A stretch of 64,000 nt of DNA from Pseudomonadota bacterium (GCA_037142195.1 JBAXBA010000002.1:11005-75004); one strand, 5' to 3'. Shown: positions 1 to 64,000, numbered from the stretch's first letter. Made by a program: numbers and translations. Notes: generated by a model from the letters alone, not told the origin.

Positions 1-174
1 CCGCCCGCCATCAAAAAGAATCCTTCAGTATACTTTTAGGGTGAAAAAATGACTAGTTTCAGTGGAAAGTATACTAAAGGCTACATTTAGCCTAGACGAC
101 TACTCGAGAAGTATGGAGGCAAAGCAAAATGAAAGTTTGTGAAGATCCGAAAGCTCAAAACTCTCGTGAAGAAT

Positions 175-470
175 CTAGGGCACCATGGCACTTGCGGCGA
201 TCTCATTAGAATCCACTTGAATCATATTTGGTACTTTTGCAGCCAATCCAGATATCATTTTTACTCGTTCAACGGCATCAGGATGGAACTTGATTATTCT
301 GGAGTAAACTCTCTCACTATGCACATCGAAAACATCAGATTTAAGCAGATCTATCCAAACTCCGTCGGGAAATTGATCCCGCCGCAAAGTAGTCTTGCCA
401 GTCTGACGAGGCCACAAAGAAATAAAGATCTTTGACTATTGTTTAATAAAAGCCGGCGTTTATAACTCAA
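175..470 (-). pseudogene. Truncated, frameshifted 5' fragment of a COG1373/DUF4143-type AAA+ ATPase gene
   Basis: TTG at 470 gives MSYKRRLLLNNSQ. After a 1-nt deletion the track frame (WPRQTGKTTLRRDQFPDGVWIDLLKSDVF) matches the N-terminus and Walker A of the intact paralogue 26529..27677 (GPRQTGKTTLLRDQFPDGVWIDLLKSDVF). Similarity fades after ~60 codons and the frame stops at 175. Confidence 0.7.
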
Positions 471-600
471 AATACCTCCACTTGAAAATTACATGTATAT
501 TTAAGACGATATTTACTAAACAGGCAACCTTCCTCAAATACTAGACTTTTTCCACTATGTGCCCTTATTTTAAATAGTTGTGATTTCTGCAGCAGATTCC
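338..600. repeat. Copy of the 5' end plus upstream region of the ATPase gene 26529..27677 (matches ~27538..27805)
   Basis: Long shared runs are read directly in both places: tccaaactccgtcgggaaattgatcccgc, agtagtcttgccagtctgacgaggcc, aatacctccacttgaaaattacatgtatattt, gtgcccttattttaaa and agttgtgatttctgcagca. Confidence 0.85.
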
Positions 601-601
601 G

Positions 602-910
602 CTAGTGGAAACTCATGCCGCTCAGAGCCCGTGCAATTTCTACCATCAATTTATAGGCCAACTCTTCTTGAGCAAAGAAGCGCTGAAGAAATCCGTTCAG
701 CTTCTGGAGCAGATCCATAATTCTATGTCGCCAAAATTCGTTATCTTCGGCAACAGGGAAGGACTGAAATAGAAGAGATTTTAGTGCCAATTCGATCGCA
801 AAAAACGCATTCTCTACTGAATTATTAAAGTGCCTATTATTGGATAGAATGACTCCTGCCAACTTTTCTTTCGCATTTCTACTTAATTTCTCGCATTTTT
901 TGACTTCCCT
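602..910 (-). pseudogene. Truncated HEPN-domain gene (paralogue of 25046..25456)
   Basis: The translation EVKKCEKLSRNAKEKLAGVILSNNRHFNNSVENAFFAIELALKSLLFQSFP..FWRHRIMDLLQKLNGFLQ aligns with the 136-aa HEPN ORF. The GTG start of the paralogue is AGG here (908..910). The C-terminal third is replaced at the ~601-632 junction. Confidence 0.65.
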
Positions 911-1520
911 CCCCTGTTTCCTCCGGCGCCTTCGGCTATTATGCCTTATTTATATCCTGCATCTCCTTAGACTTCTGAAATCAGCACTCTAAGCTGTTTT
1001 AATTCGATTAAAAGTAAACACAATATTGCTTGCGAAGAACTTTCCAAATACGAATTCTCCAGTTCTACTTACGCCCACAAATTTTAGTTAGGTAATGTTT
1101 ACAAGTCCTTTTTTTTCTTAAAAGATAATGGAGATTGATAGGAATCTCCTTCCAGGAAAAGCCCCCAAATTTTGCTTCATCAATAAAAAGATGCCCTGGA
1201 CGCTGGTCTTGGCAATTTTGCAAGTTTAACACCCAGCAGAAAGCTACCAAGATCGTACCTGCGTGAGAAACTAATCGAAGGTAGCATAAAATCCATAGTT
1301 AAAATACTTCCGACTCTTGAAGGAATAGATCGACTTGAAACACGTCTTCATCCTGCCGATTCACCCGAAACTAGACCTACTATTTCGAAATTTTTTTCTG
1401 CTTCTTGATGAGGATTTGCTAAGTGTAATTCCGTCAAAAAACCGCAAAAATATTTCTTTGAGCATGATGCTTGTAGCTCTTTCAGTAGAATCTAGATCTT
1501 TGAGATTTGATAGATTTTGA
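633..1520. repeat. Diverged copy of ~25176..26100 (HEPN gene body and ~650 bp upstream of it)
   Basis: The two regions are colinear by eye, e.g. gcaatttctacca.caatttataggccaa, ctgaagaaatccgtt and gcagatccataattctatg. Further on, ttcgaaat..tttttctgcttcttga and gcatg.tg.ttgt...agatttgat also match. Identity is roughly 75-85%. Confidence 0.7.
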
Positions 1521-1765
1521 AATATTGAAAGCCGCAAATTGAATCTGAAATTTGCGAGCGGAACAAAAGCTACCAAAATGCACCAAACTCATCTCACCTC
1601 TCCCGCCTTTGGCAATCTGCCGCAAGAAGGTCTCTGGTTCCCATAGGAAAGTTTCTTAGTTAGCATTTACCAGAAAAAAGAAAGGCGTTTGGAAATAGAG
1701 TTATGCTTTGTCAAGATCCATAACTATCTGATGGAGTCGTTGGCTTGAATCGACATGGAACAGGT

Positions 1766-2635
1766 CTATGGAAGGTCAGAAGACGATTCTGTTATGCGGC
1801 CAACTGCAACCAGAAATAGATCTAAGTCCCAAGCCTCAAGGCGATCTGTGTCGAAAATAAATGGTCTAATGTCTTCTTTAAGTGCGTTCATGTCTATCGT
1901 CCTTAGCTTCTGATCTAAAAGATATTTGACTGCAGATAAGGTTAGTGGGTCACTTTCTAAATAGTGACCACTCTGTCTCATCCGCTTTTCAAGATGGAAA
2001 ATATTTGGTGCGACTCCTCGACCAACGTACCAAAGGACATCATACCAATCCCTTCCTTTTACATTCTGCACCCTTTGTCGACAAAGTGCGGCGTGCAATT
2101 TACCTGCAAACAGACTAGGCAGATCATAAGTCAAGACACTAAAAGGAATTGGCATAAGAAGCACATTTGCGATAAAGTTAGCCCCTTCTGGCGGATCCGT
2201 ATCCACCTCAAGTTTAATTTTAATCTGCCTATCTCTGTGAGTTTTTGATTTGGAGCCAATATGAATAAGGTGTGTCTGAGTATTACCTTTAATAAAAGCA
2301 GACTCAACGGATGAAAGAGTTGATTTAACTTTTTTTTCCACAGACACCATAAAACCATAGGATTGCAATTCGCTTTTGATGGCATTGAGATAGTCATCCA
2401 GCCGGAAATTCTCATGTTTTTTGGTCAGTGAGAAGTCAATATCTTCAGAGAATCTGTCAAGTCCATAAAAGATGCGAAGTGCAGTTTCTCCGTAAAAGGC
2501 TGCATGTTCAAAAAATTTTGATCGCCACAGACCAAGAAGAGCAACTTCTTGTATGACTTCTTTAAGTGCTCTTTCTTCCTCGTCTAGGCTTCTCGCTTTA
2601 TATTTGCTAAGCATAGATAAAATAGCTGAGTTCAT
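1766..2635 (-). CDS. abiEii: AbiEii/AbiGii-family nucleotidyltransferase toxin (type IV TA / abortive infection)
   Basis: This 289-aa ORF has the family hallmark FYGETALRIFYGLDRFSEDIDFSL. Its ATG overlaps the stop of the upstream antitoxin gene (ATGA). Confidence 0.85.
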   Translation of the reverse strand: MNSAILSMLSKYKARSLDEEERALKEVIQEVALLGLWRSKFFEHAAFYGETALRIFYGLDRFSEDIDFSLTKKHENFRLDDYLNAIKSELQSYGFMVSVEKKVKSTLSSVESAFIKGNTQTHLIHIGSKSKTHRDRQIKIKLEVDTDPPEGANFIANVLLMPIPFSVLTYDLPSLFAGKLHAALCRQRVQNVKGRDWYDVLWYVGRGVAPNIFHLEKRMRQSGHYLESDPLTLSAVKYLLDQKLRTIDMNALKEDIRPFIFDTDRLEAWDLDLFLVAVGRITESSSDLP

Positions 2636-3261
2636 TTCAGTTTCCTTATGCAGTTGGCAAGTTCGGCGCCTAAGGGCAACTTGCTTACAAGTGATAAGTC
2701 TTTTAGCTTCCCTAGGGAAAGCTTTTTTAGCGCGCTTTCATCCAATCGCAGATCTGTAATCAGAAGATCGAGAGTTGGCACCAAACTTTCTAGATTGCTA
2801 CCTAATCGATATTTTACAAAATCAAACAAAGCTTTTTCAGGAGTTGCCAAAAGGGCAAACCTCTCTTGATCTATCGCAATGCGACCCATCCCTGCGGCAT
2901 ACAAATTTGCATTTTGGAAAAAGTATTCAAATTCTCCAATTGGCGTTTTAAAGTGCTTTTTGCGCCCTGTCGTAACACTCCAAACCGCAACAGGAGCTTC
3001 AGGGATGAGCCCATAATGAGAAAGTGCTGATGCATAGGAAACATAAGATGGACCAAATATAAGATTGGCCAAAATAAGCCGTGAAAATGGCTTCTTAAAT
3101 TGGGGACCTGGAATATAGAGCCCTTTTTTTACCCTAACGATCTCCTCAGAGTTCAGCAACCTACGAATCCGTCCCCACGGATCAGAATACCCGGACAATT
3201 TATTCATCAAATAAACATAATCAAATTCGTTGGGTATGTCTTCACCGGGACTAAAAAGCAC
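2632..3261 (-). CDS. abiEi: AbiEi-family antitoxin / transcriptional regulator
   Basis: This 209-aa ORF has an N-terminal wHTH-like segment, RIRRLLNSEEIVRVKKGLYIP. Its GTG start lies 8 nt after GGAGGA. It has a 4-nt coupling overlap with abiEii. Confidence 0.75.
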   Translation of the reverse strand: MLFSPGEDIPNEFDYVYLMNKLSGYSDPWGRIRRLLNSEEIVRVKKGLYIPGPQFKKPFSRLILANLIFGPSYVSYASALSHYGLIPEAPVAVWSVTTGRKKHFKTPIGEFEYFFQNANLYAAGMGRIAIDQERFALLATPEKALFDFVKYRLGSNLESLVPTLDLLITDLRLDESALKKLSLGKLKDLSLVSKLPLGAELANCIRKLK

Positions 3262-3443
3262 AAGAAATATCCTCCAGTATCTGTTATTTTACACCAGATA
3301 CTGGAGATAAATCAATCCTTCTTTCGGCTTGCTTTATACTGACAAAAATGAGGCTGTCAGCCTCTTCCCCAAACTGCGTGACACTCTTTTTTCTAGCGGC
3401 CATTTAGCTTCCGACCTTACGGGCGAGATACTATCCTAGTTTA

Positions 3444-3746
3444 TTAAGATGACTTTTTCTTTGGCCGGCTTGATTTGACATGATCCAAAAGCACCATCCG
3501 CAGATACGGCTGGGAACCAAGGCCTTTCTCGCTAGCTAAACTTTTGAGCTGGGCGATAAGCTGCTTCGGTAATCGTACGGATATCACTTGAAGGCCCTTG
3601 GCCTCATCCATTTCTAGTTCCCTTTCGGAACTTATGGATTTAGCGTGTAGAGCGTCCGCACCTAACTCCCGCGACTCCCACTTCTCAACTGCATATTTCG
3701 GTGCAAGCCGGTCACTCAGGAAGGACCTTACTGAAGAAGGCCCCAA
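3444..3746 (-). CDS. CopG/RHH-type (BrnA-like) antitoxin, orphan copy; start uncertain
   Basis: EKWESRELGADALHAKSI..MDEAKGLQVISVRLPKQLIAQLKSLASEKGLGSQPYLRMVLLDHV is a close paralogue of 29972..30292. No toxin gene lies upstream. The 5' end runs into an AbiEi fragment. Confidence 0.5.
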   Translation of the reverse strand: MGPSSVRSFLSDRLAPKYAVEKWESRELGADALHAKSISSERELEMDEAKGLQVISVRLPKQLIAQLKSLASEKGLGSQPYLRMVLLDHVKSSRPKKKSS

Positions 3747-3783
3747 GCAAAACCTCGGGCAGATAATGACCTAACTATTCGTT
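3726..3783. repeat. Chimeric fragment of an abiEi 5' end found at module junctions
   Basis: 3742..3783 matches 12510..12551 (the 5' end of the abiEi gene 11959..12570) with about 3 mismatches. 3726..3770 matches ~29796..29840. The reverse translation ERIVRSLSARGFAWG compares with RIVRSISAQGFAWAF. Confidence 0.75.
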
Positions 3784-3948
3784 CGTATGAGGAATTAATC
3801 ACAAAAATATCGGCTATATTTGCAAGAATATATGAGATCATTTTTCTCTCACAGCTACACTAAAATGGACTACGTCGGAGAGCAACAAAAAGAGAGACGT
3901 TTGGACGTAGAGCTGAACTATGCCAAAATACAACTTTTCCAAAACTAC

Positions 3949-4449
3949 TTACGCAGCAGAGGAGAATCTTAAGTCACTCAGTTGCTTCAGGAAGAGTTCA
4001 TCGGAATCTATTACGAGAACGCTTTCATCACCCAACATCTTCCTAGTGGAACCAGCTTGGGCGAGCTCCATCGCCAAGCGCTCTAAAGCAAGCATAGCTT
4101 GAGATTTTGATATTTCCTGTTCCGAACGTAGAATCTTAGATACTTTTGATTTTTGACACCCCACAAGTAGGCCAAATTCAACTTGATTTACTTTAAGAAA
4201 GACCATAATCGCTCGGACTTTGCTGGCACTGATGGTAAAATCTGTCTCTTGAATTGCCTTACGATAATTTAGCTTTAAAAAACTAAGAACCGCCAATTGA
4301 TTTAAACGATGAATTTCTGATGCTGCAAGAGATCTACGACATTTTTCGGAAATCCCCACTTCTACATCATCCACGACAATCGTTCCAAGAGGATGCTTAT
4401 ACTCATATTTAGATTCTTTAACGCGCTTTAACATGTTCTCTTTCTCCAA
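3949..4449 (-). CDS. HTH (XRE-like) antitoxin candidate
   Basis: This 166-aa ORF has an HTH-like segment, QVEFGLLVGCQKSKVSKILRSEQEISKSQAMLAL. It overlaps the upstream small ORF by 32 nt in a two-gene TA-like layout. Confidence 0.45.
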   Translation of the reverse strand: MEKENMLKRVKESKYEYKHPLGTIVVDDVEVGISEKCRRSLAASEIHRLNQLAVLSFLKLNYRKAIQETDFTISASKVRAIMVFLKVNQVEFGLLVGCQKSKVSKILRSEQEISKSQAMLALERLAMELAQAGSTRKMLGDESVLVIDSDELFLKQLSDLRFSSAA

Positions 4450-4732
4450 CAGAAACTACGAGAATAAGCTGCCCTCTATCGTCTTCCTCAAACTGGACGA
4501 CAAGCCTAACCGCATTTCCAAGTACATCCTTAGTTCTCCAGTAAAACCTCTCGCCTAAAAAATTTAGATCCCTGGTATCCTGAAATCTTCCCGGCCCTTT
4601 AACAAGCGAAAAAACTTCGGCCACCGACCATGCACGCTCTGGATGGTCAAGCAAAACATGCTCTTCGCAGACTTCAATTCGGTTTTCAGCACGCAACTTA
4701 AAAAATAACCTTTTTGCTTCGGTAAGTTTCAC
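4418..4732 (-). CDS. Small toxin candidate (DUF4258-like)
   Basis: This 104-aa ORF sits upstream of, and overlaps, the HTH gene. The segment EEHVLLDHPERAWSVAEVFSLVKGPG ... LILVVSV resembles DUF4258-type toxins. The family assignment is tentative. Confidence 0.35.
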   Translation of the reverse strand: MKLTEAKRLFFKLRAENRIEVCEEHVLLDHPERAWSVAEVFSLVKGPGRFQDTRDLNFLGERFYWRTKDVLGNAVRLVVQFEEDDRGQLILVVSVGEREHVKAR

Positions 4733-4912
4733 CCTCTTCCCTTTCTACAAGAATCTCTTCGGAGTGTCCACAGGAAACCTTTAAATGCATGCTAATCTGC
4801 TGTCATAAAACGGCAAAAAACACTTGGAAGCGTCTTTCCTTCCAGCAATCGACCCTCCCTTTCGATGGATGCATTCAGATAAAAATTGGGAGGCTAAACC
4901 TGGACAAACTCA

Positions 4913-4936
4913 TCAAGTCGTCAAGTCGTCAAGTCG
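4913..4936. repeat. 3 x 8-bp perfect tandem repeat (tcaagtcg)
   Basis: Read directly as tcaagtcgtcaagtcgtcaagtcg. It is intergenic. Confidence 0.9.
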
Positions 4937-5216
4937 AGTAAAATATCGCTACCTGAGACCAGGTTAAATGATGAAAATTTTTAAAAAAAAGAGGCGGCAT
5001 TTATATCAAAAAGAAAAGAAGCGACGGTGAGTGAGTCTACCGCTATGACTTTAGTCAAGAGGGCCTGTTGGATAGGTGTTGCCCATTCAGATGCTCTTTC
5101 ATTCAAAGCGTTAGGTTGCCTCAATTCATTCGGCCCTTATTGAGGAGAATTTGATGATTCCATCACGGTGTTTGTTATCGTCTCCTAGGATAGGATTGCA
5201 CAGGCCCATCCGACTT

Positions 5217-5951
5217 TGCTCCGCCCAAAACCATCCCTTCCAAAATTTAGTTCCAAATTCGGAATCTTCACGCTCTAGAGACTGTAATCGAAGAAGCACC
5301 TATGATTTTTTAAAAACTCTAAAACCATCTTTTTTATATCCCAGAATCCCTCTCTTCATAAACAGTTAAAATATTTAGGAAGTCACTTTGGGAAATCTCG
5401 TGAGAATCTACGTCCCAAAGATTTGATGATTTTTTTAGTCATGGGTCGCCCCATCAAGACTCCTCAAACATCACCCGCTCGAAAGTTATTATTTTGGTCG
5501 AACGGCTTCTTACCTTCTCCGCTCAGTGCTGATTTAACTCCGACAAGCTCTCCCAGTCCCAAAAGAGTAACCACCATCAATGGGCATTCCCTCTCCCTCA
5601 TGAAATAACAATGCGATCCGTAAAATCATGTTAGAAGCTGCCATTAAACGCGGCGTTTTACCCTGGCAAATAAGCTTGAAAACCAAGGTCCAAACAATCA
5701 ATCACTACTCAAACCTTTGGCGATGCGAGAATATCTGTAAAGACAAAGTATATGCCTTTATGCTAGCGGCTATCGGCAACAAATTGGTAGGGAATCGTCC
5801 TGGTCGATCTGAGCCCAGAAAAAGGAAACGAAGACCAAAACCCTCTAAAATTCTACATTGCAAAAGAAATGCTACTCGGGTAGATGCAGTGCCTGTACGC
5901 AAAAACCTAGAAAACCTGCAGTTAAAATTCGCTCAAACCAATGCGCAGTAA
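5217..5951 (+). mobile_element. Decayed IS4-type DDE transposase remnant (copy R1, most complete; C-terminal ORF 5628..5951)
   Basis: The ORF 5628..5951 ends in VGNRPGRSEPRKRKRRPKPSKIL, a typical IS4-family C-terminal tail. The same frame upstream reads NAIRKIM just after a TGA. Further upstream, broken frames give LYPR..LF.N and F.GKS.EN..R-like pieces. Left-hand parts recur at 10776, 12701, 27878 and 30719. Confidence 0.5.
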
Positions 5952-6062
5952 AGACGACGCGCTTAACCTAGTGCCATTGAGTTAATAACTTAGTCACAAT
6001 TGAATAAAGAAGTCGCATTCCCGCAAACAAAAGTACGGAGCTAAATTCAGAGATTTCAAATT

Positions 6063-7394
6063 TTACTTCTTAATGTATTTCGTATTCTTGCCTTGTCCTA
6101 TTCGCTGAAGAATTCCCCGGCTTACGAGTTCAGACAAGGTGAAAGAAGCAGTTCGATCAGAAACTCCAGCAAGAACTAAATCGCGCTTATTTACTTCGAT
6201 TTTTTCCTGGAGAATCGCTAGAGCGGTTTCGACAGGCGATATCTGAGCTGAAAATACTTTTTTTCGGAACAGTATCACCTTAAAGCTCTTTGCCTGTTCC
6301 AAAAAGTTGGGATGCTGCAGATGGGCTGCTGCCAGGGCTCTTCTTGCTTCAAGAATTCCACTTCCAAGTTTTTCCATGAGCCTCAATTTACGTGCGAATT
6401 TTGTAATATGAATATTTCGAATCTGACTAGTACCATCACCTAAACTCTGAGCATAAATCGATGGCGGTAGCTCCCCTGGACTAAAGATTTCCAGTCGATC
6501 GTCGAAAATAGCAATTTTGACTGGACCAGCAATATTGTATTTTCTGTGAATTAGCGCGTTCAAAATCAGCCCCCTAAGCGCTAGCTCAGGAAAACATTCT
6601 TCTGGCCCGAATTTAACATGGTTCCTCAAGGTATAGTTAGAAGAGGTATATTCATTAATAAGCGAAATGGCCTCGTTCGACATCTTTCCCAAATTTCCAG
6701 ATAAATCATGTGACCTCACTATATCTCTGCCTGTGATTCCTCTAAATTTAGTGACAATAATTTCACTCTCGGGAACAAAACGTTGTGGCTCTAATCCGTA
6801 TACCATTAGCGCAGCCAGTGTCGGATAGTAGTCACCTGAAATGTCCTTGGCCAATACTCCCTCTCGTTCTAGATCTTTTTCAGAATACCCAGAGTAGATC
6901 TTTTTTAGCAGAGTCTGGTCTAAGTCTTTGATGCTTGCTTCATGAGAAGGAACTCGTGCGTCAAAGGGCTTCTCAAATGCTTGGAGCAGGAGGAGTTCTT
7001 TAAGGTCGTCCTCGGCTGGGCGAAGGGTTGAACGACCTGAACGAACATATACTCCTTGTGTAGATCCCTCGCTTTTCAAGAAATAGGGCTTGGCATTTCC
7101 CTGACTGACTTGTACTTCGAGAATATTTTTTCCCTATATATTTCTTACCAAAAGATTAGGAATAAGAAATGGATAAATAGATTGCGCGATTGTATTGCTG
7201 AACTCTTCCAAGAAATGATTTAGATCGTCATCACCTATCCCAACAATCTCACCGTCGTCCGAGACGCCTATAAATATGCTGCCACCTGATGTATTTGCAA
7301 ATGCGGCACAAGTCTTAAGGATTCCAGCTGAGGGCGTAAAATCTCGTTTGAATTCGCAATTTTTTCCCTCTGCATTAGGCATTAAAAATGTCAT
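6063..7394 (-). pseudogene. COG2865 'RecG-like' regulator (AlbA_2/Schlafen-like + HATPase_c_4 + wHTH) interrupted by one in-frame TAG
   Basis: The two track ORFs (7134..7394 and 6063..7079) are in the same frame. Read-through gives ..LLVRNI*GKNILEVQVSQGNAKPYFLKSEGSTQGVYVRSG.., colinear with the intact paralogue 22548..23897. The TAG is at 7134..7136. Family motifs are ILKTCAAFANTSGGSIFIGV and LRGLILNALIHRKY. Confidence 0.8.
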
Positions 7395-7437
7395 AGTCTG
7401 TTCTCCGAGAAATAGAGATTTTTTTTGTACGCGAGGC

Positions 7438-7495
7438 CATACCCCGGATCGCGCAATTCACGCAAGCATACCCCGGATCGCGCAATTCACGTAAG
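7438..7495. repeat. 2 x 29-bp tandem direct repeat 44-101 nt upstream of the COG2865 gene start
   Basis: cataccccggatcgcgcaattcacgcaag is followed by cataccccggatcgcgcaattcacgtaag, with 1 mismatch. Confidence 0.9.
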
Positions 7496-7678
7496 TATGC
7501 CCGCAGGGTAAAATCGGACTTTTTAAAATATCAATGGTTTCAGTATATTAAACCATCTTAAACTAAGTTCTTTACACTCGGTAGATTGCCATTCGATATT
7601 TGGCCGCATTTAAATGCTAATTCTTAAATCGCGATGGATGGCTTTTGCGCGGCGCTGAGACCGAACGTTTGAGGCGTC

Positions 7679-8851
7679 TCAGAAATATTTATCAAATCCA
7701 CCTTTCCACAAGACTTCGATAAAATCTCGGTAATAGTAGTTTTCTACATCTCCATAGGGACTGAGCTTTGTGATAGTATCTCGAGATACAACTATTGCCT
7801 TTCTTATTTTTGGCTCTATTTTTAAAAGCGAGCTGATGCTTTTAAAATGCCTGCTATTGAGGCGTTCGCTTGATTTTACCTCGATAGCAAAGGTCTCACC
7901 TAAAATAAAATCTACTTCTGATCCAGATTTCGTCCTCCAATAATTCAAACTAAGATTCAATTTTCTCGTATATGAAATGTAAGCTCGGAGCTCTAGTGCA
8001 ATAAGTTGCTCAAATTGATCGCCAAATTCCTTTGATTCTAGTTCGAGTGTAGAAAAACCTGCTAGATAATAGGAGACTCCACAATCAAAAAAATAGAATT
8101 TTGCCGTTGCTACTTGCTTTCGGCTTTTTAAACTATGTGCCGGCTCAACTTCAAATGCGATTAAAGTGTCTTTAAGAATCTGAAAATACTCTTTCGCCGT
8201 TGGACCACTAACCCCAGCGTCCGATGCAAATTGGGCATAGTTGACTTGTTGTCCATTGCAGAGAGCCGCACTTTTTAAAAATCGAGAAAAGGATTGTAGC
8301 TGTCGAATCTCGGATTCTCTTTGAATTTCTTCTTTCAAATACTCGCCACAATAGGCAGCAAGCTCTTCAAGAGGTTCGTCGGATAAGAAAGTCATGGGAA
8401 GACTTCCAAACTGTAATACTCGATTCAAGTCAAAATCATTTCCAACCTCATGTATAGTCAAGGGGAAAAGTTCGGCTCTTCTTGCTCTCCCACCAAGTAA
8501 ATTAGATTGATTTTTAAATAGCTTTCGAGCACTGCTACCTGTTAATAGAAAATGAAGCTTTGAGTCGATAGAGACTAATCGATGCACCTCATTGAGAATA
8601 TCAGGGATTCTTTGTACCTCATCAATGACCACTAATTTTTTGTCCGCTATCATTTGGCTAAGGTAAGTATTGTCTTGGAGTAGCCTCTGGTAAACTCTAT
8701 CGTCCAAAAGATTTATAAGACAAAAGTCTTCACCGGCGAAACAATCTGCGATGAGCGTGGATTTGCCAGTACCTCTTGCACCAAAAAGAAAGTGGCTTCT
8801 TTTTTTCAATAGTTCAAGTAGGTTAACGGACCTTTGGAATTTTCTAGTCAT
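7679..8851 (-). CDS. COG1373/DUF4143-type AAA+ ATPase with PD-(D/E)xK-like C-terminus
   Basis: This 390-aa ORF has Walker A GARGTGKST, Walker B VVIDEVQ, TGSSARKL and the C-terminal segment GSEVDFILGETFAIEVKSS. Confidence 0.85.
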   Translation of the reverse strand: MTRKFQRSVNLLELLKKRSHFLFGARGTGKSTLIADCFAGEDFCLINLLDDRVYQRLLQDNTYLSQMIADKKLVVIDEVQRIPDILNEVHRLVSIDSKLHFLLTGSSARKLFKNQSNLLGGRARRAELFPLTIHEVGNDFDLNRVLQFGSLPMTFLSDEPLEELAAYCGEYLKEEIQRESEIRQLQSFSRFLKSAALCNGQQVNYAQFASDAGVSGPTAKEYFQILKDTLIAFEVEPAHSLKSRKQVATAKFYFFDCGVSYYLAGFSTLELESKEFGDQFEQLIALELRAYISYTRKLNLSLNYWRTKSGSEVDFILGETFAIEVKSSERLNSRHFKSISSLLKIEPKIRKAIVVSRDTITKLSPYGDVENYYYRDFIEVLWKGGFDKYF

Positions 8852-9049
8852 ATATAAACCTCTACTTTAGATTATAGGGCAAATAATAAACTTTGGGTTT
8901 ACTATTTTGCAAGATCATAAATGAGAACCTCTAATTCTTGGTTGATTATCAGGCAAGTACATGAATTTACTTAGTTTTTTATAGGCCCTGCTTTGAAGAC
9001 AATCAGTTGGGTAAAGCATGAGTAGAATCCTTATGGACTACCAAGATTT

Positions 9050-9089
9050 AAAAAGTCCCGACCTTTTTGGAGTACGGTGTAAAATAGGC
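9050..9089. repeat. Half-copy of the 62-bp palindromic element at 29606..29667
   Basis: aaaaagtcccgacctttttggagtacggtgtaaaataggc compares with aaaaagtcgcgacttttttggagtacggtgtaaaataggc at 29628..29667. It lies 213 nt upstream of the ATPase start. Confidence 0.85.
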
Positions 9090-9222
9090 GTATTGGGTTT
9101 TAAATCCCGTTAAATAAAAAGCTATTTGCGCTATATAGCGGTTCAAACCTATCGAAATCGCCACATGAAACTTATACAAACCTTTGTATGTGCTTTTTGT
9201 ACATTTCCCACTTCTTCGATGC

Positions 9223-9409
9223 TAGGGACAATGCTTCAGAGCCAATAAATACATCACACCAGAATCTATGTAGTCCGGCCATGCGGCGCCACTGAAACGA
9301 AAGTTGTTCAACTAGGCGAGAGAACTCGAAAATTAGGTTCGTCTCCGGCTTATGCATTCTTGTGCAATTAGCCTTGCCTTGTGCATTCTTGTGCAATTAG
9401 CCTTGCCTT
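9223..9409. repeat. ~190-bp repeat Q (copy 1), ending in 2 x 29-bp tandem units (9352..9380 and 9381..9409)
   Basis: It is colinear with 22311..22505 (cttcagagccaa.aaatacatcacaccagaatcta...ggcgccactgaaa...ttcgtctccggctt.tgcattcttgtgcaatt). The tandem unit is (a/g)tgcattcttgtgcaattagccttgcctt. Confidence 0.85.
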
Positions 9410-10141
9410 ACAGTCGCGCGTATCATGCAAGAACAAGCAGATGTTATAATAATCGCCGACTGCTGATTTAAACCTGATGCCGTCCGTATTTTCAGGTGCA
9501 TTTTTCCTAAGCCAATGGGCCAGTATTTGGCTTGGTGCCGGATACTTAATATCAACCCATGTACCTGCCATGCTGGACATAGGCACGAGGTTAGCTATGT
9601 TGGGGATTGCTGAGGAAAGACTTATCAAAACCGTATCTATATCAATAAGATTGAGAGCATCTGTTGTTGCGGCTTTTATTTCATAAGTGACTGCGGTTGA
9701 CTTTGCCATACCCTCATCGCCGTATTCTTTGCGAACTCCATTTAAATCCTCGCATATATAAAGAGCAGATTTCTTGCGTCCCATATTGCCAAATTCTTTT
9801 ACGGCCGTGGACGATGTTTGCGCTCCCCCAATATTGTAGCGACCACCATCACTTAAGGAGCCAGCCGTATCGAGAACATCGATAAGTCTACCAACCCTAC
9901 GATAATACGTTTGACGGAAATATTGTTTAATCCAGTCGCTTTCAAAAGTCAGAGGTTCAAGAAGTTTAAAGAGATAGTTACTCTGCGACTGATTAAGTTT
10001 TGCTTCAGACTTCGTTACTTTTTCGACTCTTGTGAGTAGGATTCTGAAATATCGATAGTCCTTAAAAATATGATCACCACTGATTCCAGCGACGATCAGG
10101 TCTTTCCCCGATATAAAAGCTTTTACAAGTTTACGAATCAT
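9368..10141 (-). CDS. RES-domain toxin
   Basis: This 257-aa ORF contains GGRYNIGGAQT ... ALYICED ... DGIRFKSAV, the R/E/S signature context. It sits immediately downstream of an Xre/DUF2384-type gene. The last ~14 codons are encoded by repeat Q. Confidence 0.75.
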   Translation of the reverse strand: MIRKLVKAFISGKDLIVAGISGDHIFKDYRYFRILLTRVEKVTKSEAKLNQSQSNYLFKLLEPLTFESDWIKQYFRQTYYRRVGRLIDVLDTAGSLSDGGRYNIGGAQTSSTAVKEFGNMGRKKSALYICEDLNGVRKEYGDEGMAKSTAVTYEIKAATTDALNLIDIDTVLISLSSAIPNIANLVPMSSMAGTWVDIKYPAPSQILAHWLRKNAPENTDGIRFKSAVGDYYNICLFLHDTRDCKARLIAQECTRQG

Positions 10142-10153
10142 AGCTCCTTATTT

Positions 10154-10552
10154 TTAAGCTGTCATTTCTTGTAGTTTAGCAATGACGCTTTCCGCTTCAC
10201 CTGCCAATGCCTTCTCAAAAGGGGAGCGGCCAAAAAAGAGATGATTAGGAGACATGACCCAAAGAATGGTTTTCTCTTTGTCACCATCATGCAATTGAAA
10301 TGCAAGGTCACTTATCATGACGAGACTAATGAGTCGTTCGCGAACCTTTTTGTCTATGATTGCTGATGGCTGATAAAGTTTAGGGCGCGAAATTTCAAGT
10401 GTCTCTGCAAGTTCTGTTAAAGGAAGACTTGTTAGTTCTGCTATCCGCTTAAACATATCTGTATTGATTTTGGTGAACGCAGAGTTTGTAGCAAACCATT
10501 TGAGATGGTCGCTGACTTGTCCCGTATGTTCGATATAACTGGCATTTCTCAT
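10154..10552 (-). CDS. Xre-type antitoxin with DUF2384-like toxin-binding C-terminus (partner of the RES toxin)
   Basis: This 132-aa ORF has the HTH-like segment LTELAETLEISRPKLYQ. Its C-terminal segment ILWVMSPNHLFFGRSPFEKALAGEAESVIAKL is typical of RES partners. Confidence 0.7.
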   Translation of the reverse strand: MRNASYIEHTGQVSDHLKWFATNSAFTKINTDMFKRIAELTSLPLTELAETLEISRPKLYQPSAIIDKKVRERLISLVMISDLAFQLHDGDKEKTILWVMSPNHLFFGRSPFEKALAGEAESVIAKLQEMTA

Positions 10553-10775
10553 GTGAACCTCTCAAAGGCAAAATCACCCTCTTATCCCACTATACTCTAA
10601 GATCGGAATAATTCTCAATAACTTAAGTAAATCTAGTTAGTTGACACTATAAGTACATATTTTTACAGAAATAAAACATTTTGTGACATCAAGGAATTAA
10701 TGACCTTTTTTGGGATCGCGCCTCAAAACCTGTTAGTTCCACTTAGACTATGCCTTAGGGCAAAACCCCTTTTTA

Positions 10776-10940
10776 CACCCATGATTTTTGAGAACTATAA
10801 AACCTTCCTTTTTGTATCCCAGAATCTATCTCTTCAAAAATAGGTAAAATATTTGGAATGCCATAGCATTAGTAGCAATCTCGTGAGAATCCACGTCCCA
10901 AAGATTTGATGATTTTTGAAGTCATGGGAGATCCCATCTT
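10776..10940 (+). repeat. IS4-type remnant, copy R2
   Basis: cacccatgatttttgaga.ct.taaaacc.tcctttttgtatcccagaatct.tctcttcaaaaa.aggtaaaatattt ... gtcccaaagatttgatgattttt is shared with R1, R4 and R5. Confidence 0.7.
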
Positions 10941-10969
10941 TACTCATTCACCAGCACTCGATCAAATGC

Positions 10970-11959
10970 TCAAGGTAAGGAGAGCCCATTAATCTTAAAT
11001 TCAAGAGTTTTGATTTGGCTCAGGAGATCGGAGAAATCAGGAATTTCGCCATAGATCATGACTTGCATTTCTCTGTAGTCTCTTTCTAGCGAAGAACGTA
11101 TGTGTTCAGGGGGCAAGAGCCGCATAGTTCCAGGTTTGGCGAGATCATATCGGGCCCAGCCGCGAGGATAAAATCGCTCTTTGGACGCGACAACAGATGC
11201 AAGTAAACTGAGATCGCTAAAAGCTGCCTCCTTTACGGGGGATTGGGCTAAACGCGCAAGATCATAGTAATGGCGCGAATAGCGATCCGGTTGAGTGTTT
11301 CCCTCTGGACGAAAGGCTTCATGGTGAAGAATAGTTGCCTTTTCCCAGAAAGTTCGTTCGGCCTTTATGCACTGCACATGGCATGTCTTCCTGTTGAATA
11401 CATTCGGGAATTCCTCAGCACAGTAAGGTGTAATTTCATATTTTTCATTTGGTGTCCATATCGCCAATGGTCCGATTTCTAATCGTATCTCAGGCCTGAT
11501 GTAAGTCTCAGCGAAAGAAGCTGGGTATTTCACAGAAATGACATTTGGGTCTTTTGGGTCAAGTTCAACCTTGACAACCGGCGCAAGGAGCTGAATACAT
11601 AACGGTAGTAGCTGGTCCCGAATATAATCCTGTGCTGCTACTTGTAACTGTTTGTTGAATTGATCCTGTTTTGTTCTTGATCTCTTTGCCTCAGGGTCTT
11701 CGTTGGTTATTTCCTTCCAATCGAGGATGAGGTCTATATCTTCAGAGAAACGCTCGATAAGTCCAAACACTTTGGAAAGTGAAGTGCCGCCCTTGAACAA
11801 GATTTTTCGTGCGAGGCTAGGATCGTCAAAGAGTTTCGCAATTGACCAGCACACCCAGAAGTCTTTTTCAGCGATGGCATTCGATAGGCCACGTCGGGTG
11901 GCGGTTTCACGAAAAAGTTCAGCACGATCTTTAGCTGGTAATGTCGCTATTTTATCCAT
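10970..11959 (-). CDS. abiEii: AbiEii-family nucleotidyltransferase toxin
   Basis: The start is taken at MDKIATLPAKDRAELF (ATG 11959), which overlaps the abiEi stop (TGATG). Family motifs are AIAEKDFWVCW and FKGGTSLSKVFGLIERFSEDIDLIL. Confidence 0.85.
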   Translation of the reverse strand: MDKIATLPAKDRAELFRETATRRGLSNAIAEKDFWVCWSIAKLFDDPSLARKILFKGGTSLSKVFGLIERFSEDIDLILDWKEITNEDPEAKRSRTKQDQFNKQLQVAAQDYIRDQLLPLCIQLLAPVVKVELDPKDPNVISVKYPASFAETYIRPEIRLEIGPLAIWTPNEKYEITPYCAEEFPNVFNRKTCHVQCIKAERTFWEKATILHHEAFRPEGNTQPDRYSRHYYDLARLAQSPVKEAAFSDLSLLASVVASKERFYPRGWARYDLAKPGTMRLLPPEHIRSSLERDYREMQVMIYGEIPDFSDLLSQIKTLEFKINGLSLP

Positions 11960-12570
11960 CAATCTCCCCCCTGGCATATCTTGACTATAGCCGCATGAAT
12001 CCATCCAGTTGTGATTTTGGTGTCAATTAAAACTTTTCTAGACAGGCGAGGATCAAGCCAGTTTCGTATGGTCTCGATGGTATTAGCGTTAATTCTATCA
12101 GAGCCAAGGGATTTTAGACCCTGAACTATGATCGAACTTTCTCTGTGGGCGAAGCCTGTTTCTTTTAAGGTCGTATGCTTGAAAACGATACTATTTTTTC
12201 CAATCTTAAACACGCGGTTTGGTCCGTCGGAAACATAGACAACCTGTCCTGGAACTTGGTCAGTAAGTCTCATAAGACTCAGTGCCGACGGGCCATTGAT
12301 TTGAATGCGCCATCCAAACTTTCGGGCAATAGCATTGGCTACTGCATCGAGATCGGGACTTAGCGGTTGTTTCAGTAATTCGCTGTATTGTGGCAAATCG
12401 TAAATGCCACGGACAACACGCCTAATGGTTCCATTTTCGGCCAGGCGATGTAGGGCGCTATCCACGCTAGATCGGATTCCGAGGTGGCCAAAGTCCTTGC
12501 TGGAGAACGCCCAAGCAAAACCTTGGGCTGATATTGACCTAACTATTCGTTTTTCTAAAGAAATATTCAT
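11959..12570 (-). CDS. abiEi: AbiEi-family (DUF6088-like) antitoxin
   Basis: The start is taken at the ATG at 12570 (MNISLEKRIVRSISAQGFAWAFSSKDF..ALHRLAENGTIRRVVRGIYDLP). The track ORF extends further upstream through non-homologous sequence. Confidence 0.8.
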   Translation of the reverse strand: MNISLEKRIVRSISAQGFAWAFSSKDFGHLGIRSSVDSALHRLAENGTIRRVVRGIYDLPQYSELLKQPLSPDLDAVANAIARKFGWRIQINGPSALSLMRLTDQVPGQVVYVSDGPNRVFKIGKNSIVFKHTTLKETGFAHRESSIIVQGLKSLGSDRINANTIETIRNWLDPRLSRKVLIDTKITTGWIHAAIVKICQGGD

Positions 12571-12700
12571 ATGTATACCACCATATCTTGCAAGAAATAT
12601 TATAACATTTTTCTTGCAACAATACAGCAAAATTGGCTCCCTTGGAGAATGCCCAAAGGAAAGACATTTGGGCGAAGACCTAAACAATCACAAAACGCAT

Positions 12701-13140
12701 TCTTTGATTTTTGTCTACTTTAAAACAATGCATTTTATATCCCAAAGCCGCCCTTTCCATAACAGGTAAAATATTTGTAAAGATATGACGCTTGTAGGGA
12801 TCTCATTTAAGCCAACTTCCATGATATTAATTAGTATTGCAATAGTGAGAGCTGAACCTTTAGTCTTTCAGTAGCATTCGATATAAAGTTACTATTTGGA
12901 CCAAACTCCGATCGTTCTCTACGCTCAGCAGTGATTTGGCATTAGCAAAATCCCTTTAATCTCAAAAAAGAACCACTATCAATGGGCATTCCCTCTCCCT
13001 CATGAAATAACTCATACTCCTTGGAATCACTCCACCCATCAGAGCAAAACCTGAAGACCTTCATCCATTGCCAGAGCTGCGGCTTTCAAAAGACTTTCCT
13101 CGTAGTTTGAAGATTGATTTCAGAATCGATAGTGTCAGCT
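12701..13140 (+). repeat. IS4-type remnant, copy R3 (diverged homologue of ~30800..31319)
   Basis: It is colinear with R5 at roughly 80% identity by eye (ttttatatcccaaa, aggtaaaatattt, aagttactatttgg, ccttggaatcactccacccatcagagcaaaacctgaa). Confidence 0.7.
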
Positions 13141-13521
13141 AGAGGGCATATAGTGGCCTTAAGTTCTGGGGGTGTCATGGAAGTGGTCCGTCAGAGCTGG
13201 CTTAGGATCTAGAAAAAGAGGAGGACATATGCCTTTTGGATCAGAAATTTTAGGCGGTATTTTAGTTGGCCTTGGCATGGCTATAACGCTCTTATATGAA
13301 AGTCAGATTTCAGGAGCGTCGGGCTATGCAGCGGCGAGCTTAAGACCAAGTCCTACCGGAAGAGCGGAGCTCTATTTTGTCGCAGGTCTCGTTTTGGCAG
13401 GGCTGATTTGGCGGTTTGCGGGAGGTCATCTGAGTGATGCTGATGAGAGTCATCTCGGAATTCCAGCCTGGATTCTTGCTGGGCTATTGGTGGGCTTTGG
13501 AGCCCGCTTAGGAGGAGGCTG
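13141..13521 (+). repeat. Near-perfect direct repeat of 31320..31699 (yeeE leader + first 98 codons)
   Basis: A base-by-base reading finds one extra G (ctggggg vs ctgggg) and two substitutions (ggaattcc/ggacttcc, ttcttgct/ttctagct) in 381 bp. Identity ends after ggaggaggctg. Confidence 0.95.
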
Positions 13522-13528
13522 TATTTAG
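13229..13528 (+). pseudogene. Truncated duplicate of the yeeE/yedE-like gene (first ~98 codons)
   Basis: It has the same RBS and ATG as 31407 (aggaggacatATG) and an identical protein up to ..GFGARLGGGC. It then diverges into I-stop instead of the conserved TSGHGVCG. Confidence 0.85.
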
Positions 13529-13574
13529 AAAATCTTCAATGATCAACAAAGCAAATCTAAACTGGCTTGCACTG

Positions 13575-15563
13575 CTAACTTATTTCGTTAATTCTAGGTA
13601 TCACTGTCTTCACAGCTGCTCCGGCTTGCAGAAGCAATCTAAGAAGCTGCGCATGCGCTATGGGTTTTGGTATGAAACTATCAGCTCCAGACTCAATTGC
13701 AAACTTGTTATCGGCAGCAACGATGCGGTTTGAATGGATACAAATAAGTGCCTTGGAGCCACGGCGCCTCAACTCGGCAACGAGTTCAAAGCCATTCAAA
13801 GACATTTTGCCCATGTCAACATCAGTGACTATGAAGTCATAGTCATGGTTTGTGATAGCTTGTAAAGCTTCAATCGAACCATCGGCCTGAGTCAATTCTA
13901 ACGCCTTACTTAGTTCCGGCGTTCTCATCATATGTGATGCAAGCGCACTTCGGTAGATGGGCTCATCGTCTACAATCAATACCCGCAAAGGACGACCGAT
14001 GGATGAATGCGCGAGCAAGACATCTTCTTCCAATGATAATTCACCCTTATCGATACTTGTTGAGGCTTGAATTTTTTCCGTAAGCAGTGTCAACTGCTTT
14101 GCTATGTCAGAACTGTGCTGCGGCAAACTTGCCGTGGTGGCATTGAGTTGGTTGGCAGTAGGCAACGTAAAGAAAAACTCAACCTTGCCCTCAGGGTGTT
14201 CTGACGTCTTACTCGATTCGCACCAAATCTTGCCACCGTGAGCATTTACTACCTTTTGTGCAATGGCCAGTCCAAGGCCTGTGCCGCCCTTTTTGCCGCT
14301 AGTAAAAAAAGTATCAAAAAGCTTAGCTAGATTTTCTTCTAGAATCACAGAGCCTTCATTACCAATACAAAAAGTAATCATTCCTTTTGATTCCAAAGTC
14401 TTAAACCACATCGATCCTTTGTACCTCATCTCCTGGAAAGCATTGTCCACGATGTTAGAGAACACGCGGCTGATTTTTTGGACATGAACGTATGCCAAGT
14501 GAGTGTGTTCAAAGTCGTAAGAGAATGAAATTTTAGCGTCAGGATAAATTCGAACAACGTCCCCAAGAGTCGATTCAATTATAGATTCAGGGCTTACTGC
14601 CTCTTGTATCAACTTAACCGAGGATGACCCAATCTCCATTACGTCAGCAAGCATACCATCAACACCAATCATAGCACTGTCAATCTGGGGAACGACGCGA
14701 GACATCACCTTTTTCACACTTTCAGGATCTTTGGCATTGCCAAGCATCGCAAGACCGATACGCAACATGGTTAAAGGCTTGCGGACGTCGTGGGCTAACA
14801 TTTGGGTGGTGCGGGCAATTGCCTCATCAGTGCGTGCTTGAAATTTAACTTCGGCCTTTTCAGCTTCGCTTAGGCGAATAGCAATTGCAAGCTCACCGAT
14901 TTCGCGAGCAAGTCTTCGAATGACTGTAACCAGGCGCATTTCTTCTGACGAGCTCGGATTCTTAGGGCTCTGTGCCGTCTTGACAGTCTCGTGATTTCTT
15001 ACAGGATCGCTAAGGATCTGATCAGCGAGAGCTTCAATAGCAGAGATAGCTCGATCCAGGTTCGAAAACTCATTTTTCATCGTGTGTCGTACTGAAATCA
15101 GTATCAAGGAACAAAGTACTAGCAAGCTAAGGCTAATCAAGCCAATAACGTGAATAGTTGGTTCCACCCAAGCAGATCTATCCACAAAAAGATGGATAAC
15201 ACCCCAGCTAGTTCCCATCTCATCAAGAACCGCTACGGTCTCATGGGGGCCTTCGGTGGCACCAATATTGCAAATTTCGACGCCTTGCTGATTATTGACC
15301 TTAACCCCAGTAAATAAACCAGTTTCCAGCGCCATACGCATTGTGTTTTTAATTGGCAAGCTATCGGATGATATTAAATGACTGACGATATTATTTGGAA
15401 GTGATGCCCGCCAGGTGACAATTTGGCGAGACTGAAACGACTGAACTGTGACCCCGATACTGAAACCAGCAATAATAATTACTAATATAGACCCTAGTAA
15501 TGCTTTAGGAGCGATGGCTCGCATTAATTTTGAATAAATGCTACTTAAGGAGTGAGAGCTCAT
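13575..15563 (-). CDS. Hybrid sensor histidine kinase (2 TM + periplasmic loop, HisKA, HATPase_c, C-terminal receiver)
   Basis: Motifs read: H-box MLAHDVRKPLTML, N-box NIVDNAFQE, G-box GGTGLGLAIAQKVVNAHGG. The receiver has VLIVDDEP ... FIVTDVDMG ... FIPKPI. Two hydrophobic segments flank a ~110-aa loop. Confidence 0.9.
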   Translation of the reverse strand: MSSHSLSSIYSKLMRAIAPKALLGSILVIIIAGFSIGVTVQSFQSRQIVTWRASLPNNIVSHLISSDSLPIKNTMRMALETGLFTGVKVNNQQGVEICNIGATEGPHETVAVLDEMGTSWGVIHLFVDRSAWVEPTIHVIGLISLSLLVLCSLILISVRHTMKNEFSNLDRAISAIEALADQILSDPVRNHETVKTAQSPKNPSSSEEMRLVTVIRRLAREIGELAIAIRLSEAEKAEVKFQARTDEAIARTTQMLAHDVRKPLTMLRIGLAMLGNAKDPESVKKVMSRVVPQIDSAMIGVDGMLADVMEIGSSSVKLIQEAVSPESIIESTLGDVVRIYPDAKISFSYDFEHTHLAYVHVQKISRVFSNIVDNAFQEMRYKGSMWFKTLESKGMITFCIGNEGSVILEENLAKLFDTFFTSGKKGGTGLGLAIAQKVVNAHGGKIWCESSKTSEHPEGKVEFFFTLPTANQLNATTASLPQHSSDIAKQLTLLTEKIQASTSIDKGELSLEEDVLLAHSSIGRPLRVLIVDDEPIYRSALASHMMRTPELSKALELTQADGSIEALQAITNHDYDFIVTDVDMGKMSLNGFELVAELRRRGSKALICIHSNRIVAADNKFAIESGADSFIPKPIAHAQLLRLLLQAGAAVKTVIPRINEIS

Positions 15564-16768
15564 AGTATACCTCTACGCCTTACCAATGCTGGAAACAATA
15601 CGAACATCTGCAAGACTCCTGCTGTTATAAAAAGTAAAGGAAGTGCGTTTAAAGAATAAGCGCCAATAACTACAAATGGAGATAAAGCCATTGCAATCCC
15701 TGATGCTACGCTGGTCATGGACACTGCCCTAACCTGTTCGCCTAGTGATGCTGCCTTTAGAATGAGGTCATCTCTTCGACTAAGAACACCTAGCTCCATG
15801 CCTATTCGCGCCAAAAGTATCATTAAAATTATGGTGACAATTTGATCCGAATCCCCAATCAGATAAAGTAGAAATCCGTTTGGAATCAAGAAAAAAGATG
15901 CAACAGCCCGAATAGATTTGATACCCCAAATATTCCTATATGCGAGGTTGGCTAAAAATATAGAGGTAGCCTCGATCGCCCAAAACGCCCCCCGGAAGGA
16001 ATCTGGCAGCACAGTAAGCGGGACAAAAAAGGAGTTGGAAGATGCAATCAGGGGGATAATAGCCACACATGCATATGACAATACGACGAATAATAGATAG
16101 ATCAGCATACTCGAGTCCGTGAATAGGCCAAATTTTTCTGCCGATTTGGAGCCGCCATCGCTCTTCGTCGCCTGGCTTCCCCAATCGCCATTCTTAAAGA
16201 ATTTGGTCTGCGGCAGCAAAATTGCGGCGACCAAATAGGTTGCTAAATCAAAGCAAAGCACGCCTTGCCATCCACCGAAGTGCTCAATGATTGGCCATGA
16301 TAGACCTGCAAGCAAAAAAGATATTGCCGCAATAGTACCGCGTAGTGCCTGCGACGATTTGAATTTATGCTCATCACTTTCAACTCGCCGAAAAATGACG
16401 GTGATAACATTGTTCAACACTACTGAAGGTATCGCTGAGGCAACTATCACAGCAACCGACAAGCCAGGTTGCTTGAACCATAGGGCTAAACCTAACAAGA
16501 CATTGCAAAGTACGCCGATAATTTGCGACCCCAATACAGAAGTCCGACCTCCTAAATGGAGCGACAAACCAGATCCAGCCAGGACCAAGGCAGACACACA
16601 AAGAGTTTTTAAACTTAATGCGATTGCCACCGCCTCAAGTCCGCCGCCTATGACCCCAACTGTTTTGAATCCTACAAAGGATGTTAAATTGGTGCCAAAA
16701 TTAGTCAATCCGAGAAGTAAAAGCATAGCCAAACGCTCATTATTTTTCACTTTATCATCCGCGTTCAT
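15560..16768 (-). CDS. MFS-type transporter
   Basis: This 402-aa ORF is almost entirely hydrophobic, with ~12 predicted helices. Its ends overlap the neighbouring genes by 4 nt and 14 nt. Confidence 0.7.
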   Translation of the reverse strand: MNADDKVKNNERLAMLLLLGLTNFGTNLTSFVGFKTVGVIGGGLEAVAIALSLKTLCVSALVLAGSGLSLHLGGRTSVLGSQIIGVLCNVLLGLALWFKQPGLSVAVIVASAIPSVVLNNVITVIFRRVESDEHKFKSSQALRGTIAAISFLLAGLSWPIIEHFGGWQGVLCFDLATYLVAAILLPQTKFFKNGDWGSQATKSDGGSKSAEKFGLFTDSSMLIYLLFVVLSYACVAIIPLIASSNSFFVPLTVLPDSFRGAFWAIEATSIFLANLAYRNIWGIKSIRAVASFFLIPNGFLLYLIGDSDQIVTIILMILLARIGMELGVLSRRDDLILKAASLGEQVRAVSMTSVASGIAMALSPFVVIGAYSLNALPLLFITAGVLQMFVLFPALVRRRGIL

Positions 16769-17999
16769 ATACTAGGAAGTGCCTTCCGACTTCTTTTGCT
16801 ACCAACTCAATCCTTTTCAGATTATGGGATTTCAATAGATCATCGTATTCGCTAAGTGTTCTCTCTTTGCCACCAGCTTGAAGTAACATATTGAAATCGT
16901 AACCTGCGTTCTTTATACGATCATCTTCTAAGGGGCGTTCTAAGACAATGATCTTTCCTCCTGGCTCAAGGTAAGCCAGAGCATTGCGAAGAATAGAATC
17001 GCAGGTTAAATCGTCCCAATCGTGCAAGATCCAGCCTAGGATAAGACAGTCAAAGGCTTCCAGTTGTGTTGAAGTTGAAGCTTTCTCGTGTTGAACTGTA
17101 AAATCCTGATAGAAACGCCGAATGTTCAAGTCATCCGCTCCACATACTGTAGTGCGAAGCTTTTGCAAAGAGAATTGGGTGGAGGGGTGATCCATTACCG
17201 TGAAGTCCGCTGGTCTCAAAAAAATTGACTTGCATGCCAACATCACTTGGCCTATGCCACCACCAACATCGAGAAATTTTGTCGATCCTGTTTTTTCCAA
17301 ATAATCCGCTAGCTCTAGGTTACTTTGCCAATTAGAGAATGCAAACGTCAAGGCATGAAGGGCCATCAGATCATCCGGTTTGTCGTAGTGATCAAAAAGT
17401 CGAGTTGAAGAAAGTTCAAAGGCAACATCAGCGACACTTCCACCACGCTCTAAACCGAGTAAAATACAGTCATTAGTCATTGCTCTGCGAACTACATGTC
17501 TGTAGAAAGTAAGCGTCATCAAATTTGAAGCCTCATAAAATAGATTTGGCTCGTTCTTATAAAGTAGACTTAGGGATCCTGCAAAAGAGATTATCTGATC
17601 GACATAGGATATGATCGCCCCCAGTGAGCTCTCACTTTCAATCTCAGATTTTAGCCATTGTATAAGTTCCGTTTGAGCATAAGTTTCGCGACGATGTTCA
17701 GTCATCTTAAAAGCTATTCCAGTTGAAGTTTTTTCGAGCATGCACATGCCTGATTCAACAAGAGCATTTAGCATTCTCTGGCATGCCTCCAATTTCCATC
17801 CGAAATGGGCGGCTAGATCTGATGCAAAAAAACGAGCCTGCACATAATCTCCCGCTGTTGCGGCCTTTAAGTACTTTTCAATTCGAGGTTTTGCAAAGTC
17901 TTCAATTCTAATAAGAACAAATATCCGCAAGTCATCGCGATCAAGTTTTTTACTCCATTTCTGGTAAGTCTCCAGAATAGGCTTATCTATTATTTGCAA
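16755..17999 (-). CDS. SAM-dependent O-methyltransferase, family 2 (COMT-like) with N-terminal wHTH/dimerisation region
   Basis: Motif I is FLDVGGGIGQV. The C-terminal part ILGWILHDWDD...YLEPGGKIIVLE...FNMLLQAGGKERTLSEYDDLL is typical of Methyltransf_2. The TTG start follows GAGGTG. Confidence 0.8.
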   Translation of the reverse strand: MQIIDKPILETYQKWSKKLDRDDLRIFVLIRIEDFAKPRIEKYLKAATAGDYVQARFFASDLAAHFGWKLEACQRMLNALVESGMCMLEKTSTGIAFKMTEHRRETYAQTELIQWLKSEIESESSLGAIISYVDQIISFAGSLSLLYKNEPNLFYEASNLMTLTFYRHVVRRAMTNDCILLGLERGGSVADVAFELSSTRLFDHYDKPDDLMALHALTFAFSNWQSNLELADYLEKTGSTKFLDVGGGIGQVMLACKSIFLRPADFTVMDHPSTQFSLQKLRTTVCGADDLNIRRFYQDFTVQHEKASTSTQLEAFDCLILGWILHDWDDLTCDSILRNALAYLEPGGKIIVLERPLEDDRIKNAGYDFNMLLQAGGKERTLSEYDDLLKSHNLKRIELVAKEVGRHFLVYERG

Positions 18000-19522
18000 G
18001 CATCACCTCGAGAAATTTTTTCAAGATAAGAAAATGAATTGGGACTAATGAGCACCCCGGAGAGACTATTTGGAATTTGAATACAGCTCTTTACGAAATT
18101 TACATGCCCTACATGATACATCGGTATCATGATAGATTCCTCGAAAATATCCCGGTCAAGTTCGCGATAGATCTCAAAGCGATCACTTAGATTAGGCAGT
18201 CCCATAGCGCGATGCAATAAATCAACATATAGAGGCTTAGTGTAAAAAAAGAATAGATTACCATCGCCTGGCAAAAATCTTCTAAAAACGGCGCCAGCAT
18301 CCCTAGATGGAAATAGAAAAAGTTCAATGTATGCAGCAGTTTTTGGGTGACCTTCTCTAGGACTCATCTCTGCATAGCTCTTCTCATATTGAAAATTTGC
18401 CTGAAGCCCCACACTTGCCATGGCCTTTGTAATACGCTCTTGATCACATGTGGATGCACGTCCTATGTGTTCGTAAATGGTTACAATTGAGTCTGCCGCC
18501 GACAACTTGGGAAAACTAAGAGCCTTTTGTGTAGACGATATATTAGGTTTTTTGTTAAGGCTTCCACCTATACCGGGTGGGATAAAGCCAATTGCAGATG
18601 TGGTCCCTGGGGAGCACTGTTCGATCTTTTGTATGTCGCTAATTTGGCGGTGAAGCTCCTGCCTTCTATTTTTGTCTTTAAATGCTGCAAATTTTGGGTT
18701 GACCACAAGAGTTTGGGTAACAGACGCAGAGTGAAAGTGCTTATTATAGGCTGCAGAGTGAATTTTAGCTCCCGTGGAGGATAGATACATAGCCGCGACA
18801 TCGACCGTGCCTGCGTCTAATGTTTGGGCAATATTTTTTTCATCGTAATAGCGAAAAGTAATTTTATCATGTTTCGCTTCTTTGGGGGTTCTCTTCATGA
18901 ATTCGTTGGGCACGACTGTAGCCTCATTGGCTAATTTGGAGTCGACCCGGTAGGGACCACTTCCAATAGTTGATCCATTTGAAGCAATTTTGAATACAGA
19001 AACGTTCAGAGATGCTATTCGATACAAAAAACTACTTGGATCAAACTTTAATTGAAAAATCACCGAAGTTCGGTCCGTAGACTCCCTGATTCCCACAGCA
19101 TTTGAATTGCCCTCAATACACCCAGCCAAATCATCTAGAAGGTCACGAATGCGACTTTCCTTCGAGCACAGAATCTGAAATGAACGAACGATGTCTGCAG
19201 TGGTAACATTACTGCCATCAGAAAATTTATGCTTAGGGCGAATGACAACGCTCAATTCCTTATGTGATCGATCGAATGTCCATGATTCAGCTAATTCAGG
19301 GGCAATCGCACCATCCTCATTCAACTTAAAAAGTCCTTCATAGATGAGTGACAAAATAAAACGTTCCTGAGCGATAGCAACTTTTTGCGGCTCAGTATTT
19401 AGGATAGGATTTGGTATGGCAACAAGCAAATTGTCTTGACCTTGTTTTTTAGCCAACGCAGCGCTGGAAATAAAATAGAATACCCAAATCACGAACAATT
19501 TTTTTCGGCTAAACATCCTCAT
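17990..19522 (-). CDS. Periplasmic solute-binding protein, family 5 (OppA/DppA/NikA-like), orphan
   Basis: It has a Sec signal peptide (MRMFSRKKLFVIWVFYFISSAALA). The family-5-like body includes LVAIPNPILNTEPQK, LFKLNEDGAIAPELAESW and GSGPYRV. No permease or ATPase genes are nearby. Confidence 0.75.
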   Translation of the reverse strand: MRMFSRKKLFVIWVFYFISSAALAKKQGQDNLLVAIPNPILNTEPQKVAIAQERFILSLIYEGLFKLNEDGAIAPELAESWTFDRSHKELSVVIRPKHKFSDGSNVTTADIVRSFQILCSKESRIRDLLDDLAGCIEGNSNAVGIRESTDRTSVIFQLKFDPSSFLYRIASLNVSVFKIASNGSTIGSGPYRVDSKLANEATVVPNEFMKRTPKEAKHDKITFRYYDEKNIAQTLDAGTVDVAAMYLSSTGAKIHSAAYNKHFHSASVTQTLVVNPKFAAFKDKNRRQELHRQISDIQKIEQCSPGTTSAIGFIPPGIGGSLNKKPNISSTQKALSFPKLSAADSIVTIYEHIGRASTCDQERITKAMASVGLQANFQYEKSYAEMSPREGHPKTAAYIELFLFPSRDAGAVFRRFLPGDGNLFFFYTKPLYVDLLHRAMGLPNLSDRFEIYRELDRDIFEESIMIPMYHVGHVNFVKSCIQIPNSLSGVLISPNSFSYLEKISRGDACK

Positions 19523-20811
19523 GCCAATGCACCCTCGACTGTTTTAGTCTCGTCTTCATCAAGTTGTTCGCGTAGTTCAGGGTTTTCTATTATCATAAGT
19601 GCAATTTCCCTCTCCTTGGATATCTGTTTTGACTCACCATATAGCCTAGTCAGCTCGATAAGTGGACTTAAAGCTAAATTGTCAGCTTTTGCAGATGCTA
19701 GAAATGACCGTTCAGCAGCGCCCAGGTCTCCTAAGTTTTTTTCACATTGCCCCTGTAGATGTAAGTTCATGGCCGTGGCAGGAGGACCTAATGATGCTGC
19801 TTGTTTAAAATGAACGAGTGCTTTTTCGTGATTTTTTATTTTGCAAAAATGCAAACCTAATTCGCTATGGGACGTTGAGTCATAGGGATCCAAATGAGAC
19901 ATTTGTGAAAAGGCTGCGACCGCTTGATCTGTATCATTACGTGAGAGGTAGAGCTTAGCAAATGATTGCCACAAAGTGGCTTGTAACTCATCTCGAAGTG
20001 TGGACCAAGGTTTATTCTCAGTGTTGATCATTTGAGAGGCTTGTAGAGCACGATCCATTAACTTTAGGACTGAGTCGTACGACAATCCTGGTGTCATGGC
20101 AAGACCCCTTAAAGCTGTCGACCACTTGAGGGCTTGCCCCCAATCTTTTGGCGAAAATTTGAGCCAACTGTCGAGATTGGAAAGAATCGCAGCTGCGTGT
20201 TTACGAGCGTGAATCTGGCCGCGTTCGAATCGGGATGACACGACTACAATGCGTGCTATAAGCGAAATATGTTCGAGCAGTAAGGCATTATCAACGGTGG
20301 AAGCCATCTCGGCAAGATTTTCAAGTTTGCTAAACGAAGCTGAAATGCCAAGATCTAAATCTAGTATTTGGAAAAGAAGTGCTCGTTGGCTTTCGTATTT
20401 GAAGAATATAGTTGAACTTGCATCTGTGGACTTAAAAGCTCGAATTTCTTCTATAAGTCCATATCGAGCAAGCACAGCCATCAAAGGAATTAGAACGGAA
20501 TCTACGTGATAAGAGTCACAAGGTAAATGTGCTACAGATGATGCAGCATCCGCCAGTCGCTTTCGAAATGACTTTAGTTCGGTGGCAGCTTCCGCATTTT
20601 CTAATCGATCTATTTCGTGAAAAAATTCCGGGTTTGGAATTCTTTGGGGAAATGAAATGTCTTTTGCGCGCCCAGCAAGTAATCCCTCGATTCCATTTAC
20701 GTGAGACCAAAACCAGGCAAAGAACTCGGAATTCCGAGTGGAATAGGAGCTCGAATATCCGCAATATCCAGGCGTAATATTTGAAAAATTCGCATTTATT
20801 AAAGGCAACAA
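19519..20811 (-). CDS. TPR-repeat protein, first gene of the operon
   Basis: This 430-aa ORF has C-terminal TPR-like repeats (AVAAFSQMSHLDPYDSTSHSELGLHFCKIKNHEKALVHFKQAASLGP...). The TTG start lies 6 nt after GGAGAG. The stop overlaps the SBP start. Confidence 0.6.
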   Translation of the reverse strand: MLPLINANFSNITPGYCGYSSSYSTRNSEFFAWFWSHVNGIEGLLAGRAKDISFPQRIPNPEFFHEIDRLENAEAATELKSFRKRLADAASSVAHLPCDSYHVDSVLIPLMAVLARYGLIEEIRAFKSTDASSTIFFKYESQRALLFQILDLDLGISASFSKLENLAEMASTVDNALLLEHISLIARIVVVSSRFERGQIHARKHAAAILSNLDSWLKFSPKDWGQALKWSTALRGLAMTPGLSYDSVLKLMDRALQASQMINTENKPWSTLRDELQATLWQSFAKLYLSRNDTDQAVAAFSQMSHLDPYDSTSHSELGLHFCKIKNHEKALVHFKQAASLGPPATAMNLHLQGQCEKNLGDLGAAERSFLASAKADNLALSPLIELTRLYGESKQISKEREIALMIIENPELREQLDEDETKTVEGALA

Positions 20812-21225
20812 ATACTCTCCATTTAGTCTTCAGTCTATGAGAGGAATTTTGGGTTCAGGAAGGGGGACTGTAGTCCCCCTCTTGGCTATTGCCATGCTCC
20901 TACCGGTATTACTTTTAAGTACCTGCGTAGTTTGCGCCGGCAGCTTTCCGTTTAGACTTAAACATTATCATTCTCCTTTCTGTTTTCCCATTGTTTGACT
21001 TGAGGTCTTTCATGCACTGAGCTGGTGTTTCGCTGGCCCATAAATTGAGGCCTTTGAAAGCTGAGTACTTTGAAAAACCGCAAAAACTCACAACGATCCA
21101 AAGGCAATCTCCGTGCCACTAGTTTTTTCACTGGCAACCCCTCGAAACCACGTCCAAACCTAGTATAGCGGGTGCTCCAAAACTCTAAATTCGTCCCGGC
21201 CGTGGTACAAAATCTTTTCATTTGC

Positions 21226-21468
21226 CTAGAATATGGGCAAAAGTGGTAAATAAATGGACCCACAGGGATAAGCGAGGCCATCAAAGACTAGGCGATCCGA
21301 TATGTCTTTCGGAGAATCCTCAAGCAAGGCCTTTAAAACTCCAAACACGGCGTAATCTTTCCATACTATTTCACTGGAAATCCCCAGCGCATCTGCAGTA
21401 TTCAAAGTGGCATCATGGATTTTTTCATCTAAAAAGAGTGAGCCAAAGTTGGACATTAGGGACTCCAT
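21226..21468 (-). pseudogene. N-terminal fragment (~65 codons) of an AbiEii toxin gene
   Basis: SSEIVWKDYAVFGVLKALLEDSPKDISDRLVFDG matches the AbiEii N-terminal pattern (EKDF..L..L.....LVFKGGT). It then breaks off, and the NTase core (SEDIDF) is absent. Confidence 0.55.
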
Positions 21469-21483
21469 CCGGAAGATATTTGG

Positions 21484-22146
21484 TCAATTCAAATGAAAAA
21501 CAAATTCCAGATTCCTAATGGCTTTCCGCCCCTTCTGACCACCAAGACGTGTACATATATCGCGCAAGCAACTTCGACTTATGAAGTTGATTTTAAGGAA
21601 GCGCTTAAAGCCAAGAGCTACCTCAGCACTCGATTCATTGCCTATTTTGTCAAGAGAGACGAGTGCTAGATATGACTTGAGCTCGCTATCGCTTAAATCC
21701 TGGTACTTCTCCATTGGCACCGTAACAACCTTCAAGGCTTTCGAATTTCCAGGAAAACGCACGGGAGCTATAAATGATTTCTGTACTGGAACTTGGGTGG
21801 TTAAAGCCATCTCATAGAAAAGCGTTGCTCCCACGGGTATCAATCGGTTGATTCGAATACGCTCATTCCCAAACGATGCTTGATCACGGGCCCGCTTCTC
21901 CAAAAGAAGCTTTTGCAAAACCGCCTCATCCGAAGCACGACTTGGGCCTACCAACGTCTCCTTAGGAAGGTAATACATTCCCCTGGAGTAGCGCTTGATC
22001 TTCGACTGAGCCTCCAAGCGGGAAAGTGCCCGCTGCACTGTGCCTGCTGAAAAGCGAGGAATCGCCACATCCCTCCAGCTGAAAACTGACCCTGATTTAA
22101 ATTCTCTTATTTTATTGAGGACTTGACGAGAACACAAACCGCGCAT
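21484..22146 (-). CDS. AbiEi-family antitoxin-like protein (partner toxin truncated)
   Basis: The N-terminus VFSWRDVAIPRFSAGTVQRALSRLEAQSKIKRYSRGMYYLP fits the AbiEi wHTH pattern. It lies 15 nt upstream of the AbiEii fragment. Confidence 0.6.
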   Translation of the reverse strand: MRGLCSRQVLNKIREFKSGSVFSWRDVAIPRFSAGTVQRALSRLEAQSKIKRYSRGMYYLPKETLVGPSRASDEAVLQKLLLEKRARDQASFGNERIRINRLIPVGATLFYEMALTTQVPVQKSFIAPVRFPGNSKALKVVTVPMEKYQDLSDSELKSYLALVSLDKIGNESSAEVALGFKRFLKINFISRSCLRDICTRLGGQKGRKAIRNLEFVFHLN

Positions 22147-22310
22147 GTTAAATTCCCCTATACTCTTATATATCCGAATAGTTACTATCGGTTTTGTCTA
22201 AAAATAATTTAATTAGATTCAGTCAAAAAGTGAGATAATATATTATTTTTATTGATTTATTAGTCTCGTTCAAAAGAGAGAACGTTGTTCCAGATAACTG
22301 GTTAATTATT

Positions 22311-22505
22311 TAGGGGCAATACTTCAGAGCCAACAAATACATCACACCAGAATCTAAGCAGTCCGGCTATGGGGCGCCACTGAAAGAAAGTTTTTCAACT
22401 AAGCGCGAACTCGAAAATGAGCTTCGTCTCCGGCTTGTGCATTCTTGTGCAATTGGCCTTGCCTTGTGCATTCTTGTGCATTATGATCTCCCTTGTGCAA
22501 TTAGC
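22311..22505. repeat. ~190-bp repeat Q (copy 2), forming the upstream region of the intact COG2865 gene
   Basis: It is colinear with 9223..9409. It contains three cttgtgca(a)tt-type direct repeats at ~22435-22505. Confidence 0.85.
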
Positions 22506-22547
22506 AGTGACGAATTTCTAGAAGGGCATACTGGAAAGGAATCTTCG

Positions 22548-23897
22548 ATGTTTGGAAAAGAGATGCTTGGAAAAGAGATGCTTGACCGAGAGTCAAAAAC
22601 ACTGGAGTACAAGCGGGAATTACCCTCGAATCTGGCGGGCATAATTAAGACATGCGTCGCATTTTCTAATACTGCCGGCGGCCGCATTGTTCTAGGGGTT
22701 GAAGATGAAAACCGGAGTGTGATTGGCCTGACCGATAGGGAGATGGAAAAGGCGCTCGAGATCTTAGCTTCAGCTATTTACGAGGCAGTAACGCCAGCTG
22801 TTGTAGCCGAGGTGTTTAACCTGACCATTGATGAAAAGCATCTGATCATTGTTGACGTCGCTCGGGGCAGCAGTCCTCCTTATTTTGTCAAACGGCTTGG
22901 ATCGACGAAAGGTGTTTTTGTTCGAGTAGGACCAACAACTCGACCCGCCTCACTGGAACACATTCACGAGTTAATGAGTTTTCGAAGTCGATACTCTTTT
23001 GATGAGGAATCCCTCCAGGGCTCAATGGATGAAATTGATGCAGGACTCATAGAGCAGGCATATGGCCGTTCTCCAAGTCGTGAGCTCTTGATGTCGGAAA
23101 AGGTGTTGTTAAAATCCGTTCAGAATCAGCCCGCCTTGTCGCTGGCAGCCATGGTCGCTTTCGGAAAACGACCTGACAGACAAATCCCGGAAGCGGCGGT
23201 TATCTGCACGCGATTTCAAGGAACATCGGGACGAGACATTATCGAGTCCAGCGAGATCCACGGGCCAATCTCCGATTTGACATCGCGTGTACTCGATTTT
23301 CTTCAGCGGCATTTGGAAAGAAACTTTAAATTGCGCGGCGCAAAGCTCAGCGGAATGGAATTGATACCTTTAGCCGCTTTACGCGAGGCGGTTGTCAACG
23401 CATTGATTCATCGAAAATACAATGTTCCCTCTCCTGTTAAGGTGGCAGTCTTTGACAATCGTGTAGAGATTTTTAGCCCGGGAGGACTTCCAGGCCTGAT
23501 CACGTTAAAGCAGCTGGGTGACGGGAGCAGCCATTTGCGCAACCCTCTTCTTGCAAAGTTCGCAAGACGCCTCAGGATCATGGAAAAACTTGGCTCCGGA
23601 GTTCGCGTGATGCTTGAAGAGTGTCAAAAACGGGGCATCGTGCCGCCCGAGTTTTTTGAAGATGGCGATTACGTAAAAGTTGTGTTCGGCACCGAGCGGA
23701 GTCAGCAAAACGCCCATGAGCTATCAAGCGTTATCGCGGACTTGTTCCTAAGGCAGCAAATAGTTCGAGTGAGCGAAATCTCAAAATGTGTAAAGGTATC
23801 TCGAAATACAATTACCAATGCTCTAAATCGGTTGCTCGAGGAGGGCAAGATATCAAGGCATGGCAAAGGCGCGGGCACCTACTACACGCGAACGTGA
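22548..23897 (+). CDS. COG2865 'RecG-like' regulator: AlbA_2/Schlafen-like domain + HATPase_c_4 + C-terminal wHTH (intact)
   Basis: Family motifs are ESKTLEYKRELP, IIKTCVAFSNTAGGRIVLGVED, LREAVVNALIHRKY, RNPLLAKFARRLRIMEKLGSGV and the C-terminal VSRNTITNALNRLLEEGKISRHGKGAGTYY. The start is chosen at ATG 22548 (the upstream part of the track ORF is repeat Q). ATGs at 22563 and 22578 are also possible. Confidence 0.85.
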   Translation: MFGKEMLGKEMLDRESKTLEYKRELPSNLAGIIKTCVAFSNTAGGRIVLGVEDENRSVIGLTDREMEKALEILASAIYEAVTPAVVAEVFNLTIDEKHLIIVDVARGSSPPYFVKRLGSTKGVFVRVGPTTRPASLEHIHELMSFRSRYSFDEESLQGSMDEIDAGLIEQAYGRSPSRELLMSEKVLLKSVQNQPALSLAAMVAFGKRPDRQIPEAAVICTRFQGTSGRDIIESSEIHGPISDLTSRVLDFLQRHLERNFKLRGAKLSGMELIPLAALREAVVNALIHRKYNVPSPVKVAVFDNRVEIFSPGGLPGLITLKQLGDGSSHLRNPLLAKFARRLRIMEKLGSGVRVMLEECQKRGIVPPEFFEDGDYVKVVFGTERSQQNAHELSSVIADLFLRQQIVRVSEISKCVKVSRNTITNALNRLLEEGKISRHGKGAGTYYTRT

Positions 23898-24069
23898 CGG
23901 TAATGGTGCCAGCTGCCAAAAAAATCTCGCCTTGCAATCGCGTATATCATGGGCGAACAAGTAATCTTTAGCGACTTCTGAAACGACATGACGTTTCCGG
24001 CTGCTTTTAGAAAGTGGGGAAATGGCGACACGCCTAAAGGGATTATTAAGATAATATGAGGTGAAAAAT

Positions 24070-24498
24070 ATGATACGAAGTGAAACAGAATATCAAAAAG
24101 CTATTGGGCGAGTTAAGAATGAAAAAGAACTCATTGAAAAAGCCAAAAAAAATCTAAAAAACAAAGGGTTAAAATCAAAAGAAATAGAGAGAGCTTTAAA
24201 CCCCTTGCTGTCTTTCACAGCGCAGTTAGAAGAAGAAATAGAAACCTACGAAAAAATTAAAAGAGGTGATTTCGAAACCATTGAAAACTTCGATGGATTA
24301 GGTCGATCTTTGATTGCCTTACGTATAAACAAAAATATGTCCCAAAAAGATCTGGCGGATAAACTAAAAATTGCAGAGTCGCAGATTTCTCGTTATGAAA
24401 AGAATGAGTACCGAGGCATTTCCATGGAACGAGTCAACGAAATATTAAACGCTCTTCATGCAAAAGCGGTTACAAAATTTGAAATTCTTGTGGCTTGA
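24070..24498 (+). CDS. HigA-like XRE-family HTH antitoxin, apparently orphan
   Basis: The ATG lies 6 nt after GAGGTG. The N-terminal IRSETEYQKAIGRV helix and the C-terminal HTH (NKNMSQKDLADKLKIAESQISRYEKNEY) fit the family. Only short broken ORFs lie upstream. Confidence 0.65.
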   Translation: MIRSETEYQKAIGRVKNEKELIEKAKKNLKNKGLKSKEIERALNPLLSFTAQLEEEIETYEKIKRGDFETIENFDGLGRSLIALRINKNMSQKDLADKLKIAESQISRYEKNEYRGISMERVNEILNALHAKAVTKFEILVA

Positions 24499-24698
24499 AA
24501 TGGGGCGCGGGAATTCACCGGGACGCTTTAGATCAGAATATTTTTGTTGATTCCACTATTTATGTTCCTATAGCTGCCTGAAGATGTGCTGGTTGCGGCA
24601 CTGCAGAAGCTGTGTATGCCACCAAGGTGATAGATACGCAAGTTTCCAAGTTCACTGGTTAGAGCCAGCCTTGCCTTTTTAAGTCCATTGGCACCTGT

Positions 24699-25088
24699 TC
24701 AAATCATTTGCTTGTCTTGTTTTGCTAACTTAGTTTCGATAGTGGAACTTAATATCCCGCTTGCAGATTGGTCTAAGGACTTTTCTGGGAAAGAGTCCAG
24801 GTCCTCTCCATCCATCGCTGGCATCATCAGAAATTCTGACTCGGTAAGCGCCGAGCCAATAATAAGTGTATCGAAGAACTCTCCGCCAAAAATCTCTTGG
24901 TTTTTGCTAACCATGTAGTGCATTCTCTGGGCTCGGGACATCCCCTGAAAGGAAGAGGATGTGACTATAAATTCGACGCCTGTCGGAAGCCTGTCTCTCA
25001 AGATACGGACTTGAGCATCGGAAAAGTCCTGAGAAAAACCCATTTTTATTCGTTCCAATAGTTTAATTCTATCCATTTCAACAACCAT
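24699..25088 (-). CDS. Hypothetical protein with BolA-like core; start uncertain (25088, 25076 or 25043)
   Basis: GVEFIVTSSSFQGMSRAQRMHYMVSKNQEIFGGEFFDTLIIGSALTESEF parallels the BolA pattern F.V.vvS..F.G.s...RHR.vy..L..E....iHAL.i.t.T..E, but with RHR and HAL degenerate. It overlaps or abuts the HEPN gene. Confidence 0.4.
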   Translation of the reverse strand: MVVEMDRIKLLERIKMGFSQDFSDAQVRILRDRLPTGVEFIVTSSSFQGMSRAQRMHYMVSKNQEIFGGEFFDTLIIGSALTESEFLMMPAMDGEDLDSFPEKSLDQSASGILSSTIETKLAKQDKQMI

Positions 25089-25456
25089 TCCGATGAGTTA
25101 CAGTATTTGTCAGCTAATGCCCTATCGGCATCTCCATAATATCTATCCCTTGGGGCCCAAACATTAGCATCCCCAGCAATTTCTACCAGCAATTTATAGG
25201 CCAAGACATCTTGAACAAAGAGGCTCTGAAGAAATCCGTTCCGCTTCTGAAGCAGATCCATAATTCTATGCCCCCAAAATTCGCTATCTTCGGCATCTGG
25301 GAAGGTCTGAAATAAAAGAGATTTTAGTGCCAGTTCGATTGCAAAAAAAGCATTTTCTACCGAATTATTAAAATGCATGTTCTTATTGGAAAGAATGGCT
25401 CCCGCCAACTTTTCTTTTGCATTTCTACTTAATTTCTCCCATTTTTTGACTTCCAC
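25046..25456 (-). CDS. HEPN-domain protein
   Basis: This 136-aa ORF has the motifs ENAFFAIELALKSLL, GHRIMDLLQK and APRDRYYGDADRALADKYCNSSEWLLKWIE. The GTG start lies 7 nt after GGAGGA. Confidence 0.75.
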   Translation of the reverse strand: MEVKKWEKLSRNAKEKLAGAILSNKNMHFNNSVENAFFAIELALKSLLFQTFPDAEDSEFWGHRIMDLLQKRNGFLQSLFVQDVLAYKLLVEIAGDANVWAPRDRYYGDADRALADKYCNSSEWLLKWIELNYWNE

Positions 25457-26528
25457 CCCCTATTTCCTCCAGCGCCGTCGACTTCGATGCAAAATTTATA
25501 TCCTGCTTCTCCTCAGATAGACTTCTGAATCAGGACTCCAAGCCGTTTCAACTCGATTTAAAGCAAACACAAGTACTACTGAGAAAAGCTTTCCAAATAC
25601 CAACTCTCCTGATCTCCTTGTGCCGATCGACTTTACGCAAATGGTCGATACCAGCCCTTTTATTCCTTAAATGCCAGTGGGTATCAAAAAGGAGCTTCTT
25701 CAAGGAAAAAACCCCAATTTCTAGCCCATCTATAAATAGAGGCTTAGACGCCACAAGACCGGTCTACGCAATTTTACAGGTTATGCGCCCACAGGAATTT
25801 ACTAAGATAGAGCCGTGTGAGAAATTAATCTAAGTCACCATAAAAGCCACAGTTAAAATAGGTTCGCTGGTAGAACGGGTAGATTGATATAGCCCTATGA
25901 TCTTGGAAGAAGTCCTCATCGTGGCAGTTCATCAGATCCTAAGCAGACTAGTTCGAAATGGTTTTTTTCTGCTTCTTGAAGAGCCTTTGACGACTCCAAA
26001 CTCTTTTTTATTTTGGTTGCACTAGATTCTTACGCCTCTCAAGTCGCATGCTGTTGCTTGTCCAATACTCAGTGACAGATTTGATGTAGCCATCTCGATC
26101 AATCTCAAAAAATGAAACTACAAAAAGATCTCGCGCATTGCCGTAATGCTTTATTGGCTCGAAAAAAAATTTAAAAATTTTGCAAATACCTTATCCCATT
26201 GATCATAGTCATAAATACTATTTTGAATTCGAATATTGTAGTCACTAATATGGCGATGACCTCCTTCAATGAAATTATCGGCTCCTACGATAATCTCTTC
26301 TGATTGGGGCCAGTATGCTTAAAAATCTTCAGAAAGGCTTGCTCCGAAATATGCAATTAGCCATTAAGGCTAAATCAACGGTCGTTAATTTTGGATTCCT
26401 AATAATTGATTCCAATGCCATTTTCTGAGACGTATTCAGCATGTATTTATATTTTTCTCTGATCTTTTCTCTGACTTTGAGTTCGAGTCAGTCGGATAAC
26501 TGGTAACCAATACAATCCTCATTTTTTA

Positions 26529-27677
26529 TTAAGATCCCAACTCACCATTCCAGAGGGCCTGTACAAACTCTCGCCATGGCCAGACTTCAATCCCATCGTC
26601 AAGACGTCGTCTAGAGCTATCAAGACTCACGATGATGCGCCTTTTACAATGGGGATAGTCTTGATAGAGAGCACGGAGACCGCCAAGATGATTGCTATTC
26701 ACACTTTTTGTTGCCTTTGCTTCAATTGCCAACTCCATGTCATTGACAATGAAGTCTACTTCGGGACCATTGGCCACGGACCAAAAGCTCATGTCCCAAA
26801 AGCATCCGCGATACTCGTTGTAGCAACATAGCTCATGAAAAATCCAGTTTTCAAATGCTTTACCAAAAAGCTCCGATTGAGGTTCCAGTGATCGACGCTT
26901 TCCCAGAAAATTTACAACTCCAACATCATGGAAGTAAAACTTAGGTAACATGCGTTGTCTTCTCTTCGGCCTCAAAGTATAGGCATTCAGCCAACTCCCA
27001 AGTAAAGTGTCCTCCAGTATTTGATAGTGATCACGAATCGTCTGACTGGCGACCCCTACATCGCGAGCGAAGGTTGACATATTCACAGATTCCGTGTCTG
27101 ATAAAGCGGCCATGCGCAAGAACTCGCTAAAAGCAGGAATGCTGCGTACGGCAGACTCAGCGGCAATTTCTTCCTTAAGATAATTGCCACAGTAGCTTGC
27201 TAAGTCAGGCCAGACATCCTGACTCGAATAGTGAGGCGGCAAATAGCCTTGGTTGAGTGCTCTTACTAAGTTAAACTCGGGACCTACTTCAGCAGCAGAT
27301 AGTCCATAAATTTGTCGGCGGTGCGCTCGTCCTCCTAGAAGATTGGCGTGTGTTCGTTTTACCTTCCGCGCGCTAGATCCGCTCAATGCGAAATGGATCC
27401 TATGGTTCTCTATGAGATAATGTACTTCATCTAATAACTCAGGTACTTTTTGAATCTCATCGATGACCACCCAAGACGGTTTGGATTCGGAGATTTCTTC
27501 TCGCAAAAGATGAGGCATAGCCGCATACTTCCCGAAAACATCAGATTTGAGCAAATCTATCCAAACTCCGTCGGGAAATTGATCCCGCAGCAAAGTAGTC
27601 TTGCCAGTCTGACGAGGCCCCCAAAGAAAAAAAGATTTTTGACTATTATTCAATAAAAGCAGACGTTTATAACTCAC
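26529..27677 (-). CDS. COG1373/DUF4143-type AAA+ ATPase with PD-(D/E)xK-like C-terminus
   Basis: This 382-aa ORF has Walker A GPRQTGKTT, Walker B VVIDEIQ, SGSSARKV and the C-terminal GPEVDFIVNDMELAIEAKAT. The GTG start lies 5 nt after GGAGG. Confidence 0.85.
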   Translation of the reverse strand: MSYKRLLLLNNSQKSFFLWGPRQTGKTTLLRDQFPDGVWIDLLKSDVFGKYAAMPHLLREEISESKPSWVVIDEIQKVPELLDEVHYLIENHRIHFALSGSSARKVKRTHANLLGGRAHRRQIYGLSAAEVGPEFNLVRALNQGYLPPHYSSQDVWPDLASYCGNYLKEEIAAESAVRSIPAFSEFLRMAALSDTESVNMSTFARDVGVASQTIRDHYQILEDTLLGSWLNAYTLRPKRRQRMLPKFYFHDVGVVNFLGKRRSLEPQSELFGKAFENWIFHELCCYNEYRGCFWDMSFWSVANGPEVDFIVNDMELAIEAKATKSVNSNHLGGLRALYQDYPHCKRRIIVSLDSSRRRLDDGIEVWPWREFVQALWNGELGS

Positions 27678-27877
27678 AATACCTCCACTTGAAAATTACA
27701 TGTATATTTCAGGCACTAGTTATTATATAGACAACCGGTTTCAAATACTAGACTTTTTCCACCATGTGCCCTTATTTTAAACAGTTGTGATTTCTGCAGC
27801 AACTTTTACTTTATGACCTTCGTAGGCTCTTGGTTTCTTTTCGTTTATGAAGCTGCCAAGTAATGAACTTAACGTTA

Positions 27878-28066
27878 GCTGAACAACCCATGCCCTCTAT
27901 AATTTGGATCCAAATTCGAAGTCTTCACACTTCGGGGGTTAGTCTATAGCACCCATGATTTTTTTGACGACTCTAAAACCATCTTTTTTGTATCCCAGAA
28001 ACCATCTCTTCAAAAACAGGTAAAATATTTATGAAGGTATGGCACTTGTAGGAATATCGTGAAATC
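27878..28066 (+). repeat. IS4-type remnant, copy R4
   Basis: tctataatttggatccaaattcgaagtcttc.cact.cgggg..tagtctatagcacccatgattttt ... ttgtatccca...aaaaaca.gtaaaatatttatg..g.atggcacttgtaggaat is nearly identical to 30735..30900. Confidence 0.8.
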
Positions 28067-28101
28067 CCCCAGCTAAAGATGCAGCAAGTATTTTTTTAAT
28101 A

Positions 28102-28354
28102 CTACGGCCCCAGGACGCTATCATTCCAACTAAAGAAAGGCGTTGGCCATCTTTGGTTAAATGGCCGAGACTGGTGTTTGATTAACAGCTTTCCCACTGT
28201 CAAGTGGTCAGGCCATACGCCAGGATTCCAAACTTAGTTTTATCTTCATATAGCTCACTTGAATGGGTGCAGCATTACATTAGTCCTTATGGGTGACCGC
28301 GTTTAAAAGGGCCTCACGAAGAGCTTGATCAGGAACAGACGAGGAGGGATTCAT
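28102..28354 (-). pseudogene. Internal fragment of a COG2865 (HATPase_c_4) gene directly downstream of the ATPase gene
   Basis: MNPSSSVPDQALREALLNAVTHKD-stop carries the family signature REA..NA..H.DY, with Tyr replaced by TAA. Frameshifted pieces follow, APIQV...LSLESW and VWPDHLTVGKLLIKHQSRPFN (compare IEI.NPGgLp...t...l....S..RN). Confidence 0.55.
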
Positions 28355-28396
28355 GTCTTCCCCGCGTTTACCTCAAAACTCAAAATTAACTTTTAG

Positions 28397-29578
28397 TTAT
28401 CTCTCCCGAAGTGTGGAACTCAGAATACTAGAACATTTTTCTGGCAAAGACTGCAGCACATTCAAGGCAAAAGCCTCACCTATCGATAGGTGAGCAACGC
28501 CTCGAATAATCGATAAAGGTTGAGATTTGACCGAAAGCTGCCAAAGGTTGGTTACCGCCAACTTGCTACCAAAATATTGCAATGATTTATGGGACTCTGC
28601 ACGGGCATATTTACATTCTATCAGATCGAGTACTAAGCCATTTCGAACGACAGCAAAGTCAACTTCACGCTTTTCCTTATCTCGAATGTAACAAAGCTCA
28701 TATCGAAATCCATCTCGATCAGACAAAAATTGCAGACGTTTTAGGAGCGCACAGGCCAAAAGATTTTCTGAACGCGAACCAAGATCATCTACTCCATCTG
28801 CAACATCAAAGAAGTAAATTTTAGATTGCTTCTGTAAGGATCGAGAAATTTTATTTGAAAAAGGATAGACTCGAAATATAATATACATCCGCTCCAAGAC
28901 TTCTATCCAATGCTGAATCGTCTTATGGCTGACTTGAATCTCTTCAGCTAAATTATTGATCGAAATGGGACTTCCTACTCGCTCTCGAAGAAGTTCCAAA
29001 AGTAAATTGAGCCTTGAGATATCACGAACAGCTTCTAAGTCCCTAATGTCTTCCTTAATAACTTTTTCTGACCTTTCTAGTCGCCAGCGACGTGCCTCCC
29101 TTTCGTCATTTTGAAGGAATGGCTCAGGAAATCCTCCTAATAACATGATTCTTTCCACAACTTCTTGGGGAGAAAGTTTATCCACAATCTCATCTGGGGT
29201 AATGGGATGAAGACGCCAATGATGATAACGCCCCATTAAAGAGTCGCCACCCCGACGGTAGACATCTAAACGAGCGCTGCCAGTGACAAGAAAATTCTGA
29301 TGGGCAAGGCGTGTGTCGAATAGCCCTTTAACTTTGTTTTTCCAGTTTCGAAATTTGTGAATTTCATCAAATACGATAAGATTAGCAGATTCATCAATCT
29401 CTTCCTTAAGAATAGCTCGCTTTCCAGGAGTACTATCCCAATTGAGGTAGAGGCTAGTGGGGTAAAAGGCCATGATCTGCTTTGCCAGTGTGGTCTTGCC
29501 ACACTGCCTAGGACCAGAAAGAAAGACCATTTTCTTTTGCAAATCTTTTGTAATCTCTTTTTCTAGGTACCTTTTCAT
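28397..29578 (-). CDS. COG1373/DUF4143-type AAA+ ATPase with PD-(D/E)xK-like C-terminus (divergent subfamily)
   Basis: This 393-aa ORF has Walker A GPRQCGKTT, Walker B IVFDEIH, TGSARLDV and the C-terminal KREVDFAVVRNGLVLDLIECKYA. Confidence 0.85.
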   Translation of the reverse strand: MKRYLEKEITKDLQKKMVFLSGPRQCGKTTLAKQIMAFYPTSLYLNWDSTPGKRAILKEEIDESANLIVFDEIHKFRNWKNKVKGLFDTRLAHQNFLVTGSARLDVYRRGGDSLMGRYHHWRLHPITPDEIVDKLSPQEVVERIMLLGGFPEPFLQNDEREARRWRLERSEKVIKEDIRDLEAVRDISRLNLLLELLRERVGSPISINNLAEEIQVSHKTIQHWIEVLERMYIIFRVYPFSNKISRSLQKQSKIYFFDVADGVDDLGSRSENLLACALLKRLQFLSDRDGFRYELCYIRDKEKREVDFAVVRNGLVLDLIECKYARAESHKSLQYFGSKLAVTNLWQLSVKSQPLSIIRGVAHLSIGEAFALNVLQSLPEKCSSILSSTLRER

Positions 29579-29605
29579 GGTGAAATGCCCTCACTTAGGA
29601 GTTTG

Positions 29606-29667
29606 CCTATTTTACACCGTACTCCAAAAAAGTCGCGACTTTTTTGGAGTACGGTGTAAAATAGGCT
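29606..29667. repeat. Perfect 62-bp palindrome (31-bp arms, no loop, centre tcgcga)
   Basis: gcctattttacaccgtactccaaaaaagtcg|cgacttttttggagtacggtgtaaaataggc. All 31 pairs were checked by hand. It lies 28 nt upstream of the ATPase start and 10 nt downstream of the preceding ORF. Confidence 0.95.
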
Positions 29668-29676
29668 GATTTTGCC

Positions 29677-29931
29677 TTAACTCACTTTAAATAATGAGCT
29701 TTTTGACCTAGGTAACAACTCAAACTCCCAAAAAAATACCGCTAGGCTAAGGGGGCAGCATCCGAAAAAACTCGGTTTTCGGGGATGGGGCCCGGCCTTA
29801 CTGAAGAAAGCCCAAGTAAAACCCCGGGCTGAAATTATGTTTTGGTCGAGGACATCGGCGTAAGCATCACGCAGCCATTCAAAGTCTTCGATTTCATCCG
29901 AGCCTCTGCTCCCCTTTTTTCTACGAACCAT
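29677..29931 (-). pseudogene. ORF carrying an AbiEi N-terminal fragment; probably not functional
   Basis: IISARGFTWAF matches the AbiEi N-terminus (SISAQGFAWAF). The remainder has no recognisable domain and is low-complexity. Confidence 0.3.
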
Positions 29932-29971
29932 TTTGCTCCTAATGTCAAATACAAGACCTTACCGAAATTCA

Positions 29972-30292
29972 TTAAGACGACTTTTTCTTTGGGCTGCTTG
30001 ATTTGACATGATCCAAAAGCACCATCCGAAGATACGGCTGGTAACCTAGTCCCTTCTCGCCAGCTAAACTTTTGAGCTGGGCGATAAGCTGCTTCGGTAA
30101 TCGTACGGATATCACTTGAAGGCCCATGGCCTCATCCATTTCTAGTTCACTTTCGGAATTTATGGGTTTAGCGTGTTGAGCGTCCGCACCTAGCTCCCGC
30201 GACTCCCACTTCTCCACATCGTGGAGATTGTCAGGTTTGGTATCCCGGGAAATTCGTCGCATAAATCTTCTCCTCTTGCATGTTAGGCTCAT
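29972..30292 (-). CDS. CopG/RHH-type (BrnA-like) antitoxin; start uncertain
   Basis: EKWESRELGADAQHAKPINSESELEMDEAMGLQVISVRLPKQLIAQLKSLAGEKGLGYQPYLRMVLLDHV. It overlaps the upstream BrnT-like gene. Confidence 0.55.
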   Translation of the reverse strand: MSLTCKRRRFMRRISRDTKPDNLHDVEKWESRELGADAQHAKPINSESELEMDEAMGLQVISVRLPKQLIAQLKSLAGEKGLGYQPYLRMVLLDHVKSSSPKKKSS

Positions 30293-30533
30293 AAGCTGTC
30301 TTTAAGACAAACTGTTTGAACTTCTTGTCGAACAAAAAAACCACTTTAAGTTTTCGACCAGAGTCCGTTTCTGCAATGAACCACCGCGTCGGCGGGAAGG
30401 TTCGATTCTCCGCACGGTCATCAATTAGGCTGCCATATAGTTTATTCTGAAAGCATTCCAGAACCTCACCAGGCATAACTCCATGCTTTTTTTGCAGCTT
30501 TTTCTAGGCTGTGGGATCGATATGGAGATTCAT
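30231..30533 (-). pseudogene. BrnT/DUF497-like toxin gene with an in-frame TAG at codon 10 (or an N-terminally shortened CDS 30231..30476)
   Basis: ATG 30533 gives MNLHIDPTA-TAG-KKLQKKHGVMPGEVLECF... in the same frame as the track ORF. KHGV and the C-terminal KTAYEPNMQEEKIY resemble BrnT hallmarks (N..KHGV; ISAR.A...E...Y). Confidence 0.5.
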
Positions 30534-30718
30534 ACGCGACCCCTATTCCACTTGTAATACAAGAGAAATATATAAGCAATACAATGTATATTTGAAGAAC
30601 CGGTCAAAATATTAGCGATATTTCATATCCTATTGATTTTAATCATTTTTTGTAAATCCCCAGAGGGTAAGTGATAAGAAAAATTACTGCTTTATTAAAA
30701 AATTGAATGCCTCTCTAT

Positions 30719-31319
30719 GCTGGTACCAAAACCCATTCCTTCTATAATTTGGATCCAAATTCGAAGTCTTCGCACTCCGGGGGGTAGTCTATAGCACCCA
30801 TGATTTTTGAGAGCTTTACAACCTTCCATTTTGTATCCCAAATACAGCCATTGCAAAAACAAGTAAAATATTTATGGCGGCATGGCACTTGTAGGAATCA
30901 CGTGAAAATCCACATCCCTAAGTTTTGATGATTTTTTTAGTCATGAGTGGCCCCATCAAGACTCCTCCAACATCACACGCTCGAAAGTTACTATTTTGGC
31001 CGAACGTCCTCTCGCCCTCTCCGCTCGGTGCTGATTTATCTCGGTCAAGCTCTTCCAGTCCCTCTCCTTGGACTCGCGCGTATCATGGGGGAACAACCAT
31101 TCGGGTAGCGATTGGCAACCGCAAGTTCCCACAATCATCAAAAGATGAACCACCATCAAATGTCCTTCCATCTGATTCATGAAAGAGTTCGCTCCCCCCT
31201 TGGAATCACTCCACCCATCAGAGCAAAACCTGAAAACCTCCATCCATTACCAGAGCTACAGCTTTCAAAGGACTTGGCTCTTTTTTTGGAGTTTGATTTC
31301 ATAATCGACAGTGTCAGCT
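30719..31319 (+). repeat. IS4-type remnant, copy R5, immediately upstream of yeeE
   Basis: It shares its left part with R4 and R1, its middle with R1 (gtcatg.gtg.ccccatcaagactcct.caacatcac.cgctcgaaagtta.tattttgg) and its right part with R3. Confidence 0.75.
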
Positions 31320-31406
31320 AGAGGGCATATAGTGGCCTTAAGTTCTGGGGTGTCATGGAAGTGGTCCGTCAGAGCTGGCTTAGGATCTAGAAAAAGAGGA
31401 GGACAT

Positions 31407-31817
31407 ATGCCTTTTGGATCAGAAATTTTAGGCGGTATTTTAGTTGGCCTTGGCATGGCTATAACGCTCTTATATGAAAGTCAGATTTCAGGAGCGTCGG
31501 GCTATGCAGCGGCGAGCTTAAGACCAAGTCCTACCGGAAGAGCGGAGCTCTATTTTGTCGCAGGTCTCGTTTTGGCAGGGCTGATTTGGCGGTTTGCGGG
31601 AGGTCATCTGAGTGATGCTGATGAGAGTCATCTCGGACTTCCAGCCTGGATTCTAGCTGGGCTATTGGTGGGCTTTGGAGCCCGCTTAGGAGGAGGCTGC
31701 ACCAGCGGACACGGTGTCTGTGGACTTGGCCGGCTTTCTCACCGCTCCCTAGCAGCTGTACTTATTTTTATGGCCTTCGCTTTTTTAACGGCAGCCGTCA
31801 TGAGGATTTATTTATGA
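31407..31817 (+). CDS. YeeE/YedE-family membrane protein (sulfur-compound transport), first half-size subunit
   Basis: The ATG lies 4 nt after AGGAGG. The body is hydrophobic, with the family motif GARLGGGCTSGHGVCG. Confidence 0.8.
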   Translation: MPFGSEILGGILVGLGMAITLLYESQISGASGYAAASLRPSPTGRAELYFVAGLVLAGLIWRFAGGHLSDADESHLGLPAWILAGLLVGFGARLGGGCTSGHGVCGLGRLSHRSLAAVLIFMAFAFLTAAVMRIYL

Positions 31818-32221
31818 GACAAGGCGTCTATTTAGCTTCTGGTCTTATTTTTGGTTTAGGACTCGCCATCTCCCAGATGGTCGATCCTCTCAAGGTAAAA
31901 AGTTTTTTAGCATTAGGGACTCCCGACTGGAACCCAGCTCTGATGTTTGTTTTAGGATCCGCGGCACCTACCTATTACCTGGCTTTTTTATACTTAAACC
32001 GGCGCCAGAAATCGTTTGACGGGAAACCCTTTCCTCATCCGACTCCTAGGCCCATCGATAAAAAACTTGTGGCGGGTTCGGTGCTGTTTGGGATCGGTTG
32101 GGGGATAGCAGGGGTTTGTCCTGGACCAGCTCTTTTTCACTTAGCTTACCTGGATGAGCAGTTTTTTCTCTTTATCGTCATGATGGTTCTAGGCTTCGAA
32201 CTTCAAAGGAAACTCATTTGA
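31814..32221 (+). CDS. YeeE/YedE-family membrane protein, second half-size subunit
   Basis: This 135-aa hydrophobic ORF is coupled by a 4-nt overlap. The motif GSVLFGIGWGIAGVCPGPA is typical of the paired subunit. Confidence 0.7.
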   Translation: MRQGVYLASGLIFGLGLAISQMVDPLKVKSFLALGTPDWNPALMFVLGSAAPTYYLAFLYLNRRQKSFDGKPFPHPTPRPIDKKLVAGSVLFGIGWGIAGVCPGPALFHLAYLDEQFFLFIVMMVLGFELQRKLI

Positions 32222-33027
32222 CTCTAGAAACCTTAGGATATTTAGCCTCCCTGGTGATGGGACTTGTTCTTGGACTCACAGGCGGGGGCGGGTCTCTGCT
32301 GGCCCTCCCTATTTTGGTCTATCTCTTTGGGATCAGTGCCCTCGATGCTACGAGTTATTCTTTAGGGATCATTGGGATCATTAGTCTTTGGGGAGCGTTG
32401 GGAGCCTATAGAAACGGTGACTTAAAACTAGGCCATGCCCTCTTTTTTGGAATTCCAGGAATCATGGGGGTTCTTCTTTCAAGAAGAATTCTTTTACCCG
32501 CGGTTCCAGCTCAAATCCACTTTTTGAGTTCCGTGATTTCCAAAGACTCCCTACTCTTGATTTCCTTCGCACTTTTAATGCTTTTTACCTCTCTTTCCAT
32601 GCTGAAATCTCTTGCTCAAAAAAGAAACTTTACCCCTCCTCCTAGTACCCATCCGGTTGCCATGGGCTACCTGGTGGTTCTAGGTCTTGGTGTCGGGATG
32701 CTTTCTGGATTTGTAGGAGCAGGGGGAGGGTTTTTAATCGTTCCTGCCCTTCTCTCCCTTGGCAAGCTGGACATGAAACAGACGGTCGGAACCTCTCTTC
32801 TGATTATCGGCATGCAATCTAGTTTTGGGGTTCTGAGCGATCTTCATCGCTTAGACGTCTTAGACTTAAAACTCTTTTTAGCGATTGTGTCTTTAGCAAG
32901 CATCGGCATGAGTATAGGGAGCAGGGCCAGGTCTTTTATCTCAGATAGCAAATTGAAGTTTGGATTTGCGGTGCTGGTGCTGGTTTTAGCGGTGGGGATA
33001 CTTTGGGATCAGGTGGGGCGGGTTTAA
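32218..33027 (+). CDS. TauE/SafE-family anion exporter-like membrane protein
   Basis: This 269-aa ORF has the two-fold repeat GLTGGGGSLLALPILVY ... GFVGAGGGFLIVPALL. Confidence 0.8.
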   Translation: MTLETLGYLASLVMGLVLGLTGGGGSLLALPILVYLFGISALDATSYSLGIIGIISLWGALGAYRNGDLKLGHALFFGIPGIMGVLLSRRILLPAVPAQIHFLSSVISKDSLLLISFALLMLFTSLSMLKSLAQKRNFTPPPSTHPVAMGYLVVLGLGVGMLSGFVGAGGGFLIVPALLSLGKLDMKQTVGTSLLIIGMQSSFGVLSDLHRLDVLDLKLFLAIVSLASIGMSIGSRARSFISDSKLKFGFAVLVLVLAVGILWDQVGRV

Positions 33028-34067
33028 GACAAATGAAATTTTAAAGTGCGGCGAATTGCTTCTTCCAATCCAATGTTACACTTTAACCCTAATTCATTGC
33101 GAGCTCTTGCAACATCTGGTAGATATCTAGAAGGATTGGCACCTGGAATTTCTTTGCCAACTATGTCGACTTTGGGACTAAAAGACCCAGAAAAAAAATC
33201 TCTGGTATAGACTTGAGTGACTTTATTTGCGAAGTCTTTCATGGAAACAGGCTCATCATTTCCGACATTATATGCTTCACCAACTCGTCCATTTAGTAAA
33301 ATAGTCCAGAGCCAAACAGCCAAGTCTGCCGCGTACAAATATCCTCTTAGGGCATTGCCATCTCCAGAAACGTTAATATCGCGACCACTTGAAACATCTG
33401 CAATGAAGCTCTCTGCAGCAAACGCACCACCACCAGAAAGATATGGACCAATGAACGCAAAGCACCTTGCAACCTTAACTGGCAAACCATAAATATCCTT
33501 GTAGATAGAGCCCAGTGTCTCAGCTAATCTCTTACTTTCACCGTAAATGCTTTTTGAGTTTAAAAAATCTGGACCTCCATAAAAAGCCTCTGGAATTTTA
33601 TCCATGTCCTGAGACTGAGTCCCGTAAACAGCACCTGAACTAACTAATAGGAATCCTTTTAATTTTTGATCTTTGACTAACTCAAGAATATTTTTAGTAC
33701 CAAGTACTACCGTTTCAAATGTCTTTAAATGATTGTCTAAATTCCTATCTATGCCGACAGATGTTGCGGCATGAATAACATAATCTACTTTCGGGATAGA
33801 ACTTAAATGAACTACATTTTCATTGATGAATACAATATTTGAGCTGACAAACTCAGGAAAATTGTCAACAAATTGTTTTGAATTTCTAGCAACTACGTAA
33901 ACCTTAATTTCAGTCATATAAATCTTATTTAACAAAGATATAGACTGCAAAAGCCACTTTCCAAAAAAACCTGTGCCGCCAGTAATTAAAATCGATACAC
34001 CCATGAGTCGATCTTTAAATGGCATCATTTTTTCTGACAAATAACTAACATCTTCATCAATTAACAT
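33024..34067 (-). CDS. Extended SDR NAD(P)-dependent epimerase/reductase
   Basis: It has the Rossmann motif ITGGTGFFGKWLL and the catalytic YGESKRLAE (YxxxK). It is the last gene of the CDP-sugar operon. Confidence 0.8.
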   Translation of the reverse strand: MLIDEDVSYLSEKMMPFKDRLMGVSILITGGTGFFGKWLLQSISLLNKIYMTEIKVYVVARNSKQFVDNFPEFVSSNIVFINENVVHLSSIPKVDYVIHAATSVGIDRNLDNHLKTFETVVLGTKNILELVKDQKLKGFLLVSSGAVYGTQSQDMDKIPEAFYGGPDFLNSKSIYGESKRLAETLGSIYKDIYGLPVKVARCFAFIGPYLSGGGAFAAESFIADVSSGRDINVSGDGNALRGYLYAADLAVWLWTILLNGRVGEAYNVGNDEPVSMKDFANKVTQVYTRDFFSGSFSPKVDIVGKEIPGANPSRYLPDVARARNELGLKCNIGLEEAIRRTLKFHLS

Positions 34068-34094
34068 TTATAGCTCTTAATCGTTGGCTGTTAA

Positions 34095-35009
34095 CTAGCT
34101 TTCAAGAAAAGAAAGTATTCGAGTTTTTACAGAGCCAACATCCAATTTATGCTCCAAAATAGCATAATCATAACTACCGCAGCTCTCAGTAAATCGATTG
34201 TTTATTCCTATTCGTAATAGACGAGACGAAACAATTGCGGACTCAGCTACCATTTCTGCGACTATAGACCCAATGCCCCCATTGACCGAATGCTCTTCTA
34301 AGGTAACTACAGTTTTTGCAGAACCCAAAATCGTCAATAGTTCGTGCCTATCAAAAGTCGATAAAGAAAATAATGAAATGACAAGCGCATCAATGTCCTT
34401 CGAAACTTCAAGGGCAGTGCTCACCATAGAGCCTGTCGCTATAAAACAAACACTAGACTTTGAAGAATTTACCTTACTAAATCCCCTAGTCATGTCCACG
34501 TCTTGTGGCCCCTTATGAATGGAGGGTTTATCGCTCTTTCCAATTCTTATATAAGAAGCATTTCTTGAATTAGCCGCTGCTTTCAAGCACAAGTCCATTT
34601 CAAACTTATCAGCTGGGCTATAAATATCTAAATTTGCTAAGCTTCTTAACATGGATATATCTTCGGCGCACTGATGACTAGCACCTAACGTGTTATATAC
34701 AAGCCCTGCCCCGTCACCTAACATGATAACGGGCAGATGGTCATAACAAATATCCATTTTAATAAACTCGAATACTCGAGTCGGCAAAAAAGCAGATAAG
34801 CCATAAACGACTACCTTAAAGCCATTTTTGGAAAGCCCTGCAGCATATCCGATCATTGCTTGTTCGCATACGCCCACGTTTATAAATTTAGACGGTGATT
34901 CGCTTCTAAGCCCGTCAAAAAGCGCATAGCCATGATCTCCAGACAAAACGACAAAATCCTCGATGGTAGCCGCCTGTTCAATCAAGAAATTAGATAGGAC
35001 TTGTCTCAT
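34095..35009 (-). CDS. Transketolase-like, C-terminal (pyrimidine-binding) subunit
   Basis: Motifs are FINVGVCEQAMIGYAAGLSKNGF ... LPVIMLGDGAG. A 4-nt overlap couples it to the N-terminal subunit gene. Confidence 0.85.
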   Translation of the reverse strand: MRQVLSNFLIEQAATIEDFVVLSGDHGYALFDGLRSESPSKFINVGVCEQAMIGYAAGLSKNGFKVVVYGLSAFLPTRVFEFIKMDICYDHLPVIMLGDGAGLVYNTLGASHQCAEDISMLRSLANLDIYSPADKFEMDLCLKAAANSRNASYIRIGKSDKPSIHKGPQDVDMTRGFSKVNSSKSSVCFIATGSMVSTALEVSKDIDALVISLFSLSTFDRHELLTILGSAKTVVTLEEHSVNGGIGSIVAEMVAESAIVSSRLLRIGINNRFTESCGSYDYAILEHKLDVGSVKTRILSFLES

Positions 35010-35818
35010 GGTTCAAGCTCGCTCAAACTTCTTTCCAAAGTTTCTTTGTCTAATCTTGAATAATGCCAAACGTTGTTGCTCTCCATAAAACTTATACCTT
35101 TACCTTTAACAGTTCTTGCAACCAGCGCCTTAGGAGTCTGTAATTTACTGGACAATAAGAAATTCAGCGTTTCTTCTATTGATGACTCGCTATGCCCATC
35201 TACTTCGCAGCACTCAAATCCAAAGGCTTCAAATTTTGCTTTTAACGGCTCTAGGTTTAGAACATCCTCAGACCTGCCCATAGCTTGGTAGCTGTTTGCA
35301 TCAACAATTACGACCAAATTTCTAAGGGAATGATGGGCGGCAAAAAGAAAACATTCCCAGGCGCTTCCTTCATTGATTTCTCCGTCGCCAACAATCACAA
35401 ATACGTTTCTTGTCCTAGAGCCCCTCAACTTATCAGCAAGCGCTATTCCAGTGGCCACTGTTATACCATGACCTAGTGAACCTCCGGATACTTCAATTCC
35501 TGGACAATGGACCGAAGATAGTCCTTTAAGTTTGGACCCATCTTGAAAGTAGGACTCTATCTCTTCAGAAGAGACAATGCCTTTTTGAAAGAGCGCTGCA
35601 TAGCAAGCCATAACTCCGTGGCCTTTGCTCAAAGCTAAAATATCGCGATCATTAGATTTTAAATTGTCCTTATCAATTCGGATGAACTTAGAATACAAAA
35701 CCGCAACCAACTCTACCAAAGAGAAGGCACAACCTATATGAACAGAGCTCCCTGAATAGGCCATCTTTAGTATGGTTTTACGCATCAAAATTGGGTCTAT
35801 TCTTGTTTTATCTTTCAT
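35006..35818 (-). CDS. Transketolase-like, N-terminal (ThDP-binding) subunit
   Basis: Motifs are SKGHGVMACYA, GGSLGHGITVATGIA and VIVGDGEINEGSAWE. Confidence 0.85.
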   Translation of the reverse strand: MKDKTRIDPILMRKTILKMAYSGSSVHIGCAFSLVELVAVLYSKFIRIDKDNLKSNDRDILALSKGHGVMACYAALFQKGIVSSEEIESYFQDGSKLKGLSSVHCPGIEVSGGSLGHGITVATGIALADKLRGSRTRNVFVIVGDGEINEGSAWECFLFAAHHSLRNLVVIVDANSYQAMGRSEDVLNLEPLKAKFEAFGFECCEVDGHSESSIEETLNFLLSSKLQTPKALVARTVKGKGISFMESNNVWHYSRLDKETLERSLSELEP

Positions 35819-35824
35819 ATTTTT

Positions 35825-36901
35825 TCAATTTTCCTTGGTAACTTTAATAAACCTTTGGATCTGATCCAATGTAAAGGCTCGGGAGTTCCGATGATTATTT
35901 TGGGTTTCAAGATACCACTTCGCTGTCCAATTCAATGCATCATTAAGATTTAAGGACGGATTCCATCCTAGTTGGTACCTCGCTTTAGATATATCTAACT
36001 TAAGCAACTCGGCCTCATGAAATGAGAGCGAGGAACCGAATGTCACTGAAGAAGATTTATTAAGAATCTCTTGAAAGGTCTCAACTACATATTTAACCGA
36101 AGTACAATCTTGATCGTTAGGGCCAAAATTCCAGCCTTCAGCAAACTTCTGTCCTCCCTCTTTAAAGAGGGACTCTGCCAACATCAAATAACCCGACAAT
36201 GGCTCTAAAACATGCTGCCATGGCCTGACCGCATTTGGATTTCTAATCTCAAGCGGATTTCGCTCAAACGTTGAGCGAACCAAATCAGGGATCAACCTAT
36301 CTTCCGCATAGTCCCCGCCGCCAATCACATTACCTGCCCTTGCAGTCGCAATATGAGTGGAGTTTTTATCTGAAAAAAAGGACTTTCTGTAAGAGCTAGT
36401 AATCAATTCAGCGCAGCCTTTAGAACACGAATATGGATCGAAGCCTCCCATGGGTTCATTCTCTCGGTAACCCCAGGGCCACTCCTTATTTTCATAGCAT
36501 TTATCCGATGTTACTACGACTGCCGCTTTGGATTCAGGACAAGCCCTTAGGGCTTCAAGAAAATTAACGGTTCCCATCAAATTTGTAGAATAAGTTTCAA
36601 CAGGGTCTTTATAGGAATGTCTGACTAGAGGTTGGGCTGCCAGGTGGAAAACAATTTCTGGTTCCGCGGTTTTCATTCTAGACTTTAGTAATGGCAGGTC
36701 TCTTATGTCACCTTCTATGTGAGTTATACCTGCTGAAACATCTGCCAATTGAAATAAGCTTGGGCTTGTTGGTGGAGCTAAAGAAAATCCTGTGACATGA
36801 GCTCCCATCTCTTTAAGCCATAAAGTCAGCCAACTTCCCTTGAACCCAGTATGCCCCGTAAGGAATACCCTTTTTCCTTTCCAGAAACTCTGAGTTACCA
36901 T
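35825..36901 (-). CDS. rfbG: CDP-glucose 4,6-dehydratase
   Basis: FWKGKRVFLTGHTGFKGSWLTLWL ... YSCSKGCAE is typical RfbG/DdhB. The start is chosen at ATG 36901 (MVTQSFW), just after the rfbF stop and 7 nt after GGAAGGA. Confidence 0.9.
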   Translation of the reverse strand: MVTQSFWKGKRVFLTGHTGFKGSWLTLWLKEMGAHVTGFSLAPPTSPSLFQLADVSAGITHIEGDIRDLPLLKSRMKTAEPEIVFHLAAQPLVRHSYKDPVETYSTNLMGTVNFLEALRACPESKAAVVVTSDKCYENKEWPWGYRENEPMGGFDPYSCSKGCAELITSSYRKSFFSDKNSTHIATARAGNVIGGGDYAEDRLIPDLVRSTFERNPLEIRNPNAVRPWQHVLEPLSGYLMLAESLFKEGGQKFAEGWNFGPNDQDCTSVKYVVETFQEILNKSSSVTFGSSLSFHEAELLKLDISKARYQLGWNPSLNLNDALNWTAKWYLETQNNHRNSRAFTLDQIQRFIKVTKEN

Positions 36902-36903
36902 AT

Positions 36904-37668
36904 TTAGTCCTTCCACTTTGCATTGCCGCTGGTCCAGAGGTCTTCAAGATAGTTCTTATCCCTCAAGGTATCCATGGGTTGCCAAAATCCATAATGCTTA
37001 AATGCATTCAGCTGTTTGTCTTTTGCAAGTTTCTCTAAAGGCTCTCGTTCCCAAATGGAGTCATCCCCAGATATCAATTCGATTACCTTTGGATTTAGAA
37101 CAAAAAAACCACCATTAATCCAAGCACCATCCCCTTTAGGTTTTTCCGCAAAGCTTGTAATGCTATCGCGATCTAAATCTAGAGCACCAAAACGCCCAGG
37201 AGGCTGCACTGCCGTTAAAGTCGCCATTTTTCCAGAAGATTTATGAAATTCAATGAGCTTAGCAATATTTACGTCAGATAGCCCATCGCCATAAGTTAAG
37301 CAAAAATCTTTTTCGCCCAGATACTTAGCAATTCGTTTTAGACGGCCGCCGGTCATCGTATCTGCACCGGTGTCTACAACAGTAACTTTCCAAGGTTCAC
37401 TAAAATTTTCGTGTACCTCTCTTTGATTGTTAGCAAAGTCAAAGGTCACGTCAGAGTTATGTAGAAAATAATTGGCAAAGTATTCTTTAATCATATACTG
37501 CTTATAACCGCAGCAGATAATAAATTCATTGATTCCATGTTTTGAATATAACTTCATGATGTGAAGCAGTATCGGCTTTCCACCAATTTCAATCATGGGT
37601 TTAGGTTTAACTCCCGATTCTTCGCTGATTCGAGTGCCGAGGCCCCCAGCTAAGATGACACATTTCAT
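36904..37668 (-). CDS. rfbF: Glucose-1-phosphate cytidylyltransferase
   Basis: [34 protein letters not shown] ... GGRLKR ... [12 protein letters not shown] is typical RfbF/DdhA. Confidence 0.9.
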
Positions 37669-39014
37669 TTCTTTTTGCCCTCACAGAACAGTGCCGCTTC
37701 TAATAATGAATGGCCGATATAAGCAATCATGTCCTTTTCTAAACCAGGCCAAATACCCACAAAAAAAGAGCTGTTCATAATTCGGTCTGTGTTTTTTAGG
37801 TCACCATGAATACTATGTGGAATATGAATATAGGCGGGCTGTTTAAGAAGATTGCCTCCAAACAAAAGTCTAGTTCCTATCTTTTTTTCACTTAGGAAAT
37901 TTAATATGTCTTTACGATTGATGTGAGGATCTTTGAGGGTTAAAAGATACCCGAACCAAGACGGGGTGGCTCCTGGAATTACTTCCGGAATTTCAAAGTA
38001 GCGTAAAGCCCCATTCTTCTCTAATTCCTGAGTAAGAAACTCGAAATTCTCATTTCGTTTCATAATAAAACCGGGAAGCTTCTTGAGTTGAGATAGACCG
38101 ATAGCAGCCTGCATATCTGTTACTTTAAGATTATAGCCAATATGAGAGTAGGTGTACTTGTGATCATAGCCCTTAGGAAGATTTCCTAACTGCCATTCAT
38201 AACGTTTACCACAGGTTCCCTCTTCTGCAGGAGCACAGTAACAATCTCTTCCCCAATCTCTAAAACTTTCAGCGAATTTCTTCACAGAAGGTGAGTTAGT
38301 CATGACTGCCCCGCCTTCGCCCATTGTGATATGGTGAGCTGGATAAAAACTACAAGTAGCCACATCTCCAAAGGTTCCGACGTTCTTGCCATTAATCTTA
38401 GCGCCCAATGCATCACAACAGTCTTCTATGAACCAAATGCCTCTCTTTTTGCAAAGAGCTGCAATACCCTCCGCATCAAATGGGTTCCCCAAGGTGTGGG
38501 CAATCATAACCAGTTTAGTGCGCGGAGTGATGGCGGCTTCGACTGCTTCCAAAGTTACATTATGAGTCGCCATATCCACATCAATAAATCTTGGAATCAT
38601 GCCAAATTGAAGCGCTGGATTTACTGTAGTCGGAAATGCGCAGGCTGGAGTAATAAACTCATCGCCTGGTTTAAGAGCTCTATCTTTAAAAAAAGGGCTT
38701 GTTAGAGCTGAAAAAGCTACTAGGTTTGCACTTGACCCAGAATTAACCAAAAGGCAATACTTGGTGCCAAAAAATTGCGCAAACTTCGACTCAAAATCTT
38801 TGGAAAACCTGCCTGATGTTAGCCACATATCTAGAGAAGCCTCGATCAATTGCCCAAGGTCTTCCGCGTCAAGAACCTTGCCATTGGCAGGAAGGAAATG
38901 CGCCCCAGGCTGAAAATTTTTTTCAGAATTTACAATAGAAAAATATCTAGCGCTGAGGGTCAATATCTGATTTTTAACTTCAGCGGCCTCTTTGGTATGC
39001 ATATTGAATCCCAT
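37665..39014 (-). CDS. rfbH: RfbH/DdhC-type PMP-dependent CDP-4-keto-6-deoxyglucose 3-dehydrase (DegT/DnrJ/EryC1 fold)
   Basis: This 449-aa ORF contains [25 protein letters not shown]...[13 protein letters not shown]. The length and N-terminal extension fit RfbH rather than simple aminotransferases. Confidence 0.8.
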
Positions 39015-39234
39015 TAAAACCTCATACTACAAAATAACTTAACTTAAGAACAGAGAAGCTTCGCCAGTGGCAGTTAGAAAATCAGCTTAAATTGGACTAA
39101 ACATGATCTGGGATATGCAGATGGCATAAAAATCCCAAATTCGAAGCAAAATAGACTGAGCCAGCATGGAGAAATCAAAATTACAACTTACCTAGGTTTC
39201 AAAAAATACATTGCATTCGAAATACAATGACAAT

Positions 39235-40203
39235 ATGCTACCAATCAAACATGCTGCGGGAAAGATAATGTTACATATTACAATACTTTCCCCATGCTTT
39301 AATGAAGAGTCTAATGTTGAAGAGTTCTTTCAAAGAGTTAGTACTCAATTTAAGACCCTAAATGAGTATAGTTTTGATGTATTGTTTATAGATAATTGCT
39401 CTACAGATAATACAGTTCAAATTATTACAAAGCTGATTGAATCGAATTCAAATATAAGGTTAATTGTAAATAGTCGAAACTTTGGTCATATCCGATCTCC
39501 GTATTACGGATTATTGCAAACAGATGCCGATGCGACAATTCTTTTGGCATCTGACCTACAAGACCCACCTGAGTTGATTCCATTACTGCTAAATAAATGG
39601 CGGCATGGGTTTCCCATTGTTAAGGCTGTAAAAAATAAGTCACACGAAACTGCATCTATGTATCTTATAAGAACGGCTTATTATAAGTTGTTAGCAAAAT
39701 TGACAAACCTTGTCCTGACTGAGCATTATACAGGTAGTGGACTCTACGACCGTTCGATAATTTCAATATTTAAAAAAATCAATGACCCTTATCCCTATTT
39801 TAGAGGCCTAGTTTCTGATATTGGATTTGATTTTGCAATAGTGGAATTTACCCAGCCAAAGAGAGTACGGGGACTTACCAAAAATAATTTTTATACACTG
39901 TATGATATGGCAATGTTAGGAATAACGAATCATTCAAAGGTACCCCTTAGAATCGCTACTTTTTTAGGATTTCTAATGAGCATTGGAAGCATATCAATAG
40001 GACTAGTTTATTTTGTTTTAAAGATAATTTATTGGGAAAGATTTCAAGCTGGAGTTCTTCCTATAATGCTCGGGATCTTTTTCTTTGGCTCAGTCCAACT
40101 TTTATTTTTAGGTATTATTGGCGAGTACATCGGAAATATTCACACTCAAGTACAAAACAGGCCGTTAGTTCTTGAGAAGAAGCGAGTCAATTTCGCCACA
40201 TGA
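39235..40203 (+). CDS. GT2 polyprenyl-phosphate glycosyltransferase (GtrB/ArnC-like) with two C-terminal TM helices; start 39211, 39235 or 39268
   Basis: ITILSPCFNEESNVEEF...LFIDNCSTDNT...SDLQDPPELIP is followed by two hydrophobic helices and IGEYIGNI. Confidence 0.8.
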   Translation: MLPIKHAAGKIMLHITILSPCFNEESNVEEFFQRVSTQFKTLNEYSFDVLFIDNCSTDNTVQIITKLIESNSNIRLIVNSRNFGHIRSPYYGLLQTDADATILLASDLQDPPELIPLLLNKWRHGFPIVKAVKNKSHETASMYLIRTAYYKLLAKLTNLVLTEHYTGSGLYDRSIISIFKKINDPYPYFRGLVSDIGFDFAIVEFTQPKRVRGLTKNNFYTLYDMAMLGITNHSKVPLRIATFLGFLMSIGSISIGLVYFVLKIIYWERFQAGVLPIMLGIFFFGSVQLLFLGIIGEYIGNIHTQVQNRPLVLEKKRVNFAT

Positions 40204-41486
40204 CTAAAATTTTTCGGCAAATTTCGCAAAAGAATCTTGGAATTTTGTCACCTAATATGTTTAGGGCTAGAATGCAATTTAAGTTGAATTTAGAAAAAAT
40301 TGATCTCTATAAACTCTTTTTTTCGACATTCTTTGTTTCTTTAACTATTGGATATGTTGCTTATTATTTTTTTTCAGGCTCATTTCAAGACACATCGACA
40401 GTCCCAGCTGGCAAAATTATAGGCGGTGATTTTGAGATAATCGCACGAGAAGGCCACAATTTTCTAATGGGATTACCATTTGTAGGGACCGGCCATCCCC
40501 CGCTTGAAAATATACTTCTCGGCCTATTTAAGCTACTTTTTGGCTCAAAACATGCGTATTTTATATTTATAACTTTTTCTCTGATGTGTTTTTTAGCTTC
40601 AATTTTTATCGCTAATAGAATTACTTCGGCGAAATCTTCATTTCACCTAATTTCATTTTTGCCATTTATATTTGTTTATCCTATTCTTTTCAACCTCGAG
40701 AGAGGCAATACCGATTCAATTTCATTACTATTTATTGTGTTATTCCTATTCTTTTCACAAAAGAAAAATATTTTTTTGGCATCTACAAGCATATTTATTG
40801 CGTACAACCTAAAAATATACCCAATAGTTTTTCTACCTATTTTCTTGATCCATTTCGGTCTTCTTAGGACTTGCGCGCTGGCCTTTATGATTCAGTTCGG
40901 CCTTATGACGTCGGGTATAGAAGGCCTCATAGAAATGATTAAATCTATAGGAGAACTGGCATCAAATCCGTATATATGGGATGGCAATCACTCTGCGATT
41001 TCCTTTGCTACGAAGCATTTTCCAAACAAAATTAACGAAGTTGCAAATTTGATAATTGTAGGCCTCACTATAAGCCTCATCGGGATAACTTTAGATCAAC
41101 TTTTTTACCGAAGAAGGCCTTCGAACCAAAATACGAGCGCCGGTGAAAGAATGGATCCTCTTTCAATACAAATAAAATCTTTGATCGGCCTAATGTTTAT
41201 TTCTTGCTCTTTGATTCCTGGAACAAGCCACGACTATAGACTTCTAATTCAAGTTGCGCCTTGGCTACTAATTTTACCAAACAGTCTCCAAATTGGTGAA
41301 AAATTCAACCAGCAGAGTTGGCTGCAGAATCTAGATAAAATTTGTATTTTTGGAATAACAATCGCAACTTCGTCGCTTTTCTTTCCTAGAAACTTCTTTC
41401 TTGATAAAACAGCATTGCTCTTAGTAATGGCGGGGTGCTATTTAACAATTTACTTAAGTCAAATCCTTCAAAGGAGAGTACAATAA
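40200..41486 (+). CDS. Polytopic membrane protein, possible GT-C-type glycosyltransferase (DUF2029-like)
   Basis: This 428-aa ORF has about 10 or more hydrophobic segments. It is coupled by a 4-nt overlap to the GtrB/ArnC-like gene. The family assignment is tentative. Confidence 0.4.
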   Translation: MTKIFRQISQKNLGILSPNMFRARMQFKLNLEKIDLYKLFFSTFFVSLTIGYVAYYFFSGSFQDTSTVPAGKIIGGDFEIIAREGHNFLMGLPFVGTGHPPLENILLGLFKLLFGSKHAYFIFITFSLMCFLASIFIANRITSAKSSFHLISFLPFIFVYPILFNLERGNTDSISLLFIVLFLFFSQKKNIFLASTSIFIAYNLKIYPIVFLPIFLIHFGLLRTCALAFMIQFGLMTSGIEGLIEMIKSIGELASNPYIWDGNHSAISFATKHFPNKINEVANLIIVGLTISLIGITLDQLFYRRRPSNQNTSAGERMDPLSIQIKSLIGLMFISCSLIPGTSHDYRLLIQVAPWLLILPNSLQIGEKFNQQSWLQNLDKICIFGITIATSSLFFPRNFFLDKTALLLVMAGCYLTIYLSQILQRRVQ

Positions 41487-41648
41487 ATCGCTTTTGCTAT
41501 TCAATACGCAGGTAACCATTGTCACGCTGAACTAAGAATTAAATGTTTTGAAAATCTATGGCTTGACAATTTTTTCAGCAATTCCTAGTATGCCCCTTAG
41601 AAAATATGTACTTCATCTGCTGAAGATTAGGAATTCTTGAGGGTAACA

Positions 41649-43460
41649 ATGTGTGGTTTCTTTGCGACTAATTATAAAGTTCAAGATGTAAATAAACTGT
41701 TAGAAGCTTGTAGCTATCGGGGCCCCGATTCTAGCAGCCATCTGCTCCTTGATGGGATAGTTTTCGGATTCAATAGACTGGCAATTATTGATTTAAACGA
41801 ACGAGCTAATCAACCTTTTTGGTCGAGCTGTGGCAGATACGTCCTGTTGTTCAATGGCGAAATTTATAATTGTGCCGAATTGAAAGGCCATCTCAAACTA
41901 CCCGAGGAATCTTATACCACAAGTTCAGACACAGAAGTATTGATGAATTACCTTATTAAGTTCGGCTTAGAAGGGGCTGAAAAACTAAATGGAATGTTTG
42001 CATTCGTATTTTATGACAAGGAAACTAAAAATATTATTGTAGCAAGAGACAGGTTTGGGGTTAAACCTTTATTTTATTCCGTTGATGGCGATAAGTTTCT
42101 ATTTACTTCTGATCCTAAAATTGCCCACTTAGTCACAGATCTCAAACCCAATCTGCCATTAGTACAAAACTATGTTGCATACCGCTTTCTTCCCACAAAA
42201 TTTAACCTATTTTCTAATTTGGTTTCCCTTCATCCGGGAACTGCTTTACTAAAAACCAAAATCAGTCAGTTTAAGACTCATTGTTGGACTGATTTAGGCC
42301 AGAATCTTGAGAAGAAAGACTACTCCAGCACAACTATCGAAAAATCTACGGAGTTTGTAGAGAGACTTCTAAAAAATTCTTTGATTTCGCAAATGAACGC
42401 TGATGTACCTGTTGGCTTTTTTTTGAGCGGTGGACTCGATTCAAGTTTATTGGTAGCCATTGCAGCCAAAGAATCCTCCGAAAGAATTAGGACCTTTTCG
42501 ATAACATTTTCAGACTATGAACATTCAGAAACTCAATACCAAAGATTAGTATCCTCTAAGTTTAACACAATACATGAAGAGATGGATGTCAGCCATGAGT
42601 CCTACTACAAGTCATACCTAGAATGTACTAGTAAAGGATTCCAACCAATCCTAATCCCCAATTATGTGTGTGTTTATCAACTAGCTCAAAATGCTAAAAG
42701 GAGCGTTAAGGTACTCCTTAGTGGAGAAGGAGCGGATGAGGTTTTCGGGGGATATCATAGATATTCTGATTTGCTCCTTGCTAAACACATTAAGACCATG
42801 AAGTTACAAGGTATTTTTAAAATTCTTGCTTTGATTAAGTCAAGTTTAGGAAGATTTTCTAATATTGAACAGCCAGATGAGTTCTTCAATAGCCAAAAGA
42901 CATACTTTCAAAAAACTGATCAAGTTCATTTTTTTAAACAACCACCGGTTCAATTCACTAATCAGTATGAATTATCTTGGAATGATTTGAATACCGCTCT
43001 TCTCGAAGATCAACAAACTTATATGTTAGGTTTACTTAATAGAGTCGATCAAATGACAATGCTTGCTAGCATCGAAAGTAGGGTGCCCTACCTCGACATT
43101 GATCTGGTTAATTATGTCAACAGCTTAAGGTTTGAGGACAAAGTAGGCATAAGAAGCCCAAAAAAGATTTTATATAATATTGGTCGAACTTATTTACCAA
43201 AAGAAATTCTGGAAAGACCCAAGATTGGGTTTTCAGTGCCCATTTCAGATTGGTTTACCGGGCAAAAATTGATGGGGGAATTGAAATATATTTTACTAGA
43301 AGAGAGAAGCAGGAAACGAAATTTGATCGATTATGTTAAACTGGAAGAAGTTTTTTCCTCGGCTGAGCTAACAAAAAAATATGGTGAATCCTTGATTTTC
43401 CCAATGCTAAGCATAGAGTTATGGCTTAGAAATTTAGAAGATTCACCAATTCTCAATTAG
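41649..43460 (+). CDS. Asparagine synthase (glutamine-hydrolysing)-family amidotransferase
   Basis: The start is taken at MCGFFA (N-terminal Cys nucleophile), 5 nt after GAGGG. Motifs are NGEIYN and the PP-loop FLSGGLDSS. Confidence 0.85.
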   Translation: MCGFFATNYKVQDVNKLLEACSYRGPDSSSHLLLDGIVFGFNRLAIIDLNERANQPFWSSCGRYVLLFNGEIYNCAELKGHLKLPEESYTTSSDTEVLMNYLIKFGLEGAEKLNGMFAFVFYDKETKNIIVARDRFGVKPLFYSVDGDKFLFTSDPKIAHLVTDLKPNLPLVQNYVAYRFLPTKFNLFSNLVSLHPGTALLKTKISQFKTHCWTDLGQNLEKKDYSSTTIEKSTEFVERLLKNSLISQMNADVPVGFFLSGGLDSSLLVAIAAKESSERIRTFSITFSDYEHSETQYQRLVSSKFNTIHEEMDVSHESYYKSYLECTSKGFQPILIPNYVCVYQLAQNAKRSVKVLLSGEGADEVFGGYHRYSDLLLAKHIKTMKLQGIFKILALIKSSLGRFSNIEQPDEFFNSQKTYFQKTDQVHFFKQPPVQFTNQYELSWNDLNTALLEDQQTYMLGLLNRVDQMTMLASIESRVPYLDIDLVNYVNSLRFEDKVGIRSPKKILYNIGRTYLPKEILERPKIGFSVPISDWFTGQKLMGELKYILLEERSRKRNLIDYVKLEEVFSSAELTKKYGESLIFPMLSIELWLRNLEDSPILN

Positions 43461-43476
43461 GCGCTTTGAAAATTTA

Positions 43477-45213
43477 ATGTTTTTAATTCATGATAGTTTT
43501 TTTGAAATTAGAATAGACAGGGGATGTGAGCTCCAACTACACATTCCAAATTCTTATACTGCTAACGTATTATTTAATCCCGACTTCTGCATAGTGGAGT
43601 TTTTTTTTAACACAGGAAATATTTTTCGGGTTTTTGAAATCAAACTTGTAGGAGTGGAAGAAAGATTTATTGTAGTTTCCCGGGGAAATCGCTTTATAGA
43701 ATTTGTGTCATCACAAGAGAAACTGACAGTAGCACAAATAATCGAATTTTCATTTTGGAACGATTGCGCTTTGTTTTCATTTGGGCAAAGATCACTAATA
43801 TTCAAGTCATACTGTAATCGGGCAGCTTCGATACCATTGTTTTGGACCAAGAGTTCTGAATCATTTATTTTGTCGAATTCACATGTTCCTTTATATTCGG
43901 CGAGTTCAAGAAAATTTTCAAGAGTAGGAATTTTAGAGTCACTTTTATTTGATCACACTTTAGGAAATCGAACGCTATTTGACGATATTTTTCAGCAATC
44001 GGCTGGACATTTCTTGTCGCTTGATCTAAAGTCCAACCAAGTGAGCTCAGCTCGCTATAACAGCATTTCACTATCACATAATCAAGCGCAAAAAGCTAAA
44101 TCTGACATTTTTGAGGGCACAAGTACATTAGAGAAAATACTTTTGTCCTCATTAACAAACATAGACAAAGACTTTAAGCTTGGAATTCCACTGTCTGGTG
44201 GATTAGATTCGCGAGCTATAGTTTACCAAAGCTATCAAAAATTTAAATTTGAAACACTGACCTATGGCCAAGAGCACTCTTTTGAGTTTTCCAATGCTGA
44301 TGCCGTTGCAAAAGCCTTGGATCTAGTGAACCACAAGTATATATTAGACAACAAACACTACTTGAATACTCATATAGAATCCTGTGTTTATTCCGGCGGA
44401 ATTTCACATCTTATGCATAGCCATTTATCCTCAGCAATAGCTTCAAATAGTTTTAAAGGAGTGGTTATTGGCTTTATGGGTGATCCCATTGCAGGCTCAG
44501 CGCAGCATATCAATTTCCAGGGAAAAGGTTTCGAAGACTTTGCTGACGCATTGTTGAAATATAGGAAGATTGGCCTTAAGGACCTAAAAAACATTTTCTC
44601 GACAAGTGATGAAGCTGAAATCGTTGAAGATTTGCGAGATCTATATATAGACATTAAGGATCTATGTCCCCACGAACGACTTCTTGAATATTATTTTATA
44701 GTCATCAGGCAGTCAAAACTGATTTCAAGTATTTTCAATAGCATCCTTTCTCAGAAAATTCAGATCTTCTATCCTTTTATGGATGATAGATTCGCTCGTT
44801 TTTTCCTGGAACTAGGATACGATGACCGATTAAATCGAAAGTTCTACAAGGAATGTATTAGGGAAATGGAATCAAAGTTTTTTTCTAATTTTGGTTTAGA
44901 TATAGCTTTTCCAAAAACAAGATTGTACGGGATGAACGCAAAAGCCGCTCGAACTTGCCAGTCGCTAGTTGAGTTAATTTCTATGGGAAAGTTTTCTTTA
45001 TCTAATCCATTTTTGACAGAAAATCCAAACTCCGTCCTTAATAATTGTCTAAAAAATATCTATAGTGAGTCACTTTCCGTCTGCGAAGCTAATGGTATTA
45101 TAAATCAGGAGCTTGCAAAAAAGATTCAAGGGCCATTTTTAACAACTGCCTGGACCCATTCAGCTTTCAGGATTATTAGCATTAAAAAAATGATTGACTA
45201 TTTCAGTATCTAA
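43477..45213 (+). CDS. AsnB-like synthetase-domain protein lacking the glutaminase Cys
   Basis: It has the PP-loop GIPLSGGLDSRAI. The N-terminal ~200 aa has no MCG nucleophile or recognisable Ntn motifs. Confidence 0.6.
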   Translation: MFLIHDSFFEIRIDRGCELQLHIPNSYTANVLFNPDFCIVEFFFNTGNIFRVFEIKLVGVEERFIVVSRGNRFIEFVSSQEKLTVAQIIEFSFWNDCALFSFGQRSLIFKSYCNRAASIPLFWTKSSESFILSNSHVPLYSASSRKFSRVGILESLLFDHTLGNRTLFDDIFQQSAGHFLSLDLKSNQVSSARYNSISLSHNQAQKAKSDIFEGTSTLEKILLSSLTNIDKDFKLGIPLSGGLDSRAIVYQSYQKFKFETLTYGQEHSFEFSNADAVAKALDLVNHKYILDNKHYLNTHIESCVYSGGISHLMHSHLSSAIASNSFKGVVIGFMGDPIAGSAQHINFQGKGFEDFADALLKYRKIGLKDLKNIFSTSDEAEIVEDLRDLYIDIKDLCPHERLLEYYFIVIRQSKLISSIFNSILSQKIQIFYPFMDDRFARFFLELGYDDRLNRKFYKECIREMESKFFSNFGLDIAFPKTRLYGMNAKAARTCQSLVELISMGKFSLSNPFLTENPNSVLNNCLKNIYSESLSVCEANGIINQELAKKIQGPFLTTAWTHSAFRIISIKKMIDYFSI

Positions 45214-45356
45214 AGTTCGACATTGTTGAGTTACAACTGTTGAGCGGCTGTTGAGCGACAATGAAAAACGGCAATTTTTCGATTTGAATTTTAACGCCTG
45301 GTTCATTGACTGTCTTAAAATAGCGCGCGGCACACAGTTCTTGCCACTTAAGTGCT

Positions 45357-46433
45357 CTACCTTGAAATGCCACCTAATAGTTCCATCACATACCTGCCTC
45401 GTGAATAGATATCATGCCCATCTGCCCAAACTCGACTAAGTATGCGCTCTCGCATTTTCCTAATTCGATTGGCATCACCCTTAAGACCGGTCACCTTTGC
45501 GACGAGTTCTTCAGGGCTAGAGAAAAAAAGTGCTTCCTCACCACTTTCAAACAATGACTCTAGATCACTAGTACGCTCTGAAACTAATATAGTGCCAGCG
45601 GCAGGAATTTCGAAACACCGTCTCGTATAGGTATCTCGATTAAGTTTAGATAGAAAACAAAGAGCCATTGGTGAGCAGTTTAAAGCCAAATTATATTCAT
45701 CTCCCCAAAGTGGGCGAACATCCTTCAATTTAGAAAAAACTTTATGTTTCGAAATGATCTTTCCCCAACCAGAACTACCACTTTCGATATGCCCAAACAA
45801 TCTTACGTTAATCCCTTGTTCTAACAATCTAGCTAACGCCTCATCTCTTCCGTCATCTTCAAAATGACCGATAAAGACAATATCCCCGCCGTATTTCTCG
45901 ACATCTTGATTCGAGGGACCAACTGGTCTGTTAACTTCCGGTATGAACCAACTTCGCAAAAGCTCTGATCTAGGGGATCCAGCGAGTTCAAAGTCTTTAA
46001 GATTTTTATGCCGATAAGCAAAGGCGATATCTAAAATTGGAAGAGACGCATTGAAATGCCTCCATAGTAGAGGACTCGCCTCAGGGCTAAATGGATCATC
46101 ATTATTGTATGCAACAACAATAATCTGGGGAAATATTTGTCTTATTTGGCGAATCGTAGCGGCCAAAATATGGGTGCCTCGGTATATAAACAAAACTTCC
46201 GGCAAATGTTCTCTAACTAATTCAACCAGGTCATCGTTAAGTTTACTGACAATGGGACCTATCAAATATTTATTTTGGAACCTTCTACAAAATTTATGGA
46301 TTGGGCGAGAGCCGCCTGAAAAGTAAGGGTACCACTTGAAAGGGATAACATTTGCACCTGCCTTTTCCAAAGCAATTGCTAAAGGAACCTCATGTATTTT
46401 TGAATGCCAGTCGCCCGCTAATACTACTTTCAT
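45357..46433 (-). CDS. CgeB-family / DUF3880-type glycosyltransferase-like protein
   Basis: The C-terminal part FLSKLNRDTYTRRCFEIPAAGTILVSERTSDLESLFESGEEALFFSSPEEL fits the Glyco_trans_1_2/CgeB pattern. Confidence 0.6.
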   Translation of the reverse strand: MKVVLAGDWHSKIHEVPLAIALEKAGANVIPFKWYPYFSGGSRPIHKFCRRFQNKYLIGPIVSKLNDDLVELVREHLPEVLFIYRGTHILAATIRQIRQIFPQIIVVAYNNDDPFSPEASPLLWRHFNASLPILDIAFAYRHKNLKDFELAGSPRSELLRSWFIPEVNRPVGPSNQDVEKYGGDIVFIGHFEDDGRDEALARLLEQGINVRLFGHIESGSSGWGKIISKHKVFSKLKDVRPLWGDEYNLALNCSPMALCFLSKLNRDTYTRRCFEIPAAGTILVSERTSDLESLFESGEEALFFSSPEELVAKVTGLKGDANRIRKMRERILSRVWADGHDIYSRGRYVMELLGGISR

Positions 46434-46441
46434 AAACCAGC

Positions 46442-47464
46442 CTATAATTTGGGGGTGTATCCCAATCTATTTTTTATCAAAAGAATTAAACGATTTGTCC
46501 TCTTAGGGCCCAAAAAAGAAAGTACAATAAAGTAGAACCAGAAATAAATACTGGTCGCAAAACCTAATTTAGCTAATTTAATAGTATAACCTAGAAAAAC
46601 TAAAAAACTCTGGTTAGCCTGAATTGAAAGTAGTGGGTAAGAATACGCTCTCATGTCTTTCATTATTATTGAAAATAAATTTGGATAGTCTTGACTAATA
46701 TCTTTTGCAATCCTGATTAGACCCTCAATGAAATGGATGCTGCTTTCAGGTGTCTGAACTCCTGGAACAAACTTGCCTTTCTCCAATTCGGAATTTCCAA
46801 AATCAGGCGTTCCTCCTGTCCTGTAGAGAGCGACGGACCTTGGTGAATACACTCCTTCTCGTTGTAGCAGAACTTTAGAAACTAAATAAAGCTGATAGAG
46901 GAGAGTGCCATCAAATCGATCTGTTGCTACTAAATTAGCTGTCTCTCTATGAATACCGAGGCCGGATATAACCACAAAACGTCTAAAAAAAACGCCGACT
47001 GTCTCTATTCCTGGTGGGAACACTTGAAAATTAGGGAAATATCTAAACAACTCGCCAGGAGAATCTTTAGAGCCAGAAAAACTTCTATAGGTTCTTAAAA
47101 AAGCCCCAGGATTCTCTGCCTTATTTAAACAATCAGCTATATGGCTTAACGCTCCAACTTCAAGTAGATCGTCATTACCAACAAAAACACAAAAATCTCC
47201 TTGAGATTTAGATACAAGTTCCCTAAAATTTCTGTCGTATCCGAAGTTTTTATAGTTTTCGAAATACCTTATTTTCGATGGGTTTGAAATAAGATACTCT
47301 TGTGTAATTAATCTGATACTCTCTCGCTGGGGAGAGAAGTCTTCACATATGACAATCTCAAAATCCTCAAAATCTTGGCTCAGAATGGATTCCAAGAGTT
47401 CTGTCAAGTTCTCAGCTCTATTGTATGCTGGAATACATACGGAAATCAGGGGATGACTTTTCAA
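46442..47464 (-). CDS. GT2 glycosyltransferase
   Basis: Motifs are ISVCIPAYNRAENLTELLESILSQDFEDFEIVICEDFS and FVGNDD. Confidence 0.8.
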   Translation of the reverse strand: MKSHPLISVCIPAYNRAENLTELLESILSQDFEDFEIVICEDFSPQRESIRLITQEYLISNPSKIRYFENYKNFGYDRNFRELVSKSQGDFCVFVGNDDLLEVGALSHIADCLNKAENPGAFLRTYRSFSGSKDSPGELFRYFPNFQVFPPGIETVGVFFRRFVVISGLGIHRETANLVATDRFDGTLLYQLYLVSKVLLQREGVYSPRSVALYRTGGTPDFGNSELEKGKFVPGVQTPESSIHFIEGLIRIAKDISQDYPNLFSIIMKDMRAYSYPLLSIQANQSFLVFLGYTIKLAKLGFATSIYFWFYFIVLSFLGPKRTNRLILLIKNRLGYTPKL

Positions 47465-47487
47465 AATGACTCCAAGTTATACAATTT

Positions 47488-48501
47488 TTAAATTGCTCTA
47501 ATCCTATCAAGTAACTCTGCATTAACAATCTGCCAACCAAATTTAAATTGATCAAATTTATAGGAATCTATTGTTTCCAAAATACCATCTTTCGTTGAAT
47601 ACTTAATGCAATTAAGGTCCAAAAATTCCCGGTGGGAGGCAATATCAGAAACAACTAGCTTTTTATTGAACTGCGCGGCCTCTGCTAAGGCATTTGAAGA
47701 ATTTTCGATTTCAGAAAATGAAATGTAGGCAAAACTATTCTTCAGAACTCCTAAGACTTCAGTATGTGGCAAAACACCCATCCATTCCAGAGACTTATGT
47801 TTTAAAGCCGCCAGCTCGGGGACCTCACCGATAATTTTCAATTTTAAATCTTTGTATAAATTAGAATTGTCTAAAAACCACGATATCAACAAATCTAGTC
47901 TCTTATAAGAATAAGTGCCTATAGCCACAAAATAACGATTACTATCGTTAGATGGCGCTATAATATTGGGTTTCTCATTTTCTAATCCATTCTTCGATAT
48001 GTGAATTATATCAGAACTAACATCCAATTTAGTAATCAGAGACATAGTAAACTTAGATTCACACGACCACAAATCAACAAATTTAACGCTTCTTTTGAAA
48101 AAAAATCCGAGTATAAAAAATCGAACTCTATCAAAAAAAGAAAGTACAATTCCATCGGTTTTAAGGCTCAATGCGTTACTGACATGCAAAATTTGAATAC
48201 GCGCGAACCTTTTATTCAATGGAATGCCGTAGCTATACCAAATATCTACATTTCCAACCATTTTCAAAATTCGGGATTTGTAAGACTCTAAGTTGCAAAT
48301 TTTAGCAAATTTAGTTTTTTCGATTTTCAAGACTCTATTTTGGGGCCAATTTTCAAGATCGGCAGCACTTGGAACCAAAAATAAAACATTCTCCCAATCA
48401 CTGAAGTAATCCAAATATGCCCGCAATCTCTTTAAACCACCCCCAACGGGACTTGACGAAAAATCAAAGACTATTGAAGTGGAGCTGTCAATCTTCATCA
48501 T
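47488..48501 (-). CDS. GT1/GT4-like glycosyltransferase
   Basis: The C-terminal segment EIENSSNALAEAAQFNKKLVVSDIASHREFL carries an E-x7-E-type motif. Confidence 0.55.
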   Translation of the reverse strand: MMKIDSSTSIVFDFSSSPVGGGLKRLRAYLDYFSDWENVLFLVPSAADLENWPQNRVLKIEKTKFAKICNLESYKSRILKMVGNVDIWYSYGIPLNKRFARIQILHVSNALSLKTDGIVLSFFDRVRFFILGFFFKRSVKFVDLWSCESKFTMSLITKLDVSSDIIHISKNGLENEKPNIIAPSNDSNRYFVAIGTYSYKRLDLLISWFLDNSNLYKDLKLKIIGEVPELAALKHKSLEWMGVLPHTEVLGVLKNSFAYISFSEIENSSNALAEAAQFNKKLVVSDIASHREFLDLNCIKYSTKDGILETIDSYKFDQFKFGWQIVNAELLDRIRAI

Positions 48502-48505
48502 TGTC

Positions 48506-49528
48506 CTAGTAATGGAAGCCTTCCTTTAAGTACCAACTAACAAATTTCTCAACTCCATCTTCTAAACTTGTATTGGGGGCAAAATCTGAAACTGACCTCA
48601 ATGCTTGAGTATCTGCGGATGTTACGTGAACATCTCCCTGTTGCATCTCTCTGAAATTTATAATTGCTTTTTTTCCAAGGCTTTTTTCTATGGCAGCGAC
48701 TAGCTCTATAACTTGTCTCGGCTGATGATTCCCAATATTAAAAAAACTATGTTTGGAATTATCTGGATTGATGGGATAAGGTAACTCCGCAATTTTGTTA
48801 AAATTTTTGGCTAAACTAAGTATACCTGATACGATATCGTCGACAAAAGTAAAGTCGCGCCACAGCTTCCCTTCTCCATAAAGATCAATGGGCCTGTTTT
48901 CATTAATTGCCTTAGTAAATTTAAAGACAGCCATATCTGGCCTACCCCAAGGCCCATATACTGTGAAAAACCTTAGTCCTATACTTCTCAGCTCAAAAAG
49001 GTGGGAATAGGTATAAGCCATGAGCTCGTTTGCTTTTTTTGTAGCTGCATAGAGACTAATTGGAAAATCGGTTTTGTCATTTTCAGAAAAACGAGGATTG
49101 GGGTTCTCACCATATACACTGCTACTACTCGCGTACATCAGATTGAAATTTGAAAATTTTCTGCAGTATTCTAAAATCTCAAGAAAACCACTTACATTTG
49201 ACCGAATATAGGCCTGCGGTTTTTCTAGGCTAAATCGCACACCGGGCTGTGCAGCAAGGTGTAAAACCAGGTCAAATTTTTTATGAAATCGCACTCCCGA
49301 TAATGAGTTAATTTCATTGACATCAAAATCTTCAACTAATATTTCATGCCTATCTTTCAAGTATTTGCAGCGCGCTCTTTTTAACTCATTGGAGTAATAA
49401 GGATCAAAATTATCAATTGCTTCTACAGCATAACCCGCAGAATGAAATTTACTACATGCGTGCATGCCAATAAATCCCGCAGCGCCTGTAATCAATACAC
49501 TTGGCTTAGACACGTCTGCTCCAAACAA
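48506..49528 (-). CDS. NAD-dependent nucleotide-sugar 4-epimerase (UDP-glucuronate/UDP-GalNAcA epimerase-like)
   Basis: Motifs are VLITGAAGFIGMH, DNFDPYYS and YAATKKANE (YxxxK). Confidence 0.75.
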   Translation of the reverse strand: MFGADVSKPSVLITGAAGFIGMHACSKFHSAGYAVEAIDNFDPYYSNELKRARCKYLKDRHEILVEDFDVNEINSLSGVRFHKKFDLVLHLAAQPGVRFSLEKPQAYIRSNVSGFLEILEYCRKFSNFNLMYASSSSVYGENPNPRFSENDKTDFPISLYAATKKANELMAYTYSHLFELRSIGLRFFTVYGPWGRPDMAVFKFTKAINENRPIDLYGEGKLWRDFTFVDDIVSGILSLAKNFNKIAELPYPINPDNSKHSFFNIGNHQPRQVIELVAAIEKSLGKKAIINFREMQQGDVHVTSADTQALRSVSDFAPNTSLEDGVEKFVSWYLKEGFHY

Positions 49529-50639
49529 CTCTATTTATGTAATCAGTATAGCTTAAAATGATTTTAACAACTTTATCCGATACATTTGGCATGTGATAGT
49601 CAAAGACTGGTCTAGAATCCGAGAACTGGGTATTAGTCTCCAAAAGCAGAGCTTCTAGACACTGCAAAATACGTGCGCTGTTGACCCCAGGCATCATCAC
49701 AACACCCTCTTCCATCGCCTCTGGGCGCTCGTGAGCTTGGCGTATATTTAAAGCTTTAAATCCAAGTATATTTGCTTCTTCGCTGATAGTGCCGCTGTCG
49801 GAAAAAACAACTTTTGCATTCAATTGAAGATTAACATAGTCCATAAAGCCCAATGGTTTATGGAGATTTATGTTTCTATGCATCTGAATTTCTTCGGCTT
49901 CTATTCTTTTTCTAGTTCTAGGATGAGTAGAAACAATTACTGGAAGGCCGTATATTTCAGCGACGCTATTCAATGTAGAAAAAATTGATTTTAAATTTTC
50001 CAAATTATCAACGTTTTCCTCTCTATGAGTGCTAACCAAAAAATAATTATCTTTTGTCACTCCTAAACAAGAAAGTACGTCTGACTGCAATATTTTCGGC
50101 TTAAAATATGAAAGCACTTCAAACATGGGACTGCCAGTTTTAATAATCCGGTCAGGCGGAATTCCCTCCCTAAGCAAATACTCTCTTGCTATATCACTAT
50201 AAGGCAAATTTATGTCTGAAATATGATCTACTATTTTTCTATTTATTTCTTCAGGAACTCGTTGATCGAAACAACGATTTCCAGCTTCCATGTGAAAAAC
50301 TGGAATCTTTCTTCTCTTGGCTGGAATCGCTGCCAAGCAGCTGTTCGTATCACCCAGGATCAGCACAGCATCTGGAGCTTCTTTTGCTAAAACCTTATCG
50401 ACTTCAATGATTATATTTCCAATAGTTTCGGCAGCTGAACCTGATGCCACACTGAGAAAATAGTCCGGCTTTTTTAGTTCTAGGTCTCGAAAAAAAATCT
50501 CATTCAATTCATAATCGTAATTTTGTCCAGTATGCACGATTATATGATTGCAAGTTTGATCCAAACGAGAAATTACCCTCGAAAGCCGAATTATCTCCGG
50601 CCTAGTGCCAACTACAGTTATTACCTTTAATTTATTCAT
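49506..50639 (-). CDS. fnlC: UDP-N-acetylglucosamine 2-epimerase, FnlC/CapG type
   Basis: MNKLKVITVVGTRPEIIRLS...HTGQNYDYELNEIFF...ILGDTNSCLAA...VFHMEAGNRCFDQRVPEEINR. Confidence 0.9.
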   Translation of the reverse strand: MNKLKVITVVGTRPEIIRLSRVISRLDQTCNHIIVHTGQNYDYELNEIFFRDLELKKPDYFLSVASGSAAETIGNIIIEVDKVLAKEAPDAVLILGDTNSCLAAIPAKRRKIPVFHMEAGNRCFDQRVPEEINRKIVDHISDINLPYSDIAREYLLREGIPPDRIIKTGSPMFEVLSYFKPKILQSDVLSCLGVTKDNYFLVSTHREENVDNLENLKSIFSTLNSVAEIYGLPVIVSTHPRTRKRIEAEEIQMHRNINLHKPLGFMDYVNLQLNAKVVFSDSGTISEEANILGFKALNIRQAHERPEAMEEGVVMMPGVNSARILQCLEALLLETNTQFSDSRPVFDYHMPNVSDKVVKIILSYTDYINRVVWSRRV

Positions 50640-51745
50640 ATCAGCTCCGCGGAGATTGTATCTGGCAAATCTCGATTAAAGATCTCATTCGCCCAAAGCA
50701 TTACTACAAGTTTGTCGTCACCAATATTTGTAATATCGTGGGCCCATCCTGGAATTGTATCTACGATCTCAGGAACATTGCCATCTGTGATAAGCGTGTA
50801 CTTTTCATTCGTCAAAATATTTCTAAATCTAAATTCCGCTTTTCCTGAAATCACTAGAAATTTCTCAGTTTTGGTATGGTGATAGTGCCCACCTCTAGTA
50901 ACTCCACAAAGTGCCGTAAAATAGGAAAATTGTCCCGCGTCGGAGGTTTTGAGCATCTCAACAAAATCGCCTCTCGCATCAGCATACTTCTTAACCTTCA
51001 AAGAAAATTTAGACGGTGGCAAAAAGCTGATATAAGTCGAATACAAAGCACGGATCAGACCATTTCCAACTCTTCCAATCTCCAAGGTTTGAGGGAATAA
51101 TTTGAAACCTTCAAGTATATCGGACACATCTCCTACTGAAGTAGAATACACATGTTGATCAATTTCAGGAAACGACCCGCCATTCATTGATGCCAGCACC
51201 GCCTTAATAAGTACGTTTACGACGTCATCAATATAAATAAGCGTTAATGGCATATTTCGATCGTGCACTGTATATGCTTTATCATTTGCAATCGAGTGGC
51301 AAAAAGTTGCTACTGCAGAATTATAATTGGGTTTTGACCATTTCCCAAAAACATTTGGAAATCTGTAAATTTTGGTTAAGGCTTTTGTTTCCGCGGCATA
51401 GTCGGAAATTACTTTCTCGGCGTTGAATTTGGATTTACCATAGGGATTGTCTAAATTGGCTTGAACCGAAGAAGAATAAATAATCGGTATCTTCCGACCA
51501 ATTCTAAGTATTGTATCGCACAATTTCTTGGTTAGTTCAACATTCCCTTCATGAAACTCCTTAATATCATTTGGGCGGTTAATGCCAGCAAGGTGCACCA
51601 CTGCATCAGAGACTCTGAGACCTTCAATCATATCAACTTCAGATGTGTCTCTAAAAATTTCGACAACTTCATGGTTAAGTTCTCTGCAGGCCAAAACTAA
51701 ATTCTTCCCAATAAATCCACGTGAACCCGTTACTAAAATTTTCAT
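50636..51745 (-). CDS. fnlB: FnlB/CapF-type bifunctional reductase/epimerase (SDR N-domain + cupin C-domain)
   Basis: It starts MKILVTGSRGFIGKNL. The C-terminal segment is GVTRGGHYHHTKTEKFLVISGKA...MLWANE. It lies between fnlA and fnlC. Confidence 0.85.
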   Translation of the reverse strand: MKILVTGSRGFIGKNLVLACRELNHEVVEIFRDTSEVDMIEGLRVSDAVVHLAGINRPNDIKEFHEGNVELTKKLCDTILRIGRKIPIIYSSSVQANLDNPYGKSKFNAEKVISDYAAETKALTKIYRFPNVFGKWSKPNYNSAVATFCHSIANDKAYTVHDRNMPLTLIYIDDVVNVLIKAVLASMNGGSFPEIDQHVYSTSVGDVSDILEGFKLFPQTLEIGRVGNGLIRALYSTYISFLPPSKFSLKVKKYADARGDFVEMLKTSDAGQFSYFTALCGVTRGGHYHHTKTEKFLVISGKAEFRFRNILTNEKYTLITDGNVPEIVDTIPGWAHDITNIGDDKLVVMLWANEIFNRDLPDTISAELI

Positions 51746-51757
51746 AGCTCCACCTAT

Positions 51758-52771
51758 CTATTTACGGAGTTCTTCTTGAACGAGTGGAAGCTGCAATAGA
51801 ATTTCTTTTATTTCTTTTACATTTAATCGCCTAGTATTAGAAGAATTATAATCTTCTTGCTCGGTAACTCTGCGATCTCCGTCTGAATAATATAAGCTGT
51901 AATTTAGATCTCGGTCGTCAGGTGCTACCCGGTAATAATCCCCAAGGTCTACAGACCGTAATCTTTCCTCTCGACTTAGCAAGGTTTCATGCTTTTTTTC
52001 ACCGTGCCGAGTGCCGATTATCTTGATTTCATTTTTTGAATTAAAAATCTCGCAAACTGCAATGGCCAAGTCATGAATTGTTGAGGCTGGGGACTTTTGA
52101 ACGAAAATATCCCCTCCTTCAGCATTCTTAAAAGCGAAAAAAACCAAATGCATCGCTTGATCCAAAGTCATTAAAAATCTGGTCATTTCGGGGTCTGTTA
52201 TTGTAATTGATTTATTTTCTTTAATTTGCTTTATAAACAACGGAACCACGGAACCTCTAGACGCCAAAACGTTTCCATAGCGTGTTGCGGAAATAGTAAT
52301 CACTTTTGGGTCTACTGCTCGCCCTTTAGCAACAGAGACTTTTTCCATCATTGCTTTTGATATTCCCATTGCATTGATGGGGTATACGGCTTTATCGGTG
52401 CTCAACACTACAACGTTTTTTACCGAACTAGCTATACATGCATTTAAAACATTTTCAGTCCCAAGAATATTTGTTTTTACTGCTTCCATTGGATAGAATT
52501 CACACGAAGGGACTTGTTTTAAAGCTGCAGCTGAAAATACATAGTCCACCCCTCTCAGAGCATTTTCAATGGAACTATAGTCCCTAACATCTCCGATATG
52601 GTATTTTACTCGAGTACTGTTTAAGTCTAGTCGCATATCCTCTTGCTTTTTTTCGTCACGACTAAAAATCCTAATTTCTTTAATATCAGTACTATTTAGA
52701 AAATGCCGGGCCACAACGTTACCAAAGGATCCTGTTCCGCCCGTTACTAGAACTGTTTTATTTTTGAACAC
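51758..52771 (-). CDS. fnlA: UDP-GlcNAc 4,6-dehydratase/5-epimerase, FnlA/CapE type
   Basis: The N-terminal half, TVLVTGGTGSFGN...EIRIFSRDEKKQEDM...AAALKQVPSCEFYPMEAVKTNILGTENVL...LSTDKAVYPINAMGISKAMMEK, has near-CapE signature blocks. Confidence 0.9.
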   Translation of the reverse strand: MFKNKTVLVTGGTGSFGNVVARHFLNSTDIKEIRIFSRDEKKQEDMRLDLNSTRVKYHIGDVRDYSSIENALRGVDYVFSAAALKQVPSCEFYPMEAVKTNILGTENVLNACIASSVKNVVVLSTDKAVYPINAMGISKAMMEKVSVAKGRAVDPKVITISATRYGNVLASRGSVVPLFIKQIKENKSITITDPEMTRFLMTLDQAMHLVFFAFKNAEGGDIFVQKSPASTIHDLAIAVCEIFNSKNEIKIIGTRHGEKKHETLLSREERLRSVDLGDYYRVAPDDRDLNYSLYYSDGDRRVTEQEDYNSSNTRRLNVKEIKEILLQLPLVQEELRK

Positions 52772-52783
52772 GCTAAGCCTTCC

Positions 52784-53980
52784 CTATTTTGTGCAAGCCT
52801 GTATATATTTTTCAACTAGCTTGGTTTTATCAAAAAATTGCCGATAAATATCTTGGTTTTTTGTTCCTAAATCTCTGATTTCATTTTCACTCAATTTCGA
52901 AACGGCAATGATATTGTTGACAATAGCATCAACATTGCCAGATTCAAATGTAAAAACGCTTGAATAGCCCTCAAACATTCTATTGGCCTCACCATCAATA
53001 CCACACAAAAAGGGTGTTCCACATGCTAAGCAAGATGAGAGTTTTGAGGGCAAAGTCATTTGGAACTGGGGAGATGGAACTAAATGCGCAATTACTGCCC
53101 TTGAGTTTTGCATAAACTCAAGGGCTGCATCAGGGGTATGCCTGCCCAAAAAAGACACATTACCCATTCCATCGGCCAACGACCTGAGACTTTCCATTTC
53201 ATTTCCCACGCCAATAAAACATAACTCTAGGCCAGTAGAGATTACTTCTTGCGTTCTAAATGCGAAAATAAAAGAATCTAAGCCCTGGGCCAAACCCAAA
53301 TTTCCAGCATAAACTATTCTTTTTGGGTGCCTTCTATTTAGTTGGGCCGCGGCCAAGGAGCCTGGAATCCCATCTACCCAAACAGGCAAGAAATGAACTT
53401 TCGCGGGATCTATACCGTCATTTATATAGCGCTGCCTCATTCCGTTGGTGGAAACTACAAGAGTTTTTGCGAATCTATTGATCCACCTGGAGTATTTATA
53501 GAGAAATTCAATTAAGAAACCTTTTCTTGCAGTGCGGGCAGCAAGCAGACTTTCAGGCCAAAGATCAACGCAAATATAGACCGCAGGAATACGAAAAAAT
53601 TTATAGGGGAGCGTGGCAAGAGCCGCAAAAAAAGGTGTTTGATAGACTATAAGGCGGCGCGGGACAAAGAAAGGTACAACAAATAAACTAGCGATGAAAG
53701 AACTTAAAACGAACGACATATAAGAAACTAAACGAAGAACCATGTTCTTTGAATGGTCAGGGAAATGGGGCACTCGTATAATGGATACACCATTTTCATT
53801 TTTTAAAGTTGGATAGAAACGAAAATATCCCTTAAAAAACTTGCCGCCTGGATAATTTGGATACGCCGTAATTACAGCAACTTTGAATCCTTTATTGACC
53901 AGGCCTTCAGCCAAGGCTTGATTAATAAAATTTGCTTCAGGCGAATAATGTAACGTAATAAAAAGTATTGACTCTGGCAT
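52784..53980 (-). CDS. GT4 glycosyltransferase, WbuB/WbjE-like (candidate L-FucNAc transferase)
   Basis: ILFITLHYSPEANF...VAVITAYPNYPGGKFFKGY fits the family. It is positioned directly upstream of fnlABC, as in known L-FucNAc loci. The start is chosen at ATG 53980. Confidence 0.7.
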   Translation of the reverse strand: MPESILFITLHYSPEANFINQALAEGLVNKGFKVAVITAYPNYPGGKFFKGYFRFYPTLKNENGVSIIRVPHFPDHSKNMVLRLVSYMSFVLSSFIASLFVVPFFVPRRLIVYQTPFFAALATLPYKFFRIPAVYICVDLWPESLLAARTARKGFLIEFLYKYSRWINRFAKTLVVSTNGMRQRYINDGIDPAKVHFLPVWVDGIPGSLAAAQLNRRHPKRIVYAGNLGLAQGLDSFIFAFRTQEVISTGLELCFIGVGNEMESLRSLADGMGNVSFLGRHTPDAALEFMQNSRAVIAHLVPSPQFQMTLPSKLSSCLACGTPFLCGIDGEANRMFEGYSSVFTFESGNVDAIVNNIIAVSKLSENEIRDLGTKNQDIYRQFFDKTKLVEKYIQACTK

Positions 53981-54187
53981 TTTATCCCTGCACACTAATA
54001 CGATTTACATACTACAGCACCTACGCATTATGTGAAATCAAATTCGCCCTGTCGGGACCGTATCAGTAATTAAAACAACTACTTTCATAGATAAGGTCGG
54101 CTGAAAGGACCTTGGCTAAAGTCTGTTAGTAATCATTTTACCAGCCTAACAGCGCACCAACAAACATCTGATTCGATAGGAAAGAAA

Positions 54188-54418
54188 TTAGAGTTTAATG
54201 ATGTAATGAGCAAATAATATACGCCGTGTAATTTCATCTATCACAGCAACAATCCACTTGGAACCGAAATGCCGGGGCATGCGACTTAAGGGATAAAACT
54301 CGATTAAATCCAGAAAACTCCAATCGAGATTCAGAATATACTCCTCTAGCAGAATATAGTGCAAAAAAGCGGCATCTGATGCTTTAAAGGCGAGCGAGCG
54401 AGCAAGGTGCCCAGGCAA
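54188..54418 (-). pseudogene. Fragment of a DDE integrase-core (rve) transposase, IS3/IS481-like
   Basis: LNLDWSFLDLIEFYPLSRMPRHFGSKWIVAVIDEITRRILFAHY fits pn..W..D.T.......g..Yl..viD..sR.ivg. It is truncated by a stop and surrounded by broken frames. Confidence 0.4.
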
Positions 54419-54870
54419 AGCCTAGGATTCCTCTGCCAGTAGACTTAAAGTCCCTCGTTGGTTTGATTCTATTGATTGAGATCGAATGAAACCCATAACA
54501 ACTTAGACTAGACCACTCATCGGCGGGGCGAAGAACTCTAATCACTGAGTTTTCAGTTTGGCAGAAGCTGCAAAATTTTAGAGAGGCTTCCTTGGACAAC
54601 GAATAAGTTAAGGTTGAAAAAATGATACAAATGATACTAAACTAGCCGTAAGTCTCCTGCGCTAGGATGTTTGCTTAGAATAAGCGTCTTTTGTTCTAAC
54701 TACTTTATTTTTAGTGTTTTTACTAAGATCGGATTGAGTGAATTTATATAATACCTTAACTCTAAAATCGATCGCTGTTCATGTCACCTTTTAGGCTTAA
54801 TTCTCTAACTCATTGGCGCTATGAAAGTGGCCACTGCAGATTTAGACCTGTCTTTACGGAAAGCTATTGA

Positions 54871-56157
54871 ATGGACCTAGTACGCCTTTACTCAAAAATT
54901 TTGCATCATTTTCATAGCATTTTTTGGACGATCCTAGCTCAAGGATTCGTAGTTTTATCTTCGTTTGTTACTTTTAAAGTTATATCGTCAAAACTTGGCC
55001 CTTTTGAATTTGGACAGTTCTCACTTCAAATGGCATATACATCTATTTTAATGATATTACTGTTTAACCCAGCACAAAATTCTTTATTAAGATTTTTTGC
55101 CGAGATTTACAAAAATCGAAATCTTAAAATTGCTTCTAGATTTGTCTTAGCAATTGGATCTATTGGCATTGTCGGGTCCAATATCATTTTCTATTTCCAG
55201 GATTATTTATCTCTTTTTGCTCGGGGCTTTGTCCCGATCAAGTATTATTCTATGGCCCTAAGCGCTGTTATTTTTTTCTCATTTGTTCCTATTTCGATGC
55301 TACAATCCATTCGGAAATTTAGGTCTGTTGCGGTCGTCCAAGGCTTTGATTTTGTGATTAAATTGATAGTTTTTTTGAACCTATTTCCGGGGGTTTCAGA
55401 TTCCAAACAAGCTTTGGCTCTGCTCATTCTCTCAGGCTTGTTAACGTTTATTTTCGGTACAATCGTTTTTCTTTTGAATTATAGAACACAAATCGATCGA
55501 CCTGCCGATGCTGTTCTTACAATTTCTGGCAAGGACCTTTATAGATATATGGCGCCATTCATTTTTTCAGGACTCATTACATGGGCTGCAACATTTCTAG
55601 ATAGATTTATCGTTGAAAGCAAACTAGGGTCTCAAGAATTAGGACTCTATGCAGCGACTATGCAAATAGCAAGTTTTCCTTCTAATTTTCTCGCATCAGT
55701 CGTATCTCAATTGATAGTACCTAAAGTATTCATTGCTTCTTCGAATGGCCAGAATAATAGTCAGGTTATAGCAACTTTTCGAAAGGAAGTTTTTTTGGCT
55801 TTTTTATTGATTTGGCCCCTATTGCTTCTTTACTCTTTCTTCGGCGAGAAAATCGTCGGATTCGTAAGTTCAAAAGAATTTTACATCGATAGGGTAAGTC
55901 TAGTCTTTGCGACATTTGGATGTCTATTTTTACAAATAGGCAACCTTCTAGGCACTGAAGGGATGCTATACAAAAGAGCCGAAATTTATCTCATACCAAA
56001 GATCCTTCATGTAATTGTCGTCTTTCTTACGCTTGTCTACTTCACAAGCCATTTTAGTATTCACGGTGCTTTGTTTTCGATGTTTATCTCGGGAATAGTC
56101 TTCTGTTCTCTGATTGCAGCAACCAATTGGCAAGTTCTAAAATCTAAGAATATGTAG
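54871..56157 (+). CDS. wzx: Wzx-type polysaccharide flippase (MOP/PST family)
   Basis: This 428-aa ORF has ~12 hydrophobic helices, and its size and context are typical of O-unit flippases. Confidence 0.65.
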   Translation: MDLVRLYSKILHHFHSIFWTILAQGFVVLSSFVTFKVISSKLGPFEFGQFSLQMAYTSILMILLFNPAQNSLLRFFAEIYKNRNLKIASRFVLAIGSIGIVGSNIIFYFQDYLSLFARGFVPIKYYSMALSAVIFFSFVPISMLQSIRKFRSVAVVQGFDFVIKLIVFLNLFPGVSDSKQALALLILSGLLTFIFGTIVFLLNYRTQIDRPADAVLTISGKDLYRYMAPFIFSGLITWAATFLDRFIVESKLGSQELGLYAATMQIASFPSNFLASVVSQLIVPKVFIASSNGQNNSQVIATFRKEVFLAFLLIWPLLLLYSFFGEKIVGFVSSKEFYIDRVSLVFATFGCLFLQIGNLLGTEGMLYKRAEIYLIPKILHVIVVFLTLVYFTSHFSIHGALFSMFISGIVFCSLIAATNWQVLKSKNM

Positions 56158-56600
56158 GCAGGCAATTTAAATCTTGGCGTTTTTAGGATTGGCGCTACTT
56201 CAAAACTGAATATTCTGATGTAAACAATCCCGAAAAAATCTTGACCTTTTTGCAGTTATTACAAGAAGAAATGAACAAACTTCGTAGCTAGTATGCTTTA
56301 GAAAACTTTACAAAGGAGGTGAACCCAAGTCTTGATCAATTTCTTCTATTGCTACTACATTTAAGCACAACGCCACGCTCTTCATGCTGAACTAAATCAA
56401 GTTCTTCTGCAGGTGCTTCTTACTTGGCTAGGATGTCCTCAATGCCACTCATATAAGTTCCATTGTGTGTTGCATAAATTGACTTTTGACTGCGCATAAG
56501 GCACATTAATCTATCATTATCTTGTAGAATGAAAAGCTGAGCGGGTGTACCAAAAAGCATTCACTTGTACGCGGCACTGTCAGAACACTAAGGGCAACGA

Positions 56601-58715
56601 TTGATTAAGAGAACTTTTAAGAATTTAGATGGCAAAAAACGTAAGGATGACGGTGTTAGCATTGGTACTAAAAAAATTCATTTATCTCACCCAAAATACC
56701 GTCCAGATATCGATGGATTAAGAGCTGTTGCTGTTCTTTCTGTTGTGGCATTCCACGCATTTCCTAGTTGGATCAAAGGCGGCTTTATAGGCGTTGATAT
56801 CTTCTTTTTTATTTCTGGCTATCTCATATCAACTATTATTTTTGAGAATTTAGATAGGGGTACGTTCAGTTTTTCTGAGTTTTATGCTCGTCGTATTAAG
56901 CGTATCTTTCCAGCACTGCTTCTAGTATTGATTTCCTGTTTTGCTTTTGGTTGGTTCGCCTTGCTAGCAGATGAATACAAACAGTTAGGTAGACATATAG
57001 CGGCAGGTGCTGGTTTTATATCAAACTTCATTTTATGGAATGAATCTGGTTACTTTGATAACTCTGCTGAATCTAAGCCATTGCTTCATCTTTGGAGTTT
57101 AGGTATTGAAGAGCAATTTTATATAGTTTGGCCGCTATTGTTATGGTTTGCTAGAAAACGTAAACTTAATCTTTTAATAATCACTTTTGTTATTGCTATC
57201 GCCTCTTTTCTTTTGAATATAAAGGTCATAAAGCATGATATGGTTGCTACCTTTTATTCTCCACAGACACGTTTCTGGGAATTGTTAAGCGGAAGCTTAT
57301 TGGCTTGGGTTACGCTATACAAGAAGGATGCTTTCTCCAATTTCAAATGCAAAGTGGATTATTGTTTATCACGCATAGTTTATAGCGAAAAGCAAGAGGC
57401 TGATTGTAAGATATTATCAAATGTTATTTCGGTTTTTGGGTTGTTGCTACTGGTGTATGGGTTTTGGACAATCAATAAAGAGTTAAGCTTTCCTGGTAAG
57501 TGGGCATTAGTCCCAGTTCTAGGTGCTGTACTAATTATTACCGCAGGTTCTAAATCTTGGGTAAATCGCATATTACTCTCTAATAAGGTTGCTGTTTGGA
57601 TTGGCTTAATCAGTTATCCTTTGTATTTGTGGCACTGGCCAATACTGTCTTTTGCTCGTATTATTGAAGGCGAAGCGCCTAGTCGCAACATACGCATAGC
57701 GGCGGTAATCCTTTCCATTGTCCTTGCTTGGCTTACATATAAGCTTGTAGAACGCCCTTTTCGATTTGGTAAGTACAGCAAGACTAAGGTAACCATACTT
57801 GTCTTTCTTATGGCAATAGTAGGGTTTGTTGGTTACAACACATTTGAAAGAGATGGGTTAATGTTTAGAGTAGTTCAAAAAAATAACAGTTTTACAAAAA
57901 ATTTGGGCTGGCGGTTTTGGGACAATGAAAGTTGTAGTAAAAAATTTAATATTTCACCCTGTCAAATTTCTAATCAAAAAATACGTTTGATGATTTTTGG
58001 TGACAGTCATGGAAATCATTTATATCCAGGGTTGGTAAGCGCACTACCAGATAACGTAGGTGTATTTTCTGGAGGAACATGTACCCCTTTAAGGGAGATA
58101 ACATTATATGTAAGTAAAAATCAAAAATCACATCCATGCGCTTCGATTGATTACTTATCTATGAATTTTAATATTCTAGATTCAAATCCAACAGTTGAAG
58201 CAATTCTTATTTCTACTTTTTTGAGGCCTGTATTAACTCCTGATATCAAAGAGAGAGATTTTTATGGCGCAATGCGTTTAGAATCTAAGTTGTCTACTGA
58301 GAAAAAATTGCCACCAGAAGAACTGGTTTATATGGGCCTTAATCGCACTATAAATGACATATTAAATCGAAAAAAAGAGGTTGTTTTAGTTCGTGATACC
58401 CCAGACTTTGAAAAAGATATCCGTGATGAGTGTTTGAGGCGGTTTTCTTTTTCAAATTCTCAAGTATGTGGTCTTCCTCGTGCTAAGTTTGATCAGCAAA
58501 GGGGAATAGAAAACACATTAATTGATAAACTTAAGCTCGATTTTCCTGGGCTAAGGGTTTTTGATCCGTTTGATGTTTTATGTAGTCAATCAGAATGCTA
58601 CTTAATTAGAAATAATATGCCTTTGTATAGAGATCAACATCATCTATCTGTGTATGGAAGTGAATTGTTAGGAAAAGCCATTGTTGACAAATATTTTGTT
58701 AATTTGAAAAAATAA
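56601..58715 (+). CDS. Acyltransferase-3 membrane domain fused to a C-terminal SGNH domain (OafA/OafB-type O-acetyltransferase)
   Basis: Motifs are YRPDIDGLRAVAVLSVVAFH, SGYL and LHLWSLGIEEQFY, followed by a ~280-aa soluble C-terminal domain containing FGDSHGNH. Confidence 0.85.
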   Translation: MIKRTFKNLDGKKRKDDGVSIGTKKIHLSHPKYRPDIDGLRAVAVLSVVAFHAFPSWIKGGFIGVDIFFFISGYLISTIIFENLDRGTFSFSEFYARRIKRIFPALLLVLISCFAFGWFALLADEYKQLGRHIAAGAGFISNFILWNESGYFDNSAESKPLLHLWSLGIEEQFYIVWPLLLWFARKRKLNLLIITFVIAIASFLLNIKVIKHDMVATFYSPQTRFWELLSGSLLAWVTLYKKDAFSNFKCKVDYCLSRIVYSEKQEADCKILSNVISVFGLLLLVYGFWTINKELSFPGKWALVPVLGAVLIITAGSKSWVNRILLSNKVAVWIGLISYPLYLWHWPILSFARIIEGEAPSRNIRIAAVILSIVLAWLTYKLVERPFRFGKYSKTKVTILVFLMAIVGFVGYNTFERDGLMFRVVQKNNSFTKNLGWRFWDNESCSKKFNISPCQISNQKIRLMIFGDSHGNHLYPGLVSALPDNVGVFSGGTCTPLREITLYVSKNQKSHPCASIDYLSMNFNILDSNPTVEAILISTFLRPVLTPDIKERDFYGAMRLESKLSTEKKLPPEELVYMGLNRTINDILNRKKEVVLVRDTPDFEKDIRDECLRRFSFSNSQVCGLPRAKFDQQRGIENTLIDKLKLDFPGLRVFDPFDVLCSQSECYLIRNNMPLYRDQHHLSVYGSELLGKAIVDKYFVNLKK

Positions 58716-58867
58716 TGTTTGTCGCAATTTGTATAGATTAATTTCTTTAAGTATTCATTTCGACGAATAGTTTTTATCTCGGAGGGGCTATCAGATCCGC
58801 AGTCGCTAGGTAAAGTGGCTCAATCTTGGTGAAATCAGGTGGCTCAACTTAGGTGAGATCCAGCAAT

Positions 58868-60121
58868 CTATAGCTTGTCGAGAGATTTTGATGTCCAATT
58901 TTTATCAAATCTAATTGAAACAATGAACAATGCTAAAAATATCAACGGCAGTCTAATCAGCGAATTCATCATGCCTATCGTGGACATCCAAAATAACGTC
59001 ATCGTCGTAGGTATAACGATAAAAATATACAAAATTAAGCCGAGTCTGGATCTGGAAATATGGCTTATTATGCCGTATAGAGCACCCAAAAAGGACACAT
59101 AAAATAACCCGCCAAATAGTCCGAAATTTGCATACCCTTCTCCAATCATAGTCACTGCGCTTTGTGAGTATGGATTCAAATTCATAACATTGTTGATTTG
59201 TTGAATTCCATACCATTCTGGCTTGGCTTCCCAAAATAGTCTTGGAATAGGCAACGCAAATGACTGAAATACTGTAACTCCATGCAAATAATCAGCTTTA
59301 GAAGGAAAATAGTGGACTACATTAGCTATTCCTTCAAGACCAGAACCTCCAAAAAGAGAAGTCAACATATCATAAAGAGCCATGCCATCTTCACTTGGAC
59401 TTTTATAATATTCAATCATCTGAATATTTCTAAACCATCCATAGACCAAAAAAGATAGTGCGCCAAAAAAAATTATCCCTAAGGCAAGCATGTGCGAATT
59501 TACTACCTTTACACCTAAAGTAATTTTTGGCTTAACAATAAGAAATAGAATGGTTAATCCTATGAAAAGCCCAAATGTAGTTCCTCTTGAAAGAGTTAAG
59601 AAAGAGCAAATAAAGGCAGGAAATACTATGCAGAACAATGAGACTACAGTAAGTCTGTGACGTTTTGCAAAAAGAAGGAGACCCGTGCAAACAAACAACA
59701 ACTCTAAAGCGATTTGATTCGCAGTCGACTGAATCACTTGAATCGTGGAACTTGCGCTTGGAGTCCATCTATTTGCATAAAGACCACCTAGGTCCCAATT
59801 AGCGCCCCAAAGCTTATATGCAAAACAAAATAGCAATATGAGAAAACAAACCCATTGCATTGAAACGACATTAAAAATATTAATTTTAAACTCATTTACT
59901 ATCGCAAATTTTCGTCGTGAAAACATTTTCCATCCAGCGTAGAAAGCGATACAAGAAAACAGATATAGAAAAAAAGCAAAAAGATATCGCCCTAGAAAAT
60001 CTTGTGTTTGCATGGAGAAGAACTTCAAAAGAAAGGGCACAAAGCCGTCAATTAGAAAAAAAACCGCAAGCCAAAATGGGACAGCAAGTAAAAAAAGCGG
60101 CTCCTTAATGAAGTTTCTCAA
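58868..60121 (-). CDS. Polytopic membrane protein, candidate O-antigen polymerase (Wzy) / O-antigen ligase-like
   Basis: This 417-aa ORF has about 10 or more helices, no soluble domains and a locus context that fits. No family motif could be verified by eye. Confidence 0.45.
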   Translation of the reverse strand: MRNFIKEPLFLLAVPFWLAVFFLIDGFVPFLLKFFSMQTQDFLGRYLFAFFLYLFSCIAFYAGWKMFSRRKFAIVNEFKINIFNVVSMQWVCFLILLFCFAYKLWGANWDLGGLYANRWTPSASSTIQVIQSTANQIALELLFVCTGLLLFAKRHRLTVVSLFCIVFPAFICSFLTLSRGTTFGLFIGLTILFLIVKPKITLGVKVVNSHMLALGIIFFGALSFLVYGWFRNIQMIEYYKSPSEDGMALYDMLTSLFGGSGLEGIANVVHYFPSKADYLHGVTVFQSFALPIPRLFWEAKPEWYGIQQINNVMNLNPYSQSAVTMIGEGYANFGLFGGLFYVSFLGALYGIISHISRSRLGLILYIFIVIPTTMTLFWMSTIGMMNSLIRLPLIFLALFIVSIRFDKNWTSKSLDKL

Positions 60122-60494
60122 CAGGGCTCCTTAGTCATTATTTTATATAACTATCTGAAAAATCAAGTGCACATGTTGTTAGGGATTCCATATAGTTTCG
60201 GTTTTGAAATCGCCACCTGCAATGAAATCACTTGTGTTTATAGATAGCAATAGAATATTTCTATATTATCGGACGATTTGACTTTGAGAAAGAAATATAT
60301 TTTAGAGTTACCATCCTTGCCGAATTAACTCACCTTAATTAGACGGTAGGTAAAACCCGGGTAACCGTTAACCCGCGAGTGCACGGCTAATGCAGTTTGT
60401 CTTTGGTTCCCTAATTTTTTCTAACTGTTTCCATAGAACTTTAGGACCGATCCCAATTCTTGTTTAAAACTTCTTGCCGCATAGATTGGGGAGA

Positions 60495-61388
60495 TTACTT
60501 AATTGGAACAAAGTTATCTGAGGTAAGAAAAGCTTTTAATTTATAATTACAAACAGTGCAATTCAGAAAGTCCCCAGTTCTAAGAAATGCTGAGCTATTG
60601 CAATTAGGACACTGCAATATGCTTGAAATATTCAACTTCCTGTTCCTTGAAGTTTGAGATGTAATTCGCCGCAACAAATCTAAAATAAATTTTCGAGCTA
60701 TCATGGATATACTCATTCTCACAACTTTCTTAGTCCCCCCCTCAGGAGCCGTCCAGCTGCAATCTACTTCAGGGTTTAAAATCTTGTATTCAATCCTATC
60801 TGTCCAGAAATGCCTTACATGAAAGCAAAAAGGCTTATTTGGCATCAAATACTTAACTAAATTTGGTTTAACCCTATGCTCGTACAAATCTACAAGTTCA
60901 TGGTCGGGTCGCCAAGAAATCTTCTTTTTAATGATCAGCTGATCATTTCGCTCAGTTATCTCAAGCCTATGATCTAGATATGGATTAATCCTTTCAAAAA
61001 AAGCATCCGGCACCTCGATATAACCCGCCTTTGCTATTCTTTGAAGTTCAGAAATAAATCCCACAGGATCGCTTGTGTGTTCCAAAACATGAGCAGCAAT
61101 TACAAAGTCAAAAGATTTAGATTTAAAGGGAAGCTTCTCCGCAAAACAAATCAAGGCAGGACGATCATGTACAAATTTTTCGAAGTGACGTTCTCTTGTT
61201 TCTTCGTAAGCATCTACTAAAACATTTGATCTCGGAAAAGGGTTGCCTCCTGACCCCACTTCTAAAACTAACGCATCTTCCCCTACAAATCGGCAATATC
61301 GTCTAACAGCCCAAGCTAATTTTTGAGCATCAAACCTCAAAAACAACCTCATTAGACTGCTATTTTTCTCAATTCCAGCCACTTTCAT
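60495..61388 (-). CDS. Class I SAM-dependent methyltransferase with C-terminal CxxC...CxxC zinc-ribbon
   Basis: Motifs are VLEVGSGGNP ... FDFVIAAHVLEH, with a C-terminal CPNCNSSAFLRTGDFLNCTVCNYK. The start is taken at ATG 61388 rather than the TTG at 61451. Confidence 0.75.
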   Translation of the reverse strand: MKVAGIEKNSSLMRLFLRFDAQKLAWAVRRYCRFVGEDALVLEVGSGGNPFPRSNVLVDAYEETRERHFEKFVHDRPALICFAEKLPFKSKSFDFVIAAHVLEHTSDPVGFISELQRIAKAGYIEVPDAFFERINPYLDHRLEITERNDQLIIKKKISWRPDHELVDLYEHRVKPNLVKYLMPNKPFCFHVRHFWTDRIEYKILNPEVDCSWTAPEGGTKKVVRMSISMIARKFILDLLRRITSQTSRNRKLNISSILQCPNCNSSAFLRTGDFLNCTVCNYKLKAFLTSDNFVPIK

Positions 61389-61506
61389 TACTGCGACTCC
61401 AATTATTATAAAACTAATACCATTTAAATTTAGTAAATTATCTGAATGCAATATACACTATGGAACCCGGTTCGATTTTAATCTGGAGATTAGGAGGCAT
61501 TTTTCA

Positions 61507-62652
61507 ATGCAGTCGAATCAAAAAAAAGAACCCTACAAGCCAAATATTTTGATACTGTATATTTTTTTTGGACTTGCGGCATCTTTTTTCTCTATTTTTT
61601 GGACGGAATTTTGGAGTTATTTTTTAGGCCTTTTCCAGCTAAGGGATTTCTCTCGTTTATTCCTTCCAGATAGCGCATTATATTCTGATTTAATTGGTAG
61701 ATTTGCCCAAGGCGGGGATCTAGAAGTTCTTTTCCATTCATATAGTAAATCTACAATTGTTTTCGCTTTTTTTTGTTATCAACTCTCAAAAATATTCGAA
61801 GTTTCTACTTTTTCAAACCTAATCCTGCTTTTTGGGGGAATGTTTCGCTACTATTTTGATCTTAGGCATTACGGTCGAGGCAGTCATTTTTTAGTTCTGG
61901 TTTTACTCTTGAGTCCACTGACCATATATCTGGCTCAAGGTCCAAGTAAAGAAATTTTTATAATTTCATCATTACCATGGCTCATTTATGGCTTAGATCA
62001 AAGGAAGTTTAGTTGGGTGATTTTGTCATTGCTTGTTATTGCATGTGTGAGAACGACGTTTCTTCTACCACTCATTTTATCGACTTTTAGCATGTTTTGG
62101 CTAAAATCGTACAAATCAAGGGCAATTCTTTTATTTGGAACTGTTTTTCTCTCGCCTTTGCTTTTAAGTTTCGATTTTATTTCAGGGACAAGAGAGTCTG
62201 CGTTAGCTTTTAACGCCTCTCGAATAGGGTTGACCTATTATTATCTACATAGCATGGGGGTTCCCTTTCTAGGTGGGTTGTTCATTCCCTTGAGAGCCTT
62301 ACAAAACATTTTAGAACCGTTTATTGCATTCCAATTCTTTAGCGATGGGCCTAGTATTTTGAATGTTTATTATCTTGCGTCGTTTATAAGTGCAGGGTTA
62401 TTTTTTGCTTGCATTGTATATGCTGCATTTGCCTTGCGATTAAGCAAGCGACTTCGTCCGAAGATCAATTTAGAAATTGTTGTGTTTACATTTAGTGCAA
62501 TTGTTGTCGCTGCGATTCCTTTTATACACTTCCGCTATATATATCCCGTACTCCCCACCTTACTGATAGGAATCATTAAACTCAGGGCTCCTGATAGAGG
62601 GGACAATTCCGATCTGTTGGACGACATTGAAAAACAGAATCGGATCATCTAA
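61507..62652 (+). CDS. Polytopic membrane protein of unknown function (second Wzy/EpsG-like candidate)
   Basis: This 381-aa ORF has about 9 or more hydrophobic helices. An A8 tract (61520..61527) and a T8 tract (61562..61569) lie within its first 21 codons. Confidence 0.4.
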   Translation: MQSNQKKEPYKPNILILYIFFGLAASFFSIFWTEFWSYFLGLFQLRDFSRLFLPDSALYSDLIGRFAQGGDLEVLFHSYSKSTIVFAFFCYQLSKIFEVSTFSNLILLFGGMFRYYFDLRHYGRGSHFLVLVLLLSPLTIYLAQGPSKEIFIISSLPWLIYGLDQRKFSWVILSLLVIACVRTTFLLPLILSTFSMFWLKSYKSRAILLFGTVFLSPLLLSFDFISGTRESALAFNASRIGLTYYYLHSMGVPFLGGLFIPLRALQNILEPFIAFQFFSDGPSILNVYYLASFISAGLFFACIVYAAFALRLSKRLRPKINLEIVVFTFSAIVVAAIPFIHFRYIYPVLPTLLIGIIKLRAPDRGDNSDLLDDIEKQNRII

Positions 62653-63004
62653 GGACATAGATAGTCACAGAATGGGCATTGTATCAAAATTGATCTAGCT
62701 TCATACTTAGTTTTACGGGCTAGTGTATTGGTGTCATCTTTTCAACCGTGAGACGAACTCTAAATCATGATTTTGTCTCATTTAAAAATTAATTACGCGT
62801 CTAAGAAAAGACTTTTAATTTAGATAATTTAGGTGTTATCATTGAACTCAAAAGTGACATTTTCTTTTATATTTTTAGACGCATAATTTGCGAGCTCTTT
62901 TTTACAGGTATATCTTATGAATTTCCCCACGCCAATATCTAGCTTGAAAATTCTTCGTCAAGAGCTGATTTCGGGTTCTCCTATCTACAATTTAGGAGAA
63001 TGCG

Positions 63005-64000
63005 ATGAACGCTGATTTCTTAAAGAAGTTGGTCAAAAGCAGCTCAGTTTGCCAGGCGATAAATGCAAATTTGAAATCTCAGGCACTAATTAGGAAATAT
63101 AGATCTATTTGTCGTAAGTACGAGAGTCTTCCTGAAAGTTCGCTTCATGACTCAGAGGTCTCATGGAAAGCAGACTTACCAAAGGGGGCAATTCCTAAGA
63201 TTTTGTGGATAGGTGCTGATAAATCACAGGATTTTACTGGTTTTTATCAGGATCTAAGTTCCGATTTTGATTGTAAGTACTTCACGCGGTCAGATGGGTC
63301 ATATGGGCAGTACCCATGGCTAGGCGGAAGTGACGATGTTCGAGAGCTTAATCTATTGCGTTTGGAGGAACTTCTTTCGGACTTTAAATTGAATGGCTGG
63401 GAGCCTGATTATATTTTAACCCAGTGCTGGGGATTTTCATTTAATACCCAAGATTTTCTGAAATTGAAGTCAAAATCTAAATTTAAGCTTATTAATATTA
63501 GTATGGATGATCGGTTAAATTTCGTTGAGTATAGCCGAAAACTTGGTGCGGAAGTTGGACTTTTAGAATTTGGAAAGATTTGCGACCTAGTTTTAACTAC
63601 AACCAAAGAAGCCAGCCACTGGTATCATTGTGAGGGCGTAAGGGCTATGTATCTTCCTCTCGCATCGTCAACAGAGTTTTATCATCCCTTAGAAGTAGTT
63701 AAGCGCTATGACGTAGGCTTTATCGGTAATTGTTACGGATATAGAAAAACTTTGGTGGAGTTTTTACAGCGTAGTGGAATTTCTATCGTAGCTCATGGGA
63801 AGGGTTGGCCTGATGGTATGTTGCAGTTTGTTGATAATAATAAGTTTTTTAATGAATGCAAAATAGTTTTAGGGATTGGAACAGTTGGGCATACAAAGAA
63901 TTTCTTTACACTTAAGCTTCGAGATTTTGATGCACCAATGAGCGGAGCTTGCTATGTCACACACCACAATGAAGATCTGTTAGAATTTTTTGAGCCGAAT
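63005..64000 (+). CDS. CgeB-family / DUF3880-type glycosyltransferase-like protein, 3' end beyond the window
   Basis: The frame is open from the ATG at 63005 (6 nt after AGGAG) to the window end, 332 codons, and is not in the ORF track because no stop is reached. It ends ..LKLRDFDAPMSGACYVTHHNEDLLEFFEPN, the same pattern as 45357..46433. Confidence 0.6.
   Translation, partial: MNADFLKKLVKSSSVCQAINANLKSQALIRKYRSICRKYESLPESSLHDSEVSWKADLPKGAIPKILWIGADKSQDFTGFYQDLSSDFDCKYFTRSDGSYGQYPWLGGSDDVRELNLLRLEELLSDFKLNGWEPDYILTQCWGFSFNTQDFLKLKSKSKFKLINISMDDRLNFVEYSRKLGAEVGLLEFGKICDLVLTTTKEASHWYHCEGVRAMYLPLASSTEFYHPLEVVKRYDVGFIGNCYGYRKTLVEFLQRSGISIVAHGKGWPDGMLQFVDNNKFFNECKIVLGIGTVGHTKNFFTLKLRDFDAPMSGACYVTHHNEDLLEFFEPN

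What the first reader, a model, noticed from the sequence alone, without database searches (positions are those of the whole stretch)
33024..39014. CDP-3,6-dideoxyhexose genes coupled to a split transketolase and an SDR, without the E3 reductase: possible branched-chain or chain-extended dideoxy sugar
Seen: one minus-strand operon runs rfbH(ddhC)-rfbF(ddhA)-rfbG(ddhB)-transketolase N-transketolase C-SDR with tight or overlapping junctions. Established: RfbF, RfbG and RfbH plus the E3 reductase (DdhD/AscD) make CDP-4-keto-3,6-dideoxyglucose. ThDP enzymes attach two-carbon branches to such 4-keto sugars (YerE/YerF in yersiniose biosynthesis). Inference: the split transketolase may transfer a C2 unit onto the 4-keto-(3,)6-deoxy intermediate and the SDR may reduce it. 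That would be a non-orthologous route to a yersiniose-like sugar. No ddhD-like [2Fe-2S] flavoprotein gene is in the window, so the 3-deoxygenation step needs a distal reductase or does not occur.
Basis: partly seen in the sequence, partly recalled or inferred. Interest (0 to 1): 0.55.

Follow-up and report, generated by a model that had tools for sequence, protein, structure and literature searches.

The report
Transketolase-like sugar-branching cassette for CDP-dideoxyhexose
A six-gene operon joins the enzymes that make CDP-4-keto-3,6-dideoxyglucose to a remodelled two-piece transketolase and a reductase, and the same cassette recurs in several phyla, so it probably makes a yersiniose-like branched surface sugar by an undescribed enzyme route.

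Summary
Window 39014..33024 (minus strand) encodes RfbH/E1, RfbF, RfbG, transketolase-N, transketolase-C and an extended SDR, with overlapping or tight junctions, at the edge of a surface-polysaccharide locus of an uncultured 'Pseudomonadota' MAG. No E3/DdhD gene is in the window.

The transketolase pair is not a housekeeping enzyme. It belongs to a monophyletic subfamily ("class III") found in Leptospira, Betaproteobacteria, Alphaproteobacteria, Cyanobium, Alicyclobacillaceae and Bdellovibrionota-type bacteria. Of 17 other class III loci, 11 carry an intact E1 and 13 carry CDP-sugar genes. None of 34 canonical split-transketolase loci do.

The ThDP/Mg core is kept. The sugar-phosphate and aldose-binding residues are replaced (S385A, H461G, D469L, R520K). 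His100, which binds the donor's C1-OH, is always Leu. DXS has Phe there, and the engineered H102L transketolase gains pyruvate use.

Best reading (about 0.55): a YerE/YerF-analogous route. An acetyl unit from pyruvate is added to C4 of CDP-4-keto-3,6-dideoxyglucose, and the NADPH-type SDR then reduces it. A conserved GtrB/ArnC-like GT2 and a GT-C-like protein probably deliver the sugar. Two related cassettes carry an E3-like reductase.

No chemical step was tested. This is a new variant of a known kind.

The parts
37665..39014 (-). RfbH/DdhC/AscC (E1): PMP- and [2Fe-2S]-dependent CDP-4-keto-6-deoxy-D-glucose 3-dehydrase
   Evidence: NF011936 648 bits, above the cut-off of 423. 524 bits to the Y. 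pseudotuberculosis E1 structures 3BCX/3BB8. It keeps the catalytic His (SFYPAHH) and the C-X57-C-X1-C-X7-C motif starting at residue 200.
36904..37668 (-). RfbF/DdhA: glucose-1-phosphate cytidylyltransferase
   Evidence: TIGR02623 451 bits, above the cut-off of 300, full length.
35825..36916 (-). RfbG/DdhB: CDP-glucose 4,6-dehydratase
   Evidence: TIGR02622 493 bits, above the cut-off of 278.
35006..35818 (-). TK-N: ThDP-binding (PP) subunit of a class III split transketolase-like enzyme. Predicted carboligase that carries the hydroxyethyl-ThDP intermediate.
   Evidence: PF00456. Closest structure is 6YAK at 188 bits. H26, H66, D155 and N185 equivalents are kept, but H100 is Leu (motif L-K-G-L) in all class III members.
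34095..35009 (-). TK-C: pyrimidine-binding and C-terminal domains of the same enzyme
   Evidence: PF02779 plus PF02780. Closest structure is 6YAJ at 134 bits, and DXS hits are nearly as good as TK hits. R358, D381, E411 and H473 are kept. L382->H, S385->A, F434->L, H461->G, D469->L and R520->K.
33024..34067 (-). Extended SDR. Predicted NADPH-dependent reductase of the C4 acetyl side chain (YerF-like role).
   Evidence: PF01370/PF16363. TGGTGFFG, an invariant Arg after strand beta2, and S...YGESK are present. An orthologue sits next to the TK pair in 12 of 17 related loci. The closest structures are only UXS or 4,6-dehydratases at up to 97 bits.
39015..39210 (.). Divergent intergenic region between rfbH and the GT2 gene. 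Presumed to hold the promoters of both units.
   Evidence: Position only. The consensus promoter scan gave no more sites than shuffles.
39211..40203 (+). GtrB/ArnC/PgfS-type GT2. Predicted to transfer the sugar from CDP to a polyprenyl phosphate. The true start is probably the ATG at 39268.
   Evidence: PF00535. Full-length matches to PgfS (182 bits) and ArnC (110 bits), both below the equivalog cut-offs. Two C-terminal TM segments. 49-53% identical orthologues lie next to class III TK pairs in L002/3, L007, L008, L090, L092, L169 and L170.
40200..41486 (+). Polytopic membrane protein, GT-C-like. Predicted to be the periplasmic transferase that uses the polyprenyl-P-sugar.
   Evidence: PF09594 GT87 (32.2 bits, cut-off 25) and PF05007 PIG-M (27.3 bits, cut-off 23.4). 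At least 7 hydrophobic segments, and a 4-nt overlap with the GT2 gene. No orthologue was found in the related loci.

Best explanation
The operon makes a CDP-activated 4-C-branched 3,6-dideoxyhexose of the yersiniose type.

Proposed steps:
1. RfbF and RfbG convert glucose-1-phosphate to CDP-4-keto-6-deoxy-D-glucose. This is assigned from equivalog-level matches.
2. RfbH (E1) removes the 3-OH. Electrons come from a reductase encoded elsewhere, either an E3 or a general ferredoxin/flavodoxin system. This is inferred.
3. The two-subunit transketolase-like ThDP enzyme decarboxylates pyruvate (or takes an equivalent non-hydroxylated C2 donor). It adds the hydroxyethyl-ThDP carbanion to the C4 ketone, giving a 4-C-acetyl tertiary alcohol. 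This is inferred from synteny and from the active-site changes.
4. The NADPH-type SDR reduces the side-chain ketone to 1-hydroxyethyl. This is inferred.
5. The divergently transcribed GtrB/ArnC-like GT2 then probably loads the sugar onto undecaprenyl phosphate, and the GT-C-like membrane protein attaches it to a surface glycan in the periplasm. This is inferred.

Functionally this is a YerE/YerF pathway in which the decarboxylase-superfamily YerE is replaced by an enzyme of the transketolase superfamily.
For: Synteny:
- Every genome locus whose TK-N is at least 52% identical to the window's carries rfbF-rfbG-rfbH-TKN-TKC(-SDR). These are Leptospira, Thiobacillus, Rhodobacterales, Cyanobium, Alicyclobacillaceae, Paucibacter and Curvibacter. 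The exceptions are one contig edge and Pigmentibacter.
- Further cases come from metagenome contigs and protein look-ups: L089, L090, L092, L094, L170 and L171.
- In the class table, 9 of 11 class III loci have rfbF/G and rfbH, against 0 of 34 canonical split TKs (Fisher p=6e-8). Class III is monophyletic.

Active site:
- The ThDP/Mg and catalytic core is kept (H26, H66, D155, N185, R358, D381, E411, H473; W-H252 corresponds to H261).
- The phosphate and aldose site is lost (S385A, H461G, D469L, R520K).
- H100 is Leu in all members, and E. coli DXS, a pyruvate user, has Phe at that column.

Other support:
- No extra donor-making gene is conserved in the cassette, so a common metabolite is the likely donor.
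- The paradigm of ThDP branching followed by NAD(P)H reduction on CDP-4-keto-3,6-dideoxyglucose is established for YerE/YerF (PMC9306805; PMC12247030).
- An E3-like 2Fe-2S/FNR reductase lies directly upstream of rfbF in the Paucibacter and Curvibacter cassettes.
- The SDR has an invariant Arg after beta2 and the S-Y-K triad.
- The GT2 partner is conserved.
Against: - No biochemical datum exists for any member of this TK clade, and no natural transketolase has been shown to accept a ketone (PMC12247030).
- H26, the H261 equivalent and H473 are all kept. In transketolase they serve the dihydroxyethyl intermediate, and the engineered pyruvate variants also needed H474S.
- No E3 is present in the window or in 9 of 11 related E1-containing loci.
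- Three class III loci (Pigmentibacter L001, L091, Bacteriovoracaceae L169) have no rfbFGH within 8-10 kb, so the acceptor need not always be a CDP-dideoxy sugar.
- The SDR orthologues are only 31-40% identical to the window's SDR. Their relation to YerF was not tested, and the closest structures are decarboxylases and dehydratases, not ketoreductases.
- No glycan structure is known from any carrier of the cassette.
Confidence: 0.55

Rival explanations
1. Same logic, but with transketolase-type chemistry. A glycolaldehyde (hydroxyacetyl) unit from hydroxypyruvate or a ketose is added at C4, as proposed for the split TKs of miharamycin and amipurimycin. After SDR reduction the product is a 4-C-(1,2-dihydroxyethyl) sugar.
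For: The fold and closest structures are transketolases. H26, the H261 equivalent and H473 are kept. A hydroxyacetyl transfer is what the literature proposes for split TKs in sugar pathways (PMC12247030).
Against: His100, the residue that binds the donor's C1-OH, is Leu in every class III member, while the sister class II keeps His. DXS has Phe there, and the engineered H102L favours pyruvate. The phosphate-binding residues needed for ketose-phosphate donors are gone.
Confidence: 0.15
2. 3-Deoxygenation does not occur in this organism because E3 is missing. The TK-like enzyme then branches CDP-4-keto-6-deoxy-D-glucose, giving a 4-C-branched 6-deoxyhexose that keeps its 3-OH.
For: There is no E3-like gene in the window or in most related cassettes. 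Some TK-containing loci have rfbF and rfbG without rfbH (L089 in class III; L015, L017 and L029 in class II), so 4-keto-6-deoxyglucose is a plausible acceptor for relatives.
Against: E1 is intact, with its His and all four Fe-S cysteines, and is conserved at 42-67% identity across 11 cassettes, which argues for function. E3-like genes sit inside the Paucibacter and Curvibacter cassettes. SpnQ shows that general ferredoxin or flavodoxin reductases can serve such dehydrases (PMC8987622). Only 64 kb of the genome was visible.
Confidence: 0.1
3. The TK pair and the SDR act on something other than the CDP-sugar. They might make or cleave a small acyloin or 1-deoxy-ketose used to decorate the glycan, or catalyse a ThDP-dependent C-C cleavage. 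Co-location with rfbFGH would then reflect a shared glycan, not a shared pathway.
For: Three class III loci lack rfbFGH nearby but keep the GT2 or SDR (L001, L091, L169). The SDR's nearest structures are UXS-type enzymes. Gene order varies (L008, L089, L092).
Against: Translational coupling and a fixed rfbH-TKN junction occur in most loci. The only ketone-bearing intermediate that the cassette makes is the E1 product. No other substrate-supplying gene is conserved.
Confidence: 0.1
4. It is an ordinary split transketolase of the pentose-phosphate pathway that happens to lie in the locus.
For: Pfam and NCBIfam name both halves transketolase, and public annotation calls it 'transketolase'.
Against: Scores are far below the equivalog cut-offs (227 bits against 488). 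H100, S385, H461, D469 and R520 are all replaced, whereas 34 of 34 canonical split TKs keep H100, H461, D469 and R520, with Ser, Ala or Cys at 385. The clade is strictly associated with sugar-nucleotide genes.
Confidence: 0.02

Closest known systems
YerE/YerF yersiniose A pathway of Yersinia pseudotuberculosis O:VI (also ErwE/ErwF for erwiniose and MMAR_2332 for caryophyllose)
   Same: Both have the genes for CDP-4-keto-3,6-dideoxy-D-glucose directly next to a ThDP-dependent enzyme and an NAD(P)H-type reductase, inside a surface-glycan locus. The predicted donor (pyruvate) and the predicted product type (4-C-(1-hydroxyethyl)-3,6-dideoxyhexose) are also the same.
   Different: YerE is a single-chain flavoprotein of the decarboxylase (acetolactate-synthase-like) ThDP superfamily. 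Here the ThDP enzyme is a two-subunit transketolase-superfamily protein. No E3 gene is linked. Orthology of the SDR to YerF was not tested.
Split-gene transketolases proposed for the C-branch of miharamycin and amipurimycin, plus 13 other Streptomyces BGCs (Krug et al. 2024, as summarised in PMC12247030)
   Same: Both are split TK genes inside a sugar-tailoring cluster, proposed to use a keto sugar as acceptor and form a tertiary alcohol. Neither has been characterised in vitro.
   Different: Those are all from Streptomycetes, sit in secondary-metabolite clusters, and are proposed to transfer hydroxyacetyl. This clade is in CDP-sugar and surface-glycan loci of Gram-negative bacteria, spirochaetes, cyanobacteria and Bacillota, and carries His100->Leu. 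The sequence relationship could not be tested because those sequences are not held.
AviB1/AviB2, AlmDI/DII and KbDH-alpha/beta (alpha-keto acid dehydrogenase E1-like, 'aKADH2') branching enzymes of actinomycete antibiotics
   Same: Both are two-subunit ThDP enzymes that add a C2 (acetyl) branch from pyruvate to an NDP-keto sugar, often followed by a ketoreduction.
   Different: They belong to a different ThDP superfamily (PDH E1 alpha/beta), act on dTDP-sugars, and occur in Gram-positive secondary metabolism.
Canonical split transketolase (Carboxydothermus hydrogenoformans, PDB 6YAK/6YAJ)
   Same: The fold and subunit split are the same (188 and 134 bits), as are the ThDP/Mg motif and the catalytic Glu and His core.
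   Different: His100, Ser385, His461, Asp469 and Arg520 are all replaced in the window's enzyme, which also has a different genomic context.
1-Deoxy-D-xylulose-5-phosphate synthase (DXS)
   Same: Both are TK-superfamily enzymes. DXS uses pyruvate and has a hydrophobic residue (Phe) at the His100 column, keeps His473, and has a D-x-A-G-[LI]-V motif resembling the window's G-D-G-A-G-L-V. TK-C scores DXS models as highly as TK models (125.6 bits each).
   Different: DXS is a single chain, its acceptor is the aldehyde glyceraldehyde-3-phosphate, and it keeps Asp at the 469 column and Arg at the 520 column.
ArnC/ArnT and GtrB/GtrC-type polyprenyl-phosphate sugar delivery
   Same: A GT2 with two C-terminal TM helices is followed by a translationally coupled polytopic GT-C-like protein.
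   Different: The donor would be a CDP-sugar, which is unusual for this GT2 type. No GtrA-like flippase was identified, and the GT-C-like gene is not conserved in the related loci.

Membership tests
CDP-3,6-dideoxyhexose pathway (Ddh/Asc/Rfb) | Glucose-1-phosphate cytidylyltransferase (RfbF/DdhA) | tested here: met
   TIGR02623 450.9 bits against a cut-off of 300.25
CDP-3,6-dideoxyhexose pathway (Ddh/Asc/Rfb) | CDP-glucose 4,6-dehydratase (RfbG/DdhB) | tested here: met
   TIGR02622 493.4 bits against a cut-off of 278.45
CDP-3,6-dideoxyhexose pathway (Ddh/Asc/Rfb) | E1 dehydrase with a catalytic His in place of the aminotransferase Lys, and four Cys for a [2Fe-2S] cluster | tested here: met
   NF011936 648 bits. 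Aligned to 3BCX with SFYPAHH. C-X57-C-X1-C-X7-C is present.
CDP-3,6-dideoxyhexose pathway (Ddh/Asc/Rfb) | E3 reductase (DdhD/AscD: 2Fe-2S ferredoxin plus FNR-type flavoprotein) linked to E1 | tested here: not met
   None in the 64-kb window. An E3-like gene is present in the related cassettes L009 and L010.
CDP-3,6-dideoxyhexose pathway (Ddh/Asc/Rfb) | Terminal C4 ketoreductase of the abequose or paratose synthase type (RfbJ/RfbS) | tested here: inconclusive
   One SDR is present, but it has no NCBIfam equivalog hit and its best structures are UXS or dehydratases. No RfbJ or RfbS reference was available for comparison.
Transketolase EC 2.2.1.1 (including split TKs) | ThDP/Mg2+ motif (GDG...N), the cofactor-activating Glu, and the His26/His66/His261/His473 core | tested here: met
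   D145/N175, the E411 equivalent, H27, H67, W-H252 and the H473 equivalent are all present.
Transketolase EC 2.2.1.1 (including split TKs) | His100, which binds the C1-OH of the dihydroxyethyl-ThDP intermediate | tested here: not met
   Leu in all 11 class III sequences, and in all 22 family members of A1.
Transketolase EC 2.2.1.1 (including split TKs) | Sugar-phosphate site (Ser385, His461, Arg520; Arg358) and Asp469, which reads the acceptor's C2-OH | tested here: not met
   The residues are A, G, K and L respectively, and only Arg358 is kept. All 34 canonical split TKs have H461, D469 and R520.
Transketolase EC 2.2.1.1 (including split TKs) | Score above the curated equivalog cut-off | tested here: not met
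   NF004559: 227 bits (TK-N) and 125.6 bits (TK-C), against a cut-off of 488.
YerE/YerF-type branched-sugar module | ThDP enzyme of the decarboxylase (ALS-like) superfamily with FAD | tested here: not met
   TK-N and TK-C carry TK-superfamily domains. There is no TPP_enzyme_N/M architecture anywhere in the window.
YerE/YerF-type branched-sugar module | ThDP enzyme and NAD(P)H reductase genes adjacent to the genes for CDP-4-keto-3,6-dideoxyglucose | tested here: met
   The operon structure recurs in 11 E1-containing loci.
YerE/YerF-type branched-sugar module | Carboligation of pyruvate with the C4 ketone, then side-chain reduction | not testable with these tools
   This needs enzyme assays. Only indirect active-site arguments are available.
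Split TKs of nucleoside-antibiotic clusters (miharamycin/amipurimycin type) | Split TK genes inside a sugar-tailoring cluster | tested here: met
Split TKs of nucleoside-antibiotic clusters (miharamycin/amipurimycin type) | Sequence orthology to the Streptomyces enzymes | not tested
   Those sequences and the papers (Krug 2024; Romo 2019) are not held.
GtrB/ArnC-type polyprenyl-phosphate glycosyltransferase (for the neighbouring GT2) | GT2 catalytic domain plus two C-terminal TM helices, with full-length similarity to ArnC or PgfS | tested here: met
   PF00535. TM segments at 248-266 and 280-298. NF047588 182 bits and NF007986 110 bits over the full length, both below the equivalog cut-offs.

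The most novel reading that the evidence does not exclude
Class III split 'transketolases' would be a widespread, previously unrecognised family of natural ThDP carboligases. They would use pyruvate as donor and the C4 ketone of a CDP-dideoxyhexose as acceptor. That would make them the first transketolase-superfamily enzymes that form tertiary alcohols on nucleotide sugars. They would replace YerE in spirochaetes, proteobacteria, cyanobacteria and Bacillota. Together with a dedicated GtrB-like GT2, they would define a new module that decorates surface glycans with yersiniose-like branched sugars. The sister class II, which keeps His100 and lies next to rfbF/G or DegT genes, would do the hydroxyacetyl version.
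Probability: 0.45. Interest if true: 0.72.

Novelty: new variant of a known kind. Interest (0 to 1): 0.62.

Why it matters
ThDP-dependent C-branching of nucleotide sugars is known from two enzyme superfamilies: YerE-like decarboxylases in Gram-negative LPS, and PDH-E1-like pairs in actinomycete antibiotics. For transketolases the reaction is only a proposal. A 2025 review (PMC12247030) states that the 13 candidates are all from Streptomycetes and that none has been characterised.

The cassette analysed here adds three things:
- a large, phylogenetically broad and sequence-defined clade with a clear predicted acceptor;
- a testable donor prediction, because a single residue (His100->Leu) mirrors a protein-engineering result;
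- culturable carriers (Leptospira, Paucibacter, Curvibacter) for genetic work.

If confirmed, it would have several consequences. Thousands of 'transketolase' gene pairs in glycan loci would be re-annotated. Unusual branched dideoxy sugars would be predicted in the surface antigens of Leptospira and of many environmental bacteria. Biocatalysis would gain natural TK scaffolds that accept ketones and pyruvate.

Tried and rejected
- **Finding the window's genome.** An exact-sequence look-up showed that the window is an NCBI MAG 'Pseudomonadota bacterium', proteins MEI8024934-MEI8024974, on a 94.7-kb contig.
- **Reading beyond the window ends.** Five look-ups to search for ddhD outside the window failed or returned a 1.7-kb Logan contig. 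A distal E3 therefore remains untested.
- **Literature.** Searches combining transketolase with CDP-glucose, rfbH, O-antigen gene cluster, Leptospira rfb, cytidylyltransferase or branched-chain sugar found no prior description of this cassette. Krug et al. 2024 and Romo et al. 2019 are not held.
- **Metagenome scan.** A scan with a subfamily-specific peptide alignment returned only about 10 class III loci. The other 70 were a soil clade of canonical TKs.
- **Promoter and terminator scan of the operon.** The counts were no higher than in shuffles. The operon inference rests on the junctions.
- **Housekeeping TK.** Rejected on active-site and context evidence.
- **Chain extension of the sugar.** Rejected on chemical grounds, because a CDP-6-deoxyhexose has no free aldehyde. 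This is inference.
- **Apparent loss of the Fe-S motif in the Leptospira, Cyanobium and Bacteroides E1s.** This was an artefact of my regular expression. The alignment shows all four Cys, with 4-29-residue insertions.
- **Not attempted.** I did not predict the structure of the TK heterodimer (the tool models single chains only), and I did not compare the SDR with YerF, ErwF, RfbS or RfbJ (no reference sequences were available).

Full report
**1. Observation**

The junctions are -4, -13, +6, -4 and +27 nt, as expected for one operon.

The first three products pass NCBIfam equivalog cut-offs by wide margins:
- RfbH: 648 bits against a cut-off of 423.
- RfbF: 451 bits against 300.
- RfbG: 493 bits against 278.

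The next two are the N-terminal (PF00456) and the pyrimidine-binding plus C-terminal (PF02779, PF02780) halves of a transketolase. The last is an extended SDR (PF01370/PF16363).

The operon lies at the edge of a surface-glycan locus. That locus holds a GT2, a GT-C-like protein, two AsnB-like proteins, several glycosyltransferases, an FnlA/CapE-like dehydratase set, a Wzx-like flippase and an AT3-SGNH acyltransferase. Upstream of about 31 kb the window holds unrelated defence and toxin-antitoxin genes.

Exact-sequence look-up shows that the window comes from an NCBI metagenome-assembled genome labelled 'Pseudomonadota bacterium' (proteins MEI8024934-MEI8024974, contig of 94,718 bp). There the two halves are simply annotated 'transketolase'.

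**2. The E1/E3 question**

RfbH is a true E1. It scores 524 bits against the crystal structures of the Yersinia pseudotuberculosis enzyme (3BCX/3BB8). It keeps the His that replaces the aminotransferase Lys (SFYPAHH). It also carries the C-X57-C-X1-C-X7-C [2Fe-2S] motif. These are the features that a recent review lists as defining E1 and SpnQ (PMC8987622).

No E3/DdhD-like gene is in the window:
- No ORF has a plant-type ferredoxin motif.
- tblastn with E3-like proteins gives E>0.9.
- No Fer2/FNR hit appears in any Pfam scan.

Attempts to read beyond the window failed.

Two observations soften the conclusion that 3-deoxygenation might not occur:
- In the orthologous cassettes of Paucibacter and Curvibacter, a 332-348-aa 2Fe-2S ferredoxin/FNR-type reductase lies directly upstream of rfbF. 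It is BenC/MmoC-like and has the same architecture as E3.
- SpnQ, an Fe-S homologue of E1, works with general ferredoxin or flavodoxin reductase pairs (PMC8987622).

**3. The transketolase pair is a distinct, context-bound clade**

A search of 5.8 billion proteins found over 5,400 relatives of TK-N. The top hits are 53-62% identical and come from Leptospira, Bacteriovorax, Pigmentibacter and many metagenomes.

I fetched 80 genome loci, 80 metagenome loci and six loci through protein look-ups. I searched them with the window's proteins.

Every genome locus whose TK-N is at least 52% identical to the window's shows rfbF-rfbG-rfbH-TKN-TKC, usually followed by the SDR. These are Leptospira sp. 'Mane', a Thiobacillus MAG, a Rhodobacterales isolate, Cyanobium, an Alicyclobacillaceae MAG, Paucibacter and Curvibacter. 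The exceptions are a Polaromonas contig that starts 216 nt upstream of TK-N, and Pigmentibacter, which has TKN-TKC-SDR only.

Counting all 17 non-redundant loci of this clade other than the window:
- 11 have an intact E1.
- 2 more have rfbF and/or rfbG only.
- 3 have none within 8-10 kb.
- 1 is uninformative.
- 12 have the SDR orthologue.
- 8 have an orthologue of the window's GT2.

**4. Active-site anatomy**

I joined TK-N and TK-C from 78 loci and aligned them with E. coli TktA and Dxs. Three classes emerge.

- **Class I (34 loci).** These keep the canonical set H100, S/A/C385, F434, H461, D469 and R520, and 30 of 34 also keep H473. None has an rfb gene within 10 kb.
- **Class II (33 loci).** These keep H100 in all but one member, but most have I434, G461, L469 and K/R520. 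Eight lie beside rfbF/G and eleven beside other DegT-type aminotransferases.
- **Class III (11 sequences, including the window).** These have L100, H382, A385, L434, G461, L469, H473 and K520 without exception. Nine of the eleven lie beside rfbF/G and rfbH (Fisher test against class I, p=6e-8).

In a neighbour-joining tree, class III is monophyletic and nested in class II, and class I is monophyletic.

The cofactor machinery is intact in all classes. This covers H26, D155 and N185 of the GDG...N motif, R358, D381 and E411, plus the W-H that aligns with His258 of human TK. H66 is kept in all but one locus.

HMMER alignments with the only solved split transketolase (6YAK/6YAJ) show the same substitutions independently. 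'LQGHPD' becomes 'LKGLSS'. 'ATHAGLTVGEDGASHQ' becomes 'LGDGAGLVYNTLGASHQ'.

The enzyme therefore keeps ThDP chemistry. It has lost the residues that bind a sugar phosphate (S385, H461, R520) and the Asp that reads the 2-OH of an aldose acceptor.

**5. Donor prediction**

His100 (His102/103 in other numbering) contacts the C1-hydroxyl of the dihydroxyethyl-ThDP intermediate. In class III it is always Leu, within an invariant G-L. E. coli Dxs, the transketolase-superfamily enzyme that naturally uses pyruvate, has Phe in that column and keeps His473. That is the same pattern as class III.

Protein engineers obtained pyruvate-using transketolase with H102L(/L118I)/H474S. [quoted passage not shown] Their S385D/H462I/R521H variant removes the phosphate site (PMC11997939).

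No gene for a special donor is conserved in the cassette. I therefore predict transfer of an acetyl equivalent from pyruvate, not the ketol transfer of ordinary transketolase. This is inference. The kept H26, H261 and H473 leave room for a hydroxyacetyl donor (rival 1).

**6. Pathway model**

The only ketone the cassette generates is C4 of the CDP-4-keto-(3)6-deoxyhexose. ThDP-dependent addition of pyruvate-derived acetyl to exactly this ketone, followed by NAD(P)H reduction of the side chain, is the established YerE/YerF route to yersiniose (PMC9306805; PMC12247030; PMC4753412).

The window's SDR has the Rossmann motif TGGTGFFG, the S...YGESK catalytic residues and an Arg after strand beta2. 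The Arg is invariant in 13 orthologues. This is a signature of NADPH-using reductases (my knowledge). After C4 becomes a tertiary alcohol, the side-chain carbonyl is the only reducible group.

The SDR's nearest solved structures are UXS and 4,6-dehydratases at up to 97 bits. Its assignment is therefore by context.

**7. Delivery**

Divergently transcribed from rfbH is a GT2 (39211-40203, probable start 39268).
- It has two C-terminal TM helices.
- It has full-length similarity to PgfS (182 bits) and ArnC (110 bits).
- Orthologues 49-53% identical sit beside class III TK pairs in Leptospira, Alicyclobacillaceae, Polaromonas, Bacteriovoracaceae and three metagenome or MAG loci.

It overlaps by 4 nt a polytopic protein with GT87/PIG-M hits above the Pfam gathering scores.

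This is the layout of polyprenyl-phosphate-sugar routes such as ArnC/ArnT and GtrB/GtrC. It suggests the branched sugar is added as a periplasmic decoration. This step is inference, and the GT-C-like gene is not conserved elsewhere.

**8. Comparison with what is known, and novelty**

Two ThDP superfamilies are known to branch nucleotide sugars: YerE-like decarboxylases and PDH-E1-like pairs (AviB1/B2, AlmDI/DII, KbDH).

For transketolases the 2025 review states that the idea rests on the miharamycin and amipurimycin clusters. [quoted passage not shown]

The six that paired transketolase with CDP-sugar, rfb, O-antigen-cluster or branched-chain-sugar terms found no paper that links transketolase genes to CDP-sugar or O-antigen clusters.

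The window's enzyme fails the membership test for EC 2.2.1.1 (His100, the phosphate site, Asp469, the equivalog score). It also fails the test for YerE (wrong superfamily). It works like YerE/YerF by context.

I therefore class it as a new variant of a known kind. It is a third enzyme solution for C4 branching of CDP-4-keto-3,6-dideoxyglucose, widely distributed and so far unrecognised. The chemistry is unproven.

**9. Verdict**

- Confidence in the full mechanism is about 0.55.
- The main rivals are hydroxyacetyl transfer (0.15), an acceptor that keeps its 3-OH (0.10), and a substrate other than the CDP-sugar (0.10).
- Interest is 0.62.

Noticed in passing
window 39211-41486 (+): A GtrB/ArnC/PgfS-like GT2 with two C-terminal TM helices is translationally coupled (4-nt overlap) to a GT87/PIG-M-like polytopic protein. 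The GT2 is conserved at 49-53% identity next to class III TK pairs in at least 7 other loci, so it seems to be a seventh member of the cassette.
   Followed up: partly
L009:5741-6739 and L010:5681-6727: Paucibacter and Curvibacter carry a 2Fe-2S ferredoxin/FNR-type reductase directly upstream of rfbF in the same rfbFGH-TK-SDR cassette. It is BenC/MmoC-like and has the E3/DdhD architecture. It was absent from the other 9 E1-containing cassettes examined.
   Followed up: yes
L089:1861-7274: A metagenome contig carries rfbG-SDR followed by two split-TK pairs in tandem, a class II-like pair (41% and 30% identity) and then a class III pair (59% and 48%). No rfbH is present. This may mean two successive ThDP steps or a longer branch.
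   Followed up: no
L012, L015, L017, L029, L031, L054, L063 (and 11 loci with DegT genes): A second non-canonical split-TK class keeps His100 but has Gly461 and, in most members, Leu469 in place of His461/Asp469. It is also found beside rfbF/rfbG(/rfbH) or other DegT aminotransferases, in Bacteroides, Bradyrhizobium, Sphingobium, Ignavibacteriaceae and others. It is a candidate hydroxyacetyl-transferring relative.
   Followed up: partly
L001 (Pigmentibacter), L169 (Bacteriovoracaceae), L091: These class III TK pairs have no rfbF/G/H within 8-10 kb, although a GT2 and/or an SDR is still adjacent. The acceptor sugar there is unknown, or the CDP genes lie elsewhere in the genome.
   Followed up: no
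window 41637-43460 and 43477-45213 (+): Two asparagine-synthase-family genes lie in tandem. The first has the glutamine amidotransferase domain. The second has only a partial Asn_synthase/QueC-like PP-loop region. This suggests amidation of a sugar carboxylate in the same glycan.
   Followed up: no
window 48506-52771 (-): There is a run of an FnlA/CapE-like dehydratase (PF02719 plus PF08485), an SDR with a Polysacc_synt_C domain, a UDP-GlcNAc 2-epimerase and another epimerase-type SDR. This is the usual set for UDP-L-FucNAc or a related 2-acetamido-2,6-dideoxy-L-hexose.
   Followed up: no
window 1766-2635, 7679-8851, 10970-12004, 22437-23897, 26529-27677, 28397-29578: There is a dense set of defence and toxin-antitoxin-type genes upstream of the glycan locus: two AbiEii toxins, three AAA_14/DUF4143 ATPases and a Schlafen AlbA_2/HATPase_c_4 protein.
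   Followed up: no
window 31311-33027 (+): Sulfur-transport-like genes (Sulf_transp fragment, DUF6691, TauE/SafE) converge on the operon. The TauE stop overlaps the SDR stop by 4 nt, which marks the 3' end of the operon.
   Followed up: no
window 40001-64000: G+C falls from 0.40-0.47 to 0.35-0.39 across the glycosyltransferase, Wzx and acyltransferase part of the locus. The rfbHFG-TK-SDR operon sits at 0.40-0.43. This is the low-GC signature usual for horizontally exchanged glycan loci.
   Followed up: no
L002/L003:8393-10000, L006:8429-9961: The Leptospira and Cyanobium E1 homologues are called as 510-535 aa. They have 'EDNCDALG' and 'YPPHH' variants and 4-29-residue insertions between the first and second Fe-S cysteines. 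All four Cys and the His are nevertheless kept.
   Followed up: partly
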